Positions 1 through 64,000 of a DNA stretch of 64,000 bases are shown here, one piece after another. Each line of letters opens with the position of its first letter. Within the stretch, counting starts at the first letter, position 1. The stretch is from an uncultured Chloroflexota bacterium. GTDB taxonomy: Bacteria; Chloroflexota; UBA11872; VXNJ01. Below the pieces are notes generated by a model. The model saw only the letters and a program-made list of their open reading frames with translations, did no database searches and had not been told where the DNA came from. The translations under genes and the position numbers were made by a program. The DNA lies in contig CAJWLF010000013.1 in the NCBI GenBank assembly GCA_913043205.1, positions 4,787 to 68,786 on the forward strand. Reading direction: 5' to 3'.

Positions 1-972
1 CAAATGGCCAAGCCATGGTAGCGATACCGTAAATTAATGCTATCCCTAATCCTGTATATCTCTCATATCCAAACAATAAGATTATTCGATACAACAAAGC
101 TGCAGTAAGAGCCGTGGCTATAACGCTTACAAGAGGAGACGGCATTCTAAGGAAGAATTCCTTGTTCTGCCTCTCTGACCACACCCGACCCGTCCCACCA
201 ACATCAACTAGTTTCTGGGATTGAAATTCAAGTAAAGCAAGAGAATCCACGAAGAATATTCCATCATCACCGACGTGTTGAAACTGGAGTTTGGATATAT
301 CAACAGGAGGCTCTAAAACAAAAGAAGTAAAGTAGAAATTAGCTCGTGTATTCCCTATATGCTTACCTACCACACGCCCACTTTGATGCTTAACAGTGGC
401 CCTAACATCGGCTCTATCAAACGCCCATTCGGCAGTTTCAATCCCGACTCTAATTGGATATCTAGTAATATCCCCAGCATCGTCTGTCACAATCATACGG
501 GCTACGGATAACCCCTGCGGTATATGGGCACTAAGGCCACTATGACTAATCATGTCGACCCTAGAAACTGCAGCCATCTCGGGTAGTTCAACGTCAATCA
601 ACTGAAGCTGGTTAGCATTTGCAGCCTGTCCCGGTCCAACCGAAGGAAAGGTGGAGACCGTATATTCATGTCCATCAACAAATATCGAATCTCTCTGTGG
701 AGCACTGTCAGCAAAGGGTTCGGCGATTAAAACAAAAGGTATCAGAGCGATTGGCAATCCTATACCCCAACGCGAAAAGTTCTTATTAAACTTGTTGAAA
801 TATTCGTGATCTGGATCTATCGCCAGACTCTTAGCCATCTCAAATGCAAAAGTACCGTCAGGACTGTATCCATAACCTGCCCGATTGACACCCATCCACA
901 TAGAATAAAACAGGGTCAGGAACACAAATATCAACAACGTAGTACGCCGTGACAATGCTAAAACAAATCTCA
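1..972 (-). CDS. Hypothetical integral membrane protein, partial; the 3' end runs off the window start. It has an N-terminal TM helix, an extracytoplasmic region of about 250 aa, then further TM helices.
   Basis: I translated the minus strand by hand from the ATG at 972: MRFVLALSRRTTLLIFVFLTLFYSMW ... LVSVIATALTAALLYRIILLFGYERYTGLGIALIYGIATMAWPF. There is no stop before position 1. The ORF track lists nothing over 1-981, consistent with an open frame that has no in-window stop. Its start lies 10 nt from the stop of the methyltransferase gene, which suggests one operon. Confidence 0.5.
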
Positions 973-981
973 TAAACCGTG

Positions 982-2193
982 TCATTCTAGCCAAATCCGA
1001 CTGATAGCCAATCCCAATGGACGAGAATCATGAATGCCAGCCGTAGGGACATATTCGTTAATAAACTTGACCTCTACTGAGTCAGTTGTATGACTAGGAA
1101 GCGAATGCGATACAGTGTTCCACGAAGCAGATTCAACATCAAAACGAGTATTAGTGTCTCCAGTTATTATTTCGCCTCGTACCCTACCATTCATACCCTC
1201 CCCACTATAGAACTTAACATTGAGAGTTGCATGGCCATCACACTTCAAAGTTGCAGAAGCATGACCGTTAGTCCATCTCACACACGGAGGCCAAACCTCT
1301 CGTAGATAAAATCCTGATGTCAATTGTGATTCCGGCGCATCGGACATATCTATCACGCTAGAATTGATGCGCGAGTAAGCGTAGCGATCAGCGAATATGT
1401 CATCCGGATAAGAATATCGAGGGTCTCCCGTCTTGCGCGCGCGCATATGTATAACATCCAGCACACCTCTCGCTACCGGAGCAGAATCCAATAACCTTCC
1501 TATAACTTTTAACCACCTAGAATAGTCGTAACCGGGATCGTATCGAGTTTGTATTTCTTCAACTTCATAACCGTTTACCTCGAATAGATTCTTCAGTTCA
1601 TAGGGGACAAACTCTCGATTATGCCTACTAGTCCAACTCCATCCGGAATATGGTGGGTAGAAATTTTTCCATTGAAGAATTTTTTTAAAATTTTCAAGGC
1701 GGAACGCATTCGGTGTACTAACTACAAAATGCCCCCCCGGCTTGAGAATTCGATTTACTTCATGCAAAGTGTGAACAGGATCCCATGCAAGATGCTCGAT
1801 AGTCTCGCAAAGCATCACAAGATCATATGTTTCATCTGGATATGGATAGTCGTCAAATTCCAAATTGAATTTCTCATAAGAAAAACGAATAGGATTAGGC
1901 ATATCTCTGTGCACAAGCTCAATCTCTCCGTCTATACCCCCACTAAAATCGCCTTCGTTAGCTACGTGAATACGGGAAGGGAGATATCTATGCAATAAAC
2001 CGGTCATCAAATAAGGCTGAGCTGCTAATTCAAGCGCAAGAGAGTCAGGCCCTAGGTCAGGTAACAATTCCATCGTAGTCAATATTCTGTCTACTGCTGT
2101 ATTCAGATAATATTGAAGACCTTCACCTTCAACATGCTCAAATCCCACTAGGAACTGTCTAGCCGTATCCGGATTAGGTAAACGATTTTTCAC
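982..2193 (-). CDS. Class I SAM-dependent methyltransferase with a C-terminal Wzt_C-like beta-sandwich domain. It is a candidate glycan chain-terminating or modifying methyltransferase.
   Basis: Methyltransferase motifs DLVMLCETIEHL and LKPGGHFVVSTPN are present. The C-terminal 120 aa (GFYLREVWPPCVRWTNGHASATL ... DSRPLGLAISRIWLE) parallel the Wzt C-terminus in the same cluster. Its start overlaps the GT4 stop by 4 nt. Confidence 0.8.
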   Translation of the reverse strand: MKNRLPNPDTARQFLVGFEHVEGEGLQYYLNTAVDRILTTMELLPDLGPDSLALELAAQPYLMTGLLHRYLPSRIHVANEGDFSGGIDGEIELVHRDMPNPIRFSYEKFNLEFDDYPYPDETYDLVMLCETIEHLAWDPVHTLHEVNRILKPGGHFVVSTPNAFRLENFKKILQWKNFYPPYSGWSWTSRHNREFVPYELKNLFEVNGYEVEEIQTRYDPGYDYSRWLKVIGRLLDSAPVARGVLDVIHMRARKTGDPRYSYPDDIFADRYAYSRINSSVIDMSDAPESQLTSGFYLREVWPPCVRWTNGHASATLKCDGHATLNVKFYSGEGMNGRVRGEIITGDTNTRFDVESASWNTVSHSLPSHTTDSVEVKFINEYVPTAGIHDSRPLGLAISRIWLE

Positions 2194-3794
2194 TGCGACT
2201 CCCTCATCCGAAACACCAAATCTAGCAAGCGTTCTCGAAATGTAGACTCGCTGAATCGTTTCGATGATTGGATCGCAGCTGTCCTTAGCCGCCCAGAAAG
2301 TTTCTGATCACCAATTATCTGCAACGTTCTGTGTTTTAATTCCTTTGCGTTTTTCCAGAGAAATCCATTTGTACCATCTGTAACGAGTTCTGGCTGTCCA
2401 CCTTTTCCTATCACCACCGGAATACACCCTGAAGCCATTGCTTCCACCGTAGTAATACCAAAATGTTCAAACATGACGGGATTCTTATTCACATTTGATC
2501 CGTAACCACTAGCATGCCAGTAGATAGTCGCTTGGCTATAAAGATTCCGTAACGCCTCAAAAGATATATCAGGGTGAAGTACAACCGGCAAACCGTCGGC
2601 CATCCGCTCTAATTCACCAAAATAACGAACGTCAACTGCTCTCGAACCTTTTCCGCCCGCCAGATGTAATTCCCATCCCTCAAGCCCATCGTCAATCATT
2701 GATCGAAAAGCGTTGATGAGGACATCATGGCGTTTGGAATGTCCACCTGCTCCAAAAAACCTCCCAACGCTCAGGATAATATTCTGCTTGTCGCCACAAA
2801 AATAATTTTGAGTCGAGACAGGTGGGTAAAGAATTGGCCCATCACGCTCCCAATAGTGTTGCATCCACCCAAGTGAGAATTCTGATATGGGCGAAATCAG
2901 ATCATAACTGTCAAGAAACTCTAGAGACCCATAACTCCTTACTCCTTCCAAACGAAGGCCTAGAGACATTGCCATCCGACGAAACACCATCTGATACAAA
3001 CGATGCCGCCAGTGCACAATAAATGCGTCAGTGACAGCAACACCAATTTCCCGATTGTCATCAGAACCCATGTCTGCCGGGTTGTAAGTGTCGCATCGGA
3101 TTTCCACATCGAGTTCAGGCCCTGTAGACAACCTAGCGGGAACATCCAATCGCCAAGAAATATATTCACCATCATTCGAATCTATTGTTGTGCGAGCCAC
3201 CTCTTCTCCATGAACACTAGCTTGGATGTTTACTGAACCAAGACCTACTGGACGGAAATTACCCAAAACAATCTCTATATTGATATCGTTCCCAATTAAG
3301 GGGTTTCGCAAACGAAGAACAGATTGATCCGAGCTATATCGAAACCATCCATGCCCAAGCTCCTGAACATCATAAAAACCATCATGGAAATCAGGTACTA
3401 ACAGACATCGAATGATCAACGCCCCTAACAATCTTCGTAATCGCGCCCATAATCCACTTTCTATTGGTGACGGAAATAGCACTAGCAGCAAACTATGTTT
3501 TGCTCCAGAAGGTTGCCCTGTCATAAAAGAGGAATTGATAAACAAGTCATACCGGGACGTGAACTTCTGGAATTTCATAGGGGGCATAGCTGGTACTACC
3601 CGCAAAGATACGTTTGACAAATCGATATTGAATCTTCGTCCTAAATCATCAAGATTTAGACCCTTGTGCGATACCAACTCGACCTCATGATCGTGGGACA
3701 TTACTGATGCGGCCATGCACGAATGCCTTTCCCCTCCTCCCATAGTGTGTAACCATCGGTTATATATTCCAACCTTCATCGATCTACTATCCAT
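2190..3794 (-). CDS. Glycosyltransferase family 4 (GT-B fold) with an inserted Wzt_C-like domain at about aa 135-262
   Basis: The C-terminal GT4 signature is FEHFGITTVEAMASGCIPVV ... GGQPELVTDGTNGFL (EX7E region). The inserted segment GFYDVQELGHGWFRYSS ... DDNREIGVAVTDAFIV matches the shared domain. Confidence 0.85.
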   Translation of the reverse strand: MDSRSMKVGIYNRWLHTMGGGERHSCMAASVMSHDHEVELVSHKGLNLDDLGRRFNIDLSNVSLRVVPAMPPMKFQKFTSRYDLFINSSFMTGQPSGAKHSLLLVLFPSPIESGLWARLRRLLGALIIRCLLVPDFHDGFYDVQELGHGWFRYSSDQSVLRLRNPLIGNDINIEIVLGNFRPVGLGSVNIQASVHGEEVARTTIDSNDGEYISWRLDVPARLSTGPELDVEIRCDTYNPADMGSDDNREIGVAVTDAFIVHWRHRLYQMVFRRMAMSLGLRLEGVRSYGSLEFLDSYDLISPISEFSLGWMQHYWERDGPILYPPVSTQNYFCGDKQNIILSVGRFFGAGGHSKRHDVLINAFRSMIDDGLEGWELHLAGGKGSRAVDVRYFGELERMADGLPVVLHPDISFEALRNLYSQATIYWHASGYGSNVNKNPVMFEHFGITTVEAMASGCIPVVIGKGGQPELVTDGTNGFLWKNAKELKHRTLQIIGDQKLSGRLRTAAIQSSKRFSESTFRERLLDLVFRMRESQ

Positions 3795-5170
3795 CGACTT
3801 ATTGCCTCAGTAAAGGTCAATTGCTGCCTTTTCCTTCGGAAGATCTCTGCCGACACTATGTCTACAGGTAAATTCAACATCACTTTCATCCGTGCAAACA
3901 GCATCGCCCATTCCAAAGGTATACGGAAAGGATTTCGCATTAATTGCTTCAACATAACTGTGCTTGAACCGATAAGTTCCCCAACAAAATACAAGACAGC
4001 ATTGATCCCTTCCTTGCGAGGCCAGTGCTTCCAGATGATATATATCCTGCTGCGCGTCACGTTGTAAGTAAAACCTGGGGACCACTCCTTTGATAGACCT
4101 GCATGATGATGCCTTATGATTGAATTTGGCTCATATTCAATTCTCCATCCGTTACGCCGCATTCGAACTGACAGATCAGTGTCTTCATAGTACATAAATA
4201 TACGTTCATCAAACATGCCAATTTTATGCATTGTGGACAACCTTAAAAGGACCCCAGCACCACAAAAAGCAAATACTTCACAACTAACGTTGTATCTAGT
4301 TCCAATCCAATCATAAAAATGATTGTTCCCAAAGCGCCGAGTGCCTCGATCTCGCGAACTACCGTCCGGTAACAACTCGCTTCCTGCATTCTGAATCAGT
4401 TCACTAGCCATTCTCGATCTGACTTCAAACTCACACAACTCCGCCTTTTTACCTAACGGACCGTAAGCCGCAGTATTGCCATCAACGAGTACTCTGTAGG
4501 AGACTACATCGTTATTAGGTCGAGGGGCCGAGATACGCAAAGCGACGTGATCCAATTCAGTCCGCAAAGGAATAGCTAATTCAGCCTCACCGTTCGTCCA
4601 TCTGAACAATTTACCTTCATCGTCTATTTCCACTGGCCCCACACCGGAACGATATTCTACTTTTGCACTACCTTGAACTTCGTAAAGACGAACACCAAGC
4701 GAACGATTGTCTTCATTTACACCTAACGCTGATGGACAAAATACATCAGAAGAAATAGTTACAGGAACTCGAGGTGTATCAAGTATTAGTTTTGATGTAA
4801 CAGCACCCAATGTGGCGTCTCCTTGTAATCGTTCCACCAATGGATTTAGCCAGTTAGGGTCGACCACAGTATCAGGGTTTACTAGTGCTATAAATGGTCC
4901 AGGTGCACGCCGCATAGCCAAGTTATTACCGTGTGAAAACCCTACGTTAGATCCCGCTTCAATTACATCTACAGACGGGAACATTTTTCGAATGAGATCT
5001 ACTGATCCGTCAGTAGACGCATTATCGACAACAACAACTTCAAACAAATGGCGTGGGTAATTCGAGGCAACTAATGCACTTAAGCAAGATGGTAAAAAAT
5101 CTATGCCGTTGTAATTCAACACAATTACAGTAACGAATGAATGCTGTTTTCGTGCATCGGCTAGCATCAC
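3776..5170 (-). CDS. Glycosyltransferase family 2 (GT-A fold) carrying an internal Wzt_C-like domain
   Basis: The N-terminus reads VTVIVLNYNG ... VVVVDNASTDGS ... the DxD region and YYEDTDLSVRMRRNGWRI. The internal segment LGVRLYEVQG ... GKLFRWTNGEAELAIPL ... YRVLVDGNTAAYGPL matches the shared domain. Confidence 0.85.
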   Translation of the reverse strand: MMLADARKQHSFVTVIVLNYNGIDFLPSCLSALVASNYPRHLFEVVVVDNASTDGSVDLIRKMFPSVDVIEAGSNVGFSHGNNLAMRRAPGPFIALVNPDTVVDPNWLNPLVERLQGDATLGAVTSKLILDTPRVPVTISSDVFCPSALGVNEDNRSLGVRLYEVQGSAKVEYRSGVGPVEIDDEGKLFRWTNGEAELAIPLRTELDHVALRISAPRPNNDVVSYRVLVDGNTAAYGPLGKKAELCEFEVRSRMASELIQNAGSELLPDGSSRDRGTRRFGNNHFYDWIGTRYNVSCEVFAFCGAGVLLRLSTMHKIGMFDERIFMYYEDTDLSVRMRRNGWRIEYEPNSIIRHHHAGLSKEWSPGFTYNVTRSRIYIIWKHWPRKEGINAVLYFVGELIGSSTVMLKQLMRNPFRIPLEWAMLFARMKVMLNLPVDIVSAEIFRRKRQQLTFTEAISRWIVDR

Positions 5171-5173
5171 GAA

Positions 5174-6873
5174 TTATTCGACACGAATTTCTCGGATGGC
5201 TATCCCAAGTTCTCGGGTATCGGGATCTATACCCATATTATCAGGCACAAAGGTCTTATCTATTTCAATTACAACTTCAAGGCGAGTAGGTTGATTCACA
5301 GGAGTGAGAGGAATTGCAAGGTCCTCAAAATCCATCCCACTCAAGCGAAACCGCGTAATCTCTTGACCATTCAACAACACCCTACCATCGGCACTAGCTT
5401 CCCGATGCAGTGGTCGACAAGCACGAATGACCAGTGTCCCTTTACCAACATCCTGAGTTATCACAGCGCACGCGCTACTTCCCATCCAACGTACTTCAGG
5501 AGGCCAATTTTCTACGGGATACCAACCACTTCCTAAGTATTCATCTTCACCATTGCCCATCTGTAAACATTCTGGAGCATGAGACCATGCAAGAGAATAT
5601 GGCAACGTAGTCATATCAGGCTGCGGGATACGCACCAAGTTGGTCCCAGCAAACGAATCGTTCTCCTCTTTTTTTATACCCCAGCGAGAATGCATAAAAA
5701 TTGCCCCGCGATTGCGGTTTTCTGATCTTCCCATATAGAGGGTTAGAACTTGCCTTAGGACATGTAAGGGCTTTTCTTCATTTCCAATTTGCCAAACCCC
5801 AACAGAAACCTTGTAGACACCCGGCCCCATATGCAACGAGCCCAATGATAATTCCACTTGACCAGAACCTAAGTCCAATCGACATTCAGAACACTCATCT
5901 ATAGATGAACTCTCAAACACGTGAAGCCCATCACTGCGAGATACAGAACACCCAAACACCACATCCTCGATCACTGATGTACAAGAGTAGCTCATACGAA
6001 TACGAATAGACGCCCCAGGTAAAACTGTGTGAGTGTTGTTGCCAGACTCATCGATGCACATAACTTCTGACAGTACTACACCTTCTTCCCCGCCTTCGTC
6101 ACCGGCTGTCTGCTTATACTCCTCACCAGACGTCGGACCGCCAACATGTTGCAAATATGATTGAATTACATCTCGGGCCAAACCACACTGCACCACTCGT
6201 CCCTCCTCAATCCACAGAACCCGATCACAAAACCTTCGAACCAAAATTGGATCGTGAGATACAAACAACATCGTTCGACCATCACGCTTAGCCACTGCCA
6301 AAGCGTCGTAACATTTCCGGGCAAAGGCCGCATCACCCACAGCCAAGACCTCATCTATAAGCAATACATCGGGACGCACGGCGATCGCTATTGAAAACCC
6401 TAGCCGCATATACATGCCGGATGAATAATGCTTGATTGGTGTATCGATAAATTGTTCCAACTCAGCAAATGTCACTATGCTGTCATAAAGAGATTCCATT
6501 TGCTGCCGGTCAATTCCCAAAAACGCCCCATTTAAAAAGATATTCTCGCGGCCACTTAAATCGGGGTGAAAGCCCGCCCCTAGTTCCAATAAACCAAAGA
6601 CCCGTCCTTCGACATCCACCCTACCCAGGTCGGGCTTCAAAGTACCGCTAAGCAGTTTGAGAATCGTACTTTTACCAGAACCATTGCGTCCGATGATGCC
6701 AAGGGTTTCACCAGCTTCTACCTCAAACGTTACTTCTTTCAGCGCCCAGAATTGCTCTACATCATCCGTGTTACGCCCTACAGCTTTGGTGACAAGATCA
6801 AAAAAGCTTTGATCACGCGAATGTCGCAATTCAAACTTTTTTGATACCTCATTGAATTGCACAGCTTTTGTCA
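5174..6873 (-). CDS. wzt: O-antigen/polysaccharide ABC exporter ATP-binding protein (Wzt/TagH type) with a C-terminal carbohydrate-binding domain
   Basis: The Walker A motif is GIIGRNGSGKST, the ABC signature LSGGMYMRLGFSIA, and the Walker B motif LLIDEVLAVGD. The C-terminal region (about 470-603) reads GWYPVENWPPEVRWMG ... DPDTRELGIAIREIRVE. The track ORF extends to 6985, but the likely true start is the ATG at 6873, directly abutting the wzm stop (ATG of MTKAVQFNEVSKKFEL). Confidence 0.85.
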
Positions 6874-7758
6874 TTAAACAAGCTCCGCAAATCGATGAGC
6901 AAATCGTCGCAGCATCCACCACCCCAGAACGAGAGCAAAAACAGAAATTAATACGGTAATAGCCGTGTGACGAATTGGAAGCCAACCATACAGCATCGTG
7001 TAGCGATAATCAGAAATCAAAGTCGCCATAGGATTAAGAGTAAATACCCAACGGTGGATATCCAATCCTAGGAAACGCGTGTTTGGAACGACGGACAATG
7101 CATAAAAAATAGGCGTTAAGAAAAACCAAGCTAGCATACCTATATCAACCACCTGTTCAAGATCACGCAAGAAGACATTCACAGCTGCCATCACCATGGC
7201 TAGGCCCGTCACAAACATCAGATGTAAACACATAATCAAGGGGACAAACCAAATTGTTGCTGACACGTTTCCACGGAAAACAAAGAGCGCCAACACAAAC
7301 AGTGAAAAAGCAATGACGAAGTGAATGAACGAAGATAAGACTGCCGACAGCGGTAATAATTCTCTAGGAAAATAAACCTTGTTTATCAAATTAGGGTTAC
7401 CAGTGATGCTCCTCATTGCCGAAACAAGCGCGTTTTGAGTAAAAGTCCACGGGATAAGTCCTGCCAAAAGAAAAAGTGGATAGTCCGGAATGTCCGTACT
7501 GGTGAGAACATTGAATACCACAGTAAACACGAGCATCATCAATATCGGACTTAACATGGACCAGCCGAAGCCAAGAACAGAACCTCGATATCTAACCTTT
7601 AAATCGCGCGCCACCATGGTACGCAACAGCCCTGAATAAGATACGATCTCATGCACTGGATGCCATATCGAACCAAATAGCAACTTGTTACATTTGTTTA
7701 AACTTTTCATAAATCCTAATATCACAACAAACTTAAGCAATTTAAACGGATGCAGCAT
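6874..7758 (-). CDS. wzm: ABC-2 family polysaccharide exporter permease (Wzm/TagG type)
   Basis: The protein is multi-TM and contains LKVRYRGSVLGFGWSMLSPILMMLVFTVVFN, typical of the ABC-2 family. It sits immediately upstream of wzt. The start may be an internal Met (MKSLNK...). Confidence 0.8.
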   Translation of the reverse strand: MLHPFKLLKFVVILGFMKSLNKCNKLLFGSIWHPVHEIVSYSGLLRTMVARDLKVRYRGSVLGFGWSMLSPILMMLVFTVVFNVLTSTDIPDYPLFLLAGLIPWTFTQNALVSAMRSITGNPNLINKVYFPRELLPLSAVLSSFIHFVIAFSLFVLALFVFRGNVSATIWFVPLIMCLHLMFVTGLAMVMAAVNVFLRDLEQVVDIGMLAWFFLTPIFYALSVVPNTRFLGLDIHRWVFTLNPMATLISDYRYTMLYGWLPIRHTAITVLISVFALVLGWWMLRRFAHRFAELV

Positions 7759-7825
7759 TAGCCCCTCCGCTATGCTACAGTTTAAGCGTTATCAGTTAAT
7801 TGAATCTCCTTAGCATAGGATTTGG

Positions 7826-8500
7826 ATGGAGATAGCTTGGTTCGGAAGCTATTGCTTCCGTATACGCAACCGAAACTCAATAGCTCTCGTAGACCCTTAC
7901 CTTCCCGACCCCAAATATCAAAACCTCCAAATTAAGGCTGATGTTATTTCTATCAGTCAGATTGGTCGAAAGATTCGGAAAGTAGTGCCGAATCAGCGCG
8001 AGGCGGTATACCGTGTCGAGCGCCCAGGAGAATACGAAATAGGTGGTATCTTTATAGACGCCATCCCGGTAACCATCACGTCTGAAGAGCAAGGTTCTGA
8101 AAATCTTCATCCAATCGCGGTTACTCTAACACTAGACGACCTTACTGTATGTCATTTAGGGCAATTAGATAATGTGCCAAGCTCTTCCATAATTGAGCAA
8201 CTCGGCTCCCCAGACATTCTGATTTTACCAGCAGGAGGAACCGAAAACCTGACTTGCGAACAATCTGTCAAATTGGTCAAATCATTGTCTCCCGCATACG
8301 TGATACCTATAAGTCATCCAGATCCTGACAGTCTGGCAACCAGTTCTATTGATAAATTCATCAAAGAATTAGGCGTTGAAAAACCAGAAATTGCAAATAA
8401 TTTAAATATTTCACGCGGAGGCATAACTCATGATGTTACATCTGTGGTTTTATTACAGTCCCGTACCAGAGAAAAACGACCACCTGGGGAAAACGCGTAA
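7826..8500 (+). CDS. MBL-fold (Lactamase_B_3-like) protein that appears to lack the HxHxDH metal-binding motif
   Basis: The N-terminus MEIAWFGSYCFRIRNRNSIALVDPYL follows the pattern of UPF0173/MBL-fold hydrolases (MKITWLGHSAFLIE..ILIDP). The position that normally holds HxHxDH instead reads ADVISISQIG. Confidence 0.5.
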   Translation: MEIAWFGSYCFRIRNRNSIALVDPYLPDPKYQNLQIKADVISISQIGRKIRKVVPNQREAVYRVERPGEYEIGGIFIDAIPVTITSEEQGSENLHPIAVTLTLDDLTVCHLGQLDNVPSSSIIEQLGSPDILILPAGGTENLTCEQSVKLVKSLSPAYVIPISHPDPDSLATSSIDKFIKELGVEKPEIANNLNISRGGITHDVTSVVLLQSRTREKRPPGENA

Positions 8501-8585
8501 TGCTGATCAATCGAATCTTGCGCCAATTTAAAACGTATAAAATTGCAAATATGACTTTATTAGTGAGTGTCAGGCGCGTACAAAT

Positions 8586-10238
8586 ATGAAGCCACGCTAT
8601 ATTTTTGTCACTGGCGGAGTAATGTCCGGCGTAGGTAAAGGAGTAACCTGTGCATCCATTGGGCGTCTTCTAAAAAGTCAGAGTCTCCGAGTGTCTCATG
8701 TAAAACTTGACCCTTACATCAATGTTGACCCAGGAACTATGAACCCTGCACAACACGGAGAAGTGTTCGTGACTGCCGATGGGGCGGAAACAGATCTGGA
8801 TCTTGGACATTATGAACGATTCACTGATGAGAATCTAACTCAACTCAGCAACCTCACTAGTGGGCAAGTATACGAGGACGTTATCCGTAGAGAGCGACGA
8901 GGTGATTACTTAGGGGGAACAATTCAAGTAATTCCTCACGTAACAGACGTGATCAAAACGCGAATAATAGAAGCAGGCGAAACTAGCAGAGCAAACGTGG
9001 TAGTAGTAGAGGTAGGGGGCACTGTTGGTGACATGGAAGGGTTGCCTTTTTTTGAAGCCCTGCGCCAGCTAAGACGGGAGCTAGGTCCAGAGAATGTCAT
9101 GTATGTACACGTCACCTTTCTTCCCCATATAGGACCTACTGGAGAGCTAAAGACAAAGCCAACTCAGCATAGCGTTTCTATGCTCCGCAGTATTGGAATC
9201 ATGCCCGATGTAATTGCATGTCGAAGTGACCTCCCATTTGAACAAGACACCAGAGAAAAAATTGCCTTGTTCTGCGATGTGGATAATGAGGCCGTTATTT
9301 CACTGACATCCGTAGACAACATTTATTCAGTGCCGTTAATTCTGCAGGACGAGGGAATGGGTACTTTGATAGCAGAAAAGCTAGGATTGGATGCAGTACC
9401 TGCGGATCTCACAGATTGGCAGGCAATGGTGGAGCGTATGTCTACATCGGATAACCCTGTGGAGATCGCTGTCGTTGGCAAATATGTTGGGGCTACAGAT
9501 GCCTATATCAGTGTAGAACAAGCCTTGCACCATGGGGCACTAGCCCATGGCAGACAAATAAAAATCCGCTGGATAGATTCTGAGCACATTGCAGAAGGTG
9601 GACCAACCAGCATTTTAGATGGTATAGATGGAATCGTCGTACCTGGTGGGTTTGGAGACCGAGGAATTGAGGGCAAAATTGCAGCTGCTCATCATGCCCG
9701 CAATGCAGGAATCCCCTATCTTGGATTATGTTTAGGTATGCAAGTCGCAGTAATTGAATATGCTCGGAATGTACTAGGCCTAGCCGATGCAAATAGCATT
9801 GAATTCGATCCACATACAACTAATCCTGTGATTTCACCTATGGATGATCACTACGGTAGAACTATAGATATGGGGGGCACTATGCGACTAGGATCACACC
9901 GATGTGCAATTGGTCAGGGTACAGTAGCATCAAAGGCCTACGGCACCACAACCACAACACAAGAAAGACACAGGCACCGTATGGAATTTAACAACGACTA
10001 TCTGGAAACCATGGAAAGCCATGGTTTCATCGCTAGTGGCATTAATCCAGATCGTAATTTGGTAGAAATTATCGAGATTACTGACCACCCTTGGTTTGTA
10101 GGAGTCCAGTTCCATCCGGAATTCCAATCACGTCCTAACAATCCCCATCCCTTATTCTCATCATTTATCAAAGCCAGTTGTAAACCCCAAAAAGCATTGA
10201 CGGACAACCCAATTATTCAGCAAACTAGCTTCTCGTAA
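8586..10238 (+). CDS. pyrG: CTP synthase
   Basis: The N-terminus is [30 protein letters not shown]. The glutamine amidotransferase domain contains GLCLGMQ. Length is 550 aa. Confidence 0.95.
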
Positions 10239-10393
10239 TTCTGTTGTTTGCTGTACCGACAAACAATACAAATCATGGAAGAGACTGAACCACGGATACT
10301 TCGAGTTTCTACTATTAGTAGAAATAGAAAGGCACTAACTTTCTTTAATACGTTCTGTTTTGGAGCAATTATGTCAATAAATGGATTCCAATT

Positions 10394-11683
10394 ATGAGTG
10401 TCATGTGTGTTGTAGGAACCCAGTGGGGGGACGAAGGCAAAGGCAAAATCGTTGACTACGTATCTTCTGAGGCCGATTTTGTTATAAGGTTTCAAGGTAG
10501 CGACAATGCGGGTCACTCTGTCATAAATCAGTATGGTGAATTCGGTCTACATCTAATACCTTCCGGTATCTTTCACACCCAAGCTACAAATCTGCTCGGC
10601 CCAGGAACAGGCATCAACGTCGAATCTTTCATGCAGGAGCTGGCTTCCCTGCGTAAATCCGCACCCGAGCTGGAAATGGAAAAGCGGATCCTAATTGCCG
10701 AAAGGGCCCACGTGATAATGCCATACCATCTATCAATCGACTCCGCCGAAGAAGAAGGTCGAGGGGAACTTGTGCAGGGAACCACACGGAGAGGCAATGG
10801 GCCCGTATATTCGGACAAAACAGCTCGCTCAGGAGTTGTGGTGGCAGATCTATTTGAGGAAGAATATTTACGACGATACTTACCACATGTGATCAGACAA
10901 AAAAACTTATATCTTGAAGCCGTATTAGGAGCTGATCCGGTAGATGCAGGAGAAATGATAGAGAGGTGTCTAGCTTGGGGGGAGCAGATCCGGCCCTATG
11001 TGGTAGATTCGTTTCCAATTATCAAGGGGGCCCTAGAACAAAATAAGAATATTGTACTCGAAGGTCAATTAGGGATAATGAGAGACTTAGACTGGGGCCA
11101 TTATCCATATGTAACCTCATCAAGCCCATCCGCAGGCGGGGCCTCAACAGGAGCAGGAATATCTCCTAATCAAATTGACAAAGTGATCGGAGTAGCAAAA
11201 GCATTTACATCGTCCGTGGGAGAGGGTCCATTCCCAACCGAGCTCAATGATGAAGTCGGAGAAAAACTAAGGATTCAAGGTCAGGAGTTTGGCGTATCCA
11301 CCGGAAGACCCAGACGAGTAGGTTGGATGGATACAGTTGCAGTTAAATTCGCATCCGCTCTTAACGGCCTGACAGGTTTGGCCCTAACAAAGATTGATCT
11401 ATTGGATTCCTTCCGCAATATTCCAATTTGCACAGCATACAAAGTCAGAGGAAAGCAAATTGACTGGGTTCCCAACACGCACCAACTTTACCGAGCCGAA
11501 CCTGTGTATGAAGAACTCCCTGGCTGGAATCAACCCACAGCCGGAATAAGCGAATGGGAAGACTTACCACCCGAGGCCCAAAATTATGTATTGCGTATCG
11601 AAGAACACATTGGAGTACCTGTACAATTTATCGGGACAGGTAGGCATCGTGACAACATAATTGCGAGAAATCACAAAATCTGA
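10394..11683 (+). CDS. purA: Adenylosuccinate synthetase
   Basis: The N-terminus is MSVMCVVGTQWGDEGKGKIVDY. Length is 429 aa. Confidence 0.95.
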   Translation: MSVMCVVGTQWGDEGKGKIVDYVSSEADFVIRFQGSDNAGHSVINQYGEFGLHLIPSGIFHTQATNLLGPGTGINVESFMQELASLRKSAPELEMEKRILIAERAHVIMPYHLSIDSAEEEGRGELVQGTTRRGNGPVYSDKTARSGVVVADLFEEEYLRRYLPHVIRQKNLYLEAVLGADPVDAGEMIERCLAWGEQIRPYVVDSFPIIKGALEQNKNIVLEGQLGIMRDLDWGHYPYVTSSSPSAGGASTGAGISPNQIDKVIGVAKAFTSSVGEGPFPTELNDEVGEKLRIQGQEFGVSTGRPRRVGWMDTVAVKFASALNGLTGLALTKIDLLDSFRNIPICTAYKVRGKQIDWVPNTHQLYRAEPVYEELPGWNQPTAGISEWEDLPPEAQNYVLRIEEHIGVPVQFIGTGRHRDNIIARNHKI

Positions 11684-11747
11684 GCATAAAACGTTGTCAG
11701 TCTGCCTCCAAAACAATCCTAAGATATTAAATTTGCATAAAACTAGC

Positions 11748-11776
11748 TTTGCTAGAACACCATAAAACAATATACT
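11748..11776 (+). promoter_or_regulatory. Candidate sigma70 promoter of the pyr operon: -35 TTTGCT/TTGCTA, 16-17 nt spacer, -10 TATACT
   Basis: The sequence is tttgctagaacaccataaaacaatatact. It lies about 10 nt upstream of the PyrR-binding loop. Confidence 0.4.
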
Positions 11777-11785
11777 CTCCATGCC

Positions 11786-11818
11786 TTTAATCCGACCCAG
11801 TGAGGCGGAAAGGATTGC
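11786..11818 (+). promoter_or_regulatory. PyrR-binding loop (anti-antiterminator) in the pyr leader RNA
   Basis: The sequence ctttaatccgacccagtgaggcggaaaggatt matches the conserved PyrR RNA motif UUUAAUCC-AGAGAGGCU-GCAAGG. The flanking stem is aatcc/ggatt. Confidence 0.7.
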
Positions 11819-11862
11819 GTGTTATCTATGGTGTGTCTTTTACTGATTAGCATTGGTTATAG

Positions 11863-11891
11863 CCCTCCCAGTGTCGGGAGGGTTTTTCTTT
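11863..11891 (+). terminator. Attenuator/terminator hairpin of the pyr leader: ccctccc-agtgtc-gggaggg followed by tttttcttt. The 3' arm carries the pyrR Shine-Dalgarno sequence.
   Basis: It is a perfect 7-bp GC-rich stem with a 6-nt loop and a T-tract ending 5 nt before the pyrR ATG at 11896. Confidence 0.7.
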
Positions 11892-11895
11892 AGTT

Positions 11896-12438
11896 ATGGT
11901 AAGAACCATTTTGGATCCAGGGGCCATGCGTCGAGCCATAGAACGTATCTCCCATGAGATACTTGAACAAAATCAAGGCTGTACAGACCTGGTGCTTGTT
12001 GGCATCCGCACTAGAGGAGTCCCTCTTGCTGAAAGAATCGCCGAAGTCATTCATCGAATAGAATCACATCGCCCGCCGGTTGGGCAACTCGACATTACTA
12101 TGTATCGAGACGATCTGTCGATGAAGATGCGCCCACCGTCTGTGAGCCCCACAGATATACCACACAGTCTTGATGGTATTAGTGTAGTAATTGTAGATGA
12201 CGTTTTGTATACAGGGCGCAGTGTTCGGGCAGCAATGGACGCATTGAATGACCACGGCCGACCTAGTACCATCCAATTGGCTGTCATGATTGACCGAGGA
12301 CATCGTGAACTGCCAATAAGGGCCGATTACGTCGGCAAAAACGTCCCTACCGGACAAGATGAGCAAGTTGCACTACAAATATCCGAGATCGACGGTGAAG
12401 ACCTAGTGTCTCTGACTCGTGCCGGTGATGAATTATGA
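11896..12438 (+). CDS. pyrR: Bifunctional pyrimidine operon regulator / uracil phosphoribosyltransferase PyrR
   Basis: The PRPP-binding motif [21 protein letters not shown] is present. Length is 180 aa. It is the first gene of the operon. Confidence 0.9.
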
Positions 12439-13397
12439 CTAGCTTCGAACAAGCAAATTTGTTGGACCTGGATACTTACAGCAACGAAGATATTTCTGCA
12501 GTACTTGAGACAGCAGAAGCTATGCTGCCAATCTTGCAGAGACCAATTGCACGAGTGCCTACCTTACGTGGGAAAACGGTAGCGATGGTTTTTTCTGAAC
12601 CAAGCACACGAACGCGAGTTTCATTCGAACTAGCAGCAAAGAGCTTGGGAGCTGATGTCATCACCATAGTTAATTCAGGTAGTAGTATCGAGAAAGGAGA
12701 GTCGATAACAGATACCGTGAAAACCGTACAATCTTTAGGGGCAAACATGCTCGTCATAAGACATCAAGCATCGGGCGTCCCTTATTTGGCTGCCAAAACT
12801 CTAGACATCCCAATAATCAACGCTGGAGATGGGTCCCATGCTCATCCTAGTCAATCCCTGTTAGACATGTTTACTATTAATTCAGAATTGGGTGAAATCA
12901 AAGGCAAGCGTGTAGTCATTGTTGGAGACATACTTCATAGCCGGGTAGCAAGATCCAATATCTGGGGTCTCACAAAAATGGGAGCCACAGTGGTTCTCAG
13001 TGGTCCTTCTCAGTTGTTACCCTCTCACCTGCAAGAAATTACAGATTTTCAAGATCGAGTTTCAACCGACTCTAATTTGGATCGGGCAATAGAAGGGGCC
13101 GACGTAATAATGGCACTTCGCATACAAAAAGAGCGTATGACGAGTATGTGTATGCCTGATATAAGAGAATATGCGCAACTATATTCAATCAACAAAAACC
13201 GCTTAGGGTTGGCAAATCCAAACGCCATATTGATGCATCCAGGACCAATAAACCGTGGCGTCGAAGTTTCTGATGAAGTGGCCTATGGAGAGCAATCCAA
13301 AATACAGTCACAAGTGATCAATGGTGTCGCAACACGTATGTCGATCATATACCTCTTGTCTGGTAATAGCAGGGAGGTTCCGATTGGCCAAAGCTAA
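12435..13397 (+). CDS. pyrB: Aspartate carbamoyltransferase catalytic subunit
   Basis: Contains the motifs STRTRVSFE and HPxQ (HPSQSLLD). It overlaps pyrR by 4 nt. Confidence 0.95.
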
Positions 13398-14727
13398 GAG
13401 TATCCTAATCCAAAACGGTCGAATTATAGACCCAGCCCACGGACATGATGACATTTCCGATCTACTGGTTATTAATGGCCGAATAGAGGCCATAGGCCAT
13501 AACCTGGCAGCACCCAACGGATCTACTATCATCGATGCAAACAAATTAATTGTATGCCCCGGGCTAGTAGACCCTCACTGTCATTTGCGACAACCTGGAT
13601 TTGAATACAAAGAAACCATTCTCAGTGGATCTAGGGCAGCTGCTGCAGGAGGATTTACCACAATCTGTAGTATGGCTAACACAAAGCCAGTTGTAGATTC
13701 CCTCGAAGTACTACAAACAATATTAAAACTTGCCAAGGATGAAGCTTCTATACGAGTACTCCCATTGGCATCCATCACAATGAATATGCAGGGTAAGCAA
13801 CTAGTTCAAATGGGTGAACTGGCATCGGAAGGAGCGATAGGGTTTTCTGATGACGGAATCCCTCTGGGCGATCCACTCATTATGCGACACGCACTAGAAT
13901 ATGCATCTCAATTTGAGTTACCAATCGCCAACCATGCCGAAGACCCTAGCCTAATAGCCGGATCTTCAATGAACGAAAGTCTCGTGTCAATAAAGTTAGG
14001 GCTTGTAGGGGCACCGAGACAAGCTGAAGAAATAATGTTGGCGCGGGACTTAGCTCTCACTGAATTAACCGGAGGTAAATATTACGCTCTGCATATTAGC
14101 TCCAGAGGATCGGTACCAATCCTTCGTCAAGCACGAGAACATGATATCAACTTTTTTTCGGAAGTTACACCACACCACTTAACGCTCACCGATTCAATAG
14201 TGAATGGACGAGAAACCCCAAGCGAAGCACGCTTGGCTCCTTACGATGGGGATACAAAAGTTAACCCACCGCTGAGAGAGATCGAGGATGTACAGGCATT
14301 GAGAACGGCCCTGGCAGAGGGCATCATTGACTGTATCGGGACAGATCACGCCCCACACGCATCGCATGAGAAGGATCTGGAATATGCTAGAGCAGCACCA
14401 GGCTTTTCGTGCTTTGAAACTGCGCTAGCATCATGTCTATCCCTAGTCCACGATGGCACCATGGAAATGCCTGCCCTCCTGGAAAAGATGACTATCAATC
14501 CATCGCGTGCATATGGATTGCCATACGGCACATTAGGCATTGGCTCAACTGCAGACATCCTAGTTTTTGACCCAACAAAGGATTGGGTTGTCGATAAGAA
14601 AGCGTTCCTGTCGAAGGGTAAAAACACTCCATATCACGGTCTACCCCTAAAAGGAAAAGTGCTTTGGACCATCTTCGAAGGGGCAGTCGTCTATAACTCA
14701 TCTGATCACGAAAGTTCACACAATTGA
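13384..14727 (+). CDS. pyrC: Dihydroorotase
   Basis: Contains LVDPHCHLRQPG and GTDHAPH. The track ORF starts at 13321 inside pyrB. The more likely start is the TTG at 13384, preceded by AGGGAGG at 6 nt spacing. Confidence 0.85.
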   Translation: MAKAKSILIQNGRIIDPAHGHDDISDLLVINGRIEAIGHNLAAPNGSTIIDANKLIVCPGLVDPHCHLRQPGFEYKETILSGSRAAAAGGFTTICSMANTKPVVDSLEVLQTILKLAKDEASIRVLPLASITMNMQGKQLVQMGELASEGAIGFSDDGIPLGDPLIMRHALEYASQFELPIANHAEDPSLIAGSSMNESLVSIKLGLVGAPRQAEEIMLARDLALTELTGGKYYALHISSRGSVPILRQAREHDINFFSEVTPHHLTLTDSIVNGRETPSEARLAPYDGDTKVNPPLREIEDVQALRTALAEGIIDCIGTDHAPHASHEKDLEYARAAPGFSCFETALASCLSLVHDGTMEMPALLEKMTINPSRAYGLPYGTLGIGSTADILVFDPTKDWVVDKKAFLSKGKNTPYHGLPLKGKVLWTIFEGAVVYNSSDHESSHN

Positions 14728-15968
14728 TCCACCCTGAACCTTCGATTAAGGATGACAATCCGTTACAACCATCATTAGCCAAGACTTTGACCGTCTTGAC
14801 TCTTGAAACCGGCCAACATTTCTTTGGTTATGGATACGGAGCAAACCAAGACGCTCGTGGTGAATTAGTATTCAACACGAGCATGACGGGATACCAAGAA
14901 ATATGCACGGATGCCTCCTACCGTTCCCAAATTGTGACCCTAACTTATCCCCTAATCAACAACTATGGGACCAATCTTGAAGATGTTGAATCACGACGAC
15001 CGTGGATTTCGGGGCTAGTGGTCCGAGAACTATCTCCTAATTCGAGTAACTGGAGGCATAAGAAAAGTCTCCACAGATTTCTTTTGCAAAACAATATCCC
15101 AATCGTTGGAGGCATAGATACAAGAAAGCTTGTTCGAATATTGCGCGGCGGCGGTATACACCGGGCGTTTATCACACAAACTCCAAGTGATTTCCCTGAT
15201 CCTGGAACATTCATTTGGACTACAGGACAGGTGCAAGGGTTGGACAGATTCTTAGCTGATCAAGTAGATCGTGCCAGATCAGTTTCGCCATTGTCAGACC
15301 AAAACCTCGTAGAAGAAGTCACTAGCATGAACCCAAGTTTCTTTGAAGATTCGTATTGGGGCCCCTGGAGAGCCCCTAATAAACGCAAGGCAACGCATAG
15401 AATCGCAGTTCTAGATTGTGGGGCAAAAACGAATATCCTCAGGTCTTTAGCCATTCGAGGCTGTGAAGTAACCCTGCTCCCATATGACACTAGCCCAGAA
15501 GACATAACCAGTCTTGATCCTGCAGGAATAGTTGTAGCAAATGGACCTGGTGATCCTGAACAAGCTGATATTGCAATTAATTCGATACGGAGAATCATCG
15601 GTAAGATACCAATAATGGGTATTTGTTTGGGTCATCAATTAGTGGCGTTAGCAATTGGAGCTTCAACCAGCCGCTTAAAGTTCGGCCACCGGGGAGCCAA
15701 CCACCCAGTCAAAGATTTGTTAACCGGCCAAGTCCACATCACTTCTCAGAACCATGGCTTTCAGGTGGATGAAAAATCAATCCCAGCCTGTAATGGTTAC
15801 CGGGTCAGTCATGTAAATTTGAATGACGGGTCTGTCGAGGGTATAACTCACGATTCCCTTCCAATATTCACTATTCAGTACCATCCTGAAGCATCACCAG
15901 GCCCTCAAGATAATCAATATCTATTCGACCGGTTCCTTGATATGGTGGAGAAATTTGAAAAACAATAA
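14724..15968 (+). CDS. carA: Carbamoyl-phosphate synthase small (glutaminase) subunit
   Basis: The glutamine amidotransferase active site reads GICLGHQL with H at HPEASPGP. The TTG start overlaps the pyrC stop (TTGA). Confidence 0.9.
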
Positions 15969-18900
15969 TCTGAAAAAGGTATTAATTCTAGGATCAGGCC
16001 CGATAGTTATAGGGCAGGCAGCAGAATTCGACTATGCCGGCACCCAAGCATGCAAAGCGATGCGAGAAGAAGGAGTCCAATCGGTACTGATTAATTCGAA
16101 CCCCGCAACAATCATGACTGACGAGGACATTGCAGACCGGGTGTATATTGAACCTCTAACCTGCGAGGTTCTCGAACGCGTATTAACCATAGAAAAACCA
16201 GACGGCATCTTGCCTACCATGGGAGGACAAACAGGACTCAATCTAGCAAAACAGGCAGCTGATTTAGGAATATTAGCTAGACATGGGGTTCAAGTATTGG
16301 GCACTCCCATACAGGCTATTGAGCAAGCTGAAGACCGTGATAAATTCCGAAAATTGATGTTAGAGATCGGAGAACCTATCCCCGGCAGCTCTATAGCAGA
16401 ATCTCTGCCAGAAGCTTGGGAAGCCGCGTCTGAAATAGGATTCCCATTGATCATCCGGCCGGCCTACACTTTGGGAGGAACGGGCGGCGGAATTGCCTTA
16501 AATGCTGACACTTTTGAGGACATAGTTGTCAATGGACTGGAAAATAGCCCTATTAGACAAGTCCTAGTTGAGGAATATCTATCCGGCTGGAAAGAGATCG
16601 AATATGAAGTTATGCGGGATGGTGCTGACAATTGCATCACAGTATGCAACATGGAAAATTTCGACCCGATGGGAGTGCACACCGGAGACTCTATAGTATT
16701 TGCTCCCAGTCAGACGTTGAGCGACAAGGAATATCAGGCATTACGATCGGCTTCTATCAACATAATCAGATCGTTAAAGATTGAGGGAGGATGTAATGTT
16801 CAACTAGGATTAGACCCACACTCCTTTGATTACAGAGTAATAGAGGTTAATCCTCGAGTAAGTAGGTCCTCAGCATTAGCATCGAAGGCCACAGGCTACC
16901 CCATAGCTCGAATCGCCGCGAAAATTGCTGTTGGATTAAATCTTGATGAGATATCCAACCCGATAACTCGTGAAACAACTGCCGCTTTTGAACCTGCCCT
17001 TGACTACGTCGTGTCAAAGATACCAAGGTGGCCCTTTGACAAATTTCCTACAGGAGATCGCTCTTTAGGAACTCAAATGAAGGCTACAGGAGAGGTAATG
17101 GCTATAGAAAGGACAATAGAGGCCTCCCTAAATAAAGCTGTTCGTTCACTGGAAGTAGGTGGAAAAACTCTCCTTTGGGAAGATCCATCCTGGTCTTCAG
17201 AAGACGAACTGAATCGAGTTATAACCACCCCTAACGATCAAAGGCTATGGGCACTTATGGCCGCCCTTCGACGAGGTAGATCAGTTGAATCTATTGCGGC
17301 CAATACAGGCATAGACCCTTTCTTCATCACTAAACTAGCAAATATTCATAGCATGGAACTAAGACTCCTTAGTAATCCTCTTGATGCAGACCTCCTTTGG
17401 GAAGCCAAACAATTGGGATTCTCTGATGAAATGATAGGCAACCTGGTAGATTTGTTGCCCTTACGCGTCAGAGAGCTGCGTCACTCGCTCGGAATTCGGC
17501 CCGTGTATAAACTTGTTGATACTTGTGCTGCCGAGTTTGAAGCGTACACACCCTATTACTACAGCACGTATGAACATGAAAATGAAGCTGAGCCATTTGG
17601 GGCAAATTCTGCGGTAGTCATCGGATCAGGACCTATACGAATCGGACAAGGAATAGAATTCGACTACTGCAGTGTCCATTCAGCCTGGGCACTGCAAAGT
17701 CGAGGCAGACGCAGCGTGATGATCAACAGCAACCCCGAAACAGTTAGCACAGATTTTGACACAAGTGACCGGCTATATTTCGAAGCTCTAGACGAAGAAA
17801 GTGTCGCCGACGTTATCGAGAATGAATCCAACGGCACTTATCCATCAGCAGTGGTTCAATTCGGCGGCCAGACTGCAGTAAATCTAGCTGCTCCTTTATA
17901 CAATCTAGGGATTCCGATAGCTGGTAGCAAAGTATCTTCCATAGATGCCACCGAAGATCGTGAGAAATTCGACGAGCTACTGGAACAGCTCGGTATTCCC
18001 AGGCCTCCCGGAGCTACTGTTAGAAACATAGAGGATGCTCTTCAAGTAGCAGACAACTTGGGTTATCCAGTCTTAGCAAGACCATCTTACGTGTTAGGCG
18101 GAAGGGCTATGGAGATAGCTTCCGACAGATCAAGTTTAGAGAGATATATAAATGAAGTAACACAACCATCTCCTGAGCACCCAGTGTTGATAGATAAATA
18201 TCTTGAGGGCATGGAGGTAGAGGTCGACGCAATATGTGATGGCGAACATACACTGATACCCGGAATCATGGAACATGTGGAGAGAGCTGGGGTACATTCC
18301 GGAGACAGCTTTGCTGTATATCCACCGCTAAATCTTTCGGACCATTCCATCACAACTCTGACTGAATATTCCCAGAGAATTTGTCAGGCACTAAACGTAC
18401 GGGGACTAGTCAACATACAGTACGTAGTCTGGGATGAAGACGTATATGTCATAGAGGTTAACCCAAGGGCCAGTCGGACAGTGCCATTCTTGAGTAAAGT
18501 TACCGGAGTACCAATGGTGCGACTCGCTACAGAAATTATGTTAGGAATGAAACTGAGTGAGTTGGGATACAGTGGTGGATTGCATCCAAACACGCCATTG
18601 GTAGCAGTCAAAGCGCCTGTGTTTTCAATGGCAAAATTATCCGGCGTAGACACTTTTTTAGGTCCAGAAATGAAATCTACAGGAGAAGTCATGGGAATTG
18701 ATCACTCATATGGCCCGGCGCTTTATAAAGCTGTTGTTTCGTCCGGACTTGAGATACCTGATTCTGGGACAGTACTAATGTCGATAGCAGACCGGGACAA
18801 GTTGGAATCCTTACCCATTGCACAATTACTGTATGAAAATGGCTATTCGATAATGGCTACTGAAGGCACTGCAAAATTCTTACTAAAACATGGTTTAGAG

Positions 18901-19182
18901 GTGGAAATGGTTAGCAGATTGCGTCAATCAGTATCAGGATCTCCAACAATAATTGAAAGGATACGAGACCCCTCTACAGTTCTTATTATCAATACATTAA
19001 CTCGAGATCGCTCAACGCTGCAGGACGGATTTCACATGCGGAGAGCAGCTGCAGAAAGTCAAGTGCCATGCCTAACCTCACTTGATACCGCTGCATCACT
19101 AACAAAATCCATAGTGGCCGGCAGAGACGGGTACAACGTCAAAACGATAGACAGTTATCGTACAGGAATCCCGACAAAATGA
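15937..19182 (+). CDS. carB: Carbamoyl-phosphate synthase large subunit
   Basis: Contains [22 protein letters not shown] and a duplicated ATP-grasp architecture. Length is 1081 aa. The start is TTG at 15937 or 15955, overlapping the carA end. Confidence 0.95.
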
Positions 19183-19985
19183 ATCCTGCCTCTCAATACG
19201 TTGAAGTGATAAGTAACACAAAACTGTCAAATCAGTTGTGGTGGATCGACTTCCACTCAGAATCGATCAGCAATAATGCCCAACCCGGCCAATTTGTACA
19301 TATGCTGAATTCTGAAGGTGATGATCCTCTATTACGCAGACCATACAGTTTGTCTTCAATCGATCCAGATAGAGAGTCGGCTTCAATCCTCTATCACGTG
19401 GTAGGCAGAGGATCGGAGTGGCTATCAAATTGCTCACCGGGCGACAAAATTGACACTATAGGTCCTTTGGGTTCCCCTTTCACAGTATTGTCAGATACGC
19501 GCCACCTACTCATGCTGGGAGGTGGTATCGGAATGGGACCACTAATTGCTTTAGCGAATCAATATGCAAGTGAACATACAAAGACAATTATTCTCAACGG
19601 AGCTCGATCATTACACGGCATCACCCCAAGAAAATTCATACCTAAACAAAGTAATTTACTTACAGCTACAGACGATGGATCCTTGGGCCACCAAGGAACG
19701 GTCGTCGACCTTCTGGCAGACAATTATCATTGGGCCGACCAGATATTTGCATGCGGACCTACACCAATGCTGCGAGCAATAGACCATAAAATTAATCACA
19801 TTGACCATACACCCTCGGACAAACGCAAGTCTGTCCAGTTTGCTTTAGAAGCCCGAATGGCTTGTGGTATTGGAATATGCTATAGCTGTGTAGTAGCTAC
19901 AAAATCTGGCCCGAAACGTGTATGTTACGAAGGACCGGTATTTCCGATGACTAATCTAACTTGGGACTGGCAAACTGGAATCTAA
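19179..19985 (+). CDS. pyrK: Dihydroorotate dehydrogenase electron-transfer subunit (FAD/NAD-binding, 2Fe-2S)
   Basis: Contains RPYSLSS and the C-terminal cluster [11 protein letters not shown]. It overlaps carB by 4 nt. Confidence 0.85.
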
Positions 19986-20048
19986 ACTTTGAATTCGGTA
20001 TGAATGCACTTCATCCCTGTCCTACATTCAAAGCACATAGCTTTCAGA

Positions 20049-20684
20049 CTAATCGTCTGGCTGAGAAACAATGCGGAGGTATGGTTTGGGAGATTCCCAA
20101 CCATTCGGAAATTTAGATTTTGCCTCATCATCGCTTACTGTCGGAGATATGATGACATGTTGACCGTTAATCCAGTCTGCTGGTGTCGCTACCTGATGAT
20201 TTGCAGTCAACTGGAGTGAATCCAGAACTCGCAATATCTCATCAAAGTTTCTACCAGTGCTAGCAGGATAAGTTAGGCTCAATTTAACTGTCTTGTCAGG
20301 ACCAATAACAAAGACCGACCGCACGGTAAGCGTATTGTCAGCGTTGGGATGAATCATCCCATAAGTAGCCGCAATGTGCCGATCAGGGTCTGCTATCAAG
20401 GGGAAATTCAAGGCCGTACCCTGAGTCTCCTCAATATCTGATGACCATTCAATATGATCCTCCAATCCATCTACACTCAAACCAAGCACTTTCACATCAC
20501 GTCGATCAAACTCACTCTTCAAGGCAGAAACTCGCCCGAGCTCCGTGGTACACACAGGAGTAAAATCAGCCGGGTGACTGAAAAGTAATCCCCAAGAATC
20601 ACCGAGGTAATTATGTAGAGAAATCTCACCGTCAGTAGATTCTGCAGTGAAATCTGGAGCAATATCACCTAGCTGTAGCGTCAT
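20049..20684 (-). CDS. 1-Cys peroxiredoxin (Prx6 subfamily)
   Basis: The peroxidatic cysteine context is HPADFTPVCTTELG. Confidence 0.9.
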   Translation of the reverse strand: MTLQLGDIAPDFTAESTDGEISLHNYLGDSWGLLFSHPADFTPVCTTELGRVSALKSEFDRRDVKVLGLSVDGLEDHIEWSSDIEETQGTALNFPLIADPDRHIAATYGMIHPNADNTLTVRSVFVIGPDKTVKLSLTYPASTGRNFDEILRVLDSLQLTANHQVATPADWINGQHVIISPTVSDDEAKSKFPNGWESPKPYLRIVSQPDD

Positions 20685-20833
20685 TAGACCATTCCTATAA
20701 TTCTATCGTTAAATACTCAATAATGCTTCAACACGCGACGATAGCGTAGCACATATTATCTACTAATTATAGGACTTTAGTTATTAATTAACCGTGCCAG
20801 CAAAGTGGATAAATCAGAATGAAATCACGCCAA

Positions 20834-22867
20834 TTAAGGACTAAACGTCACACTTGCCACTACCCCATCGAAACCAGCTATTTGGAATTTTCCTTTAAGA
20901 TCCCTTACCACCAATTGGTTAACTATCGACAGCCCCAAGCCAGCGTTAACCCCTAAGTCAAAATTGGCCGGCAACCCTCTTCCATCGTCTCTAACTTCAA
21001 CCAGCAGGTCACCATCTTGAAAAGACGTTGTTACAACGATTTTGCCCTCACTCTTATCAGAGAATCCATGATCTATTGCATTCCAAATTAATTCGTTTAT
21101 TACTAGCGCAAAAGTAGTAGCTTTGTCTTCAGGAATGTCTACAATTTGCCCTTCGACTGAAATTGCAATATTTTTCCCCATAGCCACAATATCCGATCTA
21201 GCAATATCGGCCATAGTGGAAACAATATCTGTTGCCGTAGCAACATTTATGCGATCACCAGACAATAAGTCGTGTACAGCAGCCATACCAGTTATTCGAC
21301 CTGCACTTAACGCAAGGATGTCCCCTGCCTCGGGCGACTCGGTCCGCCTGCTTTGCATATTTAATAGTGAAGCAACGGTTTGCAAATTGTTCTTTACTCG
21401 GTGATGAAGCTCACGCAACAATAATGAGTTTCGTTCCATGCCATCATTTGCCTGAGCGTACAATCGAGCATTGCTCATAGCAATCGCAGCCTGATCAGCA
21501 AAAGAGGACACCAATTGAACATCATGATCGCCGAATTCACGACGCGACTCAGAGTAAATTGTAATTGCACCAAGGACACGACCACGAGACTTTAATGGAA
21601 CACATAGCATTGAGGAATACCCTTCCTCGCGAATCATTTCTGGTGACGCCATCAATCTTCTATCCGTTAATGCGTCGATCACAATAGCCGGCTGATGAGA
21701 TTTCACGACTTCTCCGGCAACTCCTTCACCTACACGCATACTTAATTGCCGGTACGCAGGACCAACATTATGGTGTGCCACAATAAATATTCGGTCATTA
21801 TCCACTTCAAATATGGCCGCCTTATCTGCTTCAATAATAGAAGTGGCATAACTTGTAATCTGCTCCAACACATCCCGATAGTTCAAATTGGAAGTCAGGC
21901 TCTGACCTATTCTTTGAAGCGTAGTTAATTCGCTATATCGACGCCGTAGTTCTTCATCCGTTTGCTCATACAGATTGGCATTCCACAGTGCCATAGCCAG
22001 CTGACCTGCCGCAGTTTCAACAAACTCAATTTCCGCACCGCTAAAATCTCTATATTCCCGGCTATGCATGCTGAGCACGCCAAGTAAACGATTTGCTGTA
22101 AATTGAACGATTGGCACTGCCAAAATGCTGCAATACTGTTCTTCGCCTAGGCCCGGGAACACCCTGAATCGAGGGTCTGCCCAAGCATCGCGAACCACCA
22201 CCGACTCACCTAGTTCAGCGGCGCTACCAGCAATACCTTCCCCAACTTGCATAGAGGCCTTACCAACAAGATCAGTATTCAAGCCATGCGTTTGATGCAG
22301 AATCAGCCTATTACTTTCATCATCAAGTATCCATACGGAACACTCATCAAGCTCCATCACATCAGCAACGGTCTTCGCTGCCAAATACGAAGTTTGCTCC
22401 AAATCCAATGTGGAATTGGCGGCAGCATTTATACGCATAATTCCTTCAAGCTCGGCGCGACCACTTTCATCCTTTTTCTCAGCAGTCATACCATTTAACC
22501 TATTAGTCAGACCACGTTCTAGCCCAGTGCCAATGGATTGCAGAACCGACGAATTAAGCTTGCGAAAGCGATCATCAAATAATTTTGTAGCAGCACTCCC
22601 GTCTATCGCCATTCTTTCCACTGCCCATCCGTCTCTAAGCCTATCGCCCGCCATTGTTAGAGCGACAGAAATCGGTCGTCCACTCAAGGCCGAATCAGCA
22701 GCTGCCTGCTCAATCGACGCAAATAAATTAGGATCTTCTGCATGATGAACAACAAGTTGAAACATCTCTCTGGGATGCCAAGGGCGAGCTTCATCTTCTC
22801 GGTCAATCAACCAATTGCATATTCTTCGTATGTCCCGGCTAGTAGCCGGAAGCGTCTTATCAGTCAT
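20834..22867 (-). CDS. Sensor histidine kinase with two GAF domains, a HisKA_2 domain and a HATPase domain. There is no adjacent response regulator.
   Basis: The two GAF cores are GEGIAGSAAELGESVVV and GEGVAGEVVKSHQPAIV. The H-box reads ELHHRVKNNLQTVASLL. The C-terminal ATPase domain carries DDGRGLP and G-box motifs. Confidence 0.85.
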   Translation of the reverse strand: MTDKTLPATSRDIRRICNWLIDREDEARPWHPREMFQLVVHHAEDPNLFASIEQAAADSALSGRPISVALTMAGDRLRDGWAVERMAIDGSAATKLFDDRFRKLNSSVLQSIGTGLERGLTNRLNGMTAEKKDESGRAELEGIMRINAAANSTLDLEQTSYLAAKTVADVMELDECSVWILDDESNRLILHQTHGLNTDLVGKASMQVGEGIAGSAAELGESVVVRDAWADPRFRVFPGLGEEQYCSILAVPIVQFTANRLLGVLSMHSREYRDFSGAEIEFVETAAGQLAMALWNANLYEQTDEELRRRYSELTTLQRIGQSLTSNLNYRDVLEQITSYATSIIEADKAAIFEVDNDRIFIVAHHNVGPAYRQLSMRVGEGVAGEVVKSHQPAIVIDALTDRRLMASPEMIREEGYSSMLCVPLKSRGRVLGAITIYSESRREFGDHDVQLVSSFADQAAIAMSNARLYAQANDGMERNSLLLRELHHRVKNNLQTVASLLNMQSRRTESPEAGDILALSAGRITGMAAVHDLLSGDRINVATATDIVSTMADIARSDIVAMGKNIAISVEGQIVDIPEDKATTFALVINELIWNAIDHGFSDKSEGKIVVTTSFQDGDLLVEVRDDGRGLPANFDLGVNAGLGLSIVNQLVVRDLKGKFQIAGFDGVVASVTFSP

Positions 22868-23142
22868 ATATCAACACTGTCACATATTGCATGAAAATAA
22901 TGGACCCTATATTAACGGGCGCTACAACTCTGCGTTTGGACAAATTGACTCACATCCTCGATACTAGGCAAACACAAGCCCATACATCATCCCTGTGATG
23001 ATCCAATTTACCAAACGCAAATACCAATCCACCCGACTAGAAGACTCGCTCGAGTTAGAATGTTGGAACTGTTTTGTCTAGAGCCAGATAATTTGCAAAC
23101 TATCTGTGCCTAATTACTAACTCAAATAGGGAGATAATTTAA

Positions 23143-23253
23143 ATGTTCCGATTCATCTGGCGGGCCTTCAGGGCTCTCGCATTACTTGGCATTGCAATCG
23201 CCTTGTTTAATAGGTTTTTTAAAGACCGATTCAACGGTGAAGATGGGGAATAG
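23143..23253 (+). CDS. Candidate small membrane protein of 36 aa, too short for the ORF track
   Basis: An ATG is preceded by TAGGGAGAT at about 9 nt. The product MFRFIWRAFRALALLGIAIALFNRFFKDRFNGEDGE has a single hydrophobic helix with a charged tail. It lies in a 515-nt intergenic region. Confidence 0.3.
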   Translation: MFRFIWRAFRALALLGIAIALFNRFFKDRFNGEDGE

Positions 23254-23382
23254 CCATAGCTCAACAACCGTGTTGACCAACTTTAAAGGAACTGTATCGA
23301 ATACTGCTAGTTCTTACCGGTTAGCTAGCCTCCGACTCCCAGCACTCAGACATCAACATACAACAACGACCCCCTCACTCTG

Positions 23383-24636
23383 ATGATTGGACAAACCAAG
23401 CAGACAGCTTGGAAGAGAACAACTGTAGTAATAATCCTCTGTAACACCGTGAATTTCCTCGGTTACTCATTGATGATTCCTTTCTTAGCCCTCTATTTGC
23501 AAGAAATAGGCGTTCCAGACCCAGCGGATGCTGCTAAATGGGCCGGGTTTATAGGGGCCGCACAAGGGATATCATTCTCTATCAGCTCACCATTTTGGGG
23601 GTACCTAGCTGATCGCATCGGACGCAAACCTATGGTCGTACGAGCAATGATAGTCAGCGGCATAGGAATCGCAGCAGCAGGTTTTGTAAATGATCCGATG
23701 TTATTGTTCTTCGTAGTTCTATTCCGAGGCTTTGCATCTGGCCCTGGAACAGCTTCCATATCTCTGATGGCCACAATCGCTCCTAGTAATCAATTAACTC
23801 GCATCGTCGGCTGGGTGGAAGCTGCACACATGGTGGGAATGACGGCAGGATTAGCGGCTGGGGGAATATTAGCGGGAACAATAGGGATGCAAAACACCTT
23901 CGTCGCCGGTGGGATACTAAGCATAACCGCAGGATTGCTGGTGCAAATCTTTGCTGTAGAAAATTTTCAAAGACCCAAGCCGAATGATCAATCATTACCA
24001 AGTCAAAGTAATATCGCAACCAGAACAGGCCGTATAAGAAATGTGTTATCAGACTTGGGAGGATTGCTGACCTCCAACCTGTGGATCCTATGTATATTAC
24101 AAGGATCTCTGTGGTTTTCCGGAAACGGCATAAATTTTGTCTTGCCATTGCAGATCCAAGAGCTTACGGATCGAGGAACAGCGGCATTCTGGACAGGCAT
24201 GATACAAAGTGGATTCAGCGCACTCACCTTCGTGGGAGTTTTAGTCGTTCCCGAATTGGCAAGGAAGTGGGGATATCAACGTGTATTAGTCGGGGCATTA
24301 ATCGCTTTTGCCATATTATTCATCCCTCAGGCGCTCGCCCCTTCCATCATAACGTTTGCTGCATTGCGTATACTACAAGGAGTCGCTTTTGGATTTGTTG
24401 GTCCACTTCAACGTTCTTTGGTGGGACTGGCAGCTCCCAAACATCGCACAGCAACCGTATATGGCATTCAGACAACACTAGCAGGGACCGGGATGACTCT
24501 CGGACCTCTCGTACTAGGCACTCTTGTAGCAGGAAATATGGGAGTATCAGCTTCTTTCATCTGTGCCTCAACCATTTCATTGTCAGCCTGTCTGTTAGCA
24601 CTTCGTCGTTTAAACGCTGACTCTATAGCAAAATAG
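23383..24636 (+). CDS. MFS transporter
   Basis: The protein has about 12 TM helices. The MFS motif GYLADRIGRKPM follows TM2. Confidence 0.85.
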   Translation: MIGQTKQTAWKRTTVVIILCNTVNFLGYSLMIPFLALYLQEIGVPDPADAAKWAGFIGAAQGISFSISSPFWGYLADRIGRKPMVVRAMIVSGIGIAAAGFVNDPMLLFFVVLFRGFASGPGTASISLMATIAPSNQLTRIVGWVEAAHMVGMTAGLAAGGILAGTIGMQNTFVAGGILSITAGLLVQIFAVENFQRPKPNDQSLPSQSNIATRTGRIRNVLSDLGGLLTSNLWILCILQGSLWFSGNGINFVLPLQIQELTDRGTAAFWTGMIQSGFSALTFVGVLVVPELARKWGYQRVLVGALIAFAILFIPQALAPSIITFAALRILQGVAFGFVGPLQRSLVGLAAPKHRTATVYGIQTTLAGTGMTLGPLVLGTLVAGNMGVSASFICASTISLSACLLALRRLNADSIAK

Positions 24637-24642
24637 AGAAAA

Positions 24643-26040
24643 CTATACAGGCCTATGTAAATGCCAATCCGTAACTTCCTGATACGCTGACGCAACCTGA
24701 ATCAGCATAGCTTCATTGAACAAGCGAGCCGAAAGCATCATCCCAACAGGCAGCTGGTTTCTATCAAACCCACACGGTACCGAAATAGACGGTTGCCCCG
24801 TCTGGTTGAATACCGCAGTAAAACTGAGTATTCGTTTGGCCTCATCAGTGTGGTCACTATCAATACAACTTGCGGTCCGAAATACAGTTGGAGTCAGCAG
24901 AACGTCAACTGAATTGAATAGCTCATCGCTGCGACGCGTCAAGTCTTTCTTCAGGTTTAACCAAGCGCTATAATCCCTGCCATCAACATTGCAACCCCGT
25001 TCCAACAACCGCTCGCGAACATCATCTCCCAGCTTCTTAACTGAATCGGCATCATCAAGTATCGTCTTGTTCGAAAAAGCAGCATCCACTGGAACCATCC
25101 TAGAATTATTTTGAAATAATTGTTCCGCCCATTCAAAATCCAATGGTACTAGGGAAGCCCCCATACCCTCCAGAACTCTGATCGCATTGTCCAAACATTG
25201 CCCAACATCATTATCCAAATCATTGAAAAAAAACTGCCGGGGAACCCCTATCTTTCGCCCACTTATGCCTAGCCCCACCGTCCGAGTAAAGTTCTCACGA
25301 TGTATCGGTTCACTGTACGGATCCAACCTGTCATATCCAGTCATAACATTTAACATAATGCCGCAATCTATCGCGCTTCTTCCCATTGGACCCACATGGT
25401 CTAAATTCATTGACAGCGGCCACACGCCACGTCTCGAGACGCGACCAAACGATGGTTTCAGACCAGTAATCCCACAGAGTGCTGCCGGACCACGTATAGA
25501 ACCACCAGTGTCAGAACCAATAGCAGCTATAGACATGGCACTAGCAACTGCAACTGCAGACCCACTACTCGACCCTCCAGGAATGCGATCGATACCCCAT
25601 GGATTAGCGGGAGTACCAAAACTATGGTTAACCCCTGTTCCTCCTAATGCTAGCTCATGTAAATTTGTTTTTCCGATTATGATCGCGCCTGCCTGGATCA
25701 ATTTTTCCACAATTGATGCATTACAAACCGATGTGGTCAGCGGAGCTGCGAAAGAACCAGCTGTCGTCACTGTTCCAGCTAGGTCGCATAGATCTTTAAT
25801 TGCGACAGGCAACCCATGAAGCGGACCCCGAAACATACCGCTAGCTGACTCAATATCAGCCTGCCTGGCACTAGACACAGCCTCTTCCGGACTGGTCTGA
25901 ATAAAAACTTTATTGTCTGAATCAAGGGTGTTAATACGATCCAAAGCATTTCGGACCAAATCAAAGCTCGACAACTTACCAGCACGAATCTGAGCCGCCG
26001 CCTCGACAATAGAAAAATAACTCAAGCCTGAGTCGTCCAT
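24643..26040 (-). CDS. Amidase-signature family amidase (GatA-like)
   Basis: The Gly/Ser-rich amidase signature is GGSSSGSAVAVASAM, with catalytic K in AIKD. Length is 465 aa. Confidence 0.85.
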   Translation of the reverse strand: MDDSGLSYFSIVEAAAQIRAGKLSSFDLVRNALDRINTLDSDNKVFIQTSPEEAVSSARQADIESASGMFRGPLHGLPVAIKDLCDLAGTVTTAGSFAAPLTTSVCNASIVEKLIQAGAIIIGKTNLHELALGGTGVNHSFGTPANPWGIDRIPGGSSSGSAVAVASAMSIAAIGSDTGGSIRGPAALCGITGLKPSFGRVSRRGVWPLSMNLDHVGPMGRSAIDCGIMLNVMTGYDRLDPYSEPIHRENFTRTVGLGISGRKIGVPRQFFFNDLDNDVGQCLDNAIRVLEGMGASLVPLDFEWAEQLFQNNSRMVPVDAAFSNKTILDDADSVKKLGDDVRERLLERGCNVDGRDYSAWLNLKKDLTRRSDELFNSVDVLLTPTVFRTASCIDSDHTDEAKRILSFTAVFNQTGQPSISVPCGFDRNQLPVGMMLSARLFNEAMLIQVASAYQEVTDWHLHRPV

Positions 26041-26223
26041 CTAATTTCCTTCTTATCGCCTGCTCCATTCACCGCAACTGATATTATGCCAAATTGCATC
26101 TAAGACACACCACTTGTTGTCTACTTTTATAATACTGTCTAGTAACCAAATATCTTATTATGTTGACTAACTATTCAATGGAACACCGCTAACCTACTGG
26201 AGTCCGAGTTAGGACAATCAACA

Positions 26224-26979
26224 CTGACCCAAAACCACTCAAAATCATCCGTACGACTTCATGTCTTCTTAGCGAAGGCAGGACTCGGATCCCGTCGCGC
26301 CATGGAAACTGCTATTGCAGACGGTCGAGCTGAAGTAAATGGATCTGTAATAACAAGAATGGGTTCTAAAATTCATCCTGAATCCGACATTGTGGTGTTT
26401 GACGGATCAACCATCAATCCATCTAACGTCATCAAAGTTTATGTACTCCTAAATAAACCACGCGGAGTGTTAAGCACCACTAAAGACGATTATGGACGCA
26501 AGACGGTAATGGATTGCTTACCCAAAGAGTTGTTGCGCCACCGTCTCTTTCCAGTAGGCAGACTCGATTGGAACTCCGAAGGCCTAGTGCTGCTAACAAA
26601 CGATGGAGACCTAGCACATAGACTTTTACACCCAAAGTTCGAACATTATCGGCATTATTTAGTCAAAGTTACAGGACGGCCAAAAGAATCTCAGCTCAAC
26701 AAGCTTAGACATGGACTGCAACTTGAAGACGGCTTCACCTCTCCAACCAAGATTAAGGAAATAGGTTTCTATGATAGTCACACGGAACTTGAGATGACTA
26801 TGCGAGAGGGACGTAACCGTCAGATCAGACGCATGTTTTCATCGATAGGATCATCAGTGACTCACCTGCGACGCACCGGCCTTGCAACATTAAATATAGG
26901 TAGGTTAGGCCTCAGTGAATCACGCCTATTGACAAGCACAGAAGTGTCCAAATTGCGCAAGTCAGCAGGGCTAGAGTGA
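26224..26979 (+). CDS. RsuA/RluB-family rRNA pseudouridine synthase (S4 domain plus PseudoU_synth_2). Its start codon is uncertain.
   Basis: Contains VLLNKPRGVLST and the catalytic region FPVGRLDWNSEGLVLLTNDGDL. The S4 domain (VRLHVFLAKAGLGSRRA) lies upstream of the track ATG at 26302. There is no in-frame ATG/GTG/TTG between the stop at 26164-26166 and 26302. The best candidate is the CTG at 26224, preceded by AGGA. Confidence 0.7.
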   Translation: MTQNHSKSSVRLHVFLAKAGLGSRRAMETAIADGRAEVNGSVITRMGSKIHPESDIVVFDGSTINPSNVIKVYVLLNKPRGVLSTTKDDYGRKTVMDCLPKELLRHRLFPVGRLDWNSEGLVLLTNDGDLAHRLLHPKFEHYRHYLVKVTGRPKESQLNKLRHGLQLEDGFTSPTKIKEIGFYDSHTELEMTMREGRNRQIRRMFSSIGSSVTHLRRTGLATLNIGRLGLSESRLLTSTEVSKLRKSAGLE

Positions 26980-26982
26980 ATG

Positions 26983-29013
26983 TTAATCCATCAGTTGATT
27001 TCGTAAATCATGTAGCTCTGTCACCGGGAGAGAGCAAACGAAATCTCGACACACATATGCAGTCGGCTGACTGTTCAAAACGTCCCTACCCTTGAGTAAT
27101 GGAACCGCCGAATTACTTCCTAACCCACATGCCACAACACAATGCGGTCTGTATTGGTTCCGCAACTCAGCCAATAAATCTTGCATTTCTTTAGCTTTAA
27201 ATTTTCCGACTAAAGCAACTGCTACTGGGTTTGCTATCGCATAATCTAAGGCAATTAACCATTGGCCATGCCCGGTCGGATAACGATCCAATTGGTTGGA
27301 CACAGATTTTAATGCCGACTCCGCCATCTCTCGGTATCTATACTCGCCCGTCAAGTCCGCAATTTTCAGAAGTGTTGTAGCCGCCATAGCCCCACCAGAA
27401 GGGACAGCATTATCTTGCAAGAACATTGGACGCGTTATCAACTCTTCATGATCGTCACTAGTGTCAAAAAACCCTCCTTCATGTGAATAGAAACGGTCAC
27501 AAATCACATCAGCAAGTTCACGTGCAATCACAAACCATTTCTCATCAAACTTCCCTTGATACAAACACAAAAGACCTTCGATTAGATAGCTATAATCTTC
27601 CAATAATCCATTTACACTGGCTCTTCCATTCCGCCAAGTGTGCAAAAGACGACCATCATTATTCCGCATATTGGCGACGATGAAATTGGCATTTTTCTCA
27701 GCCACATGCCAGTAATCACTCCGATCAAAGGCTATGGCCGCCTCGCTAAAGGCAGCCATCATAAGCCCATTCCAAGATGTAATAACTTTGTCATCAGTAG
27801 CAGGTCTTATACGAGTTGATCTGATTTCAAATAGTTTCTTACGGGCATCATCAAACCCCGACAGCTCCTGAGCACTATCTGAATCCCCACCCTCATCCTG
27901 AATCGTAGTGGGACGTATTCGATTCAAGATATTTTGACCTTCAAAATTACCCTCTGTCGACACGTTGAATGTTCGCGCAAAATCTTCAGCTGCCTCCCCT
28001 AAAGCCTCATGTATTTCGCCTTTATCCCATAAGAAGAATTTTCCTTCAACCCCCTCAGAATCAGCATCTTGCGTACTGCTGAACCCTCCATCTAATAGTG
28101 TCATTTCACGCATGACATAGTCCAGCGTCTCCTCAGCTACTTTCCGGTAAATCAAATTACCCGTAATTTGCCAGGCTTTTACATAGACTCGGACAAGCTG
28201 ACTATTGTCATATAACATTTTTTCAAAATGAGGAGTCAACCAAAAAGCGTCTACTGAATAGCGATGAAACCCCCCTCCTATTTGGTCATAAATCCCACCT
28301 CTCGCCATCTTCTGCAACGCACCTTCCGCCACCTTTAAGGCGACATCATCGCCTGATGCCACATACCGATTTAACAAAAAGTGGATCAGCATAGGTTGAG
28401 GAAATTTCGGTTGCGATCCCCAACCTCCATTTTCTAAGTCAGAGGCTGACACGATACTGTTACCAGCCTCTACTATGGTCCCTTCGGCTAACTGCCCTTC
28501 CGAAGGCAAAGCAAATCCAGTTTCAATACGTTGTAACAACGCCTTTCCGGCATCTGTCACCTCTTGACGTCGCTCCCTGTATGCGCCAGATAATGCGTCG
28601 AGCACTTGGGTAAATGAAGGCATTCCATGCCTAGGAACAGGGGGGTAATATGTCCCTCCGTAAAAGGGAAGCCCATCGGGTGTGAGAAAGACGCTCATTG
28701 GCCAACCGCCTTGGCCAGTCATAGAGACAACCGAACTCATGTATATAGCATCGATTTCAGGCCGCTCTTCCCGATCAACTTTAATAGCAACGAATTCTCT
28801 GTTGAGTATTTCGGCAACAGTCGGGTCTTCAAAAGATTCTCGTTCCATAACATGGCACCAATGGCACGATGAGTAGCCCACACTGAGAAATACAGGCCTG
28901 TCTAAACCCTTAGCTTTCTTAAAGGCCTCGTCGCCCCAGGGATGCCAATCAACAGGATTGTTAGCGTGTTGAAGCAAATATGGACTAGTTTCTTTTGCAA
29001 GTAAGTTGGCCAA
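26983..29013 (-). CDS. Thioredoxin-domain protein of the DUF255/YyaL family (Trx-like N-terminus plus six-hairpin glycosidase-like domain)
   Basis: The N-terminus reads [22 protein letters not shown] ... [13 protein letters not shown]. Length is 676 aa. Confidence 0.8.
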
Positions 29014-29130
29014 GAGATAAATCCTATTTCATACCATTTAAACAACGATTAAAGATTCCACGTCCGAATACCAATTCCGAGGAAAATCAGATCTTGCAGG
29101 GCATAATAATCCACAAGGAAATAATTAACT

Positions 29131-29895
29131 ATGACAGCACCAACAAAAAACAAGCGAGATTTATTTAAAGAACCGGGACTGTATGACAATATCAGCTTGC
29201 CTGCAGCATCACATGAACGCCCTTATGTTGCTATCAATATGGTAATGACTGCTGACGGCGCGATTTCGCCGCCGGATCACAGTTACAAACACATTAGTGG
29301 TCCAGAAGATCAACGTACTTACAGGCGTATGCGAATCCATTTCGATGCGATCATGCGAGGCACGAAAACTTTGGATATCGATCTAGATAGAAATTTGATG
29401 AATGACCATATCGTCAATGCGCGCACACAAATAGGGTTACCAAACCCACCATTCGTTGTCATCCTGACCAACACAGGCAATGTTGACCCAAATTCCCTGA
29501 TATTCAAGCATGATATATATCCCGCTCGCCCCCTACTTTTTGTGCCAGAAAAAGTTGTGACATCCAGCAAACTCCAAGACGTGGCTTACGTTATAAAAAT
29601 GGACGGGCCGCAACTGATTTCGACTGACGTCCTGCAATGGTTACGAGAAAACAAAGGTGTAGAGAGGGTTTTGTCAGAAGGGGGAGCTACACTCAATTAT
29701 TCTCTAATTGCCGAAAACCTAGTAGACGAATATTTCCTCACTATTTCGCCTATTATCATCGGTGAATCGAACCCAAGAACTCCCGTGGAAGGAAAATTTC
29801 CTTTTGCTAACGATAAAACAAGAACCATGTCGCTAATCTCATCGATTAGTAGTGGTGATGAAGTTTTCTTGCGGTACAAATTTGAATGTCAGTGA
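29131..29895 (+). CDS. RibD C-terminal-domain / dihydrofolate reductase-like reductase
   Basis: Contains PYVAINMVMTADGAIS ... RVLSEGGATLNYSLI, which is the RibD_C pattern. Confidence 0.7.
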   Translation: MTAPTKNKRDLFKEPGLYDNISLPAASHERPYVAINMVMTADGAISPPDHSYKHISGPEDQRTYRRMRIHFDAIMRGTKTLDIDLDRNLMNDHIVNARTQIGLPNPPFVVILTNTGNVDPNSLIFKHDIYPARPLLFVPEKVVTSSKLQDVAYVIKMDGPQLISTDVLQWLRENKGVERVLSEGGATLNYSLIAENLVDEYFLTISPIIIGESNPRTPVEGKFPFANDKTRTMSLISSISSGDEVFLRYKFECQ

Positions 29896-30725
29896 GAAGC
29901 CTTATATGAGTCCCTAAGCAAACTTGTCTCGAAACCATCTGCTACCAAGTCTTCTGCCGCATATTCATAAAGAGCCGCCTTGAAAATGCCATCCATCGTT
30001 GTAACTACCAGAGCCGCTGATATTCCACCAAGCACAGCTAATACCAAACCAAGGGCAGGACTTACCTGTGCAAACACAATTGCAGGAACCATTGCTACTA
30101 AAAATACAAAAACCCCCATTACCCCAAAGCCAAAATTTGCCGTCACTTGCTCGCCCCAAGTCTGCCGAAGTAGAGATTTCGATCTCTTAATAGATTCAAT
30201 CGGCCCGACGTTTTCCACTACTAGTACAGGAATCACGAAAAAAGTTGTATAAGCCCAAGCTGCAGCCCCTATCGCAACTGCAATTTGGCCTATGACATTA
30301 TCTGAACGCCTAGAAGCATTGCTCAATATTCGAAGCACCAATCCCACAGAGGCAGATATAATCGCCCATCCAGCTATTGTGGAAACACGGGACATAGCAA
30401 TCTTCAAACCATCTTTGACCGTGGGATCCCCACCCCGAATACGTATCATTGCTGCACCTACAAGTGCTGAATTAAAAAAGATGATCACGAAAGACACTAT
30501 GAAATATATAATTAGCAGTAACACGTAATCAACGTTGGTCAATTCTGACTCACCAAACAATCTATCTAGCGCTCCCAAACCACTCGCTAAACCAGACCAT
30601 ATCAAAATTATCAAGATTGCTGAAGCCCCGGAAAATACAGGAAAAACAACGAGTTCACGGTCCTTTTGAAGTATTGCCCAGCAAATCTTGACGATAGACC
30701 AAGTTCTACCAATGGAAGCAAACAT
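29889..30725 (-). CDS. Hypothetical multi-pass membrane protein
   Basis: The protein has about 6 hydrophobic helices and no recognisable catalytic motif. It resembles the adjacent gene. Confidence 0.5.
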   Translation of the reverse strand: MFASIGRTWSIVKICWAILQKDRELVVFPVFSGASAILIILIWSGLASGLGALDRLFGESELTNVDYVLLLIIYFIVSFVIIFFNSALVGAAMIRIRGGDPTVKDGLKIAMSRVSTIAGWAIISASVGLVLRILSNASRRSDNVIGQIAVAIGAAAWAYTTFFVIPVLVVENVGPIESIKRSKSLLRQTWGEQVTANFGFGVMGVFVFLVAMVPAIVFAQVSPALGLVLAVLGGISAALVVTTMDGIFKAALYEYAAEDLVADGFETSLLRDSYKASH

Positions 30726-30822
30726 TAGATTAGAAACTCCATAGCTCGGCTTGTATCGACGTAGCCGTCTTTATCAGGGTTATACGTTAGTAAATACGGT
30801 AACACAATCCAACTTTCGATAG

Positions 30823-31581
30823 TCACGCCGACTCTGAATCTCGGTGAAAATCGTAAGTCACACTGCGAAGAGTAGCTCCAAAAACCGTAAGAAGAACTTC
30901 AAAGGGAAAGCTAATGATAGATGCCATAAAGATCGCTCTTGTCAATTCTGATTCACCCTGCGCCCCCATGTTGGTGACTGCACCTGTGACATTTGCTATC
31001 ACTAATGTGAGGGCAGCCATAAACGCCAAGAACATTAGCACATCACGCCATAACCTATTCGCCATCGAAAACGATAGTTTGATAGCAACATGTACAGAGG
31101 GATTTTTGTCCGCCAATATCGGTAACACAAAAATACTAGCGTATGACCATCCTATGGGTATTAGTAAGGCAATAAATAAAATAGCTCCTGTAGATTGACC
31201 TATCAGAACCTGAGTAACCCCCAGCAAAAAGACCAATCCCAACAGCGGGCGCACCAAAGTAAATATCTTGGTTATGGCAACCCCGAAGCCAATCCTTCTA
31301 CCTCGTAAATGATTTAATACAGAAAAAATAACCGCCAAATCCTGCGCCTGGTTCAAAAATATCTGTATCAATATTATTGGTAGCAATTGCGTTAGAGATA
31401 AGTTGGAAAGTGCTGCTCCCGGACTTCCCACCAAGATCATCCGAGTCAAAATGGCTCCAGGCACGGGATACAGAAGTAACAATGGGTGATCACGCAATAT
31501 GGTTAGTGAAGTCCGCACAAACAAACCAAAACGATATCCGAGACCTTCGCCATCTTCAGAATTAGAATCTGTGTTATTCAA
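30823..31581 (-). CDS. Hypothetical multi-pass membrane protein, a likely paralog of 29889-30725
   Basis: It has similar length and hydropathy. The segment LRGRRIGFGVAITKIF ... LLGLVFLLGVTQVL parallels IRGGDPTVKDGLKIAM ... WAIISASVGLVL in the neighbour. Confidence 0.5.
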   Translation of the reverse strand: MNNTDSNSEDGEGLGYRFGLFVRTSLTILRDHPLLLLYPVPGAILTRMILVGSPGAALSNLSLTQLLPIILIQIFLNQAQDLAVIFSVLNHLRGRRIGFGVAITKIFTLVRPLLGLVFLLGVTQVLIGQSTGAILFIALLIPIGWSYASIFVLPILADKNPSVHVAIKLSFSMANRLWRDVLMFLAFMAALTLVIANVTGAVTNMGAQGESELTRAIFMASIISFPFEVLLTVFGATLRSVTYDFHRDSESA

Positions 31582-32027
31582 TATTAAGCATCTTCTTACT
31601 CGGCTTTGATCCCTATTAGAATCTCACAATTAGAAATAAATAGCACTACATTTAACCCGGACAATATACAAACAATGCGACGCCAGGGATATCCAATAGA
31701 CCCTACAGTTAGCTCCCTAACAACGTCGTTTATTTATTAGAAGCTGCCTACTTCAGAAGATCCTCAGGTACCCAGACTACCATCATCCTTAGCAATGCTG
31801 AAACTCTATTTATATACAGAATCGCTATTAAAAACCTCACTGTCGGAATCCCTATCACCTATTATGGACTGGGCATCGAAATGGCAAGCCTTACAATTGT
31901 TAGAAAACACCTAATGCGCGACATGCACGACCAACCACTTGACCAGTAAAATTGCTTGGAAAAAATCTGATAGTGAGCACTATGTATACTCCTGAACACA
32001 CCCCTACCCCTAGACTAGCAATGCGAT

Positions 32028-32783
32028 ATGTCTAGACCAGACTCATCAAATAGGACATCCGGGCCAGAGCCGAAAGGTCTAGAAACAATGACCCGAGCAT
32101 TAGCTGACGCTAACAATTATCACAGGTGGCTTTTTGGAGAGATAGAACCATTTTTAGGGCATAAAGCCCTAGAGGTCGGAGGGGGGAGTGGAAACCTCAC
32201 TCGACTATTGCTACCGCAAGTTGACACGACCGTAATTGAACCATCGCAGGCAGCACTAGACACACTAATTAACAGAATAGGCAAATGTGCTAATTTCCAC
32301 CCGGTATTAGGTAACATATGTGACCAAAGCATGGTCAGCGACTTCACTAAATCTGGATTTGATACCGTAGTCAGTTCAAACGTCATAGAACATATAGAAA
32401 ATGACCTGTTAGCAGTTCGTGGAATACATCAAATCCTCAAACCGAATAATGGAAGGGCGCTTATTATCGTACCTGCCCACCAGTGGCTGTTCGGAACTCT
32501 TGATACCGCAGCTGGTCACTACCGACGGTATTCAAAGTCCACTTTGTCCAAACTGTTTGTCGATACCGGATTTAAGATAGAACATTGCTACCACCTAAAC
32601 ATAGTGGGGGCCTTTGCCTGGTACCTAAATGGATCACTCATACGGACTAGAGACCTGAATGCAAATATGATAGGTAAACAGGCCCTATTATTTGATCGAT
32701 TTGCTGTCCCTGTATTAAAACGCCTGGAGGGAATTTACCATCCGCCATTTGGACAATCTTTAGTGCTAGTGGCAAAAGCATAA
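32028..32783 (+). CDS. Class I SAM-dependent methyltransferase
   Basis: Motif I is LEVGGGSGNLTRLL. The post-I region reads DTVVSSNVIEHIEND. The start may instead be the second ATG, at 32088. Confidence 0.8.
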   Translation: MSRPDSSNRTSGPEPKGLETMTRALADANNYHRWLFGEIEPFLGHKALEVGGGSGNLTRLLLPQVDTTVIEPSQAALDTLINRIGKCANFHPVLGNICDQSMVSDFTKSGFDTVVSSNVIEHIENDLLAVRGIHQILKPNNGRALIIVPAHQWLFGTLDTAAGHYRRYSKSTLSKLFVDTGFKIEHCYHLNIVGAFAWYLNGSLIRTRDLNANMIGKQALLFDRFAVPVLKRLEGIYHPPFGQSLVLVAKA

Positions 32784-32879
32784 GAACAGGATTGAGGCAC
32801 CAGTTCTATCAGACATGCGAGACAGCTAAATGAATGTCCAAACAGACTAACTCCAAATGTTTATGCTCAATCCGATACG

Positions 32880-34412
32880 CTAACCAAAACGATGTATTCG
32901 CCGAGGGGCGATGTATTTCTCCGCAGTTCCTACCGATTCCAGATACTCCACCAGAAGCCCCTGTAATTCGCGAGCAATCTCCGGCTTCTCATCAACCAAA
33001 TCGACTTGGTGATCCGGATCCGCCTGGTTGTCGTAAAGATGCGGCTGTAGGCTTAAATCTATAGGGCTCTCTTGACGAATATGTACTTGGTCGTCTCTAA
33101 GCACATTGACTGCTGTGCCTCCACCGTAACCTGTGATAGATATCGGGGTCTCATCGGATACTGGCGCCCCCATATAAAGCGTCCAATCATGGGTGCGCAC
33201 TGTAGCCGGCCTACCAGCCACCATACCAACCACGCTGTGCGATGATATAGACGCCTTTCTGATATCCTCTGCTTCACCAGTCAGTAAGGGCATAAATGAA
33301 TGACCGTGTATCCCATCTGGACATTCAGCTCCACCTAATTCAATCAATGTAGGCAAAATGTCCTGAGGCTGCACAAATCCGGATATTCGATCTCCTGCAG
33401 ATGTGAATCCAGGGATGTGACCTAACATAGGAATGTGGCTTATTGCCGGAAATAGCGGTAAGGGACTGGCGGGCTTGTTATGAGTCATAATGCTTTTGCC
33501 AGTAATTCCATATTCCCCAAATAGATACCCATGATCAGACATAAACAATACTGCAGTATTTGACCATAGATTCATCGCATCCACTGTATCCATCAAATGA
33601 CCAAACCAGCGGTCTACCATTGACACTTCCCCACAATAACGAGCATGTGCATTTCGCAATTCGTCTGCGGACAGAAATTCTTCCCAGAAATCGTAAGTTG
33701 GAAAGGTAATCTGAACATCGGCCCCGGGATCAAATTTGTCTACATACCATTGAGGAGGATCCCACGGCTCGTGGGGATCAAAAGTGTCAACGATCAAACA
33801 AAATGGACTTTCAGTCGCATTCATTTCCAACCATTCTGATGCACGCCTAAAAGTTGTAGGAGCAAAGTATTCGCTCTCGTATCGAGCATAATTAAGATTG
33901 CGTGTATGCTGCGAATATGACTGAGCGTTACTTCTTAACTTTCGGAGATCAAATGGGGGGTCTATGAAGTCGGGATTGGTCCTATATTCGTCACTCTCTT
34001 GTCCACGAATCCAATCCCATCCGGTAAATCCGCGCTGATAATGGTATCCAGACCGAAATATGTGTGGAGTGTCAGCGATCAACATGGTCTTATATCCCGC
34101 AGCATTAAGCACTTCAGGCATAGAGGTTTCTTTGTCAGGGAAAGGCTCCCATTCACCATAAGTGAATACAGATCGGCCCGTAAGCATTTCACGTCGATTC
34201 AAGACTGTAGGGAATGAACCTAAATGATAATTCTCAAATAAGGCTCCCTGAGCTGCCAATTTATCTATGTTCGGAGTTTGCATCGACCAAGTTCCGCCAG
34301 ACGCCCATCTCTCAGGCTGGGCACCATATGCACTCACATGATCCCGACGCAAAGAGTCTGAAATCACAATGATGAAATTCATTGGGTTTGAAGAATTAGC
34401 AGATACACTCAA
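32880..34412 (-). CDS. Sulfatase-like hydrolase of the alkaline phosphatase superfamily
   Basis: The N-terminus reads FIIVISDSLRRDHVSAYG, and the protein has the overall sulfatase-family length and pattern. The canonical C/S-x-P-x-R FGly motif is not evident. Confidence 0.7.
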   Translation of the reverse strand: MSVSANSSNPMNFIIVISDSLRRDHVSAYGAQPERWASGGTWSMQTPNIDKLAAQGALFENYHLGSFPTVLNRREMLTGRSVFTYGEWEPFPDKETSMPEVLNAAGYKTMLIADTPHIFRSGYHYQRGFTGWDWIRGQESDEYRTNPDFIDPPFDLRKLRSNAQSYSQHTRNLNYARYESEYFAPTTFRRASEWLEMNATESPFCLIVDTFDPHEPWDPPQWYVDKFDPGADVQITFPTYDFWEEFLSADELRNAHARYCGEVSMVDRWFGHLMDTVDAMNLWSNTAVLFMSDHGYLFGEYGITGKSIMTHNKPASPLPLFPAISHIPMLGHIPGFTSAGDRISGFVQPQDILPTLIELGGAECPDGIHGHSFMPLLTGEAEDIRKASISSHSVVGMVAGRPATVRTHDWTLYMGAPVSDETPISITGYGGGTAVNVLRDDQVHIRQESPIDLSLQPHLYDNQADPDHQVDLVDEKPEIARELQGLLVEYLESVGTAEKYIAPRRIHRFG

Positions 34413-34421
34413 TTGAGACTC

Positions 34422-35396
34422 CTAAACATTAAGCAACACCTTTCCTGTAGTAAGTCTACCTTCTAGCTGCCTGTGTGCCTCCGCCGCATCAGCTAATTGG
34501 AATTCATGTTCCATCCTTAGATCAAGATCTCCCTCCCCAAGCATCCGAAACAGATCACCGGCACGCCATTCAAGATCTTGTCTGCTATACATGTGATCTG
34601 CCAGCGTAGGACGAGTAACATAAAGCGATCCATTCTGGGACAAATACAAAGGGTCTATTGCAGGGGCGTGTCCACTTGCATTGCCAAACAAGACCAAAGT
34701 ACCCCGTCTTTTTAAACAAGCAAGGCTATTCATCGCAGTTTCTTTAGCAACTGAGTCATAAACCACCTCTACACCTTCATCATCAGTTATTCGCATAACT
34801 TCCTGCTTAAAATCCTGATCCCTGTACAGAATTACATGATCGGATCCGGCATTTCGCGACAATTCAGCTTTCGCTTCGGTACCAACAGTCGTGATAACTG
34901 CAGCACCACGGCGCTTAGCTAATTGAGTCAGAAGCAGCCCAACACCACCCGCGCCAGCGTGTATTACGCAAGTATGATTAGATTGCAGAGGGAAAGTGCT
35001 ACTAGCTAGGTAGTGGGCAGTCATTCCTTGTAGCATCACCGCCGCCCCTTGTGTAGTCGACACTCCAGATGGTAGAACCACCAACTTGGAAGACGGTACA
35101 GCGGCGTACTCAGAGTAAGAACCTAAAGACATCGCCCAAGCCACACGATCACCAGATTTGAACCCATCGACATCGGGCCCTGTAGACTCCACTACTCCCG
35201 CTCCTTCGTTTCCTGGGACAAAAGGCAATTCCAAACCATACCCAGCAATCCCACTGCGATGGTAGGTGTCAATAAAATTGACTCCAGCGACTTCTACCTT
35301 GACTAAGACATCATCAGTACCGACTTCGGGTTGTTCAATATCTTCGAAAGATAATTTTTCAGGCCCCCCATTTTCATGCACCACAATAGCCTTCAT
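34422..35396 (-). CDS. qor: NADPH:quinone oxidoreductase / zinc-type alcohol dehydrogenase-like (MDR family)
   Basis: Contains MKAIVVHENGGPEKL ... VLVKVEVAGVNFIDTY and the Rossmann motif AGAGGVG. The track ORF starts at 35435, but the ATG at 35396 is preceded by AAGGGG. Confidence 0.85.
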   Translation of the reverse strand: MKAIVVHENGGPEKLSFEDIEQPEVGTDDVLVKVEVAGVNFIDTYHRSGIAGYGLELPFVPGNEGAGVVESTGPDVDGFKSGDRVAWAMSLGSYSEYAAVPSSKLVVLPSGVSTTQGAAVMLQGMTAHYLASSTFPLQSNHTCVIHAGAGGVGLLLTQLAKRRGAAVITTVGTEAKAELSRNAGSDHVILYRDQDFKQEVMRITDDEGVEVVYDSVAKETAMNSLACLKRRGTLVLFGNASGHAPAIDPLYLSQNGSLYVTRPTLADHMYSRQDLEWRAGDLFRMLGEGDLDLRMEHEFQLADAAEAHRQLEGRLTTGKVLLNV

Positions 35397-35742
35397 ATCT
35401 GTCTTACCCCTTAAAGCGATTCGGCTAACTGCCATACGAGATGCAAAGTATACGCTTTGTTACAAGACAGTTTCGAACAACACGCACACCAGCAGAGATA
35501 ACGTAGCGAGAAAACCATTCGATTTTCGGTATTTGGGTTCACAACATTTAACACACTAAATACAAGTGTTACAGACAGATTTAAATCAAAAAAATCATTG
35601 CAACACAAGACGGATAGGGTATCAATGAACTAGAATCAATTTTACCTTGCGATGCCAGGTACCCAATTTGTGTAAACATATACCGGCAAGGTAAATAGCC
35701 AACTTTGGTTCTAGCTTAATCAGCTTCAAGGAGAACAGCCTC

Positions 35743-37158
35743 GTGAAAATGTACGTGGGAACAAAATGGATCGACACAGATCAAAAAATCGAAGTGTTGT
35801 CACCCTGGGACGGATCCCTATACGACACTGTCCCATCAGCCAGCACTCAAGACGTCGAAACTGCTCTTGCAACGGCCGAGATTGGCGCCAAAAAAATGGC
35901 GGCTCTCACCGGGTTTGAGCGTTATCAAATATTGCATCGAGCAGCTGACATGATAGTCGAAAAACGGGAAGATTTGGCCCAGACGATTACTCATGAAATG
36001 GGTAAAATCATTACCGAAGCTCGAGTGGAAGTTGAGAGAGCAGCAGAAATAATCTACTTGTCAGCTGAAGAAGCTAAACGCCTGGGCAGCGAAGTAATAC
36101 CATTGGATGGGGGACCGGGCGTAACCCACGACAAATTCGGTTTCACAATTCGGGTACCATGTGGAGTTGTTCTCGCCATAACCCCATTCAATTTTCCACT
36201 TCACCTAGTATGCCACAAAGTTGGTCCGGCATTAGCAGCTGGCAATGCTGTTATTTCCAAGCCGACATCGGATACGCCTATAGTCGCACTAAGACTTTGC
36301 GAAATAATGCTCGAGGCAGGAGTGCCGTCCGAAGCAATACAGTGCATCACAGGAAGCGGATCTACAGTTGGTAATGCTCTAGCAGCAGATCCACGAGTGC
36401 GGAAAATATCTTTCACTGGTAGCCGTGAGGTTGGAGAAGCGATCTGTAGAACCGCTGGACTCAAAAAAGTCACTATGGAACTAGGATCGAACGCGCCTGT
36501 CATAATTATGCCGGACGCAGACATGAACAAGGTTCACACCGCGTTGTTATCCACCGCATATGCTAACGCTGGCCAAGTCTGCATTTCCACACAGCGTATT
36601 TACGCCGACTCCACTGTATATGACGATTTCATAGATTCGTTCAGTGAAAGAGTAGGAAAACTTTCATACGGTGACCCGCGCGATGAGAACGTGCAAATGG
36701 GGCCCTTGGTTAGAGAGAGCGATGCTGTACGTGTAGAAGAATGGATTAATAGCGCTATCAACGATGGCGCCAAGCTTGTTACCGGCGGAAGCCGCAATGG
36801 CGCATTCGTAGAACCTACATTGCTAGCTAATGTCGACAAGAGCATGCGCGTAAGCTGCGATGAATTATTCGGTCCTGCAGCCGGCGTGTCCAAAGTCGAT
36901 AACATCGAAGAGGCAATCGCCTTAGCTAACGATACAAATTACGGTCTAAGTGCAGCAATATTTACGGAGAGCCTTGATTCAGCAATGAAATTTGCTCGCC
37001 AAGTCGATTCAGGTAACCTTCATATCAATTTCGGCACCCAGTGGCGTACTGACTTGATGCCATATGGAGGAGTGAAAGAAAGCGGATTTGGGAAAGAAGG
37101 TCCAAGCTACGCTGTCGAGGAAATGACTGAAACAAAAATGGTTGTAATGCACCTGTAG
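35743..37158 (+). CDS. NAD(P)-dependent aldehyde dehydrogenase
   Basis: The catalytic Cys region is GQVCIST. ELGSNAP is also present. Length is 471 aa. Confidence 0.9.
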   Translation: MKMYVGTKWIDTDQKIEVLSPWDGSLYDTVPSASTQDVETALATAEIGAKKMAALTGFERYQILHRAADMIVEKREDLAQTITHEMGKIITEARVEVERAAEIIYLSAEEAKRLGSEVIPLDGGPGVTHDKFGFTIRVPCGVVLAITPFNFPLHLVCHKVGPALAAGNAVISKPTSDTPIVALRLCEIMLEAGVPSEAIQCITGSGSTVGNALAADPRVRKISFTGSREVGEAICRTAGLKKVTMELGSNAPVIIMPDADMNKVHTALLSTAYANAGQVCISTQRIYADSTVYDDFIDSFSERVGKLSYGDPRDENVQMGPLVRESDAVRVEEWINSAINDGAKLVTGGSRNGAFVEPTLLANVDKSMRVSCDELFGPAAGVSKVDNIEEAIALANDTNYGLSAAIFTESLDSAMKFARQVDSGNLHINFGTQWRTDLMPYGGVKESGFGKEGPSYAVEEMTETKMVVMHL

Positions 37159-37196
37159 AAAACAAAGCAAATCTAACATCTCTATTCATTTTTAGA

Positions 37197-37243
37197 TTCA
37201 AAAAATAAAACGGGCGAGGTCGTCTGCAAAAATGACCTCGCCC
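37197..37243 (-). terminator. Rho-independent terminator of the minus-strand operon: cgggcgaggtc - 12-nt loop - gacctcgcccg followed by UUUUAUUUUUUGA. It overlaps the last codons and stop of the MBL gene.
   Basis: It has a perfect 11-bp GC-rich stem. The U-tract forms only on the minus-strand transcript. It sits between the convergent ALDH and MBL genes. Confidence 0.65.
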
Positions 37244-37968
37244 GGATAGTTTAGTGTCTTAAATTCTGAACAACGTTGATCATGACTCATCGCTAATACT
37301 TCTGGGTACAAATGTACCAACACCAATTTCCGGGCCTTTGCATTCAATGCCACTTCAACCGCCTGAACTATGGTTTGGTGCACGTCACTCTTCATACTCG
37401 AAGGATAAGCGGCTTCAAGAAGCAACAAATCTGCTCCTATTGCCAATTCTGTCACTGCGTCACACGGAGCTCCATCAGCCCCATAAAGCAATACTTTTCC
37501 GTACGATTCAACCCTGAGAGCTTGGGTAGGAATTGGATGAATAGCTGCTGCGGTTCGTAGAATTGCTTCACCAACAACAAATTCCTGACCATCAACCAGA
37601 TGGTGAAAGGCAATGTCAAATCCAGATTCGAACGATGCAGAAAAGGATTGCACATAATGCAGATAATTTCCCACGTCATTCGAACCATATATATTCAAGG
37701 TTGATTCCCTCTTAAATCCGGGGGCATGAGTGTAACTTTGAATTAGGGCAGCCAGCCCTCCCACATGATCAGGATGATTGTGACTAATAAATATGTGGTC
37801 TATTTCATTAGGATTTTCACCAGCTCTCATCAATTGCTGTAAACACCCGACACCAACGTCTAGAAGCCACAACTCACCATCATCAAGTCTTAATAAATGC
37901 GAAGACGGATATCTAACAGGATCAGGAACGCAAGTCCCTGATCCAAGCACGATTAATTCCACGACCAT
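37198..37968 (-). CDS. MBL-fold metallo-hydrolase
   Basis: The metal-binding motif is HIFISHNHPDHVGG. The N-terminus is MVVELIVLGSGTCVPD. Confidence 0.8.
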   Translation of the reverse strand: MVVELIVLGSGTCVPDPVRYPSSHLLRLDDGELWLLDVGVGCLQQLMRAGENPNEIDHIFISHNHPDHVGGLAALIQSYTHAPGFKRESTLNIYGSNDVGNYLHYVQSFSASFESGFDIAFHHLVDGQEFVVGEAILRTAAAIHPIPTQALRVESYGKVLLYGADGAPCDAVTELAIGADLLLLEAAYPSSMKSDVHQTIVQAVEVALNAKARKLVLVHLYPEVLAMSHDQRCSEFKTLNYPGEVIFADDLARFIF

Positions 37969-37987
37969 TCCTCATAATGTATGTCCT

Positions 37988-38827
37988 TCATCGTCCCATC
38001 GAAACATCATCAATTAGAAATTCGCTCCTATTATCGCCGAACACATCAACAAACTCGCCATCAGCCTCGTAAAACATGATCAGATTGTGATTATGCTTTG
38101 CCTCTGGATCCAGTGCTCCATCACTAATGGAACTAACAATTGTGTCGCCACGTGCTATCTTGGCTCCGGCACTTTCCCGAGGTAAATCAAGGTATTTTTC
38201 GGCAATTTCTGAATCGCCAGGAACATATAAATGAACTACCGGATTGTATTTAATTGAGTTTCCTGAAGGATCAGTAGGGATTATCTGAATACGGAGTGCA
38301 CCAGCTCCATACAAGTGGTACCCATCAGGCAGATCAGACTGCATTTTACGAAATCTAATGTTTCCGGATATTGGTGCTGTAACCCTGGATCGGACAGCAA
38401 GCTGTGCTGTGTGAGCGGGCACCATTTCACCCCCTGCGCCCAGAAGCACCATACGCAAATCGAAGAATCGGACAATACTCTTACAACCTGATTCATCGAA
38501 AGGTAAGTTTATTTGATAAGGCAATATCTCAATGACCTCATTATTCAGACGGTTTGAACAAGCAGTACTAGACTGAAAATCAAATTCTGGGACCACTATC
38601 TGCATAGGTGTATTTGTCAGTAAATCGGTTTGTGGGATCGTGGTAGCAACAACAGTAGTGACATTAGTTTCGAGCTGAGGATCTACCACCACATCTTGTT
38701 TAGATACATCATTGTTATACCCACATCCACTAAGAACAACACTCACTATGGCGACCAATATCCATACTTTCAATGGCAAATTCGATGGAATATATGCAAA
38801 ATAAATCGACCAAGACCCTTGCTTCAT
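37988..38827 (-). CDS. Hypothetical lipoprotein
   Basis: The signal peptide has a lipobox (VVLSGCG). No known catalytic motif was found. Confidence 0.5.
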   Translation of the reverse strand: MKQGSWSIYFAYIPSNLPLKVWILVAIVSVVLSGCGYNNDVSKQDVVVDPQLETNVTTVVATTIPQTDLLTNTPMQIVVPEFDFQSSTACSNRLNNEVIEILPYQINLPFDESGCKSIVRFFDLRMVLLGAGGEMVPAHTAQLAVRSRVTAPISGNIRFRKMQSDLPDGYHLYGAGALRIQIIPTDPSGNSIKYNPVVHLYVPGDSEIAEKYLDLPRESAGAKIARGDTIVSSISDGALDPEAKHNHNLIMFYEADGEFVDVFGDNRSEFLIDDVSMGR

Positions 38828-38828
38828 A

Positions 38829-39236
38829 TCAATTCATTCTTTCCAAAAATAACCCGATCATGCGTCCGAATGCTATGCCAGCGAAAACTGCCACAACAGC
38901 CATTACATTCTGGCCTAAAATATTTCCGGCCGATTGTATCCAATCCGCATTCCGTAACAATCTAGCATTATCAAATGCAAAGCTAGAGAATGTTGTGAAC
39001 CCTCCCATAAATCCCACAAGCAATATCAGCCTGACTTGATCCATATCACCAGACCAATACTCCGATATTGCCCATATAACCCCAAATAAAAAACTTCCCA
39101 CAACATTGACCGCAAGTATTCCCCAGGGAAATCCGGCCCCACTCGAATTATGCATCATGTTAGTTATGACATAACGAGCCACCGTCCCACTCCCACCCGC
39201 AAGAAGAAGCCAAAATATTTTAGAAACTAGTTCCAT
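38829..39236 (-). CDS. crcB: Fluoride ion channel CrcB/Fluc
   Basis: Contains LAGGSGTVARY and GFMGGFTTFSSF, which are CrcB hallmarks. The track ORF begins with a TTG at 39281. The ATG at 39236 (MELVSKIFWLL) is the more plausible start. Confidence 0.8.
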   Translation of the reverse strand: MELVSKIFWLLLAGGSGTVARYVITNMMHNSSGAGFPWGILAVNVVGSFLFGVIWAISEYWSGDMDQVRLILLVGFMGGFTTFSSFAFDNARLLRNADWIQSAGNILGQNVMAVVAVFAGIAFGRMIGLFLERMN

Positions 39237-39270
39237 ATACCAGGCCAGTCGTATGCACAGGTCAAAATCA

Positions 39271-40410
39271 TTACCAAGCAATCACTGATTCGGTATCAGC
39301 GTTGTGCTTGAATTCGTCTGTCAAACAGACGCTATCACCATAATCAAATCCAAGCTCACCCATCTTCCTTAACGCCCTTTGAACAAACACCTGATGATCC
39401 TCTCGGAGATATGGTTCCCAACATATGGCCCACGAATCAAGTTGTTGGTCCATCAAGCTGCCATCATTAGGCCCTACGGCTCGGTTCAATCCCCACTCAA
39501 CCCAATCTACATCATGCTGAAACGAACTAGAACCGGGTACTCCGATTCGACCAGGCCGACCCTTTCCTATTGGATCACCTTGCTCAATTGCTTCACCGTC
39601 CTGAACCATCAAATCTACAACATGGTCGTAGACAATATAATAGAGACCATTGTCCATGTAGATGATCACTTCCCAATCTGTCCAATACTGACCCTCTGGA
39701 TCAATATCGTCCCCATAAAATTGTTGCTCAGTAATTTTGACAGTACCAGATCCAGAGGCAATCAGAACCGTCTCTGGAACCATTTCAAGTAGCAAGTCAG
39801 GATTCTTCTTCCCTCTCACTTCCCACAAGTCTTCACCAAATCCCCCAGCAAAAGCTCCTATCACATAACTGCCCGAATACGATAACCCTCCAAATGACTT
39901 AGTGATTGGATCATAATTTTCTGTGATTTCAAATGGAAATACTAAGGATTGGGTTGGAGGAGGTGGTGTGGTCTTTTTGGAAGGAACCTCCAATTGACTC
40001 AGTGAAACAATCCTAATCAAATTGTTACAAGAAGAATTGCTACAATACTCTAAGCTAACCTTCAGATCGTCCGCTAACAACTCTTGATCATTCAGAGGAA
40101 ATTCAAAGACTGGATCAGTAGAGTATCGCGCACCACTTGTAGTCCAGCGAAGGCTAACGCCTTCAAGATACCCATCGGCTTTGCAGGAAACCCATTTTTG
40201 CACTTTATCGAGCCTACATTTGGCACTAACATCCATATGCTGTACCGCGAATGAATCCGAATCTAATTCAGTCCCATCTTGCGACCTGTCAAACCGATCT
40301 CGCACAATATATGCATTGCTGTCCCCATAACATGAATTTAGCATTGCAATGGAAGCTAGAATGGCTGTGCAACACCAGACCCATGTCAATAATCGATGGA
40401 TGAGCAACAC
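39271..40410 (-). CDS. Hypothetical secreted protein, possibly with a degenerate M23/LytM-like C-terminal region
   Basis: An N-terminal signal peptide is present. The segment YIVYDHVVDLMVQDGEAIEQGDPIGKG resembles the M23 peptidase core, but the HxH motif is not seen. Confidence 0.45.
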   Translation of the reverse strand: MLLIHRLLTWVWCCTAILASIAMLNSCYGDSNAYIVRDRFDRSQDGTELDSDSFAVQHMDVSAKCRLDKVQKWVSCKADGYLEGVSLRWTTSGARYSTDPVFEFPLNDQELLADDLKVSLEYCSNSSCNNLIRIVSLSQLEVPSKKTTPPPPTQSLVFPFEITENYDPITKSFGGLSYSGSYVIGAFAGGFGEDLWEVRGKKNPDLLLEMVPETVLIASGSGTVKITEQQFYGDDIDPEGQYWTDWEVIIYMDNGLYYIVYDHVVDLMVQDGEAIEQGDPIGKGRPGRIGVPGSSSFQHDVDWVEWGLNRAVGPNDGSLMDQQLDSWAICWEPYLREDHQVFVQRALRKMGELGFDYGDSVCLTDEFKHNADTESVIAW

Positions 40411-40413
40411 CCG

Positions 40414-41664
40414 CTACCCAAATCGTTCGGGCTTGGTCATACTCAAGTCGAAGCCAGGTTCTTCGCCAGTAATTAGTCTCGCAACCACCTGCCCTGTTAC
40501 CGGCCCCAATGATAAACCTATCATTGCATGCCCTGCCGCAAAAACTAAATTATTCAAACGCTCACTTCGTCCAAGCAAAGGCAACCCATCAGGGGTACAA
40601 GGTCTGAGCCCCCGCCAAGTTTCTACATGACCCAGAGAATCCACCCCATTTAAATAACGTGCAGCCCCTTTGTTGATTGCATTTAATCTACGTTCATTAA
40701 TCCCTAAATCCATCCCTACCATCTCCAATGTACCCGCCAAACGAAGATTCGGCCCCATGGGTGTCACTGCTACTCGAGATTCGACCAGCAACATAGGAAC
40801 GTTGAATGATTCGACAGGACGAGCGTAGGTGATGCTGTAACCCTTAGCAGGCTGTATAACTGCTCTTAGTCTGAGCATAGCAGCTAATTCAGGAGTCCAT
40901 GCTCCAGAAGCCAAAACCACTTGCTCTGGCATGAAATCTCCCCGGGTTGTTCTAACCTTAATTATTTGGGCATCTTTTGTTTCAAATCCAACGGCTTCAG
41001 CCTCATTAATGAGAGTCACACCTTTGTCAACAGCATGTTGAGCCAACCCGTCGACAAACCTAGCAGGATCAACATGCGCATCGTCGGGATAGTGAATCAC
41101 CCCAGCCAGGCCTTCGCGTAGTTCAGGCACTAGCCTTATGGCCGCCGATCCCAAATGCACCGTACTCGGAATATTAGCTTTTCTCATTAAATCAGCTTCG
41201 TGTAACCCTGATTGCATTCCCTTATCAGAGTCATACACATAGAACAGACCCCGCCGCTCATAATGAGAATCAACTTCCAATTGATCCGACCACTCGGAAA
41301 ATAGGCCCCGACTAGCTAAATGCAAATCCCGCAATAGAGGTACAGCACGGTCTACATGTTCCTGATTGGCAAAAGAACGGAATTTCATCAGCCAGCGAAA
41401 AAGATTTAGATCAATACGAGGCCTTATATAGAAAGGACTTTCCGGATCGAACATCCATTTCAATCCCTCACCCATAACACCAGGAGCAGCCAGCGGCACA
41501 GAATGGCTGGGACAAACCAGCCCAGCATTCCCATAAGACGAGGCAAGCTCGTCACGACCTAAATCTACTACTGTTACATCGCATCCCAGATCGGCGAGGC
41601 AATACGCAGAAGATATCCCCATTATGCCACCACCAATTATTAGCACATCAGTGTTATTACTCAT
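40414..41664 (-). CDS. FAD-dependent oxidoreductase (DadA / D-amino-acid dehydrogenase-like)
   Basis: The N-terminal dinucleotide fold is DVLIIGGGIMGISSAYCLADLG. Length is 416 aa. Confidence 0.85.
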   Translation of the reverse strand: MSNNTDVLIIGGGIMGISSAYCLADLGCDVTVVDLGRDELASSYGNAGLVCPSHSVPLAAPGVMGEGLKWMFDPESPFYIRPRIDLNLFRWLMKFRSFANQEHVDRAVPLLRDLHLASRGLFSEWSDQLEVDSHYERRGLFYVYDSDKGMQSGLHEADLMRKANIPSTVHLGSAAIRLVPELREGLAGVIHYPDDAHVDPARFVDGLAQHAVDKGVTLINEAEAVGFETKDAQIIKVRTTRGDFMPEQVVLASGAWTPELAAMLRLRAVIQPAKGYSITYARPVESFNVPMLLVESRVAVTPMGPNLRLAGTLEMVGMDLGINERRLNAINKGAARYLNGVDSLGHVETWRGLRPCTPDGLPLLGRSERLNNLVFAAGHAMIGLSLGPVTGQVVARLITGEEPGFDLSMTKPERFG

Positions 41665-41718
41665 ACAGCCATCATCTCAATAAGTTTCATCTCTAACCTA
41701 AGTCGAGACACAACATCA

Positions 41719-44700
41719 TCAGAACTTCCGCTTTGTTGAGGGATCGTCATAAAGCATCTCGGCATAGGTAGCCACATCTACTTCAAATTCGCCATCATGA
41801 CGTTCCGGTCTTTCGGCAACTACCGTGTCGGTAGTGATAATTGCACAAGCAACACTAACCGCTGCTGCAAGAGCATGCTGGGAAACTAGTAGCGGGTCAA
41901 TTATTCCAGATTCAAACAAGTCTATAAATTTTCCAGTCACGGAATCATACCCATTCCAGAAAGACCCAAAGTCGATACGAGCCAGAATCCCACCAGGGTC
42001 TTCCCCTGCATTAACTACAATCGATTTAAATGGATCGTCGAGCGCTTTCCGCATTGCAGACACTCCAGCACCGACATCGCTCTCTTCCGGCAATTCCGGA
42101 AGAGAGCGGGCCGCGTGTAAATAGGCAGCTCCACCACCAGGCACCACTCCACTTGTCAATGCTGAACGGACTGACTTAACAGCATCATCGGCAAGCTGTA
42201 ACCGTCTCTTGACTTCTAATTGTGTTGCAGCTCCCACGTATATCGTTCCAATTCTCCCAGACAACCGCTGCAACTGTTTTTCAGCTATTTTCGTAGCATT
42301 CGACCTGTCTCTTTCCCGAACTCGTTCCACAATCTGCAGCTTGCGTCTCTCAAGTCCATCTTCCCGATCGGCTCCATTTACAATTACAGCAGATTTCATG
42401 TCGACCACTACGCGCTGTGCTTTCCCTAATACATTGACATCGATAGAGTTCCAGGGACGCCCAATTGCGTCACCAATAACCTGACCTCCCGTCACTGCGG
42501 CAACATCCATCAAAACTTCACTGCCAGACAAATCTAACGAATTGGTTACTACTGGACACACACGCGGACCATCCTGTCGCCAATTAGCTCTCAAAGCTCC
42601 GAGTGTTTCGGTTGGGAAGTCCTCAGCAATTAAAACAACATCAGTAACGATATTTGCGTTGGTAAAAACATCAAACAGTAATGCCAAATCTCTTATCAGT
42701 ACAGAGCCTAAAATCGCAACGATATATGGGGATTCGATGACAGTTTGCGAACGATCAGCATCATCCACAAAGAATGCATCTGTCAAACTTGCCTCGGCCT
42801 GAAATCCATTATTAATTCTTATAGTTGTTTCGACACCTCTACCTTGCCGAACATCTATCGCTCCATCATCTCCAGTATGGTCCACGATCTGTGTCACCGC
42901 AGTAGCGATTTCGGAATCACGAGAAGAAACTCGAGCCACCCTCTCGACTTCTGCCTTACTGGAAATCTCGCGCGCATGCTCTCTCAAATAAGCATCTACA
43001 TAGTTTGCAGCCAATCTAATCCCACTGCCAATTGACATCGGGCTTCTACCGGCAGCAATCTGCATGTCAGCCTCACGAACAATAGCTTGAGCGAGAACCA
43101 TAGCCGTGGTTGTACCGTCACCAGCCATTGACTCTGTATGCAAAGCCGCCTCGCGCAAAAGCTGGGCTCCCAGATCTTCTATAGGGTCAGGTAATTCTAT
43201 TTCTCGAGCAACATCGGCCCCGTCTCTGGTTACTGCCGGACAATAACTTCCTGCTAAACCTCTACGTTCCAGCACCACGCTCATACCGGTCGGCCCATGT
43301 GTAACCTTGACAACATCCGCCAATTTATCTACCCCGCTATGCAGACTCCTACGACCATTGTCACCAAAAAGAATCTCAGTTGTACGACGCTCAGGCTGAG
43401 ATTGGTTTACTTCATTACCCATGCCGGGAATTTCAATATCCTCTATCTTTTCCGTGTGCCGAATGGCAGTCTCAGTGGTGAGTATCGACACAGCCGTACT
43501 GGTAGCACTACGCAGAGAACTAGAGACCACGTCAAGTGGGTCTAAAACACCAGCTTCGAATACATTTACACAACTCCTCGATAGCGCATCAAACCCGTAC
43601 TCGATATCATCTTCAGATTCAATTTTTTCAACAATCAGTTGACCATCTAACCCCGCGTTAATGGCAATTTGCTCAGTGGGCCGCTGAAGCGCTTCCCGCA
43701 CAATACCTACACCAGTAGCCTGATCCCCATGAACATCTAACACATCTAATGCCGATCTAGCCCATAGTAGAGATCGTCCACCACCAGGAAGAACACCATT
43801 GTCATACGCCGCTCGACAGGCAGAAACAGCATTTTCAGTCCTTTGACACAGTTCAGTCCTCTCGGTTCCAGTAGAGGCCGAGACTTCAATGGTGATCATC
43901 TTGCCTGAAAGACGCGTAATACGATTTTTGATCAGATCAGCCTGAGTGTGATTCCTAGTTCGATCAGCTTCAGATTGCATAGCCGATATACGACTGGCAA
44001 TTCGAGCAGGATCACCCTTTGGACCTACAATCAAAAATTCTTTTGGGCCAACCACGACACGCTCTGCCCTTCCGAATACTTCAGAATTTACATTGTCCCA
44101 AGACCGACCAAATTCATCAGACACAAACGTGCCTCCAGTCACTATGGCTAAGTCCTCGCATACTTCGCTACGACTGAGCCCAGCAACTGGGTTGCTTGCA
44201 ATAACTAATTGAAGATTTTCATTCTTGTTTGCCGCAAGAACGTCGGATAATGCAACCTCATCCACAGAATCGCACATAACAAAAACGGACGTCACATCAT
44301 TGTCAACTAATGAATCCAACAAGCGTCTAATTTCACCAAATTCAACTATTCGCCGATCGGTTATAAGTATGTATGGATTGTCTAATTCGGCTTTTCCATA
44401 AACCGTGTTAACGAAGGCTGAAGATACATAGCCTTCGTCCATACTTACCCCAGTAGATCGCCTCAACTGAGACTGCAACCCACGCCCTTCTTCAACCACA
44501 ACACCACCATTTGGCTGTGTTTCAAGAATAGCTTTTGCTGCTAGTTCTCCAAGTACATTGCTATTAGCGGAAACAGTGCCAACCTGAGTAAGCACGTTCT
44601 CATTTCGAGCGTCGACAGATATTCTCTTTAGTTCTTCAAGAACAACACCACTAGCCAACTCAATCCCACGACGCAACATCATGGGATTTGCACCTGCTGC

Positions 44701-45087
44701 TATATTTTTGAGTCCCGCATGCAACATTTCTTGCGCAAGGATGGTTGCAGACGTGGTGCCATCCCCAGCCCACCATGACGCCTCAGACGCTGCCTCAATA
44801 ATCAATTTGGCTCCCATATTTTCGTACTCATCCCGCAAATTAATCGACCGAGCAATAGATATCCCATCATTTGTTATCACGGGACGAAAGGGAGGCGTTT
44901 GCAGCAACACATTCTGGCATAGAGGACCAAGCGTAATTTTTGTTGTGTCAGCAACAGCATCAACTCCTCGCCCCAAGGCAAAACGGGCCTCGGAATCAAA
45001 AATCATTTCAGATTTTGATGAGCGAACCGGCTTAGGGCGAGATGGAGTTCCTGAACTTCCCAGAATGAATGCTTTTGAGTCTTCCAT
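41719..45087 (-). CDS. Tandem-fused double chaperonin: two complete GroEL/Cpn60-family modules in one 1122-aa polypeptide
   Basis: Module 1 spans about aa 28-548. It reads FDSEARFALGRGVDAVADTTKITLGP ... AGDGTTSATILAQEML ... TENAVSACRAAYDNGVLPGGG ... VLDPLDVVSSSLRSATSTAVSILTTETAI. Module 2 spans about aa 571-1095. It reads ILFGDNGRRSLHSGVDKLADVVKVTHGP ... AGDGTTTAMVLAQAIV ... ADDAVKSVRSALTSGVVPGGG ... IIDPLLVSQHALAAAVSVACAIITTDTVV. Each module is colinear with E. coli GroEL over its full length. The linker is about 22 aa with no stop. The true start may alternatively be the ATG at 45006 (MIFDSEAR...). Confidence 0.8.
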   Translation of the reverse strand: MEDSKAFILGSSGTPSRPKPVRSSKSEMIFDSEARFALGRGVDAVADTTKITLGPLCQNVLLQTPPFRPVITNDGISIARSINLRDEYENMGAKLIIEAASEASWWAGDGTTSATILAQEMLHAGLKNIAAGANPMMLRRGIELASGVVLEELKRISVDARNENVLTQVGTVSANSNVLGELAAKAILETQPNGGVVVEEGRGLQSQLRRSTGVSMDEGYVSSAFVNTVYGKAELDNPYILITDRRIVEFGEIRRLLDSLVDNDVTSVFVMCDSVDEVALSDVLAANKNENLQLVIASNPVAGLSRSEVCEDLAIVTGGTFVSDEFGRSWDNVNSEVFGRAERVVVGPKEFLIVGPKGDPARIASRISAMQSEADRTRNHTQADLIKNRITRLSGKMITIEVSASTGTERTELCQRTENAVSACRAAYDNGVLPGGGRSLLWARSALDVLDVHGDQATGVGIVREALQRPTEQIAINAGLDGQLIVEKIESEDDIEYGFDALSRSCVNVFEAGVLDPLDVVSSSLRSATSTAVSILTTETAIRHTEKIEDIEIPGMGNEVNQSQPERRTTEILFGDNGRRSLHSGVDKLADVVKVTHGPTGMSVVLERRGLAGSYCPAVTRDGADVAREIELPDPIEDLGAQLLREAALHTESMAGDGTTTAMVLAQAIVREADMQIAAGRSPMSIGSGIRLAANYVDAYLREHAREISSKAEVERVARVSSRDSEIATAVTQIVDHTGDDGAIDVRQGRGVETTIRINNGFQAEASLTDAFFVDDADRSQTVIESPYIVAILGSVLIRDLALLFDVFTNANIVTDVVLIAEDFPTETLGALRANWRQDGPRVCPVVTNSLDLSGSEVLMDVAAVTGGQVIGDAIGRPWNSIDVNVLGKAQRVVVDMKSAVIVNGADREDGLERRKLQIVERVRERDRSNATKIAEKQLQRLSGRIGTIYVGAATQLEVKRRLQLADDAVKSVRSALTSGVVPGGGAAYLHAARSLPELPEESDVGAGVSAMRKALDDPFKSIVVNAGEDPGGILARIDFGSFWNGYDSVTGKFIDLFESGIIDPLLVSQHALAAAVSVACAIITTDTVVAERPERHDGEFEVDVATYAEMLYDDPSTKRKF

Positions 45088-45276
45088 AACGAAATTTATG
45101 CCATAACATGTGTTGCCATCGCTTAATTATTACCGACATTTCCCAAGACGGTAGAAGATTCTTATTGGATAAGCCCATTGTACGAATATCTGCACATAAT
45201 TATGCATATCGACTAGTATCATCCAATACATGCCAAAACAACGGTCGTTAATCCTCATCCTAGTAGGTATCACACA

Positions 45277-46938
45277 GTGCGCGATCCATCCTTAGAACCC
45301 ATAACAACAAGACGGCTTGGCCGAGCCAAATCCATTTATCACGATATGGACGCCTTACTGCCACTAAAACGAGGTGCAGATTACGTCGCTGATACGATAA
45401 AGCTATCATTAGGACCGACTACAACCACCGTGCTAATCGATAACGTCGGCGAATTACCGATCTCTGCCCAAGATGGAACCTCCATCGCAAATTCGATCAA
45501 AGCACCTAATAGATTAGAAGATATCGGAAGCCATCTTATGCGCGATGGTATCTCGACAATGTCAAAGAATATTAGAGATGGGACCTCCACGGCCGCCACC
45601 CTAGCACAAAGTATCATCGAGCACGGTGTTGCCCAAATTGCAACTGGAACGAATGCCATGATTTTGACCCGAGGGATAGAGGCTGCGTCTAGAGCAGTCG
45701 AACGGGAAATTAGGAGTTTTTCGCAACCAGCAGACACAAGCGACACACTCATATCAGTAGCAACCACTTGCAGCGAAAATGCTGCTCTCGGAGAACGAAT
45801 CGCAGAGATGATTGCTCACTTAGGGCCCGAAGCCAACATAGGTGTTAGGGCTGAGCCTGTAGTTGGAGTGCATCCTTTCTACAGTCCTGGCATGCAAATG
45901 AATCGCGGATGGTATTCACCTCATCTGACAACAAACGAAGAAGGAACCGAAGCAATACTAGAAGACGCATTAGTGTTCATTACTAGCTCAGTCATACATG
46001 GATCTGAAACAATGGGGCTACTGCTTTCGAAACTAGCTAGTTACGAAAGGCCCTTTTTGATTATTGCCGACGACATAGATGAGGCAGCTCTTAAAGTATT
46101 GGTCGTCAACAAAACAAACGGGGCAATAAATGCTTTCGCTATCCAGGCACCTAGTTACGGGGATCATAAACTAGCCATTCTTGAAGATATAGCAGTATTT
46201 ACCGGTGGGAAAGTAGTTAATAACGTTACTATGGCATTATCCAATATTGGCTCCGAATTAGGCGACAATCTAGGATTGGCAACCCGTGTTGTAGCCAATA
46301 GACGCGAATCCGTGATTACTACCGGTGGTGGCAGCGAAGAACAAATAAAATCACGTATGGACCATATTTCAACAGAGCTCGAATCAATCACAGACGAAGA
46401 AGGGAGAGCAATGCTAAGACAGCGTTGGGGAACCCTAGGAAAGGGGGTGGGGCAAATCATTTTCGGTGCCCCTACCGAACCTGAGCGTAGGGAACTTCGC
46501 CGAACCCTTGAAAAAACAATTCAGGTTACAAGAGCAGGGTTGAGAGAAGGAGTTGTGGCAGGTGGAGGAATCGCGTTTCTAACTGCAGCAAATACATTGG
46601 CAACTACTAAATGGGCAGACGATGAGCAAGCGGGAGCAATATGCCTAACAAGTTCGCTAAAAAGACCTACAGAACAGATAGCCATCAATAGCGGACACGC
46701 GGGATCTACAATCATCTCCCAAATATATGATCTTGATCCTGGGTACGGATATGACGCTATTACAGGGAATTATGTAAACATGAAGGAAGCTGGAATAATA
46801 GATGCAACTTCAGTGACTATTCATGCTTTGCGAATTGCATGCAGTATTGCAGTCAATTTATTAAAAACCAACGTGGCTATCCATTACGCGCCGAGTGCAA
46901 AATGGCCAAAAGCCCCGGAGCGCCCTGTCAGCAATTGA
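45277..46938 (+). CDS. Highly divergent GroEL/Cpn60-like protein (553 aa), divergently transcribed from the double chaperonin
   Basis: Contains ADTIKLSLGP ... DGTSTAATLAQSII ... TRAGLREGVVAGGGIAFL ... GIIDATSVTIHALRIACSIAVNLL, colinear with GroEL. The conserved GPKGRN loop is replaced by GPTTTT. The position equivalent to GroEL D398 is K (EKTIQ). Confidence 0.75.
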   Translation: MRDPSLEPITTRRLGRAKSIYHDMDALLPLKRGADYVADTIKLSLGPTTTTVLIDNVGELPISAQDGTSIANSIKAPNRLEDIGSHLMRDGISTMSKNIRDGTSTAATLAQSIIEHGVAQIATGTNAMILTRGIEAASRAVEREIRSFSQPADTSDTLISVATTCSENAALGERIAEMIAHLGPEANIGVRAEPVVGVHPFYSPGMQMNRGWYSPHLTTNEEGTEAILEDALVFITSSVIHGSETMGLLLSKLASYERPFLIIADDIDEAALKVLVVNKTNGAINAFAIQAPSYGDHKLAILEDIAVFTGGKVVNNVTMALSNIGSELGDNLGLATRVVANRRESVITTGGGSEEQIKSRMDHISTELESITDEEGRAMLRQRWGTLGKGVGQIIFGAPTEPERRELRRTLEKTIQVTRAGLREGVVAGGGIAFLTAANTLATTKWADDEQAGAICLTSSLKRPTEQIAINSGHAGSTIISQIYDLDPGYGYDAITGNYVNMKEAGIIDATSVTIHALRIACSIAVNLLKTNVAIHYAPSAKWPKAPERPVSN

Positions 46939-47144
46939 GTAGATTCTTAAACTAAATTCGCAAAGTGTTATCTCCGTATCCTAGAACCAAAACGGTACAT
47001 TCCGATTGGCTAATGGCTAATTTGGTAATTATTCAATTCGAACTGATGAAGACTAATATAGAACTTTTCATTAGAATAATGGTGCAGTCTTAATTATTGA
47101 CATTACACATCGCAACGTGTCGGGCAGTTGTAGTCACTTAAGTC

Positions 47145-49532
47145 ATGTTTCACGAAAGAGAGCAGTTGGTGGCCATAATCGAAAAAGACATCCAAAAGTC
47201 TAGGAACAAAGAAAGGATTTCCAGTCTTCGAAATCGAGCAATAACTTGGGAAGACTCTCCTGTTCGAGGCGAGCGCCTGAGGCTAGTCACTGAATCCTAT
47301 AAGCAAACTGAGGGACAAGGGGTGGCTGTTCGGAGGGCAAAGGCGTTAGCTCACACTTTGACAAATAACGCCATTCAGATTCGCGATGATGAATTGTTTG
47401 CAGGTCTTCCACAGCGCGCCGTTTATGGATCGGATTCACTGCACTTCAATAACCCAAGACACTGGGAAAGTGCTATGGATTACCCAGAGCTGACCGGTGG
47501 TATTTTCCCCGTACATAAAGAAATACCAGAAAACTTACAAGAGCATCTCGACTACTGGCAGGGACAGAAATTAGCTCGAGCAGTAGTCGCGGAAAATATG
47601 ACTCCGGAGATAAAGAAGGCCATGGAGTTCGGTGCGTTGTCAGTATCCGGCTGGGTGCAAGGACATTCGAATGCAGGATTCGACCGAGTGCTCGAATTAG
47701 GCTTAGAAGGAATCAAAGCCGAAGCAGAATCCAAACTTACAGAATTGCAGTCCGCAGATATAGATGAAGGACAAGACTTTTTACAAGGTGTGCTTATAGC
47801 TTGTGAAGGGGTAATCCAGCACGCAAAACGTTATGCCGATTTGGCAAGAGATAATGCAATTTCTGAGCCGGATTCTTCACGAAGAGCAGAATTGCTTCGT
47901 ATTGCTGATACTTGTGATAGAGTCCCGGCTCAACCAGCCAGTAATTTCCACGAAGCCCTTCAGTGCATATGGTTTGTACAGCGAGGGGTAGACATGGAAA
48001 TGGGAGATGCAGCGGCCCTAGCCAATGGATGGGGGAGAGTCGACCAATATTTATACCCCTACTACAGGTCAGACATCGATTCTGGAAACATAACCGACGA
48101 TGAAGTAAGGCTTTTACTGACAGAATTCTACCTGAAATTAAATCGAGCATATCAAGACACACTAATACTGCTCGGTGGACTAACAACAGAAGGGAAAGAT
48201 GGAACTAACGAACTTTCCTACATGTTGATGGAAATTCACAGAGACCAGGGACTTCTTATTGATATCGATGCACGTGTTCACTCTAAAACCCCCTCTGATT
48301 TCGTTCATTTGTGTGCCGAAGTAACACAAAAAAACCTAGGGTTTTCGTTCTTTAATGATGAACCTACCATCGCCGCACTCGAACGTATCGGCATACCAAA
48401 AGAGATTGCCGTTCAATATTCTCCTGTGGGATGCGTTGAAAATATCGTGCCTGGGTATGCCACTCCCACGACGATGGATAATCAAGTCAATGTCGCCAAA
48501 TGTCTGGAACTGGCGTTAAACGACGGTGTCTGCATGCTCACGGGCACTAGAATTGGCCCAGAGACAGGTGATCCAGCTAATTTCAAATCTTTTGACGACG
48601 TATGGGATGCCTTTGTAACTCAGTTAAATTATCTTGTTGATTTGGGTTGCCAGGGCACCAGTATCGTTCAAAAGGGTCAGGCAGGGCGCCTGCCGTTACC
48701 TTTCTATTCATCCACATGGTGGGATCCAATTAGCAAGGCCAAAGATCTTACAGAAGGTGGAGCAAGATATCCCTATTCAGGTTGCAACAATGTTGGTCTC
48801 AGTACTGCTGCCGACAGTCTTACAGCTATCAATAAATTAGTTTTTGAAGAACGTAAAGTCGACTGGCATGAACTGTTAGACGGTCTGAAGACAGATTTTG
48901 CTGGCAAAACAGATTTGCAAAATTCCCTGCTGGATTCCTCTCCAAAATATGGGAACGACAATGACGAAGCTGACCAAATGGCCTGCAAGGTGCATATGGC
49001 ACACTATGCAGCCCTCGAAGATAAAGTGACTGCTTTCGGGGGTCGTTACTTGCTGCTTATATTCAACACTAACCATCTGGTTGTCGTGTCGCATGGTTCT
49101 AGAACTGCTGCAACCCCAGATGGCAGAGGCGCACGTCAACCAGTCGGCATCAGTGTTTCGCCATCAGAAGGCAGAGATGTTTCTGGGCCAAAAGCTGCGA
49201 TGCGATCGATATGCAAGCTAGACCAAACAGCTATACCTGGTGGAGCTTCCTACATAATGGAATTAAACACCAAACACATTAAAAGCCCGAACGGAGATGG
49301 TGTTTCAACGGACCAGTTGGCTGATTTGCTCCAATACTATATCGACTTGGGGGGAATGAATTTGGCAATAAATGTCTTAGACCCTGAATGGATAGAAGAG
49401 GTTATGGATGACCCGACGAATAACCCCAACCTATCGGCACGGCTATACGGATGGAGCCAATACGTAAAGAACCTTGACCCACGATTACAGCAGTTTCTTC
49501 TTGACAGAACTAGACGATCATCGTCGGTTTAA
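47145..49532 (+). CDS. Glycyl radical enzyme of the PFL2 clade (pyruvate formate-lyase-like, glycerol dehydratase / CutC / HypD group)
   Basis: The N-terminal clade motif is GERLRLVTESYKQTEGQGVAVRRAKALAHTL ... DDELFAG. Also present is FHEALQCIWFVQ. The catalytic thiyl loop is YSPVGCVEN, with Cys at aa 430 and the adjacent Glu. The C-terminal glycyl-radical motif is ARLYGWSQY (RxxGWS), with Gly about 30 aa from the end. Length is 795 aa. Confidence 0.8.
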   Translation: MFHEREQLVAIIEKDIQKSRNKERISSLRNRAITWEDSPVRGERLRLVTESYKQTEGQGVAVRRAKALAHTLTNNAIQIRDDELFAGLPQRAVYGSDSLHFNNPRHWESAMDYPELTGGIFPVHKEIPENLQEHLDYWQGQKLARAVVAENMTPEIKKAMEFGALSVSGWVQGHSNAGFDRVLELGLEGIKAEAESKLTELQSADIDEGQDFLQGVLIACEGVIQHAKRYADLARDNAISEPDSSRRAELLRIADTCDRVPAQPASNFHEALQCIWFVQRGVDMEMGDAAALANGWGRVDQYLYPYYRSDIDSGNITDDEVRLLLTEFYLKLNRAYQDTLILLGGLTTEGKDGTNELSYMLMEIHRDQGLLIDIDARVHSKTPSDFVHLCAEVTQKNLGFSFFNDEPTIAALERIGIPKEIAVQYSPVGCVENIVPGYATPTTMDNQVNVAKCLELALNDGVCMLTGTRIGPETGDPANFKSFDDVWDAFVTQLNYLVDLGCQGTSIVQKGQAGRLPLPFYSSTWWDPISKAKDLTEGGARYPYSGCNNVGLSTAADSLTAINKLVFEERKVDWHELLDGLKTDFAGKTDLQNSLLDSSPKYGNDNDEADQMACKVHMAHYAALEDKVTAFGGRYLLLIFNTNHLVVVSHGSRTAATPDGRGARQPVGISVSPSEGRDVSGPKAAMRSICKLDQTAIPGGASYIMELNTKHIKSPNGDGVSTDQLADLLQYYIDLGGMNLAINVLDPEWIEEVMDDPTNNPNLSARLYGWSQYVKNLDPRLQQFLLDRTRRSSSV

Positions 49533-49556
49533 TCCTATCAAGCAAGTTAAGCTTTA

Positions 49557-49973
49557 GTGGTCAATCAGCCGGCTAGGTCCTTATCTCCTGATTCGACGGG
49601 CGACGGAATTTGGCACGATGTTGCCAGCACAGGTGATTTGATCGATGGTAAGTCGATTCTAGTTCAGATAAACAAACAGCCCGTTGTAGTTTGCCTAAGC
49701 CAAGGTCAATATTACGCAATTGGGCATAATTGCCCTCACTATGATGCCCCCATGGTAGAAGGACAATTAGTAGGAAATAAAATTATATGTCCGTGGCACT
49801 GGTGGGAATTCGACCTAGATACCGGACACTGTCTCTATGCACCAACTGAACAAATAACAGAAATGTTTTTTAGCAGTGAATTTATGGGCAATCCTCAAAG
49901 CGTCAAACTTCCTATATACCCTATACGTACAGAAGCTGGCCGCATACTCATCCAATTATCTTCGGAATCATAG
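49557..49973 (+). CDS. Rieske [2Fe-2S] domain protein (NirD-like small Rieske ferredoxin)
   Basis: The Rieske ligands are CPHYDAPMVEG and CPWHWWEF. Length is 138 aa. It starts 24 nt after the GRE stop. Confidence 0.8.
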   Translation: MVNQPARSLSPDSTGDGIWHDVASTGDLIDGKSILVQINKQPVVVCLSQGQYYAIGHNCPHYDAPMVEGQLVGNKIICPWHWWEFDLDTGHCLYAPTEQITEMFFSSEFMGNPQSVKLPIYPIRTEAGRILIQLSSES

Positions 49974-50040
49974 GTCCGCACAAACAACTACTCAAACTCG
50001 CTGCTCAGCTTTAGGCCACCGATAAATACGTGTTTTAGAG

Positions 50041-50970
50041 TCAGCTGTCCAGCAACTCTGCTTTTTCCAATGCAGACCATACCGTCTCTTGGTCTGATTG
50101 GCTTAAGGGCATTAGTGGTGGCCTAACAACACATCTGTCTACGATGCCCAGCCTATTAAGAGCAGCTTTAATACGGGCTCTACAGTCCCGTGCTGGCGTA
50201 CCGAAAATGACTTGTTCTAATGGTAGCAACCTGTCCCAAATCTGCTGCCCCAACTCATAATCACCAGTTTTTGCCGCATTTAGCATTTTGACTTGTAATT
50301 CAGTAGCCAAAGTGCCAAATCCAATTAAGGCTCCGTCAGCTCCCATCACCAATGATTCATATATAAATGGATCATTGCCTGTTAACAGAGTTATTCTCCG
50401 TGAAGCTGAATTCAAGGCATCTCTGACCGAGATGAATGTCTGCGCATCAAAAGAAGCCTCTTTTAGGCCGATGACCTGAGGTATCTCTACTAAGCCCCCG
50501 AGTATTTCAGCAGACAGAATCACTCCACCGAGAGAAGGGGTCAGATTGAACAAAATCATAGGTATATCAGCATCAGCTATCGCAGAGTGATATGCGTACG
50601 GAAGCTCAAATGGAAGAGGATTTCCCTGATACGCTGGAATAGGAAAAACCAGAACAGCGTCGGCCCCTGCAGACTTTAGATCTCGAGCACGCTGTACAGC
50701 CTCCTCTGTATTTATAGCAAGCAGACCGGATACTATTGGAGTCGAATCTCCTATCGTCAGCTTTACAGTCTCTACAACTGACAGTCTTTCCTCCCACGAC
50801 AGTTGTGGAGCCTCACCGAGTTCTGCGTTTACAGCCACCGCACTAATACCTTGGGGCTCAAGCCATTTCATATATGACTTTAGATTTTCTAGATCCGGCT
50901 TATAGTCCTCAGTCATAGGCAGTATGGTGGCAGGGATTATCCCTTTTATATCGTCACTGGTCAGTGCCAT
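50041..50970 (-). CDS. DapA-family (dihydrodipicolinate synthase / N-acetylneuraminate lyase superfamily) Schiff-base aldolase
   Basis: The Schiff-base Lys context is VIGLKEAS. The protein is a TIM-barrel family member of typical length, 309 aa. Confidence 0.8.
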   Translation of the reverse strand: MALTSDDIKGIIPATILPMTEDYKPDLENLKSYMKWLEPQGISAVAVNAELGEAPQLSWEERLSVVETVKLTIGDSTPIVSGLLAINTEEAVQRARDLKSAGADAVLVFPIPAYQGNPLPFELPYAYHSAIADADIPMILFNLTPSLGGVILSAEILGGLVEIPQVIGLKEASFDAQTFISVRDALNSASRRITLLTGNDPFIYESLVMGADGALIGFGTLATELQVKMLNAAKTGDYELGQQIWDRLLPLEQVIFGTPARDCRARIKAALNRLGIVDRCVVRPPLMPLSQSDQETVWSALEKAELLDS

Positions 50971-50987
50971 TTTAATTCCCTTCCTAT

Positions 50988-52145
50988 CTAATAGTTTTGT
51001 CTGTACAGCTCTGTTATTTCATCAATTGTTGCAATTCTAGGATTATTGCCCGGACTACCAGACGCTATCGCATCTTCAGCCATTTTAACGACCGATCGTT
51101 CGAATAGGTCCAAATCAGCCCCTGTTTGGCTTAGTGTTGGCACAGCCAAAATTTCAGTTATCTCTCTAACTTTGTCTATACCACAATTAGCCGCAGTTAT
51201 TGAATCCAGCCCCCCAACTTCACATCCCAATGCGTCAGCTATTGACGCATACCTCTGCGGAGCAGATCCCAAACTAAAAGCCATGACACTCTGCAGCAAT
51301 ATTGAATTGCACAGTCCATGTGGAAGATGAAACACAGCCCCTATCGGGCGTGCCATTCCATGAACTAGAGCTACTGATGAATTGGCAAAGGCCATTCCGG
51401 CCTGCATGGATGCAAATGTCATATCGTCCCGTGCTTCTTCGTCATAGTCCTCTGAGCATGCCCTAACGATGCTGGCTGATATTCGCCTAATTGCAGACAG
51501 AGCCAAATCATCGGTAATGGGTTGAGCTTTGCGAGACACATAGGCCTCTATGGCATGAGTAAGAGCGTCCACCCCTGCATATATTGATGGCCGTAATGGA
51601 GCTGTGTCTGCCAGAGCCGGATCGGAAAACGACACGTCCGGCAACAATTCCAAACTGGAAATTAGCATCTTTACATCCCTCTCTTCGTCAGTAATGATGC
51701 TAAATGGGGTCACTTCCGCGCCCGTGCCGGCAGTCGTACTGAGACATATAAGAGGTGGCCTACCAGTTTGCACCTTGTTGGCACCCTCAAGTTTCGGAAG
51801 ACTGCTATTCGCAGAAACTGCCCTGACAGCAATCGCCTTTGCCGCATCCATAGGACTACCACCACCCAATCCTATAACTATGTCAGAATTGAAAGAGTGA
51901 AACACCTTTAGTCCAGCCTCGACCATTTCAACTGTTGGCTCCGCTATGACTCCATCGTACTGAATTGTGGCAATCCCAGCATTCTCCAATAACTCCAAGA
52001 CATCTTGGGCAGCAGCAGAAGCTATGACGTGAGGATCCGTAACCACTAATGCACGACTTCCACCTAACTTAGTTACACTATCTCCTACTGCCTTCCTGCA
52101 TCCTCTACCCGTGTAAACATCCTGTGGAGCATGAAATTCAGCCAT
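50988..52145 (-). CDS. Iron-containing (group III) alcohol dehydrogenase
   Basis: Contains GLGGGSPMDAAKAIAV and His-rich metal-site motifs. Length is 385 aa. Confidence 0.85.
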   Translation of the reverse strand: MAEFHAPQDVYTGRGCRKAVGDSVTKLGGSRALVVTDPHVIASAAAQDVLELLENAGIATIQYDGVIAEPTVEMVEAGLKVFHSFNSDIVIGLGGGSPMDAAKAIAVRAVSANSSLPKLEGANKVQTGRPPLICLSTTAGTGAEVTPFSIITDEERDVKMLISSLELLPDVSFSDPALADTAPLRPSIYAGVDALTHAIEAYVSRKAQPITDDLALSAIRRISASIVRACSEDYDEEARDDMTFASMQAGMAFANSSVALVHGMARPIGAVFHLPHGLCNSILLQSVMAFSLGSAPQRYASIADALGCEVGGLDSITAANCGIDKVREITEILAVPTLSQTGADLDLFERSVVKMAEDAIASGSPGNNPRIATIDEITELYRQNY

Positions 52146-52196
52146 GCCTATTCTCCTTACTAAGTGGCATAATTCTAGATCCTCCTCCTTCCATAC

Positions 52197-52961
52197 CTAA
52201 CTGACTTTAAGACCTCCATCAACGACGATGGTGTCACCGGTAACAAAACTCGAAGCGTCTGACGAAAGAAAAATTGCCGCACCCACTAGATCATCCGGTT
52301 GCCCTAAACGACGCAAGGGTGTTTGATCTATGGCGGCTTGCCTTACATCATCATCATCAAGAATGGGCTTAGTCATAGACGTCTCAATAAATCCAGGAGC
52401 TATCAAGTTAACGCGAACATTATGTGAAGACCACTCCAACGAAAGAGATCTAGCCAAGGCAGATACAGCCCCTTTGGTAGCACCGTACAAATTTCTATTC
52501 ATTAAAGCCATTTCAGCTACAACGGAACTAATGAGGACAATCGAGCCGCCGCCAGAACTGATCATTCTGCGTCCGGCTTCTTGACAGCAAAACACCAACC
52601 CACGCACATTAGTATCGAAAACTTCATCATAGTTATCTTCAGATACATCAAGAAATGGAACCCGCTGCGATATACCGGCAGAAGCAATCAGGATATCAAG
52701 TTGTCCAAAAGCCTCGTCAAACTGCTTGTAGGCATTCCGAATTTCATCCGCATTTTTCACATCAGTAGGGATACCTAAAGTTTTTCGACCGAATCCAGAA
52801 ATTGTTTTTGTTACCTGATCTAAATCAGATTTCGTGCGTGATACAAGTGCAACATCGGCTCCAGCCTCTGCCAGACCCAGGGCTATCGATCGACCTATCC
52901 CTCGTCCAGCCCCTGTGATCAGGGCCGTCTTTCCTTGAAGGTCAAACATTCTTGCAGCCAA
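52197..52961 (-). CDS. Short-chain dehydrogenase/reductase (SDR)
   Basis: Contains TGAGRGIGRSIA and the catalytic YxxxK (YGATKGA). Confidence 0.85.
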   Translation of the reverse strand: MAARMFDLQGKTALITGAGRGIGRSIALGLAEAGADVALVSRTKSDLDQVTKTISGFGRKTLGIPTDVKNADEIRNAYKQFDEAFGQLDILIASAGISQRVPFLDVSEDNYDEVFDTNVRGLVFCCQEAGRRMISSGGGSIVLISSVVAEMALMNRNLYGATKGAVSALARSLSLEWSSHNVRVNLIAPGFIETSMTKPILDDDDVRQAAIDQTPLRRLGQPDDLVGAAIFLSSDASSFVTGDTIVVDGGLKVS

Positions 52962-52989
52962 TTAGAATCCTCCGTTCTTTACATGTAAT

Positions 52990-53721
52990 CTAATCATCAG
53001 TTTCATTTGCCTGACCAGAAAGCAATGAGCATAGAATTTCACTTTCAAAGCTTGAGTTGGCAGCTACTGAATCAGGATTGTTGAGTGATAAGGCAGATTT
53101 CAAATACGTGACTGCGGGCGGACTGTGATTTGCCAACCTCTCCACAATAGTCTTGACTGAATATTCAATGTCATCAGACTCAAACACGTTGACCACCAAT
53201 CCACAATCGTTAGCCTTAATAGACCCAATTCGGTCTCCAAGAAACAGCATGGCAACAGCCTGGCTGTAATTGATAGCACGTGTTAATAATGGAACCCCAC
53301 CCCAACCTGGAATCCAACCATTTGTTATTTCCGGGAAACCAAACTGAGCATCTTTTCGAGCAATTCTCATATCACAACTAAGGGCCAATTCCAGCCCGCC
53401 TCCCAGGCAATAGCCGTGAATACTAGCTACAGAAATTTGAGGTAAATTGCGAATCTTGTCGAGCACTCTGTGGCCGGTAGTCGTCCATCTATCTAATCCA
53501 TTGGAATCTAATTCACGTACAACTTTTAGATCAGCCCCTGCGCAAAAAGCTCGATCTCCGTTGCCAGCAAAAAGTACTACTCTATAACTGTCATCAACAC
53601 TGATACGGTCGACAGTTTCTTCAATCTGAGACAGCATCTCCCAATTGATAGCATTTAGCACGTCTGGGCGATTCAATGTGATACGCAGAACACCTTCACT
53701 AAGTTCGTCTGTATATATCAA
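52990..53721 (-). CDS. Enoyl-CoA hydratase/isomerase (crotonase fold)
   Basis: Contains FCAGADLK and the later GLGGGLELAL ... catalytic region. Confidence 0.85.
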   Translation of the reverse strand: MIYTDELSEGVLRITLNRPDVLNAINWEMLSQIEETVDRISVDDSYRVVLFAGNGDRAFCAGADLKVVRELDSNGLDRWTTTGHRVLDKIRNLPQISVASIHGYCLGGGLELALSCDMRIARKDAQFGFPEITNGWIPGWGGVPLLTRAINYSQAVAMLFLGDRIGSIKANDCGLVVNVFESDDIEYSVKTIVERLANHSPPAVTYLKSALSLNNPDSVAANSSFESEILCSLLSGQANETDD

Positions 53722-53751
53722 TTCAGATCTCCCACATTCACTTAAGCGTCG

Positions 53752-55272
53752 CTATTCCAAGAACAAGGATGTTGCCATCAAATCGAAGTCGTCAACAATA
53801 GGTTTGAATTCCATTAATCCCAATACATCTTTTTCGAGTTGCACCCCTGGAGCCAGCTCGATCAACTTTATGCCGTCATCTGTTAATTCAAAAACTGCAC
53901 GCTCAGAAATAAATAACACTTGCTGGCCACGACGCAGTGCCTCTTTCCCACTGAACGTAATATGCTCAACTTTTTTCACAAATTTTGCAGCCTTACCAAC
54001 ATCATGAACCTTTACATTTCCGTCCGTCACTTCAACATTTGCCTTTACCCCAAACGTTCCACAAAACACTATCTTTCGCGCACTCTGAGTGATATCGATA
54101 AACCCACCACAACCAGCAAGAATTCTTCCAAAGCGACTTACATTCACATTCCCTTCGACATCAGCCTGAGCCATTCCTAAAAAGGCTATGTCTAGACCAC
54201 CTCCTTGGTAAAAATCGAATTGATAGGGAGCATCTAGTATCGCCGTAGGGTTCGACATGGCTCCAAAGGCCACACCTGTCACTGGCCACCCACCCCATGC
54301 ACCTTGCTCAGTAGTAAAAGTTACCTTCTCCATCATCCCTATATCCTCTGCAGCACTAGGGACTCCATCCGACATGCCAAACCCTATGTTTACCATCTGA
54401 CCCTCTTCAAGTTCTTGAGCAGCTCTCCTGGTAATAAGCAGCCTTTGATCCAGTTCCTGATCGGGATAGTCTGGGTCTTGCAAACGTTCTACTCCGCAAT
54501 AATAGGGATTGAACTGCTCAACTAGTGTTTGCGGCTGCGATTCATCTACTACAATCGCTCCAATCACATGCCCGGGCACTTTTACCTGCCGAGGATCTAT
54601 CGTCCTAGCATCCACCACCCGAGCAACCTGAGCTATAGAGCTTCCACCATGATTGCTAGCAGCCGTCGCCTGAGACAACATTTCAAACCAGCCCGCCTCA
54701 TGTTCAAGACTGATATTACCTAATTGGTCCGCAGTCGTACCGCGCACTATTGCTACGTCAGGAGGAGGAATCTTGTAGTAAAGATGTTCCTCTCCATCCA
54801 TTTCTACATATTTCACCAAGTCTTCTTTGGTTGCAGTGTTTAGCTTGCCACCATCAATACGAGGATCAACGAATGTTCCAAGTCCTATACGACTCAACAT
54901 CCCAGGATGACCACCGGCAACCCGACGCATTAATTGACTAAGTACCCCCTGTGGAAAGTTATAAGCCTCTACATCACCTGACAGGGCCAGACTAGCTATA
55001 GCGGGCGACATACCATAATGCCCCAGAATTACCCTCTTAATCATCCCTGACAAGGCTAACCTATCAGTGCCTGCCCCGGCTTGATCGCCCAGTCCGCTGG
55101 TATGTACGATAGTCAGATCAGATGGGTGCCCAGTGTTTTCATATCGTCTAGCAAGAGCTGCAATTGTAAAGTCAGGGACATTTATAGCCCCGTTACCACC
55201 AAGATATACAACATCACCATCTTGGATCACCTGTATAGCATCGTCAGCCGGACGTATCTTTGATTCAAACAT
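53752..55272 (-). CDS. Family I CoA-transferase with fused subunits, YdiF-like acyl-CoA:acetate/short-chain-acid CoA-transferase
   Basis: Contains PQGVLSQLMRRVAGGHPGMLSRIGLGTFVDPRIDGGKLNTATKEDLVKYVEMDGEEHLYYK. This is near-colinear with E. coli YdiF (PQGVLTQ ... GIGTFVDPRQQGGKLNEVTKEDLIKLVEFDNKEYLYYK). Confidence 0.8.
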   Translation of the reverse strand: MFESKIRPADDAIQVIQDGDVVYLGGNGAINVPDFTIAALARRYENTGHPSDLTIVHTSGLGDQAGAGTDRLALSGMIKRVILGHYGMSPAIASLALSGDVEAYNFPQGVLSQLMRRVAGGHPGMLSRIGLGTFVDPRIDGGKLNTATKEDLVKYVEMDGEEHLYYKIPPPDVAIVRGTTADQLGNISLEHEAGWFEMLSQATAASNHGGSSIAQVARVVDARTIDPRQVKVPGHVIGAIVVDESQPQTLVEQFNPYYCGVERLQDPDYPDQELDQRLLITRRAAQELEEGQMVNIGFGMSDGVPSAAEDIGMMEKVTFTTEQGAWGGWPVTGVAFGAMSNPTAILDAPYQFDFYQGGGLDIAFLGMAQADVEGNVNVSRFGRILAGCGGFIDITQSARKIVFCGTFGVKANVEVTDGNVKVHDVGKAAKFVKKVEHITFSGKEALRRGQQVLFISERAVFELTDDGIKLIELAPGVQLEKDVLGLMEFKPIVDDFDLMATSLFLE

Positions 55273-55300
55273 CAGGACACATCCATCAGAGTACTAAATA

Positions 55301-56182
55301 CTATCCTTTGATACCGGTTAGGGTAATTCCTTCAATAAATCTACGCTGCCCAAAGAAGAACATGATCACCATTGGAAGCGTAAACATAGTGGAGCATGCC
55401 ATAAGCAAGTCCCACCTAGCACCATATAGAGTAAAGAATGTTCGCAAACCTATTGAAAGGGTATATCTGTCGTTATCACGAAGATATATGAGTGGACCAA
55501 TAAAATCATTCCACGTGAATATCACTTCAAACAGAACAAGAGTCGTAATGGCCGGCTTCATTAATGGCAGGACAACACTCCAGAAAATTTGTAGTTCATT
55601 CGCTCCATCCACACGCGCAGCATCTGAAAGATCCATAGGTATCGTTCTGTAAAACTGCCTAAGCAAGAAAATATAAAAGGCATTGCCAAAAAACGAAGGA
55701 ACGATTAACGGCAGTAATGTATTGAGCCAGCCAATTTGGTGAAACGCTATGTACATAGGAATCATGCGTACCTGAAAAGGCAGCATCATAGTGGCCAACA
55801 CCAGTATAAAAACCTGATCACGATACGGCCAGTTCAATCTGGCAAAACCATAGGCGATAAATGTATTACTAATCAATGCTCCGATTGTCGACCAAACAAC
55901 AAGAGCAAAGGAATTACCCAGATACGTCCAAAACGGTATCACCTCTAATACATCAGGGAAATTCATCCAGCGCGGGTTCACTGGCCACAGGTCTGGCGGA
56001 ACCTTAAATATTTCGGATTGCTCCTTTAAGGAACTCATAAACAACCAGTACAAGGGCAATGCAAATATGATGCCAAAGCCAGCAAGAAACAGGTGTACAC
56101 CGAACCTACCAAGAAGCTCCCTGCCTCTATCGGCTAAGCTTTTAGAGCGCCTAGTAACAACTACCGTTGACGTACTATTCAT
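55301..56182 (-). CDS. Carbohydrate ABC transporter permease (MalG/UgpE-like)
   Basis: The EAA-like motif is DAARVDGANELQIFWSVVLP. The protein has 6 TM helices. Confidence 0.85.
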   Translation of the reverse strand: MNSTSTVVVTRRSKSLADRGRELLGRFGVHLFLAGFGIIFALPLYWLFMSSLKEQSEIFKVPPDLWPVNPRWMNFPDVLEVIPFWTYLGNSFALVVWSTIGALISNTFIAYGFARLNWPYRDQVFILVLATMMLPFQVRMIPMYIAFHQIGWLNTLLPLIVPSFFGNAFYIFLLRQFYRTIPMDLSDAARVDGANELQIFWSVVLPLMKPAITTLVLFEVIFTWNDFIGPLIYLRDNDRYTLSIGLRTFFTLYGARWDLLMACSTMFTLPMVIMFFFGQRRFIEGITLTGIKG

Positions 56183-57056
56183 TTTCGTAATACACCCATC
56201 GTCGAGTACCTCTAAACACCACCAGGGTAAAGAACATTATGATCATAAACAGCAACCATGCTAAGGCTGAGGCATATCCCATACGTAGATTTTCAAATGC
56301 ATGGAAATATAAATTCAGTCCGTAGAATAACGACGCATTAGCGGGGCCACCTTGGGTCATAATGTATGACTCGGCAAATGCTTGAAACGAAAATATCAAT
56401 CCGACTACCACATTGAAAAGAATCACCGGGGTAAGAAGGGGTAAAGTTATATGTCGAAACACCGTTATAGGACCGGCCCCATCTATACGCGCCGCCTCAT
56501 AAAGATGCCTGGGAATCTCTTGTAATCCAGCGAGGAATATAATGATCGCCCTACCACTCCCCCATATCGCCATAATCACCAATGCTGGCTTTACCCACGT
56601 AGTAGACCCAAGCCAATTGGGCCCTACTAATCCCATAGCCTCCAACAGGTAGTTCACAATACCGCGTTGAGGATTCAAAACCCATATCCAGATAAGGGAC
56701 GAGGCCACCGTAGGTACAAGCACTGGGATAAAATAGATGAGCCTATAAGTAGCACGTGCCACAATTTTTCGATTGAGCAATGCTGCCAAAAATATATCTA
56801 CAATAGTTCCAAAAATAACTAGTGTTATTGCAAAATAAAATGTGTTGCCAATCGACACCCAAAACACAATATCTTTGAAAAACATGAACTCATAGTTGTA
56901 TAGGCCTATAAATTCAGCGTCCCTAACTATGTTGTAATTCGTAAATGAATACCATAGCGATGCGAAAAAAGGATATGCAGTGAACAGAAGAAAACCTAAC
57001 ACCCAGGGACCAACGAAAATCCCCGCCCACATCAAATTACTTCGATTTGTATTCAT
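56175..57056 (-). CDS. Carbohydrate ABC transporter permease (MalF/UgpA-like)
   Basis: Contains EAARIDGAGPITVFRHITLP. It overlaps the downstream permease by 8 nt. Confidence 0.85.
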   Translation of the reverse strand: MNTNRSNLMWAGIFVGPWVLGFLLFTAYPFFASLWYSFTNYNIVRDAEFIGLYNYEFMFFKDIVFWVSIGNTFYFAITLVIFGTIVDIFLAALLNRKIVARATYRLIYFIPVLVPTVASSLIWIWVLNPQRGIVNYLLEAMGLVGPNWLGSTTWVKPALVIMAIWGSGRAIIIFLAGLQEIPRHLYEAARIDGAGPITVFRHITLPLLTPVILFNVVVGLIFSFQAFAESYIMTQGGPANASLFYGLNLYFHAFENLRMGYASALAWLLFMIIMFFTLVVFRGTRRWVYYENE

Positions 57057-57262
57057 CTAAAACCAGCACCTTAGCCAATCGACCATAAAAACTTCGCCAA
57101 TTACTTATAGAACTATCTTCATTGGCAATGTAATCACATAGCCCTATCAAAGCATCACCATAAAACCTTGGGGATAGATATAAACTTGCAATTGGGCCGG
57201 AGACTCCATCGCTGGAGACCTCCGACCCAATAAATTAAGCATTTATTGAAGCAGGGAGAAAA

Positions 57263-58750
57263 TTACTTCGCTTTAGCATCAATGTCGGATTGAGTAGCCT
57301 TAGTGATGTCTGCAAGAGCAGCATCGACCGTCTTCTCACCGAGATATATCTGATCCTGAGCTGTACCAAGGGCTTTACGGAATACACCGTAGGAACCAAA
57401 CGGAGGTAGCTTCCATGTATTCGGGAAGATATCCGTCAAAGCTACACCATTGTACGGGGAAGCCTTGTGGTAGAACGGAGTGTCAAGACTCTTTCTGATA
57501 GCCGGAACTGAGTCAGCAACAGTCTTACGCTCCATCTGCTTAGGACTAGTTAGGAATGAACTCCACGCCCATCCACCCTCGGCGTTCTTAGCACCGTTAG
57601 GGATGATGTACACGTTGGTGTTCAAGTCACTCGTTCGATATTTTTTCGAGCCAGAAGTCGGAATGGCTTGCCATTGCTTATTCTGCTTCGGTGCTTGCTT
57701 ATCGATATCTGAAAACCACCAGCTGGACAAACCAGCCATACCTACAAGGTTGGTGTACAGCGGGCCATCAGAAGTGAAACGCCCAAAGCCGCCAGTACCG
57801 TATGTAGATTTCCAAGCAACTAATTCAGAACCTTTGTGGGTATCTGCGTAGCCCTTGTGCCAGTTCATCAAAGTCTTCATGTCGTCGGTAGAGGCATTAA
57901 ATTTGCCCTTACCGTCGTACACGTCTTCACCGCCCCACACGGCTGCCCATGTGGTAGGTGCTGAGAACATACTGGGAGAAAAACCAAGCGTCTTAATCTT
58001 GCTTCCAGATTTCTTGTACAACTTGGCTCCGACTGCCTCAGCTTCCGCCAAAGTCTTAAAGTTTGCTGGGACAGTAACGCCCATTTCTTTAGCCAAATCT
58101 AAGTTTGTGTACAACAAAGCCACAATTCCGGATAGAGGCACGGCATGCCGCTTACCCTGGAATATGGTCTGTGCCACTGGGCCTGCCAAAAAGTCTTCAG
58201 GCTTCCAAGTTTTCGCATCGCGCTTTACCCACTTGTCTATAGCAGTTGTAGCGCCAGCTTCGGCGTGACCACCAAGTGCATGGTACCAGTTTCGAACAGC
58301 GTCCGGAGGGTTACCAGCAGCAACGGATGTCAGCAATTTAGGGTTAATCTGACCCCATGGCTGAATGACGTGCTTCACTTCATGGCTCGGGTTCCCAGCA
58401 TTGAAAATGTCAATGATGGATCCGTATACACCACCCACTTTACCGTGGGTTTTTGGGTCAAATCCTGACCACAGCTCAACGGTTTGTCGGTTCAACTGAC
58501 TTGCAGCCACTTCAACCTTCTTAACCTTCTCGACGACGATGGCGTCAGTTCGAGCTGCGTTCACACCCAATTGCTTCTCGACCTCGACGATCTTCTCGAC
58601 CTCGACGATCTTTTCTACAGGAACCTCAACGATCTTTTCAACCGTTTTGGTTTCACCGCAACCCGCAAGGGACGCCGCGCCTACAACACCAAAAGTGCCG
58701 AGTAATCCGCCTTTGACGACCTTACGTCTGCTGACGTTTCCGAGTTTCAT
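57263..58750 (-). CDS. ABC transporter substrate-binding lipoprotein (family 1 solute-binding protein) with an RR-type lipoprotein signal and a repetitive EKIVEV linker
   Basis: The N-terminus reads SRRKVVKGGLLG ... SLAGCGE (lipobox). It is followed by VEKIVEVPVEKIVEVEKIVEVEKQ and then an SBP fold. Confidence 0.8.
   Translation of the reverse strand: MKLGNVSRRKVVKGGLLGTFGVVGAASLAGCGETKTVEKIVEVPVEKIVEVEKIVEVEKQLGVNAARTDAIVVEKVKKVEVAASQLNRQTVELWSGFDPKTHGKVGGVYGSIIDIFNAGNPSHEVKHVIQPWGQINPKLLTSVAAGNPPDAVRNWYHALGGHAEAGATTAIDKWVKRDAKTWKPEDFLAGPVAQTIFQGKRHAVPLSGIVALLYTNLDLAKEMGVTVPANFKTLAEAEAVGAKLYKKSGSKIKTLGFSPSMFSAPTTWAAVWGGEDVYDGKGKFNASTDDMKTLMNWHKGYADTHKGSELVAWKSTYGTGGFGRFTSDGPLYTNLVGMAGLSSWWFSDIDKQAPKQNKQWQAIPTSGSKKYRTSDLNTNVYIIPNGAKNAEGGWAWSSFLTSPKQMERKTVADSVPAIRKSLDTPFYHKASPYNGVALTDIFPNTWKLPPFGSYGVFRKALGTAQDQIYLGEKTVDAALADITKATQSDIDAKAK
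58573..58635 (-). repeat. In-frame tandem 18-nt repeat (cttctcgacctcgacgat, 2 exact copies plus 1 diverged copy) encoding the (EKIVEV)n linker of the substrate-binding protein
   Basis: The direct repeat is visible at 58573-58590 and 58591-58608, with a diverged copy to about 58635. Confidence 0.5.
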
Positions 58751-59032
58751 CTCCTACTTTTTCTCCTTCAACGGTTGGTAAGTAAGGAACTCCCCAATTA
58801 AATTGAACATATCGAGAAACTTCAATCTGATTCGCCCTCAACGATGACGAGAACCAAACCTAGCGTCCCCCTAACGCTCTTACTTCGGACTCTAATGCTA
58901 CCATCAACACCAATCCTATGGCAATTCACTGCGCTACTTATTACCTTAGTACTTAGGGAACATCACCATATTTGGCAACTCTCTTCCAACTCCAGCTCAG
59001 AATTTACTAAGACCAGTTTCAGTGTTTTGGTG

Positions 59033-60646
59033 CTAGTGAGACTCATGATCATTCTCAGGAACCTCTGCAACCAAAGCACCTATAGTCAGCACCATGCCCG
59101 CTATAGACCCAGCATTCTCCAAAACGGACCGAACAACCTTCGCAGGATCAATTATTGCTACATCATCGTCCAACATGTCGACATATTGCTCAGATATAAC
59201 ATCAAACCCTATCGTCTTGCTGCCTTCTTCAACCTGCCTCCGTTTTACGTCTCCCACTACAACATCCCCATTAAACCCAGCATTACGTGCAATTTGCTTG
59301 ATGGGTTCCTCCAGTGCAGCAATCACCGATCGATACCCGGTACTTTCATCACCATCTAACAAATCGGAGTCAAGACCTTCAGCCGCTACCAGTAGTGTAA
59401 CTCCGCCGCCGGGAACTATACCTTCTTCAACAGCTGCCCTGGTGGCAGCTACAGCGTCTTCCACTCTGAAAGCCTTTTCTCTCACCTCAGTCTCCGTTGC
59501 TCCACCAACTCTCAATATAGCCACACCTCCAGATAATTTACCAAGGCGGCTCTCTAACCTTTCCCGGTCATGCTGCAATGGGGTCTCTTTAATCTGTGAA
59601 GCTACCTGGTTGACTCTAAACGCTACTTGTTCGTCAGAACCGTGCCCGCCGACCAAAGTAGCCGACTCCCGATCCACTACCACTCTTCGACAACGACCCA
59701 AATCATCAATCGTCACAGAAACCAAGTCCCTTCCTACTCGGTCCGAAATCACAACCCCTCCAGTCAGCGCGGCAATATCTTCAAGAACCTCGTCCCTAGC
59801 ATCACCCCATTCGGGGGATTCAATTGCAACACAGCCAATGTTGCCTTGCATCTTGTTCATCACCAATGTGGCCATAGCCTCGTCAGCTATAGCATCACCC
59901 ATCACTAGCAAGGAATCAGCCCCGTTAGCTTTCACCACCTCCAATACCGGCAGAATATCGGCAACCGAGGATATTTGTGCATCACTGATAAGAAGGAAAC
60001 AATCATCCAATTCAGCCTGCATACGCTCTTCGCTAGTAATGAAATAGGGAGACAAGAATCCACTGTCGATACGAATTCCATCAACGTATTCGATTTCCAG
60101 GTTCAATCCAGTGGATTCCTCAACGCTGACAGCTCCATTAGGGCCAACCTTGTCTATAGCTTCCCCGACTAAGTCTCCTATTGCCTGTTCGGCAGCAGAA
60201 ATAGTGGCTACACTCTTAATTTCCTCCAAACTTTTAACAGGTACTGCCTGATCCTCGACAAGCTTAATAGCATCCGTTATCGCCCTCTGCACACCAAGCC
60301 TGATGAGCATAGGATTAGCACCAGCTGCAATGTTTCTAAGACCCTGCTGCAGAATTGCCTGAGCCATAACCACAGACGTGGTTGTACCATCCCCTGCCAC
60401 TATATTCGTCTGATTGGCCACCTCCTTGAAAACCTGTGCTCCCATATCCTCAAAAACATCCTCAAGTTCTACATGACGGGCTACTGTCACACCATCGTGT
60501 GTAATAGTTGGTGCAGCATAACGCCGACCCAGGGCAACGTTTCGCCCCTTAGGACCAAGTGTAGATTTGACCGCTTCGGCTAATTTATCGATACCATTCA
60601 TCGCAAGGCGCCGAGCATCTTGCCCATGAATAATCTCTTTAGGCAT
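59033..60646 (-). CDS. groEL: Chaperonin GroEL (Cpn60) with canonical ATPase residues, no GGM tail, and no adjacent groES
   Basis: Contains TLGPKGRNVAL, ITHDGVTVARHVELED, AGDGTTTSVVMAQAIL and VEDAVAATRAAVEEGIVPGGGVTLL, all near-identical to consensus. The C-terminus ends EVPENDHESH. The upstream neighbour is the glycoside hydrolase gene; there is no Cpn10 ORF. Confidence 0.9.
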   Translation of the reverse strand: MPKEIIHGQDARRLAMNGIDKLAEAVKSTLGPKGRNVALGRRYAAPTITHDGVTVARHVELEDVFEDMGAQVFKEVANQTNIVAGDGTTTSVVMAQAILQQGLRNIAAGANPMLIRLGVQRAITDAIKLVEDQAVPVKSLEEIKSVATISAAEQAIGDLVGEAIDKVGPNGAVSVEESTGLNLEIEYVDGIRIDSGFLSPYFITSEERMQAELDDCFLLISDAQISSVADILPVLEVVKANGADSLLVMGDAIADEAMATLVMNKMQGNIGCVAIESPEWGDARDEVLEDIAALTGGVVISDRVGRDLVSVTIDDLGRCRRVVVDRESATLVGGHGSDEQVAFRVNQVASQIKETPLQHDRERLESRLGKLSGGVAILRVGGATETEVREKAFRVEDAVAATRAAVEEGIVPGGGVTLLVAAEGLDSDLLDGDESTGYRSVIAALEEPIKQIARNAGFNGDVVVGDVKRRQVEEGSKTIGFDVISEQYVDMLDDDVAIIDPAKVVRSVLENAGSIAGMVLTIGALVAEVPENDHESH

Positions 60647-60818
60647 TAATATAAGTCCCCATTCGTCCGCTCCTCATTTATACGAGCTGGCAAATACCTT
60701 ACAACAGGGCGACAATATTCAGCAGCTAATTCCTTAAACAATACATAGTTGATTCCTCATATCTTTACGGCATGACCAATCCTGCAGAAACAAGATTCGT
60801 TTGCCCCTCACGGCCTAC

Positions 60819-62018
60819 TCAGGAAGAACGTAATTCCTTCAACATTTCCGACAATGTTTCCACAAAAAAGTATTCTCCCCACATCACACTCTCGTTCACT
60901 CCAAGCCCATTGTTTTCATGATATGTCCCATGCAGCAGAATGCCATCCCAATTAGGATCATCGATCGCGAGAAACCCCTTACCTGTCAGCGTGTCCATGA
61001 TACGAAAAGCAATTTCCTTGTAAGAATCAATTTTGGAATGACTTTGAGTCAATCGCGCAAGCCGCCAAAACCCCCCTGCAGCTATGGCGGCAGCCGAACT
61101 CTCATGCAAATTTGCAGGTGACGGCTCGTCCCAATCGTTCGGTGGGATGCCATGGCCAGGCGTTCGCTCTAGATAAAAGTCTGCACATTGCTCTGCTGTT
61201 GCGAGAAATCTTTCATCGTGAGTAAAAGAATATGCGGTCCCAAATCCATATATGGCCCACGCTTGGCCCCGTGCCCAAGACGAATCGGAACGCCAACCCT
61301 GATGGGTACCTTCTCGCAGAAATTCCCCTGCATCAGAAAATATACCTTCATGCGCGGTGCTACCATCACCTCGAACCAAGTACCTTCGTGTCGTCATACA
61401 ATGCTGCAATGCTATATTTTGCAGATCTTGATCACCATCCTCGGCTGCCGCATAGAAAATGATGCCAACATTCATCATGATGTCGATAAACGTGGAGTTT
61501 TTGCCGATAAATGAAGCTAGATATCTACCGCTTTCCTGAAATCTTAGGGCTTGCGTTCTGCCAGCCTGCAGAACCACTTCTTTGGCCTCATAATCACCTA
61601 AAAGATCAAACCATCGCTTCCAACTCGACCAGAACAAAAAGCCGAGGTCGTGAACGTCACGATCATATTCACGACCGATAATCAATTTTGAGTAATCTAT
61701 AGCCTTGTTTTTCCAAGAGGCATCCTGAGTCATCTCATAAAATAGCCACATCATTCCAGCAGGAAACCCATCACACCAGTTGGTCCAAGAATCTCCCTGA
61801 TGGTCCCATTTCCCCTGTTCTGTATAACAGGGTCTAAGGTTAGGATGTTCATTAGTCAGCTTCAAGACTTGCCGCTGAGCAAAACCTAGAGCTTTTTCAT
61901 ACTGATCAATTCGCAAAACACCCTCCGTCTTGCTCTGAATCCTTGCCGATATAACATGCACTAGTGATGAGCAGACATTATCCATTATCCTCTTTCCAGT
62001 AGATTTATGGCAACACAC
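60819..62018 (-). CDS. Unsaturated glucuronyl / rhamnogalacturonyl hydrolase-type glycoside hydrolase (GH88/GH105 fold)
   Basis: The protein has an (alpha/alpha)6-barrel family pattern with a DGFPAGMMWLF ... WARGQAWAIYG ... WGEYFF tryptophan-rich active-site region. Length is 399 aa. Confidence 0.65.
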   Translation of the reverse strand: MCCHKSTGKRIMDNVCSSLVHVISARIQSKTEGVLRIDQYEKALGFAQRQVLKLTNEHPNLRPCYTEQGKWDHQGDSWTNWCDGFPAGMMWLFYEMTQDASWKNKAIDYSKLIIGREYDRDVHDLGFLFWSSWKRWFDLLGDYEAKEVVLQAGRTQALRFQESGRYLASFIGKNSTFIDIMMNVGIIFYAAAEDGDQDLQNIALQHCMTTRRYLVRGDGSTAHEGIFSDAGEFLREGTHQGWRSDSSWARGQAWAIYGFGTAYSFTHDERFLATAEQCADFYLERTPGHGIPPNDWDEPSPANLHESSAAAIAAGGFWRLARLTQSHSKIDSYKEIAFRIMDTLTGKGFLAIDDPNWDGILLHGTYHENNGLGVNESVMWGEYFFVETLSEMLKELRSS

Positions 62019-62090
62019 CGTTTGAACACATTTGATATTCGTAAATATCCGTCATTTGCACGGGAAATAGAATCGTGAGGAACTATTCGT

Positions 62091-63002
62091 ATGAACGTTA
62101 ATTGGCAAGGGGTTTACCCCGCCGCAACTACCGGTTTTGACAGTGATGAAAACCTCGACTTACAAGAGACCGCCAAGCATTTTGACTACCTGATCCAATC
62201 AGGCGTACACGGTCTAGTAGCACTTGGCACCGTCGGTGAAAACACTGCTCTTACCCAACATGAAAAGATGATGGTTGTTGAAACGGCCGTCGACACGAGC
62301 AATCAGCGAGTGCCTGTTCTGATAGGAGTCGCCGAAAACTCTACGCGAGAAGCTGCCAATTTCGCCGCTTCATGTGAATCTGCGGGAGTGGACGGACTTA
62401 TGGTGTTACCGGGCATGGTATACAAGGCTGATGCTAAAGAAACAATGGATCACTTCCGCTTAGTAGCCAACGCATCTGAGTTACCAATACTGATATACAA
62501 CAATCCAGTTGCATATGGGGTCGATCTAAAGCCAGAACATTTTTCACAGCTGGCAGACGTTGAAACATTGGTCGCGATAAAAGAATCTTCCGAAGACGTG
62601 CGTAGAATTACGGACATATATAACGCAGTCGGTGAAAGATATACAATCTTTGCCGGCGTAGATGACTTAGCTTTGGAAGCGGCTATGCTCGGCGCTAAAG
62701 GATGGGTAGCCGGCCTAGTTAACGCCTTCCCAACAGAATCAGTTTTACTATGGGAACTAGCAATGTCCGGATCGTGGGAGGAAGCAAGACAGATTTATCG
62801 ATGGTTCAGCCCACTTCTCCACTTGGATACTCACATCAAGCTAGTGCAGTACATAAAACTGACTATGGCCGAAGTAGGATTAGGCTCTGAGACAGTACGC
62901 GCCCCCAGAAGACCGATAAAAGGGGAGGAACGCTCTGAGATAATGAACATTATTCGCGCGGCCATTAAATCAAGACCCAACGTCGATAGGACTCTGACAT
63001 AG
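62091..63002 (+). CDS. DapA-family Schiff-base enzyme, a candidate 1-pyrroline-4-hydroxy-2-carboxylate deaminase or other DHDPS-like lyase
   Basis: Contains GLVALGTVGE and the Schiff-base Lys in LVAIKESS. It lies 15 nt upstream of the proline-racemase-family gene. Confidence 0.75.
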   Translation: MNVNWQGVYPAATTGFDSDENLDLQETAKHFDYLIQSGVHGLVALGTVGENTALTQHEKMMVVETAVDTSNQRVPVLIGVAENSTREAANFAASCESAGVDGLMVLPGMVYKADAKETMDHFRLVANASELPILIYNNPVAYGVDLKPEHFSQLADVETLVAIKESSEDVRRITDIYNAVGERYTIFAGVDDLALEAAMLGAKGWVAGLVNAFPTESVLLWELAMSGSWEEARQIYRWFSPLLHLDTHIKLVQYIKLTMAEVGLGSETVRAPRRPIKGEERSEIMNIIRAAIKSRPNVDRTLT

Positions 63003-63016
63003 GAACAGATTCAATA

Positions 63017-63985
63017 ATGAAGCCATATCAAGAAGTAAGAGTCATAGACTCACACACCGCAGGCGAGCCCACCCGCATTGTGATTTCCGGAGGCCCCAAC
63101 TTGGGAAATGGACCATTATCAACCCGCCGAGCGAAATTTCAGTCGGACTTTGATTGGTTCAGATCAGCAACTATGAATGAACCTAGAGGATCCGAAGTGA
63201 TTGTCGGGGGTTTGTTATGTGAACCATACTTCGACGACTGTGTCGCCGGAGTCATATTTTTTAACAACGTGGGATACATCGGAATGTGCGGACACGGGAC
63301 TATAGGACTCATCTCAACGCTCGCCTTCCTAGGTGAAATACAACCAGGCGTCCATCAAATTGATACCCCTGTCGGCGTTGTTAAAGCAGAATTACTCGCA
63401 TCCGGTGAAGTCACTGTGATCAATGTACCCTCGTACTGCCATCGTAACAATGTAGAGGTCGAGCTTGATAATGGAGAAATAGTTACTGGAGACATCTCTT
63501 GGGGCGGCAACTGGTTTTTTTTGGTTGAAGCTCCAGAATTCGATTATTCGATTGCTGGTATTCCATCCCTAACTACCTATGCCAAACAAATCCGCAAAGC
63601 AATTGATAATTCGGGTATCACAGGACGCAATAATCAACGAATAGACCACATAGAGCTATTTGCCCCTCCACACTCCAACGACTCACACAGCCGCAACTTT
63701 GTCCTATGCCCTGGAGGGGCTTACGACAGATCCCCCTGTGGAACAGGAACAAGCGCAAAAATTGCAACTCTATACGAGAGTGGACAGATCAGAGAAGGCG
63801 AACTTTGGAGGCAAGAAAGCATTATCGGCAGCACTTTTGACGCCAGGGTAAATCTGGTTAATGGCCAAATCATTCCCTCCATTACCGGGACTGCCTTTGT
63901 CACTGCTGACTCCAAGTTGATTCTGGATCCTAGAGACCCATACGTCCACGGCATAGCTAGTTCAACATGTTTAACCAGCCCATAA
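63017..63985 (+). CDS. Proline racemase family enzyme with both catalytic cysteines, a candidate 4-hydroxyproline 2-epimerase or proline racemase
   Basis: The first catalytic Cys is in GYIGMCGHGTIG. The second is in DRSPCGTGTSAK. Retention of both Cys indicates an epimerase or racemase rather than a dehydratase. Confidence 0.85.
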   Translation: MKPYQEVRVIDSHTAGEPTRIVISGGPNLGNGPLSTRRAKFQSDFDWFRSATMNEPRGSEVIVGGLLCEPYFDDCVAGVIFFNNVGYIGMCGHGTIGLISTLAFLGEIQPGVHQIDTPVGVVKAELLASGEVTVINVPSYCHRNNVEVELDNGEIVTGDISWGGNWFFLVEAPEFDYSIAGIPSLTTYAKQIRKAIDNSGITGRNNQRIDHIELFAPPHSNDSHSRNFVLCPGGAYDRSPCGTGTSAKIATLYESGQIREGELWRQESIIGSTFDARVNLVNGQIIPSITGTAFVTADSKLILDPRDPYVHGIASSTCLTSP

Positions 63986-64000
63986 CAAGATGACTATGAT

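What the first reader, a model, noticed from the sequence alone, without database searches (positions are those of the whole stretch)
982..6873. One Wzt-C-like beta-sandwich module of about 120 aa is present in four consecutive genes of the glycan cluster
Four proteins carry the module: the Wzt C-terminus at 5174-6873, the methyltransferase C-terminus at 982-2193, an insertion in the GT4 at 2190-3794 (aa about 135-262), and an internal segment of the GT2 at 3776-5170. All share the motif series G(F/W)Y..E..(V/F)RW(T/M)xG..A ... V..NG.E..R..L ... D.R.LG(I/V)A(I/V)..I. In ABC-transporter-dependent O-polysaccharide pathways the Wzt C-terminal domain is a carbohydrate-binding module that recognises the chain-terminating modification. 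Attaching the same fold to each biosynthetic enzyme suggests every step recognises the same glycan epitope. It could be a built-in ruler or processivity device, or the product of domain shuffling within one cluster. That is an unusually modular organisation.
Basis: partly seen in the sequence, partly recalled or inferred. Interest (0 to 1): 0.6.

Follow-up and report, generated by a model that had tools for sequence, protein, structure and literature searches.

The report
Shared sugar-binding-like domain on four glycan-pathway proteins
Four neighbouring genes for making and exporting a cell-surface sugar polymer in a marine Chloroflexota bacterium each carry one copy of the same uncharacterised 120-residue domain, which is a second, different domain from the known Wzt sugar-binding domain, so it could explain how the enzymes and the exporter stay on one growing chain.

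Summary
Wzt, a GT2, a GT4 and a methyltransferase each carry one copy of a ~120-aa beta-sandwich. A family profile built from 174 outside sequences gives E 2e-37, 4e-23, 7e-13 and 8e-12; no other window ORF scores below E 2.6.

The module is not Wzt_C. Pfam Wzt_C (PF14524) matches a different Wzt segment (ORF aa 298-428). The module is an extra domain after it (aa 480-603). Profile-profile comparison of the two gives 0.2% probability.

The family is uncharacterised and overlaps Pfam DUF7024. The AlphaFold model (pLDDT 93) most resembles the CBM6/35/36 jelly-rolls and the BcsB carbohydrate-binding domains.

In GT2 the module is a circular permutant: the last two strands come first. This is supported by split HMM hits, conserved motif order in orthologues and a pLDDT 92 model.

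The wzm-wzt-GT2-GT4(-MT) operon with these modules is conserved in about 50 Chloroflexota loci. Copies group by gene type, so they are ancient paralogues, not a recent shuffle.

Most likely function (inferred, not shown): a cytoplasmic glycan-binding tether on every pathway component. The main rival is a protein-docking domain. I rate it a new variant of a known kind, interest about 0.55.

The parts
5177..5548 (-). Module copy 1: extra C-terminal domain of Wzt (aa 480-603 of the 603-aa ORF, or aa 443-566 of the 566-aa protein). Collinear.
   Evidence: Family HMM E 2.4e-37, hmm 2-127. AlphaFold model pLDDT 93.4, nine-strand beta-sandwich. Foldseek neighbours are CBM35/36/6 and BcsB.
5702..6094 (-). 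Canonical Wzt_C carbohydrate-binding domain of Wzt. A separate domain, not the shared module.
   Evidence: Pfam PF14524 E 9.2e-15 at ORF aa 298-428. Aligns with A. aeolicus Wzt 8dku/7k2t through aa 361. hhalign against the module gives probability 0.2%.
5174..6874 (-). wzt gene (566 aa). NBD, then Wzt_C, then a ~50-aa linker, then the module. The ATG at 6874 overlaps the wzm stop codon.
   Evidence: (gene callers give 566 aa).
6874..7758 (-). wzm, the ABC-2 permease.
   Evidence: Pfam ABC2_membrane E 5.6e-15.
4418..4771 (-). Module copy 2: circularly permuted module inserted in the GT-A domain of GT2 (aa 134-251). The piece at aa 135-165 corresponds to the last strands plus DxRxLG. The piece at aa 173-251 corresponds to strands 1-7.
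   Evidence: Split HMM hits in swapped order: hmm 93-124 at aa 135-165, then hmm 6-67 at aa 173-234. The re-permuted sequence gives one full-length hit of 50 bits, E 7.6e-15. Motif order is conserved in orthologues. Full-length model pLDDT 91.6, with strand order b8-helix-b9-b1..b7.
3776..5170 (-). GT2 family glycosyltransferase gene (464 aa).
   Evidence: Pfam Glycos_transf_2 E 1.6e-20 at aa 14-123 and Glyco_trans_2_3 at aa 296-354.
3027..3389 (-). Module copy 3: collinear module inserted in the N-terminal half of GT4 (aa 136-256).
   Evidence: Family HMM E 7.3e-13, hmm 6-123. BLASTP against the Wzt module E 1e-3. Present in 50 orthologues.
2190..3794 (-). GT4 family glycosyltransferase gene (534 aa).
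   Evidence: Pfam Glycos_transf_1 E 5.7e-19 at aa 335-508.
985..1332 (-). Module copy 4: C-terminal domain of the methyltransferase (aa 288-403). Collinear.
   Evidence: Family HMM E 4e-23. 31% identity to the Wzt module.
982..2193 (-). Class I SAM methyltransferase gene (403 aa). Candidate chain-capping enzyme.
   Evidence: Pfam Methyltransf_23 and Methyltransf_11. The role as terminator is an inference.
1..985 (-). N-terminal 328 aa of a conserved 752-aa polytopic membrane protein. It is the next gene of the same operon and runs off the window. It carries no module.

Best explanation
Shown:
- The operon wzm-wzt-GT2-GT4-MT encodes an ABC-transporter-dependent glycan assembly and export pathway. 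It continues beyond the window with a 752-aa membrane protein, a Trm112-like protein and a radical-SAM/SPASM enzyme.
- All four soluble components carry one copy of a ~120-aa beta-jelly-roll domain.
- The domain belongs to an uncharacterised family that overlaps Pfam DUF7024.
- It is unrelated in sequence to Wzt_C.
- Its predicted fold is closest to CBM6/35/36-type carbohydrate-binding modules.
- It is C-terminal in Wzt (after the canonical Wzt_C domain) and in the methyltransferase. It is inserted in the N-terminal Rossmann half of GT4. It is inserted as a circular permutant in the GT-A domain of GT2.
- The four copies are ancient paralogues kept in place across a clade of Chloroflexota.

Inferred:
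- The domain is a cytoplasmic glycan-binding (or lipid-linked-glycan-binding) module.
- It tethers each enzyme and the exporter to the nascent polymer. This raises local substrate concentration and passes the chain from the two polymerising transferases to the capping methyltransferase and then to Wzt.
- The canonical Wzt_C domain still checks the cap.
For: - Homology of the four copies.
- Real family: 265 clusters at E<=1e-3 in 1.84 billion representatives.
- Partner domains are almost all glycan-modifying enzymes or exporters: SAM methyltransferases, radical SAM/SPASM, Wzt (ABC_tran plus Wzt_C), Wzy_C, GDSL esterases, hexapeptide acetyltransferases and GT2.
- Tandem arrays of up to four copies occur.
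- Pfam DUF7024 passes its threshold exactly on module copies of P0017, P0031, P0036 and P0054.
- Model pLDDT is 93.4. Foldseek top hits are CBM35, CBM36, CBM6 and BcsB CBD, E 2e-4 to 5e-3, TM 0.45-0.62.
- Some Wzt proteins have an NBD followed directly by the module, with no Wzt_C. P0039 (424 aa) is an example. There the module sits where the transporter's CBM normally sits.
- The module-bearing Wzt > GT2 > GT4 (> MT) order is conserved: 59 of 71 loci have at least two module genes and 39 have at least three.
- Permutation in GT2. Circular permutation has a precedent in this fold class, CBM36/CBM60 (Montanier 2010, cited in PMC6852018).
- No TM segments in the four proteins, so the modules are cytoplasmic.
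- A methyltransferase together with a Wzt_C-bearing Wzt fits cap-dependent export as in A. aeolicus (PMC9445017).
Against: - No binding experiment exists for any family member, and no paper mentions DUF7024.
- Fold similarity is moderate (TM about 0.5-0.6, identity <=18%), and beta-sandwiches also serve as protein-protein modules.
- The residues shared by the four copies (E, RW, P, DxRxLG) are invariant family-wide. They lie on the N- and C-terminal strands. They may be structural rather than a ligand site.
- Identity between the four copies in one genome is only 16-29%, so nothing shows that they bind the same thing.
- The window copies themselves do not reach any Pfam threshold.
- The methyltransferase gene is missing from most related operons, so the four-gene set is not obligatory.
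Confidence: 0.6

Rival explanations
1. The module is a protein-protein docking domain. Like-with-like beta-sandwich contacts assemble GT2, GT4, MT and Wzt into one membrane-associated complex (a metabolon), without touching the glycan.
For: - The same domain sits on every soluble component of the pathway and on the exporter, and this is conserved across loci.
- Wzt CBDs are known to dimerise by strand exchange (PMC9445017).
- The conserved residues lie on the terminal strands rather than in variable loops.
- Profile searches give weak matches to Ig-like adhesin repeats.
Against: - The family is also fused to single enzymes in many unrelated contexts and occurs in tandem arrays of four. That is typical of binding modules, not of a dedicated docking code.
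- The structural neighbours are overwhelmingly CBMs.
- In some Wzt proteins the module replaces Wzt_C.
Confidence: 0.2
2. The module targets soluble enzymes to the membrane or to the polyprenyl-phosphate carrier. It would be a generic lipid or carrier handle rather than a glycan-epitope reader.
For: - The shared residues are family-wide invariants regardless of enzyme type. This suggests a generic ligand.
- All substrates of these enzymes are lipid-linked, by established knowledge of ABC-transporter-dependent pathways.
Against: - The four modules are acidic (pI 4.4-5.9, net charge -3 to -12). They have no hydrophobic segment. This is unfavourable for binding anionic membranes or pyrophosphate without a metal.
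- No similarity to known lipid-binding sandwiches appears among the top structural hits.
Confidence: 0.08
3. One reading: the modules are copies of the Wzt_C cap-binding domain, so every enzyme recognises the chain-terminating modification. Alternatively, they are the product of recent domain shuffling within the cluster.
For: The module is at the C-terminus of Wzt and is a beta-sandwich with a CBM-like fold.
Against: - Pfam Wzt_C maps to a different Wzt segment and to none of the other proteins.
- hhalign probability is 0.2%.
- No Wzt CBD appears in the top 50 fold hits.
- The modules group by gene type across about 50 loci, and between-type identity is 16-29%. The duplication is therefore old.
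Confidence: 0.04

Closest known systems
Wzt C-terminal carbohydrate-binding domain (Pfam Wzt_C, PF14524; structures from E. coli O9a, R. terrigena and A. aeolicus)
   Same: A cytoplasmic jelly-roll appended to the NBD of an O-antigen-type ABC exporter. In some homologues (P0039) the module occupies exactly that position.
   Different: No sequence or profile similarity. In the window it co-exists with a genuine Wzt_C in the same protein. It is also present on the biosynthetic enzymes, which Wzt_C is not.
Pfam DUF7024 (PF22895), domain of unknown function
   Same: Overlapping membership. DUF7024 passes its gathering score on segments that the module profile also hits (P0017 574-693, P0054 324-447, P0031, P0036).
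   Different: None of the four window copies reaches DUF7024, even at E<=10. They form a divergent branch. No function or literature exists.
CBM6 / CBM35 / CBM36 (and the CBM36 permutant CBM60), carbohydrate-binding modules of glycoside hydrolases
   Same: Best structural neighbours (Foldseek E 2e-4 to 1e-3, TM 0.5-0.6). Circular permutation within this fold class is documented and recurs here in GT2.
   Different: Identity <=18% and no Pfam CBM hit above threshold (only CBM60 at E 0.044 for the MT copy). The known modules are extracellular and hydrolase-linked, whereas these are cytoplasmic and attached to biosynthetic enzymes. Ca-dependent binding is untested.
BcsB carbohydrate-binding domains of bacterial cellulose synthase
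   Same: A jelly-roll domain inside a polysaccharide synthesis and secretion machine. It is among the top fold hits (5ej1 TM 0.61, 6yg8).
   Different: Periplasmic, part of a synthase-dependent pathway, and without sequence similarity.
Lectin or CBM domains on glycosyltransferases and terminators: ppGalNAc-T ricin-type lectin domain, and the predicted Ig-like CBM in the Klebsiella O7 terminator ORF6
   Same: A binding domain that recruits a transferase or terminator to an already glycosylated substrate. ppGalNAc-Ts are the top PDB neighbours of the GT2 model, through the GT-A domain. [quoted passage not shown]
   Different: Different folds (beta-trefoil, Ig-like). Those domains are terminal rather than inserted or permuted. 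In those systems only one protein carries the domain, not every component.

Membership tests
Pfam Wzt_C (PF14524) | Match to the family HMM above the gathering score (30.4 bits). | tested here: not met
   Wzt_C matches only Wzt ORF aa 298-428 (55.3 bits). There is no hit on the module of Wzt, MT, GT4 or GT2, even at E<=10.
Pfam Wzt_C (PF14524) | Profile-level homology to Wzt_C domains. | tested here: not met
   hhalign of the module alignment against 47 Wzt_C-region sequences: probability 0.2%, E 0.3 over 19 columns.
Pfam Wzt_C (PF14524) | Structural similarity to solved Wzt CBDs. | tested here: inconclusive
Pfam DUF7024 (PF22895) | Match to the family HMM above the gathering score (24.4 bits). 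| tested here: not met
   No hit for the four window modules at E<=10.
Pfam DUF7024 (PF22895) | Homology through intermediate sequences. | tested here: met
   Module-profile hits and DUF7024 hits coincide on P0017, P0031, P0036 and P0054.
CBM6/35/36 fold class (beta-jelly-roll CBMs) | Jelly-roll fold superposable on family members. | tested here: met
   Foldseek E 2.3e-4 to 1e-3, probability 1.00, TM 0.5-0.62 against 2w3j, 7ay3, 1w0n, 1uxx and 1gmm, for a model with pLDDT 93.
CBM6/35/36 fold class (beta-jelly-roll CBMs) | Sequence membership in a CAZy or Pfam CBM family. | tested here: not met
   No CBM family above threshold. CBM60 at E 0.044 (14.7 bits against a cut-off of 28.2) for the MT copy only.
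CBM6/35/36 fold class (beta-jelly-roll CBMs) | Demonstrated carbohydrate binding and, where relevant, a Ca2+ site. | not testable with these tools
   Needs binding assays or a structure with ligand. Model coordinates could not be inspected.
ABC-transporter-dependent (Wzm/Wzt) glycan pathway | ABC-2 permease plus an NBD with a C-terminal CBD. | tested here: met
   ABC2_membrane, ABC_tran and Wzt_C. E 1.8e-65 to A. aeolicus Wzt.
ABC-transporter-dependent (Wzm/Wzt) glycan pathway | Cytoplasmic polymerising glycosyltransferases in the same operon. | tested here: met
   GT2 and GT4, with overlapping genes and no TM segments.
ABC-transporter-dependent (Wzm/Wzt) glycan pathway | A chain-terminating enzyme whose product the CBD recognises. 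| not testable with these tools
   A SAM methyltransferase is present, but its substrate is unknown, and it is absent from most related operons.

The most novel reading that the evidence does not exclude
The module is a pathway-wide 'substrate handle'. Both polymerising transferases, the capping enzyme and the exporter hold the same nascent lipid-linked polymer (or each other) through paralogous copies of one jelly-roll domain. Polymerisation, termination and export would then be coupled by shared binding domains rather than by a scaffold protein or coiled-coil ruler. This would be a previously undescribed solution to coordination in ABC-transporter-dependent glycan assembly, and it is widespread in Chloroflexota.
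Probability: 0.3. Interest if true: 0.75.

Novelty: new variant of a known kind. Interest (0 to 1): 0.55.

Why it matters
How ABC-transporter-dependent pathways coordinate chain extension, capping and export is known for only a few proteobacterial models, through coiled-coil rulers, stoichiometry and a Wzt CBM. The 2024 Klebsiella study states that a CBM had been seen in only one terminator enzyme.

Here a CBM-like domain sits on every soluble component, next to a canonical Wzt_C. The arrangement is conserved over about 50 genomes. The phylum's envelope glycans are essentially unstudied.

The finding assigns a fold and a testable role to an uncharacterised family overlapping a Pfam DUF that is fused to many glycan-modifying enzymes. 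It provides a clean natural example of domain insertion and circular permutation. It also points to a cultured relative, Thermoflexus hugenholtzii JAD2, which encodes a Wzt with this module and a large GT2-domain protein with a collinear copy and could be used for experiments.

Tried and rejected
- The search for homologous proteins with the Wzt module alone found nothing. With a 35-sequence module alignment it found only 2 hits. The word-index search is too insensitive for this family. The exhaustive representative search was needed.
- The search for related loci with the broad alignment failed because no conserved stretch was found. A narrower Wzt-type alignment worked, but it biases the loci towards Chloroflexota Wzt genes.
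- PDB sequence searches with the module (a RuBisCO hit at E 0.008 is spurious) and with the family profile gave nothing usable.
The GT2 model therefore used hits of the last protein search.
- I tested whether the large loop of the downstream 752-aa membrane protein is a fifth module. It is not: HMM E 1.2 and hhalign probability 1.8%.
- The PDB sequence search with GT4 aligned only the C-terminal domain. The statement that the module is an insertion in the N-terminal Rossmann half therefore rests on its position relative to Pfam Glycos_transf_1 and the N-terminal GGGE-type start.
- I considered and rejected chance or low-complexity similarity, recent intra-cluster duplication or gene conversion and membrane anchoring by hydrophobic segments.
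- Mann, Kimber and Whitfield 2019 (Glycobiology), on CBM organisation in Wzt proteins, could not be read. I cannot exclude that tandem or alternative Wzt CBMs are mentioned there.

Full report
**Anatomy.** The left end of the window carries a run of minus-strand genes with overlapping or abutting ends: wzm 6874-7758, wzt 5174-6874, GT2 3776-5170, GT4 2190-3794 and a methyltransferase 982-2193. The longest wzt ORF starts at a TTG at 6985. Gene callers on identical contigs use the ATG at 6874, which overlaps the wzm stop codon and gives 566 aa.

Pfam assigns the following:
- Wzm: ABC2_membrane.
- Wzt: ABC_tran plus Wzt_C.
- GT2: Glycos_transf_2, split into two parts (aa 14-123 and aa 296-354).
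- GT4: Glycos_transf_1 at aa 335-508.
- MT: class I methyltransferase domains at about aa 110-213.

NCBIfam adds only TagH/Wzt-type exporter similarity. None of the four soluble proteins has a hydrophobic segment, whereas Wzm has many.

**Is the shared module real?** Yes.
- BLASTP among the proteins aligns the MT C-terminus with the Wzt C-terminus (31% over 134 aa, E 1e-8). It aligns GT4 aa 146-256 with Wzt aa 484-599 (E 1e-3).
- An HMM made only from the MT and Wzt segments, searched against all 429 six-frame ORFs of the window, finds GT4 (E 4e-5) and GT2 (E 0.015). The next ORF is at E 1.7.
- The same two-sequence profile, run exhaustively against 1.84 billion representative proteins, finds 265 clusters at E<=1e-3 and 46 at E<=1e-10.
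- A family HMM built from 174 of those outside segments scores the window proteins as follows: Wzt 2.4e-37, MT 4e-23, GT4 7.3e-13 (aa 136-256, hmm 6-123) and GT2 7.6e-12. No other window ORF scores below E 2.6.
- Family-wide near-invariant residues are a Gly and a Glu in strand 1, Arg-Trp in strand 2, a Pro, and Asp-x-Arg-x-Leu-Gly before the last strand.

**It is not Wzt_C.**
- Pfam Wzt_C matches Wzt ORF aa 298-428 (E 9e-15). The module is a further domain at aa 480-603, after a ~50-residue linker.
- None of the four module segments hits Wzt_C or any other Pfam family, even at E<=10. The only hit is a sub-threshold CBM60 match for the MT copy.
- hhalign of the module alignment against 47 Wzt_C regions gives probability 0.2%.
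- The window Wzt aligns with the solved full-length A. aeolicus Wzt (8dku, 7k2t; E 1.8e-65) over aa 40-361, that is, the NBD plus most of the CBD. The remainder has no counterpart.

**What family is it?**
- Pfam DUF7024 (PF22895) passes its gathering score on P0017, P0031, P0036 and P0054, exactly on segments that the module profile also hits (for example P0017 574-693 against 578-695).
- The module therefore belongs to an uncharacterised family overlapping DUF7024, and the window copies lie outside Pfam's model.
- No paper in the library mentions DUF7024.
- No solved structure is detectable by sequence.

**Fold.**
- With a 35-sequence alignment, AlphaFold2 gives a nine-strand beta-sandwich for the Wzt copy (pLDDT 93.4, pTM 0.87).
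- Foldseek against the PDB returns CBM35 (2w3j), CBM36 (7ay3, 1w0n, 1ux7), CBM6 (8j3x, 1uxx, 1gmm) and the BcsB carbohydrate-binding domains (6yg8, 5ej1). E-values are 2e-4 to 5e-3 and TM 0.45-0.62.
- No Wzt CBD is in the top 50.

**Circular permutation in GT2.**
- The family HMM hits GT2 in two pieces in swapped order: hmm 93-124 at aa 135-165, followed by hmm 6-67 at aa 173-234.
- When the two halves of the insertion are swapped in silico, the result is one full-length hit (hmm 6-124, 50 bits, E 7.6e-15).
- In 20 orthologous insertions the invariant DxRxLG precedes the invariant E...RW.
- The same pattern is seen in the GT2 next to wzt in the related loci L001-L052. It is also seen in 72 of the 120 best database homologues: 48 with both pieces and 24 with only the N-part.
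- A full-length GT2 model (45-sequence MSA, pLDDT 91.6, pTM 0.89) shows aa 134-251 as an all-beta domain. Its element order corresponds to b8-helix-b9-b1...b7 of the Wzt model.
- Circular permutation is documented within this fold class for CBM36/CBM60 (Montanier et al. 2010, cited in PMC6852018).
- In the Thermoflexus hugenholtzii MAG loci L054 and L064 and the unnamed Chloroflexi MAG locus L070, a ~1000-aa GT2-containing protein carries a collinear copy.

**Conservation and age.**
- A genome scan with Wzt-type modules returned 71 loci. Nearly all are Chloroflexota MAGs (marine water column, sponge and other sources), with a few archaea.
- Counting module-bearing ORFs per locus gives 12 loci with four, 27 with three and 20 with two.
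- The recurrent order is Wzt > GT2 > GT4 (> MT).
- The fuller operon is wzm-wzt-GT2-GT4-(MT)-752-aa membrane protein-(Trm112)-radical SAM.
- The methyltransferase is present in only about 13 of these loci.
- Over the region common to all copies, modules of the same gene type are on average 38-56% identical between loci. Different types within one locus are 16-29% identical. Every module's nearest neighbour is of its own type (152 of 152).
- The four copies are thus ancient paralogues that diverged before this clade radiated. They are not a recent shuffle and have not been homogenised.

**Context of the family.**
- Among 81 representatives, the partner domains are SAM methyltransferases (18), radical SAM/SPASM (11), Wzt-type ABC_tran plus Wzt_C (9), Wzy_C (5), GDSL esterases, hexapeptide acetyltransferases and GT2.
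- The module is C-terminal in 97 cases, internal in 49 and stand-alone or fragmentary in 22. Tandem arrays of up to four copies occur.
- Some Wzt proteins have the NBD followed directly by the module, with no Wzt_C. Examples are P0039 (424 aa) and the ORF of L059. There the module sits where the transporter's CBM normally is.

**Mechanism.**
- Shown: a CBM-fold domain distinct from Wzt_C sits on every soluble component of a conserved ABC-transporter-dependent operon, on the cytoplasmic side.
- Inferred: it binds the nascent, lipid-linked glycan and so tethers the two transferases, the putative capping methyltransferase and the exporter to the chain. The canonical Wzt_C would still read the cap, as shown for methylated caps in A. 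aeolicus (PMC9445017).
- The insertion sites fit this reading. One is in the N-terminal half of a GT-B enzyme, which is the acceptor-binding side in this fold. The other is between the two halves of the GT-A domain. This point is established knowledge plus inference.
- Against a cluster-specific 'same epitope' reading: the residues shared by the four copies are those invariant across the whole family in unrelated enzymes, and they lie on the terminal strands.
- The main rival is a docking domain that assembles a complex.
- A membrane or carrier handle is less likely, because the modules are acidic (pI 4.4-5.9).

**Comparison with what is known.**
- CBMs on Wzt are textbook.
- A predicted Ig-like CBM on one terminator (Klebsiella O7 ORF6) was reported with the remark that no other terminator has one (PMC11231755).
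- ppGalNAc-transferases, which are the top PDB neighbours of the GT2 model through their GT-A domain, use a lectin domain to follow glycosylated substrates.
- I found no description of one binding-type domain on all components of such a pathway, nor of a second, non-Wzt_C domain on Wzt. However, the key bioinformatic survey (Mann et al. 2019) could not be read.
- I therefore rate this as a new variant of a known kind.

**Verdict.** Function remains inferred.

Noticed in passing
window 1-985 (- strand); L072 7209-10804: The operon does not end at the methyltransferase. Window 1-985 encodes the N-terminal 328 aa of a conserved 752-aa polytopic membrane protein. A crude scan gives about 11 hydrophobic segments and a ~195-aa loop after the second one. 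It has no Pfam or PDB match. A Trm112-like 72-aa protein and a radical-SAM/SPASM enzyme follow. The set is conserved in about 30 related loci. It may be a GT-C-like transferase or ligase for the exported glycan, which is speculation.
   Followed up: partly
window 41719-45087 (-), 45277-46938 (+), 59033-60646 (-): Three Cpn60/TCP-1 family (PF00118) genes lie within 20 kb. One is double-length (1122 aa) with three matched stretches, and it sits divergently next to a 553-aa partial-match paralogue. This is an unusual chaperonin-like set.
   Followed up: no
window 47145-49532 (+): A glycyl-radical enzyme (PFL-like plus Gly_radical, E 8e-150) lies directly beside the chaperonin-like genes, in what appears to be a surface-ocean Chloroflexota genome (Tara station 125 surface samples).
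   Followed up: no
P0039 (424 aa); L059 459-1757: Wzt variants in which the NBD is followed directly by the module, with no Wzt_C domain. The module seems able to replace the canonical transporter CBM.
   Followed up: partly
L054 10342-13260; L064 and L070 10540-13581: Thermoflexus hugenholtzii MAGs (L054, L064) and an unnamed Chloroflexi MAG (L070) carry a ~1000-aa GT2-containing protein with a collinear, non-permuted module next to a module-bearing Wzt. T. hugenholtzii JAD2 is a cultured species and a possible experimental system, and the collinear form is a possible ancestral state of the GT2 insertion.
   Followed up: partly
P0017 (709 aa), P0037 (1117 aa), P0054 (1095 aa): Family members with three or four tandem module copies. 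P0054 combines three copies with an FkbM methyltransferase and a PglD-like acetyltransferase.
   Followed up: partly
related loci L005-L030: Most related operons lack the module-bearing methyltransferase but keep Trm112 plus radical SAM. Trm112 is known as a methyltransferase partner, so capping chemistry may differ between lineages.
   Followed up: partly
window 985-1332 (MT module): The MT and Wzt copies are the most similar pair (about 29-31% identity) and share a WPP motif that is absent from the GT2 and GT4 copies. This may hint that the two C-terminal copies (capping enzyme and exporter) share a ligand distinct from that of the inserted copies.
   Followed up: no
window 1-64000: GC skew on the + strand is strongly negative where genes are on the - strand (-0.13 to -0.26) but only about 0 to +0.05 where genes are on the + strand, and the cumulative skew falls monotonically. 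No tRNA gene or Rfam family was found in 64 kb.
   Followed up: no
window 8586-19985 (+): The glycan operon is flanked by housekeeping genes: a divergent metallo-beta-lactamase-fold gene (7826-8500), pyrG, purA, pyrR and, judged only from ORF sizes and order, what looks like a pyrimidine and carbamoyl-phosphate synthase operon. It is therefore not in an obvious mobile island. GC content is uniform at about 0.44-0.47.
   Followed up: no

What the first reader, a model, noticed from the sequence alone, without database searches (positions are those of the whole stretch)
41719..45087. A single 1122-aa ORF contains two full GroEL/Cpn60 modules fused head-to-tail
Every bacterial group I chaperonin I know of is a single-module polypeptide of about 540-550 aa that assembles into 7-mer rings. 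Here one uninterrupted reading frame encodes two modules, at about aa 28-548 and aa 571-1095. Each is colinear with GroEL from the N-terminal equatorial segment through the apical domain to the C-terminal equatorial segment. The two are joined by a linker of about 22 aa and carry a short N-terminal extension. No stop codon or intergenic remnant separates the modules, so this does not look like two adjacent genes. A covalent dimer of chaperonin subunits would constrain ring stoichiometry, because an odd-membered homo-ring becomes impossible. That recalls the fixed subunit order of eukaryotic CCT hetero-rings. I am not aware of a described bacterial tandem Cpn60 fusion.
Basis: partly seen in the sequence, partly recalled or inferred. 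Interest (0 to 1): 0.88.

Follow-up and report, generated by a model that had tools for sequence, protein, structure and literature searches.

The report
Natural two-module GroEL fusion protein
An uncultured marine Chloroflexota bacterium encodes a real, conserved protein made of two different GroEL chaperonin units joined head-to-tail. It is always paired with a third, degenerate GroEL gene next door, an arrangement I could not find described and one that may form an unusual mixed-subunit protein-folding machine.

Summary
An uninterrupted 1122-aa ORF (41719-45087, on the minus strand) contains two full-length, colinear GroEL modules joined by a linker of about 24 aa. It is not an artefact: the identical ORF occurs in at least 11 independently assembled marine contigs. 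An 88% orthologue has the same length, no indels, and dN/dS 0.15-0.19 in both modules. Homologues at 47-50% identity keep the fusion. The two modules are old paralogues (30% identical). A third paralogue, g3 (45277-46938, +), is divergently transcribed 189 bp away, is found in exactly the same five lineages, and shares the fusion's evolutionary history (r = 0.98). The ATP sites differ: module 2 is intact, module 1 has D398N, and g3 is degenerate. No GroES gene is nearby, and a glycyl-radical enzyme follows g3 in every lineage. Among 1.84 billion representative proteins only about five double-Cpn60 clusters exist, in at least two or three separate lineages. No paper or solved structure describing one was found. 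Three fusions plus one g3 would give seven, as in chloroplast Cpn20/Cpn10, or the modules could sit in opposite rings. The architecture and the client are inferred, not shown.

The parts
41719..45087 (-). Whole fusion ORF: 1122 aa, two GroEL modules in one frame
   Evidence: identical product on at least 11 contigs
45010..45087 (-). N-terminal extension, aa 1-26, predicted disordered
   Evidence: alignment to E. coli GroEL; pLDDT below 50 for residues 1-30
43444..45009 (-). Module 1 (aa 27-548). The nucleotide loop GDGTTS (aa 108-113, nt 44749-44766) is kept, but the catalytic Asp398 equivalent is Asn (TENAV, aa 417-421, nt 43825-43839).
   Evidence: 447.7 bits to TIGR02348; residue table; coordinates; dN/dS 0.15
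43372..43443 (-). Linker, aa 549-572. It is disordered, variable in sequence and fixed in length.
   Evidence: pLDDT below 50 for 539-569; dN/dS 0.32 and in frame; anchor-to-anchor distance of 61 residues in all five marine clusters, against 64 for an E. coli C-tail plus N-terminus; no conserved Met
41803..43371 (-). Module 2 (aa 573-1095). The ATP site is intact: GDGTTT aa 656-661 and Asp398 equivalent in ADDAV aa 966-970. It has a 4-residue insertion in the stem-loop (aa 608-619).
   Evidence: 390.1 bits to TIGR02348; dN/dS 0.19
41719..41802 (-). C-terminal tail (aa 1096-1122 plus stop). It carries the conserved motif EVDxxTYAxMLxDDPS in place of the GGM repeats.
   Evidence: conserved in P0001-5 and in distant P0098; short helix 1105-1113 in the model
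45088..45276 (.). Divergent intergenic region (189 bp) between the fusion and g3. It has no CIRCE operator and contains the palindrome CATAATTATG at 45195-45204.
45277..46938 (+). g3: single-module Cpn60 paralogue (553 aa, GTG start) with a degenerate ATP site (RDGTST in place of GDGTTT; Asp398 equivalent is Lys). It is the obligate genomic partner of the fusion.
   Evidence: five clusters mirroring the five fusion clusters; pairwise identities correlate r = 0.98 with the fusion; dN/dS 0.17
47145..49532 (+). PFL-like glycyl-radical enzyme (795 aa) downstream of g3. It has the GCVE catalytic motif (aa 429) and a variant glycyl motif RLYGW (aa 766). It is the candidate client (inferred).
   Evidence: an orthologue lies near g3 in L089, L090 and L093
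49557..49973 (+). Rieske [2Fe-2S] protein, 24 bp after the GRE
   Evidence: conserved in L090 and L093
59033..60646 (-). g4: a fourth Cpn60 module in the window and the most canonical one. It passes the GroEL equivalog cutoff but has no adjacent groES and no GGM tail.
   Evidence: 604.3 bits against a cutoff of 582.1; residues intact; 53% identity to a Chloroflexota MAG GroEL

Best explanation
The ORF is a genuine gene of an uncultured marine Chloroflexota bacterium. It encodes two anciently diverged GroEL paralogues as one polypeptide. SHOWN: the fusion is real, conserved, under purifying selection, and always co-inherited with a third paralogue, g3. SHOWN: the three modules have unequal ATP sites. 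Module 2 is fully catalytic. Module 1 keeps the nucleotide loop but carries Asn in place of Asp398, a residue important for ATP hydrolysis, so it would probably bind ATP but hydrolyse it slowly. g3 has lost key site residues. The classic hydrophobic GroES/substrate-binding residues of the apical domain are partly replaced in modules 1 and 2. The GGM tails are absent, and no GroES gene is nearby. INFERRED: the fusion and g3 assemble into one specialised mixed-subunit, group-I-derived chaperonin with a fixed neighbour order and a division of labour among subunits. The simplest stoichiometry is three fusion chains plus one g3, giving a seven-module ring by analogy with chloroplast Cpn20 plus Cpn10. 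INFERRED, more weakly: it serves a particular client, most plausibly the 89-kDa glycyl-radical enzyme encoded just after g3. That enzyme is too large for a normal GroEL-GroES cage.
For: Reality of the gene: the identical ORF occurs on at least 11 contigs. The 88% orthologue has no indel over 3369 nt, with dN/dS 0.15 (module 1), 0.19 (module 2) and 0.32 (linker). Double-length homologues extend down to 34% identity. Three co-evolving paralogues: module 1, module 2 and g3 are separate clades with bootstrap 100, 96 and 99.5%, loosely united at 53%. g3-type proteins form exactly five clusters (100, 90, 52, 51, 48%), then drop to 37% or less for generic GroEL; this mirrors the fusion clusters at 100, 88, 50, 48, 47%. 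Fusion and g3 pairwise identities correlate at r = 0.98 with the same topology. g3 is divergently adjacent to the fusion in every locus examined. ATP-site asymmetry is conserved across the five clusters. D398 is described as important for ATP hydrolysis (PMC3814418). No Cpn10 is present in the window or in any fusion locus, against 74 of 80 canonical GroEL loci that have one; no CIRCE was found. Feasibility: seven GroEL subunits covalently linked as a single chain were expressed and studied functionally (PMC3814418). Tandem Cpn20 combines with single Cpn10 into rings of seven domains (PMC5780408). Client: an orthologous GRE lies beside or near g3 in all four divergent lineages. A PFL-fold 80-kDa protein, NrdE, is a known obligate GroE substrate too large to encapsulate (PMC10068320).
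Against: No direct evidence of assembly exists. The AlphaFold monomer gives pTM 0.45, so the relative placement of the modules is unresolved, and multimer modelling was not available. g3 keeps both partners of the GroEL R197-E386 inter-subunit salt bridge while modules 1 and 2 have lost them. That would fit g3-g3 contacts, meaning a separate g3 ring, better than a lone g3 among six fused modules. The high-GC clade of double Cpn60s has no g3-like neighbour and two intact ATP sites, so a fusion can evidently function without a seventh subunit. Shared history of two adjacent genes is expected from linkage alone. The GRE does not share the cassette's history in the window lineage: GRE 90% against fusion 47% when compared with L090. 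The D398N change is absent in the distant marine-clade member P0098. A GroES gene may exist elsewhere in the genome.
Confidence: 0.5

Rival explanations
1. Stacked-ring architecture. Seven fusion chains form a double ring in which all copies of module 1 make one heptameric ring and all copies of module 2 make the other, with the linkers crossing the equatorial plane inside the cavity. This would resemble tandem AAA+ proteins such as NSF, p97 and ClpB, in which the D1 and D2 domains form stacked rings and one ring is often hydrolysis-poor. g3 would then be a separate entity.
For: It keeps 7-fold symmetry without needing g3. It also explains the high-GC clade, which lacks a g3 neighbour. One hydrolysis-impaired module (D398N) and one active module would give two functionally different rings. 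The junction is as long as a full C-tail plus N-terminus, 61 against 64 residues. Both termini lie near the equatorial cavity floor in GroEL (my recollection of the crystal structures, not tested here). g3 keeps both R197 and E386, which is compatible with a homo-oligomeric g3 ring.
Against: It does not explain why g3 is strictly co-distributed and divergently co-located with the fusion. Module 1 has lost the R452 inter-ring residue (E or A), so reciprocal GroEL-type inter-ring salt bridges with module 2 would be incomplete. Seven linkers would have to thread one narrow equatorial opening. No structural test was possible (pTM 0.45).
Confidence: 0.2
2. Even-membered ring. Four fusion chains form eight-module rings of alternating module 1 and module 2, like the alpha/beta thermosome. 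This is the constraint the first reader had in mind. g3 would play another role.
For: It is the direct geometric consequence of a covalent dimer if no single subunit joins. An ancestral group II chaperonin with 16 chains is in the PDB hit list (9rwq). Alternating active and slow ATP sites resemble other alternating ring ATPases (my general knowledge).
Against: Both modules score as group I, not group II: thermosome models give about 80 bits against cutoffs of 400-671. No apical helical-protrusion insertion is seen in the alignments. A change of ring order in a GroEL scaffold is unprecedented as far as I know. The co-inherited g3 is left unexplained.
Confidence: 0.1
3. Not a ring chaperonin. 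The fusion would act as a low-order oligomer, for example a covalent version of the dimers seen for mycobacterial Cpn60s, working as a holdase or assembly factor or in a moonlighting role.
For: Apical GroES/substrate residues and several allosteric salt bridges are eroded. No GroES is nearby. Mycobacterial Cpn60.2 structures, deposited with 2 chains per entry, are among the hits (1sjp, 3rtk). Both modules score below the GroEL equivalog cutoff.
Against: The equatorial elements that build ring contacts are all predicted to be present in both modules: the N- and C-terminal strands and the stem-loop hairpin. The ATP machinery of module 2 is fully conserved under purifying selection. Each module retains all three domains over its full length.
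Confidence: 0.12
4. Artefact or decaying gene. A lost stop codon, a frameshift or assembly error, or a pseudogene formed from two adjacent groEL genes.
For: A rearranged remnant of the gene (only the C-terminal 461 aa of module 2) exists in one population on at least 10 contigs. This shows the locus can decay.
Against: The identical ORF is found in many independent assemblies. The frame is preserved with no indel at dS 0.32, with dN/dS below 0.2. The fusion is conserved down to 47% identity within the clade, with constant junction length. No stop-codon remnant or intergenic-like sequence is present at the junction.
Confidence: 0.02

Closest known systems
Bacterial group I chaperonin GroEL/Cpn60 (E. 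coli GroEL; Thermus thermophilus Cpn60, PDB 4V4O)
   Same: Each module is colinear with GroEL over the whole length. The equatorial, intermediate and apical domains are all present. The model superposes on GroEL chains with target-normalised TM-score up to 0.84 at 38-39% identity. Module 2 has the complete ATP site.
   Different: There are two modules per chain. The modules are only 30% identical to each other and 31-35% to E. coli GroEL. Both score below the GroEL equivalog cutoff. There is no GGM tail, no adjacent groES and no CIRCE. Apical hydrophobic residues are partly replaced, and module 1 has D398N.
Chloroplast chaperonin system: Cpn60 alpha/beta hetero-oligomers and the tandem co-chaperonin Cpn20
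   Same: Rings are built from diverged paralogous subunits. Cpn20 is a natural head-to-tail fusion of two modules of a 7-fold ring component, and it solves the parity problem by combining with a single-module Cpn10 to give seven domains (PMC5780408).
   Different: In chloroplasts the fused component is the lid (Cpn10), not the ATPase ring, and the Cpn60 alpha and beta subunits are separate polypeptides. There is no evolutionary relationship to this fusion beyond the family.
Engineered covalent GroEL rings (seven subunits expressed as one chain; described in the review PMC3814418)
   Same: Head-to-tail linkage of GroEL subunits through the C- and N-termini is compatible with a ring.
   Different: That construct is artificial and made of identical modules, seven per chain. 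The present protein is natural, with two diverged modules.
Eukaryotic CCT/TRiC and archaeal thermosomes (group II chaperonins)
   Same: The concept is shared: paralogous subunits in a fixed order with unequal ATP sites. Unequal ATP use among CCT subunits is my general knowledge.
   Different: This protein is not a member of group II. Group II models score about 75-82 bits per module against cutoffs of 400 or more. There is no built-in lid insertion. In group II the fixed order comes from specific interfaces, not from covalent linkage.
Specialised duplicated GroELs (for example Myxococcus xanthus GroEL1/GroEL2; mycobacterial GroEL1)
   Same: These are extra groEL paralogues with client-specific roles, often without their own groES (PMC3578752).
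   Different: They are separate single-module genes, and no covalent tandem has been reported for them.

Membership tests
Group I chaperonin (GroEL/Cpn60) | Full-length sequence match to GroEL models, colinear from the N-terminal equatorial segment to the C-terminal equatorial segment | tested here: met
   Module 1: profile positions 3-523 of 526, 447.7 bits. Module 2: positions 3-525 of 526, 390.1 bits. Both exceed the NF009487 subfamily cutoff of 352.
Group I chaperonin (GroEL/Cpn60) | Equivalog-level score, meaning an orthologue of housekeeping GroEL (TIGR02348 cutoff 582.1) | tested here: not met
   Each module alone scores 447.7 or 390.1 bits, and g3 scores 387.8. Only g4 (604.3) passes.
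Group I chaperonin (GroEL/Cpn60) | Three-domain GroEL fold | tested here: met
   AlphaFold model with mean pLDDT 75. Foldseek hits to GroEL chains at E = 5.6e-43, target-normalised TM-score 0.77-0.84.
Group I chaperonin (GroEL/Cpn60) | Intact ATP site (GDGTTT loop, D52, D87, D398, GGG 414-416, D495) | tested here: inconclusive
   Module 2 has all of these residues. Module 1 has all except D398, which is N. g3 has G86R, a degenerate 89-91 and D398K/A/T.
Group I chaperonin (GroEL/Cpn60) | Single-module subunit of about 57 kDa | tested here: not met
   1122 aa with two modules in one frame.
Group I chaperonin (GroEL/Cpn60) | Assembly into heptameric double rings | not testable with these tools
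   Only a monomer prediction was possible, and its pTM of 0.45 leaves inter-module geometry unresolved.
Group I chaperonin (GroEL/Cpn60) | Works with a GroES/Cpn10 lid, usually encoded in a groES-groEL operon | tested here: not met
   No Cpn10-like sequence in the 64-kb window or in any fusion locus, whereas 74 of 80 canonical loci have one. The rest of the genome was not available.
Group II chaperonin (thermosome/CCT) | Sequence membership and the apical helical-protrusion lid | tested here: not met
   Thermosome and CCT models give 75-82 bits per module against cutoffs of 400-800, covering only the N-terminal equatorial part. No apical insertion appears in the alignment.
Tandem-module parity solution of the Cpn20 + Cpn10 type (functional analogy only) | A two-module chain plus a co-occurring single-module paralogue that can complete a seven-module ring | tested here: inconclusive
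   Co-occurrence and shared history are met. Actual co-assembly could not be tested.

The most novel reading that the evidence does not exclude
The fusion and g3 form an obligate three-paralogue group I chaperonin that does not use GroES. The neighbour order would be hard-wired by a covalent link, and the subunits would divide the labour: one hydrolysing, one ATP-binding but slow, one inert. This would be an independent bacterial route to the kind of subunit specialisation seen in eukaryotic CCT, dedicated to maturing a large oxygen-sensitive glycyl-radical enzyme in an ocean bacterium.
Probability: 0.25. Interest if true: 0.85.

Novelty: new variant of a known kind. Interest (0 to 1): 0.72.

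Why it matters
GroEL is the textbook homo-oligomeric folding machine. How chaperonin rings evolve specialised, ordered subunits, as in CCT, is usually studied only in eukaryotes and archaea. A natural covalent two-module GroEL with an obligate third paralogue and graded ATP sites offers a simple bacterial system, expressible in E. coli, for three questions. How is ring parity solved? How much ATP hydrolysis does a ring need? Does subunit order matter? The fusion arose more than once: in the marine clade, in the high-GC clade, and probably in P0100. ATP-site degeneration occurred in different modules in different lineages. That makes it a small natural experiment in the evolution of ring ATPases. 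If the link to the glycyl-radical enzyme holds, it would also be a case of a dedicated chaperonin for a client too large for the normal cage.

Tried and rejected
(1) The reference-genome scan with the double-protein alignment chose the universal GDGTTT motif as its pattern and returned only canonical GroELs. One apparent 3.8-kb match (L080, Omnitrophota) is groEL-groES-groEL as three separate genes. (2) The cluster-member lookup gave no taxon names. Taxonomy was instead inferred from the window's CTP synthase, whose named top hits are all Chloroflexota at about 60-62% identity. (3) The Rfam scan of the window found nothing at gathering thresholds. (4) No CIRCE heat-shock operator within 3 mismatches. 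Promoter and terminator scans were below shuffle expectation. No operator is conserved across divergent lineages. (5) I first called L086-88 a simple deletion. The DNA alignment shows an inversion plus loss, so it only shows that the locus can be disrupted. (6) My first GRE comparison used the wrong L089 paralogue. The partial GRE at the edge of that locus is the orthologue. (7) Internal translation start for module 2: rejected, because a Met occurs in the linker only in the window's copy. (8) The AlphaFold monomer could not settle inter-module geometry (pTM 0.45), and coordinates are not exposed by the tool. (9) Several long 'Cpn60' proteins in the census are Cpn60 plus unrelated domains, or partial internal duplications of 625-774 aa that may be assembly chimeras. 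They are not tandem doubles.
Full report
**1. The observation**

The ORF exists as described, but on the minus strand. It starts with ATG at 45087, has its stop at 41719-41721, and encodes 1122 aa. The plus-strand reading is full of stops.

NCBIfam GroEL models hit the protein in two stretches, and Pfam Cpn60_TCP1 hits it as well. Scanned separately, aa 1-560 matches TIGR02348 over profile positions 3-523 of 526 (447.7 bits). Aa 561-1122 matches positions 3-525 of 526 (390.1 bits). Pfam gives 195 and 185 bits.

So there are two complete, colinear GroEL modules.

**2. Artefact or gene?**

Several lines of evidence show a real gene:
- The identical 1122-aa product is encoded on at least 11 contigs from independent JGI, Tara/ENA, Logan and NCBI assemblies, always in the same context.
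- An 88%-identical orthologue (L092) has exactly the same length, with no indel over 3369 nt at dS about 0.32.
- dN/dS against that orthologue is 0.15 for module 1, 0.19 for module 2 and 0.32 for the linker. The neighbouring g3 gives 0.17 and the DAO gene 0.11.
- Double-length homologues continue at 50, 48 and 47% identity (marine clade) and at 33-35% (a high-GC clade).
- The junction has a fixed anchor-to-anchor length of 61 residues in all five marine clusters, although its sequence varies. That is close to the 64 residues of a complete E. coli C-tail plus N-terminus.
- Only the window's own copy has a Met in the linker, so separate translation of module 2 is not a conserved option.

The artefact and pseudogene readings are effectively excluded.

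**3. Rarity**

A profile of the nine doubles was scored against 1.84 billion representative proteins. It gave 11,753 hits at E <= 1e-30. Domain analysis of the long hits found only five that contain two Cpn60 modules:
- P0003: marine clade.
- P0098: a distant marine-clade member, truncated at the N-terminus.
- P0096 and P0097: high-GC clade.
- P0100: a third lineage.

The other long hits are Cpn60 plus unrelated domains, or partial internal duplications. All 50 PDB relatives are single-module chains. Three phrase searches of about 8 million papers found no description of a natural tandem Cpn60. JGI simply labels these proteins 'chaperonin GroEL'.

**4. Organism and setting**

The window is ordinary chromosome, with pyrG, purA, pyrB/C, carAB and many catabolic genes. 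All named top hits to its CTP synthase are Chloroflexota at about 60-62% identity. The host is therefore an uncultured marine Chloroflexota lineage.

The window holds four Cpn60 modules in three genes:
- The fusion.
- g3 (45277-46938, +): 553 aa, divergently transcribed 189 bp from the fusion.
- g4 (59033-60646, -): the only one that passes the GroEL equivalog cutoff, at 604 bits against 582.

There is no Cpn10/GroES in the window or in any fusion-bearing locus, whereas 74 of 80 canonical GroEL loci fetched have one adjacent. No CIRCE operator is present.

**5. Three co-evolving paralogues**

In a neighbour-joining tree with 200 bootstraps, marine module 1, module 2 and g3 are three separate clades (100, 96 and 99.5%). 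They group together only loosely (53%). Modules 1 and 2 are just 30% identical to each other.

The evidence that g3 is the fusion's constant genomic partner:
- g3-type proteins form exactly five 90%-identity clusters (100, 90, 52, 51, 48%). After those there is a sharp drop to generic GroELs at 37% or less. This mirrors the five fusion clusters.
- Across five loci the pairwise identities of the fusion and g3 correlate at r = 0.98, with the same topology.
- g3 is divergently adjacent to the fusion in every locus examined.

**6. Independent origins**

In the high-GC clade the two halves of one protein are 53-62% identical to each other. There is no positional signal linking them to the marine modules (cross-clade identities are 33-36% in all four combinations, and bootstrap for positional pairing is 0). 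That clade has a different conserved context (MauE and glycosyltransferases) and no neighbouring Cpn60.

The explanation is either an independent, younger fusion or homogenisation of the halves by intragenic conversion. P0100 looks like a third lineage, with a much shorter junction of 34 residues.

**7. Functional residues (E. coli numbering)**

| Module | Nucleotide site | Residue 398 | Other changes |
|---|---|---|---|
| Module 2 | Every residue examined is kept (T30, D52, GDGTTT, GGG, D495) | D | Y199L, L234A/T/V, V263R/A, V264A |
| Module 1 | Loop kept (GDGTT[ST]) | N in all five clusters | Y203A, L234R, V264A/E/S |
| g3 | G86R; positions 89-91 degenerate | K, A or T | Keeps more apical hydrophobics, and keeps both R197 and E386 |

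D398 is described as important for ATP hydrolysis (PMC3814418).

None of the three has GGM repeats. Module 2 ends instead in a strongly conserved motif, EVDxxTYAxMLxDDPS, which is retained even in distant P0098.

Both modules of the high-GC clade are intact. In P0100 it is module 2 that is degenerate (GDGAAR, D398H). In P0098, module 1 keeps D398. ATP-site asymmetry has therefore arisen repeatedly, but in different modules.

**8. Structure**

AlphaFold2 with the nine-sequence alignment gives mean pLDDT 75. Residues 1-30, 539-569 and 1093-1122 are predicted disordered. The N- and C-terminal strands and the stem-loop hairpin that build ring contacts in GroEL are present in both modules.

The pTM is only 0.45, so the relative position of the modules is not resolved. 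Foldseek matches GroEL chains at E = 5.6e-43 with target-normalised TM-score up to 0.84.

**9. Genomic association with a glycyl-radical enzyme**

g3 is followed, in the same direction, by a 795-aa PFL-like glycyl-radical enzyme (GRE). It has the GCVE catalytic motif and a variant glycyl motif, RLYGW. A Rieske protein follows 24 bp later.

An orthologous GRE lies next to g3 in L090 and L093. In L089 a LacI gene, a second GRE and an activase are inserted between g3 and the orthologue.

A closely related population (98.8% nucleotide identity) carries a rearranged locus in which only the last 461 aa of module 2 remain.

One caveat weakens this link. The GRE and DHDPS genes of the window are 90-92% identical to those of L090, and nucleotide identity is 85% right up to the GRE start. 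Yet g3 and the fusion are only 50% and 47% identical. Either the chaperonin cassette was swapped or evolved very fast in the window lineage, or the GRE block was exchanged between lineages. The cassette of fusion plus g3 is the unit of inheritance, and the GRE link is positional.

As a precedent, E. coli NrdE (80 kDa, PFL-like fold) is an obligate GroE substrate too large to be encapsulated (PMC10068320).

**10. Mechanism**

My best reading, at about 50% confidence, is that the fusion and g3 build one specialised hetero-oligomeric, group-I-derived chaperonin with a fixed neighbour order and graded ATPase activity. Three fusion chains plus one g3 would give a seven-module ring.

Two precedents make this feasible. 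[quoted passage not shown] Chloroplast Cpn20, a tandem Cpn10, combines with single Cpn10 subunits into rings of seven domains (PMC5780408).

The rival readings are:
- **Stacked rings:** a module-1 ring on a module-2 ring, seven chains in all.
- **Eight-module rings:** alternating modules from four chains.
- **A non-ring holdase.**

Three observations count against the 3+1 model. g3 retains both partners of the R197-E386 salt bridge. The high-GC clade has no g3-like partner. No assembly data exist.

**11. Verdict**

This is a real, conserved and very rare tandem GroEL, which I could not find described anywhere. It comes with an obligate third paralogue and unequal ATP sites. It is a new variant of a known kind of machine. 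The architecture and the client are inferred and can be tested directly by co-expression and cryo-EM.

Noticed in passing
window 59033-60646 (-): A fourth Cpn60 module (g4, 537 aa). It is the only one passing the GroEL equivalog cutoff (604 against 582 bits), with intact ATP and apical residues. It has no adjacent groES and no GGM tail. The upstream ORF 60819-62018 has no family match.
   Followed up: partly
window 47145-49973 (+): The PFL-like glycyl-radical enzyme has a variant glycyl motif (RLYGW rather than RVxG) and is followed by a Rieske [2Fe-2S] protein. No radical-SAM activase occurs among the window ORFs of at least 150 aa. Its best specific model is trans-4-hydroxy-L-proline dehydratase, far below the cutoff (422 bits against 1100). 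A GRE in an open-ocean Chloroflexota bacterium is itself unusual.
   Followed up: partly
window 46939-47144, compared with L090: There is a sharp discontinuity in relatedness. The window's DHDPS and GRE are 92% and 90% identical to those of L090 (85% at nucleotide level up to the GRE start). The adjacent g3 and fusion are only 50% and 47% identical. This points to a recombination breakpoint or cassette replacement in the GRE-g3 intergenic region. It is unresolved.
   Followed up: partly
L086-L088 (7001-8386) compared with L093: A closely related population (98.8% nucleotide identity) carries only the last 461 aa of module 2, with a new out-of-frame N-terminus, next to an inverted Fe-ADH/DHDPS fragment. 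This is a recent inversion plus loss that removed Rieske, GRE, g3 and module 1 from this locus. It is seen on at least 10 contigs.
   Followed up: yes
window 35743-37158, 40414-41664, 50041-50970, 62091-63985: Genes typical of hydroxyproline or D-amino-acid catabolism are scattered around the chaperonin genes: a 4-hydroxyproline epimerase, two DHDPS-family proteins, a DAO-family dehydrogenase and an aldehyde dehydrogenase.
   Followed up: no
window 45195-45204: A perfect 10-bp palindrome, CATAATTATG, lies in the divergent intergenic region between the fusion and g3. It is conserved in the 88% relative L092 but not in the more distant lineages. It may be an operator.
   Followed up: no
window 1-64000: No Rfam family reaches its gathering score anywhere in the 64 kb. 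That means no tRNA and no riboswitch, including no fluoride riboswitch near the crcB gene at 38829-39281.
   Followed up: no
L095 (P0100) and P0098: Other tandem Cpn60 lineages show different specialisation. In P0100, module 2 is degenerate (GDGAAR, D398H) and the junction is only 34 residues. In P0098, module 1 keeps D398 but module 2 has GGG changed to GGA. Both proteins are truncated at contig ends.
   Followed up: partly
L005 and L094 (high-GC clade): In the high-GC clade the double Cpn60 directly follows MauE or CopC/CopD genes and a run of glycosyltransferases. This is a conserved context quite unlike the marine one, and it suggests a different role.
   Followed up: no
L080 8007-11891: A Candidatus Omnitrophota MAG has groEL (552 aa), groES (96 aa) and groEL (540 aa) in a row as separate genes. 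This is a possible precursor arrangement for tandem fusions.
   Followed up: partly

What the first reader, a model, noticed from the sequence alone, without database searches (positions are those of the whole stretch)
41719..46938. ATPase and conserved-loop residues are selectively degenerate in two of the three clustered Cpn60-like modules
Module 1 of the fusion has DGTTT changed to DGTTS. It has the GroEL D398 equivalent as Asn (TENAVSA instead of EDAL). It has the GPKGRN loop as GPLCQN. The divergent standalone paralog at 45277-46938 has DGTST, has Lys at the D398 position (EKTIQ), and has GPTTTT. Module 2 of the fusion keeps DGTTT and the Asp (ADDAV). In GroEL, D398 is required for ATP hydrolysis. 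This suggests a mixture of catalytically competent and ATP-binding-only, non-hydrolysing modules. A hetero-oligomer with asymmetric ATP use is plausible. Such asymmetry is a hallmark of CCT but is not described for bacterial group I chaperonins.
Basis: partly seen in the sequence, partly recalled or inferred. Interest (0 to 1): 0.65.

Follow-up and report, generated by a model that had tools for sequence, protein, structure and literature searches.

The report
Tandem GroEL fusion with inactive modules
A marine Chloroflexota-like bacterium carries a rare natural fusion of two GroEL-type chaperonin units next to a third, separate copy; only one of the three keeps the full ATP-splitting site, which suggests (but does not prove) a bacterial chaperonin ring made of unequal parts.

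Summary
Window 41719-45087 (-) encodes a 1122-aa protein made of two complete GroEL modules. Window 45277-46938 (+) encodes a divergent 553-aa GroEL, transcribed divergently from the fusion.

A profile alignment, ungapped and with maximal posterior probability around the site, gives these results:
- Module 1: D398->N, in 5/5 orthologous lineages. The rest of its nucleotide pocket is preserved.
- Module 2: all or nearly all of 19 invariant pocket residues kept.
- Paralog: G86R, degenerate T89/T91, D398->K/A/T and P496A/S.

All three modules are under purifying selection (dN/dS 0.15-0.19). Each forms its own orthologous group, so they are neither pseudogenes nor artefacts.

Fusion and paralog are always adjacent, and they have diverged in step with each other, unlike their neighbours. 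Tandem Cpn60 fusions are very rare: about five clusters among 1.84 billion representatives. No groES and no CIRCE element are nearby.

My best reading is a specialised, probably hetero-oligomeric group I chaperonin. Three fusions plus one paralog would make a 7-membered ring with about three hydrolysing sites. Co-assembly and stoichiometry are inferred, not shown.

The claim that such degeneracy is undescribed in bacteria is overstated, because chlamydial GroEL2/3 show it.

I call it a new variant of a known kind.

The parts
41719..45087 (-). Gene for a 1122-aa tandem fusion of two complete GroEL/Cpn60 modules.
   Evidence: ORF. Pfam PF00118, 366 bits, several stretches. Two full-length domains against a GroEL HMM. 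The identical protein is seen on 10 contigs from several sources, and orthologues of 47-88% identity exist. AF2 gives two folded GroEL-like modules; the model's best Foldseek matches, each aligning about 515 residues (one module's length), are GroEL chains at target-normalised TM-score 0.82-0.86.
43441..45009 (-). Module 1 (aa 27-549). The nucleotide pocket is largely kept, but the catalytic Asp is replaced (D398 equivalent = N419). Also carries GP[LV]CQN and the apical changes L234R, Y203A and N265A.
   Evidence: hmmalign residue tables. D398N in 5/5 orthologues. dN/dS 0.15.
43831..43833 (-). Codon AAT = Asn419, the GroEL D398 equivalent of module 1.
43378..43440 (-). Linker between the modules (aa 550-570). 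Variable, acidic and Pro/Gly-rich.
   Evidence: Lies between the HMM domain ends. dN/dS 0.29. AF2 pLDDT below 50 for residues 540-569.
41791..43377 (-). Module 2 (aa 571-1099). Keeps GDGTTT, D52, D398 (= D968) and GGG. This is the predicted hydrolysing module. It also has L31H, conserved in 5/5 orthologues.
   Evidence: 18-19 of 19 invariant pocket residues kept in four lineages.. dN/dS 0.19.
42184..42186 (-). Codon GAT = Asp968, the GroEL D398 equivalent of module 2.
41722..41790 (-). C-terminal tail of the fusion (aa 1100-1122), with the conserved motif EVDVxTYAxMLxDDP in place of GroEL's GGM repeats.
   Evidence: Invariant columns G1099, E1102, V1103, D1104, Y1108, M1111, L1112, D1114, D1115 and P1116 in five orthologues. 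dN 0.019 and no synonymous change against L078.
45088..45276 (.). Divergent intergenic region shared by the fusion and the paralog. Presumed common regulatory region.
   Evidence: About 90% identical to the 88%-orthologue loci L078 and L080, with a roughly 50-nt invariant block, while flanking genes have dS of about 0.3. No sigma-70 consensus match and no CIRCE element.
45277..46938 (+). Standalone divergent Cpn60 paralog, 553 aa. Degraded phosphate loop (RDGTST) and Lys at the D398 position. It keeps R197 and E386.
   Evidence: ORF. Pfam 128 bits. Full-length GroEL HMM match at 428 bits. Residue tables. dN/dS 0.17. Orthologues P0085-P0088.
46513..46515 (+). Codon AAA = Lys413, the GroEL D398 equivalent of the paralog.
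45574..45576 (+). Codon AGA = Arg100, the GroEL G86 equivalent of the paralog. G86R is present in 5/5 paralog orthologues.
47145..49532 (+). PFL-like glycyl-radical-family enzyme (795 aa), immediately downstream of the paralog. Syntenic with the chaperonin pair in all five lineages; a candidate client.
   Evidence: Pfam PFL-like plus Gly_radical. Below all NCBIfam equivalog cut-offs. Synteny. GCVE and the radical Gly are conserved.
49557..49973 (+). Small Rieske [2Fe-2S] protein, always paired with the PFL-like enzyme.
   Evidence: Pfam Rieske. The pair is conserved in more distant Chloroflexota loci that lack the chaperonins.
59033..60646 (-). Fourth Cpn60 (537 aa) with a fully canonical nucleotide pocket, no groES and no GGM tail. 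Its orthologue lies 71 nt downstream of a related tandem fusion in locus L163.
   Evidence: Pfam. HMM score 643 bits, 19/19 pocket residues, 46% identity to E. coli GroEL. L163 single Cpn60 is 58% identical.

Best explanation
The locus encodes a specialised group I chaperonin built from three ancient, co-inherited module types. Module 1 and module 2 are fused in one polypeptide; the third type is a separate paralog.

Predicted properties, inferred from residues:
- Module 2 binds and hydrolyses ATP.
- Module 1 binds ATP but hydrolyses it very slowly (D398N, analogous to GroEL D398A).
- The paralog is a non-catalytic subunit that may not bind nucleotide at all.

Inferred from co-inheritance and arithmetic: the two gene products co-assemble. 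Three fusion proteins (six modules) plus one paralog would close a seven-membered ring. Active and inactive sites would then alternate, giving about three hydrolysing sites per ring. The fusion fixes the 1:1 ratio and the neighbour order.

Each module has its own conserved changes in the apical GroES/substrate-binding groove. No groES, GGM tail or CIRCE element accompanies the genes. I therefore expect a narrow-client, probably GroES-independent chaperone rather than the housekeeping GroEL.

The neighbouring PFL-like/Rieske enzyme is the most obvious candidate client, but that link is weak.
For: Shown:
- Two full-length GroEL modules plus a full-length paralog.
- Robust residue assignments.
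- Module 2 keeps 18-19/19 invariant pocket residues. Module 1 keeps 16-18/19, with D398N the only consistent loss. The paralog keeps 14/19, which equals its background rate of retention.
- Purifying selection on all three modules, dN/dS 0.15-0.19, similar to neighbours at 0.11-0.19.
- Each module type is a monophyletic orthologous group (bootstrap 98-100). The types are only 26-32% identical to one another, so the triplication is old and every copy has been retained.
- Fusion and paralog are adjacent and divergent in 5/5 lineages, although the genes on the far side of the fusion differ.
- The shared intergenic region is conserved beyond synonymous-site levels.
- Fusion and paralog track each other in divergence (48/50, 50/53, 66/62 and 81/79% across lineage pairs). 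Neighbours do not: the PFL-like enzyme is 90% and DHDPS 92% identical where the chaperonins are 48-50%.
- No groES in the window or in related loci, with a working positive control. No CIRCE element.
- Module-specific, conserved apical substitutions such as L234R and N265A in module 1.

Precedent from papers:
- GroEL D398A binds ATP but has about 2% ATPase (PMC5855711).
- Chlamydomonas CPN60 alpha:beta1:beta2 is 6:2:6, that is 3:1:3 per ring (bioRxiv 10.1101/432013).
- Tandem Cpn20 plus single Cpn10 give seven-domain co-chaperonin rings (PMC5780408).
Against: - No direct evidence of co-assembly, ring size or ATPase activity.
- AF2 of the fusion gives pTM 0.45, so there is no defined packing of the two modules.
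- A second clade of tandem fusions (P0006-P0009, P0252) keeps canonical pockets in both modules and has no single Cpn60 next to it. A fusion therefore does not require a dedicated seventh subunit.
- In locus L163 a related fusion sits beside a canonical-type single Cpn60 (an orthologue of the window's fourth Cpn60), not a degenerate paralog. Its module 1 keeps D398.
- The effect of Asn, as opposed to Ala, at position 398 has not been measured as far as I know.
- The PFL-like/Rieske pair occurs without these chaperonins in more distant Chloroflexota, and L163 has no such enzyme. The client link may simply be inherited synteny.
- The orthologue sample is small: five lineages of one clade.
Confidence: 0.5

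Rival explanations
1. Separate machines. Seven fusion proteins alone would build a 14-module double ring, for example a ring of module 1 stacked on a ring of module 2, with the linker crossing the equator. The ring count could also differ from seven. The standalone paralog would act independently as an ATP-independent holdase or moonlighting protein, as proposed for other variant GroEL paralogs.
For: - Tandem fusions without an adjacent single Cpn60 exist (L002 and L079), so fusion-only assemblies must be possible.
- The linker of about 20-30 disordered residues is long enough, from my knowledge of GroEL geometry, to reach either an intra-ring or an inter-ring neighbour.
- The paralog keeps the R197/E386 inter-subunit pair that modules 1 and 2 have lost, as expected if it self-associates.
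- Review literature states that bacterial multiple chaperonins prefer homo-oligomerisation (PMC5904260).
Against: - Strict adjacency, a shared conserved intergenic region and matched divergence of fusion and paralog are not explained by independent functions.
- Inter-ring contact residues (R452/E461) are not retained in module 1 (E/A at 452). That argues against a conventional module-1 ring stacked on another ring, although this argument is weak.
Confidence: 0.3
2. Redundant, functionally decaying GroEL duplicates. Under this reading the substitutions are relaxed-selection noise in spare copies, and the fusion is a neutral loss of a stop codon between tandem genes.
For: - All three modules have lost 30-45% of positions that are invariant in canonical GroEL outside the pocket.
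- dN/dS of 0.15-0.19 is, from my general knowledge, higher than is typical for housekeeping groEL.
- The window lineage sits on a very long branch.
Against: - dN/dS is well below 1 and equals that of neighbouring enzymes.
- No frameshifts or stops occur across five or more lineages.
- D398N, G86R, L31H, C35/Q36, L234R and the C-terminal motif are each fixed within their module type across 47-81%-identical orthologues.
- Module 2's pocket is significantly better preserved than its background (Fisher p 0.003-0.010).
- Each module type is monophyletic and old.
Confidence: 0.05
3. Assembly or gene-calling artefact. Two adjacent groEL genes would have been wrongly joined into one ORF.
For: - Adjacent but separate groEL genes do occur. 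L138 looked like a long match but is two genes.
Against: - The identical 1122-aa protein is recorded on 10 contigs from NCBI, JGI, ENA, Tara and Logan assemblies.
- Orthologous single ORFs of 1081-1125 aa occur in independent samples.
- The linker is in frame and translated without a stop in all of them.
Confidence: 0.01

Closest known systems
Chloroplast Cpn60 alpha/beta1/beta2 hetero-oligomer (Chlamydomonas CPN60, 6:2:6).
   Same: A group I chaperonin built from three diverged subunit types. Its reported 3:1:3 per-ring ratio is the same arithmetic as the proposed 3:3:1. Subunit types are specialised for assembly and for substrate or co-chaperonin contact.
   Different: The chloroplast subunits are separate polypeptides about 50% identical to one another. 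All seven pockets bind nucleotide, and they work with Cpn10/Cpn20. Here two types are covalently fused, the types are only 26-32% identical, two of three have altered catalytic residues, and no co-chaperonin gene is nearby. Co-assembly is not shown here.
Chlamydial variant GroEL2/GroEL3.
   Same: Bacterial group I paralogs without groES, with differences at GroES-binding and ATP-binding or hydrolysis regions (PMC1892554). This is precedent that degenerate ATP sites in bacterial GroEL paralogs are already described.
   Different: These proteins are not members of those families: NCBIfam NF038369/NF038370 scores are far below the 600-bit cut-off. The chlamydial proteins are unfused and not adjacent to one another. 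I did not check the literature on whether the chlamydial paralogs form mixed oligomers.
Eukaryotic CCT/TRiC (group II).
   Same: In concept: ancient paralogous modules at about 30% identity, each conserved as its own orthologous group; subunit-specific apical surfaces; unequal nucleotide use around the ring (for example PMC6765261, listed).
   Different: A different chaperonin group: thermosome and CCT models score far below their cut-offs. CCT has eight subunit types and a built-in lid. To my knowledge CCT's asymmetry comes from differing affinities with the catalytic Asp retained, not from replacing it.
Tandem co-chaperonin Cpn20 with single-domain Cpn10, and engineered covalently linked GroEL rings.
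   Same: Cpn20 is a natural head-to-tail fusion of two ring-forming modules. It meets the same even-versus-seven problem and, in algae and plants, solves it by adding a single-domain subunit to reach seven (PMC5780408). Laboratory GroEL subunits fused C-terminus to N-terminus still form functional rings (Farr et al., Cell 2000; from my own knowledge, not retrieved here).
   Different: Cpn20 is the lid, not the ATPase ring. The GroEL concatemers are artificial. I found no paper describing a natural GroEL-GroEL fusion.
GroEL D398A (hydrolysis-deficient mutant).
   Same: It lacks the same catalytic carboxylate as module 1. D398A binds ATP and GroES normally but hydrolyses at about 2% of wild type (PMC5855711).
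   Different: D398A is a laboratory Ala mutant present in all 14 subunits. Here a natural Asn is fixed in every second module of a fusion.

Membership tests
Group I chaperonin GroEL/Cpn60 (Pfam PF00118; NCBIfam TIGR02348, NF009487) | Full-length sequence match to GroEL profiles. | tested here: met
   Fusion: PF00118 366 bits, TIGR02348 825 bits (cut-off 582), and two domains covering HMM positions 4-527 and 4-529. Paralog: passes subfamily NF009487 (428.7 against a cut-off of 352) but fails the equivalog TIGR02348 (387.8 against 582.1).
Group I chaperonin GroEL/Cpn60 | Three-domain GroEL fold. | tested here: met
   AF2 model of the fusion has mean pLDDT 74.9. Its Foldseek top hits are GroEL chains, each aligning about 515 residues (one module's length), at target-normalised TM-score 0.82-0.86. 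DSSP shows the same secondary-structure pattern in both modules. The paralog was not modelled.
Group I chaperonin GroEL/Cpn60 | Invariant nucleotide-binding and hydrolysis residues (T30, G32, P33, D52, G53, G86-T91, D398, A405/406, G414-416, I454, D495, P496). | tested here: not met
   Met by module 2 (18-19/19) and by the fourth Cpn60 (19/19). Not met by module 1 (D398N in 5/5, T91S in 3/5). Not met by the paralog (G86R, T89A, T91V/A, D398K/A/T, P496A/S).
Group I chaperonin GroEL/Cpn60 | Co-chaperonin gene (groES) in the operon or nearby. | tested here: not met
   tblastn with three GroES sequences finds nothing in the 64-kb window (best E 1.5) and nothing in 12 related loci. Canonical control loci give E values of 1e-10 to 1e-27. 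A groES elsewhere in the genome cannot be excluded.
Group I chaperonin GroEL/Cpn60 | Conserved apical GroES/substrate-binding residues (Y199, Y203, F204, L234, L237, L259, V263, V264, N265). | tested here: not met
   The changes are module-specific. Module 1 has Y203A, L234R and N265A. Module 2 has Y199L, L234A/T/V and V263R/A. The paralog has Y199W, Y203H/R and L234G/A/N.
Group I chaperonin GroEL/Cpn60 | Gly-Gly-Met C-terminal tail and CIRCE/HrcA heat-shock control. These are typical but not universal. | tested here: not met
   The tails are EVDVATYAEMLYDDPSTKRKF and ...APSAKWPKAPERPVSN. No CIRCE element is found with up to 3 mismatches in the window.
Group I chaperonin GroEL/Cpn60 | Heptameric ring or tetradecamer assembly. 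| not testable with these tools
   Only single-chain prediction was available. pTM 0.45 gives no information on packing.
Chlamydial variant GroEL2/GroEL3 (NCBIfam NF038370, NF038369) | Score above the family cut-off of 600 bits. | tested here: not met
   Fusion: 237 and 300 bits, summed over two modules. Paralog: 121 and 134 bits.
Group II chaperonin (thermosome/CCT) | Match to thermosome or CCT subunit models above their cut-offs. | tested here: not met
   The best score is 147 bits against cut-offs of 400-800, and GroEL models score far higher. The resemblance to CCT is functional only.
Hetero-oligomeric group I chaperonin (chloroplast Cpn60 type) | Different subunit types co-assembled in the same ring. 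| not testable with these tools
   Only indirect evidence is available: adjacency in 5/5 lineages, a shared conserved intergenic region, and matched divergence.

The most novel reading that the evidence does not exclude
A bacterial, CCT-like asymmetric chaperonin. Three covalent module-1/module-2 dimers plus one degenerate paralog would form a seven-membered ring. Only the three module-2 sites would hydrolyse ATP, module 1 would act as an ATP-binding allosteric partner, and the paralog would be a non-catalytic keystone that closes the ring. The machine would work without GroES on a narrow client set, possibly the adjacent oxygen-sensitive PFL-like/Rieske enzyme. It would be the first natural covalently concatenated GroEL, and an independent evolutionary route to ordered hetero-oligomeric chaperonin rings.
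Probability: 0.25. Interest if true: 0.85.

Novelty: new variant of a known kind. Interest (0 to 1): 0.62.

Why it matters
How symmetric homo-oligomeric chaperonins turned into ordered hetero-oligomers with unequal ATP use, as in CCT and chloroplast Cpn60, is an open evolutionary and mechanistic question. This locus offers a natural bacterial system where gene fusion fixes subunit order, and where the catalytic Asp is replaced in every second module.

Laboratories have had to engineer that arrangement, using concatenated GroEL and D398A mixed rings, to ask how many active subunits a ring needs.

The proteins are small enough to express and image, so co-assembly, stoichiometry and the division of ATPase labour can be tested directly.

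The work also shows that natural GroEL-GroEL fusions exist but are extremely rare. It flags a possible dedicated chaperone for an unusual glycyl-radical-type enzyme in abundant marine Chloroflexota.

Tried and rejected
1. The genome-contig scan with the fusion matched only the generic DEYENMGA pattern. It returned 68 ordinary GroEL loci, so it found no relative among the species representatives and gave no taxon. Taxonomy was instead inferred from source names of cluster members, Chloroflexota/Dehalococcoidia MAGs.

2. The metagenome-contig scan with the five-fusion alignment gave only three true family loci (L080, L081, L082). L138 looked like a 3.5-kb match but is two separate canonical groEL genes.

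3. The CIRCE search found nothing. The sigma-70 promoter scan found nothing in the divergent intergenic region, so regulation remains unknown.

4. AF2 of the whole fusion was meant to show how the modules pack. With pTM 0.45 and no coordinates returned, it cannot tell intra-ring from inter-ring linkage.

5. Inter-subunit salt-bridge positions (R197/E386, D83/K327, R452/E461) were inspected for complementary changes between modules. The pattern is suggestive of lost canonical allostery but does not discriminate between assembly models.

6. Three literature searches for natural tandem GroEL fusions and two for a chaperonin/glycyl-radical or glycyl-radical/Rieske link found nothing. The library holds only open-access papers, so absence is weak evidence.

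7. Pseudogene and artefact explanations were considered and rejected.

8. A tight client link to the PFL-like enzyme was considered. It was downgraded after the enzyme/Rieske pair was found without chaperonins and a related fusion was found without the enzyme.

9. The context of P0254, another partial fusion with a degenerate second module, could not be read because the contig is only 3 kb.

Full report
**What is there.**
- The window carries a 1122-aa ORF at 41719-45087 on the minus strand and a 553-aa ORF at 45277-46938 on the plus strand. They are transcribed divergently from a 189-bp spacer.
- Both match Pfam Cpn60_TCP1 and NCBIfam GroEL models.
- I built a GroEL HMM from 108 canonical GroELs plus E. 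coli GroEL. My recalled E. coli sequence was checked by the positions of D52, D87, T89-91, D398 and G414-416.
- Against this HMM the long ORF contains two complete modules: aa 27-549 covers HMM positions 4-527, and aa 571-1099 covers 4-529. A short linker joins them. The 553-aa protein is one complete module.
- An AlphaFold2 model of the fusion shows two folded GroEL-like modules. Residues 1-30, 540-569 (the linker) and 1093-1122 are predicted disordered. The model's best Foldseek matches are GroEL chains, each aligning about 515 residues, one module's length. The best fits are to GroES-bound-state chains, at TM-score 0.82-0.86 normalised to the target.
- A fourth Cpn60 of 537 aa lies at 59033-60646.
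- The rest of the window is ordinary chromosome: pyrimidine and purine biosynthesis genes, transporters and catabolic enzymes.
- Cluster members of the orthologues are labelled Chloroflexota or Dehalococcoidia MAGs. The window's own proteins occur in Tara Oceans data.

**Checking the residues.**
- The stretch from GroEL positions 378 to 420 aligns without gaps and with maximal posterior probability in all three modules. The D398 equivalents are therefore Asn419 in module 1, Asp968 in module 2 and Lys413 in the paralog. A pairwise phmmer alignment to Thermus GroEL gives the same register for module 1.
- In the 109 canonical sequences, D398, G86, T89 and T91 are 100% conserved.
- The substitutions are fixed within each module type across orthologues that are only 44-81% identical:
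  - Module 1 has D398N in 5/5, GP[LV]CQN in 4/5 (GAVCQN in P0005) and T91S in 3/5.
  - Module 2 keeps D398 and GDGTTT in 5/5 and has L31H in 5/5.
  - The paralog has G86R in 5/5, D398K/K/A/A/T, and T89/T90/T91 variously A, G, S or V.

**Is the degeneracy selective?**
- I took the 95 columns that are at least 98% invariant in canonical GroEL and split them into 19 pocket positions and 76 others.
- All three modules are highly derived: only 55-74% of the non-pocket invariants survive.
- Module 2 keeps 18-19/19 pocket residues (Fisher p 0.003-0.010 against its background).
- Module 1 keeps 16-18/19 (p 0.001-0.033), and D398N is the one consistent loss. This is the signature of a preserved binding site with the catalytic carboxylate removed.
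- The paralog keeps 14/19, no better than its background (p 0.6-0.8). Its pocket has simply lost special protection, and its phosphate loop is damaged. I would not call it 'ATP-binding-only'.
- The GPKGRN residues that differ (K34, G35, R36) are not strictly invariant in GroEL. From my own knowledge of the structure, they begin the Lys34-Asp52 stem-loop that contacts the neighbouring subunit. Their module-specific fixation (C35/Q36 in module 1) may reflect retuned interfaces rather than ATPase loss.
- The fourth Cpn60 keeps 19/19 pocket residues.

**Real genes, not decay or artefact.**
- The identical fusion protein is on 10 contigs from several independent resources.
- Single-ORF orthologues of 1081-1125 aa occur in other samples.
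- I compared the window with an 88%-identical orthologous locus (L078) using the Nei-Gojobori method. dN/dS is 0.15 for module 1, 0.19 for module 2 and 0.17 for the paralog. Three neighbouring genes give 0.11-0.19. This rests on a single sequence pair.
- The three module types are only 26-32% identical to each other and 32-38% identical to E. coli GroEL.
- In a neighbour-joining tree each type is monophyletic (bootstrap 98-100), and together they form a clade (bootstrap 85). Long-branch effects are a caveat.
- This is therefore an old triplication in which every copy has been kept, the same pattern as CCT paralogs.

**How rare is a tandem GroEL?**
- I ran an exhaustive profile search of 1.84 billion cluster representatives. 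A two-module protein should outrank single GroELs there, because its score sums over both modules.
- The search found only about five clusters of tandem fusions: P0003 (this clade), P0251, P0252, P0089 and P0254.
- A second clade (P0006-P0009, P0252) keeps canonical pockets in both modules.
- I found no paper on natural GroEL-GroEL fusions. The library holds only open-access papers.

**Evidence that fusion and paralog belong together.**
- In all five lineages of the clade the two genes are adjacent and divergent. The genes beyond the 3' end of the fusion differ in each lineage.
- The spacer between them is about 90% identical to the L078 and L080 loci and contains a 50-nt invariant block. Synonymous divergence in the flanking genes is about 0.3.
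- The most telling result is the identity matrix.
  - By the PFL-like enzyme, DHDPS and Rieske genes, the window and L004 are sister lineages (90, 92 and 74% identity).
  - Yet their fusions are 48% and their paralogs 50% identical.
  - Across all lineage pairs the fusion and the paralog track each other: 48/50, 50/53, 49/51, 66/62, 67/62 and 81/79.
- Whether this reflects acceleration or replacement by recombination, the two genes changed as one unit.

**Mechanism proposed.**
- Steps inferred from residues:
  - Module 2 hydrolyses ATP.
  - Module 1 binds ATP but hydrolyses it poorly, by analogy with GroEL D398A, which binds ATP normally and has about 2% ATPase (PMC5855711).
  - The paralog is non-catalytic.
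- Steps inferred from co-inheritance and arithmetic:
  - The products co-assemble.
  - Since a heptameric ring cannot be tiled by two-module proteins alone, three fusions plus one paralog give seven.
- Two documented precedents use the same arithmetic:
  - Chlamydomonas CPN60 alpha:beta1:beta2 is 6:2:6, which is 3:1:3 per ring (10.1101/432013).
  - Tandem Cpn20 combines with single Cpn10 to give seven co-chaperonin domains (PMC5780408).
- Laboratory C-to-N concatenation of GroEL subunits within a ring is tolerated (Farr et al. 2000; my own knowledge, not retrieved).
- The apical GroES/substrate groove carries different fixed substitutions in each module, for example L234R, Y203A and N265A in module 1.
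- The canonical R197-E386 and D83-K327 pairs are lost in modules 1 and 2.
- No groES lies in the window or in 12 related loci, with a working positive control. No CIRCE element is present. GGM tails are replaced; in module 2 the replacement is the conserved motif EVDVxTYAxMLxDDP.
- I therefore expect a narrow-client, probably GroES-independent machine with non-canonical allostery.

**What argues against this.**
- Nothing here shows co-assembly, and the AF2 pTM of 0.45 leaves module packing undefined.
- The second fusion clade has no adjacent single Cpn60, so fusion-only assemblies must exist. One possibility is seven fusions spanning two rings.
- In L163 a more distant fusion (P0251) keeps D398 in module 1. 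It is followed 71 nt downstream by a canonical-pocket single Cpn60 that is the orthologue (58% identity) of the window's fourth Cpn60, not of the degenerate paralog.
  - This supports a general 'fusion plus single' pairing.
  - It also shows that the degenerate paralog is not the only possible partner, and that D398N arose within the clade.

**The possible client.**
- In all five lineages the paralog is followed by a 788-795-aa PFL-like enzyme and a small Rieske protein, and further on by DHDPS-family and Fe-ADH genes. In two lineages a LacI regulator, a second PFL-like glycyl-radical-type gene and a radical-SAM activase-type gene are inserted.
- The enzyme keeps the GCVE cysteine loop and the radical glycine, as R[LMY]YGWS rather than RVAGYS.
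- It falls below every NCBIfam equivalog cut-off.
- It has no activase gene in the 64-kb window.
- However, the enzyme/Rieske pair occurs without chaperonins in more distant Chloroflexota, and L163 lacks it. The client link is a lead only.

**Comparison with known systems and verdict.**
- These are group I chaperonin homologues by sequence and fold. Module 1 and the paralog fail the family's invariant catalytic signature, and the locus lacks groES (see the membership table).
- They are not members of the chlamydial GroEL2/3 families or of group II.
- Degenerate ATP sites in bacterial GroEL paralogs are already described for Chlamydiae (PMC1892554), and hetero-oligomeric group I rings are known in chloroplasts.
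- What appears new is the combination of three things: a natural covalent tandem GroEL; precise removal of the catalytic Asp in one of the two fused modules; and a co-evolving degenerate third subunit.
- I classify it as a new variant of a known kind, with interest 0.62.
- I give the fully asymmetric 3:3:1 ring reading about 25% probability. It would be of high interest if true.

Noticed in passing
window 47145-49973; loci L160, L161, L162: A PFL-like glycyl-radical-family enzyme is always followed by a small Rieske [2Fe-2S] protein. The pair is conserved across Chloroflexota at 47-90% identity. It has no activating radical-SAM gene in this 64-kb window. The glycine motif is altered (R[LMY]YGWS instead of RVAGYS), and scores fall below every NCBIfam equivalog cut-off. 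This may be an uncharacterised enzyme class in an organism from oxic seawater.
   Followed up: partly
window 59033-60646 (-); L163 2971-4584: A fourth Cpn60 with a fully canonical ATP pocket but no groES and no GGM tail sits beside a sugar ABC transporter. Its orthologue (58% identity) lies 71 nt downstream of a distantly related tandem fusion (P0251) in L163. A canonical-type single GroEL may therefore also partner tandem fusions.
   Followed up: partly
window 41719-46938 versus L004 8163-13366: The window lineage and L004 share 90-92% identical PFL-like and DHDPS proteins, but their chaperonin fusions and paralogs are only 48-50% identical. Either the chaperonin pair evolved extremely fast on the window branch, or it was replaced by recombination. 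The break in synteny lies exactly at the 3' end of the fusion gene.
   Followed up: partly
window 41722-41790 (-): The C-terminal tail of module 2 carries a conserved motif (EVDVxTYAxMLxDDP) in place of GroEL's GGM repeats. It shows no synonymous change against the 88% orthologue over 23 codons. It may be a cavity-facing client or partner motif, or it may overlap a nucleotide-level signal.
   Followed up: no
window 45088-45276: The divergent spacer between fusion and paralog contains a roughly 50-nt block that is invariant in three loci, including the 10-bp palindrome CATAATTATG. No sigma-70-like promoter and no CIRCE element were detected.
   Followed up: partly
loci L002 10001-13246 and L079 10001-13261: A second, separate clade of natural tandem GroEL fusions (P0006-P0009, P0252) keeps canonical ATP residues in both modules. 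These genes lie downstream of a MauE-family gene (with CopC/CopD between in L002) and near glycosyltransferase genes, with no adjacent single Cpn60.
   Followed up: partly
protein P0254 (locus L164 22-2586): Another partial tandem Cpn60 fusion from a JGI metagenome has a strongly degenerate second module (D52R, GDGAAR, D398H). Loss of catalytic residues in one half of a tandem GroEL may therefore have happened more than once.
   Followed up: no
window 40414-41664, 62091-63985: The window carries a D-amino-acid dehydrogenase-like FAD enzyme, a second DHDPS-family gene and a proline-racemase-family gene. These resemble hydroxyproline or D-amino-acid catabolic sets, and sulfatase and ABC sugar-transporter genes are also present. 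The region looks like a catabolic island around the chaperonins.
   Followed up: no
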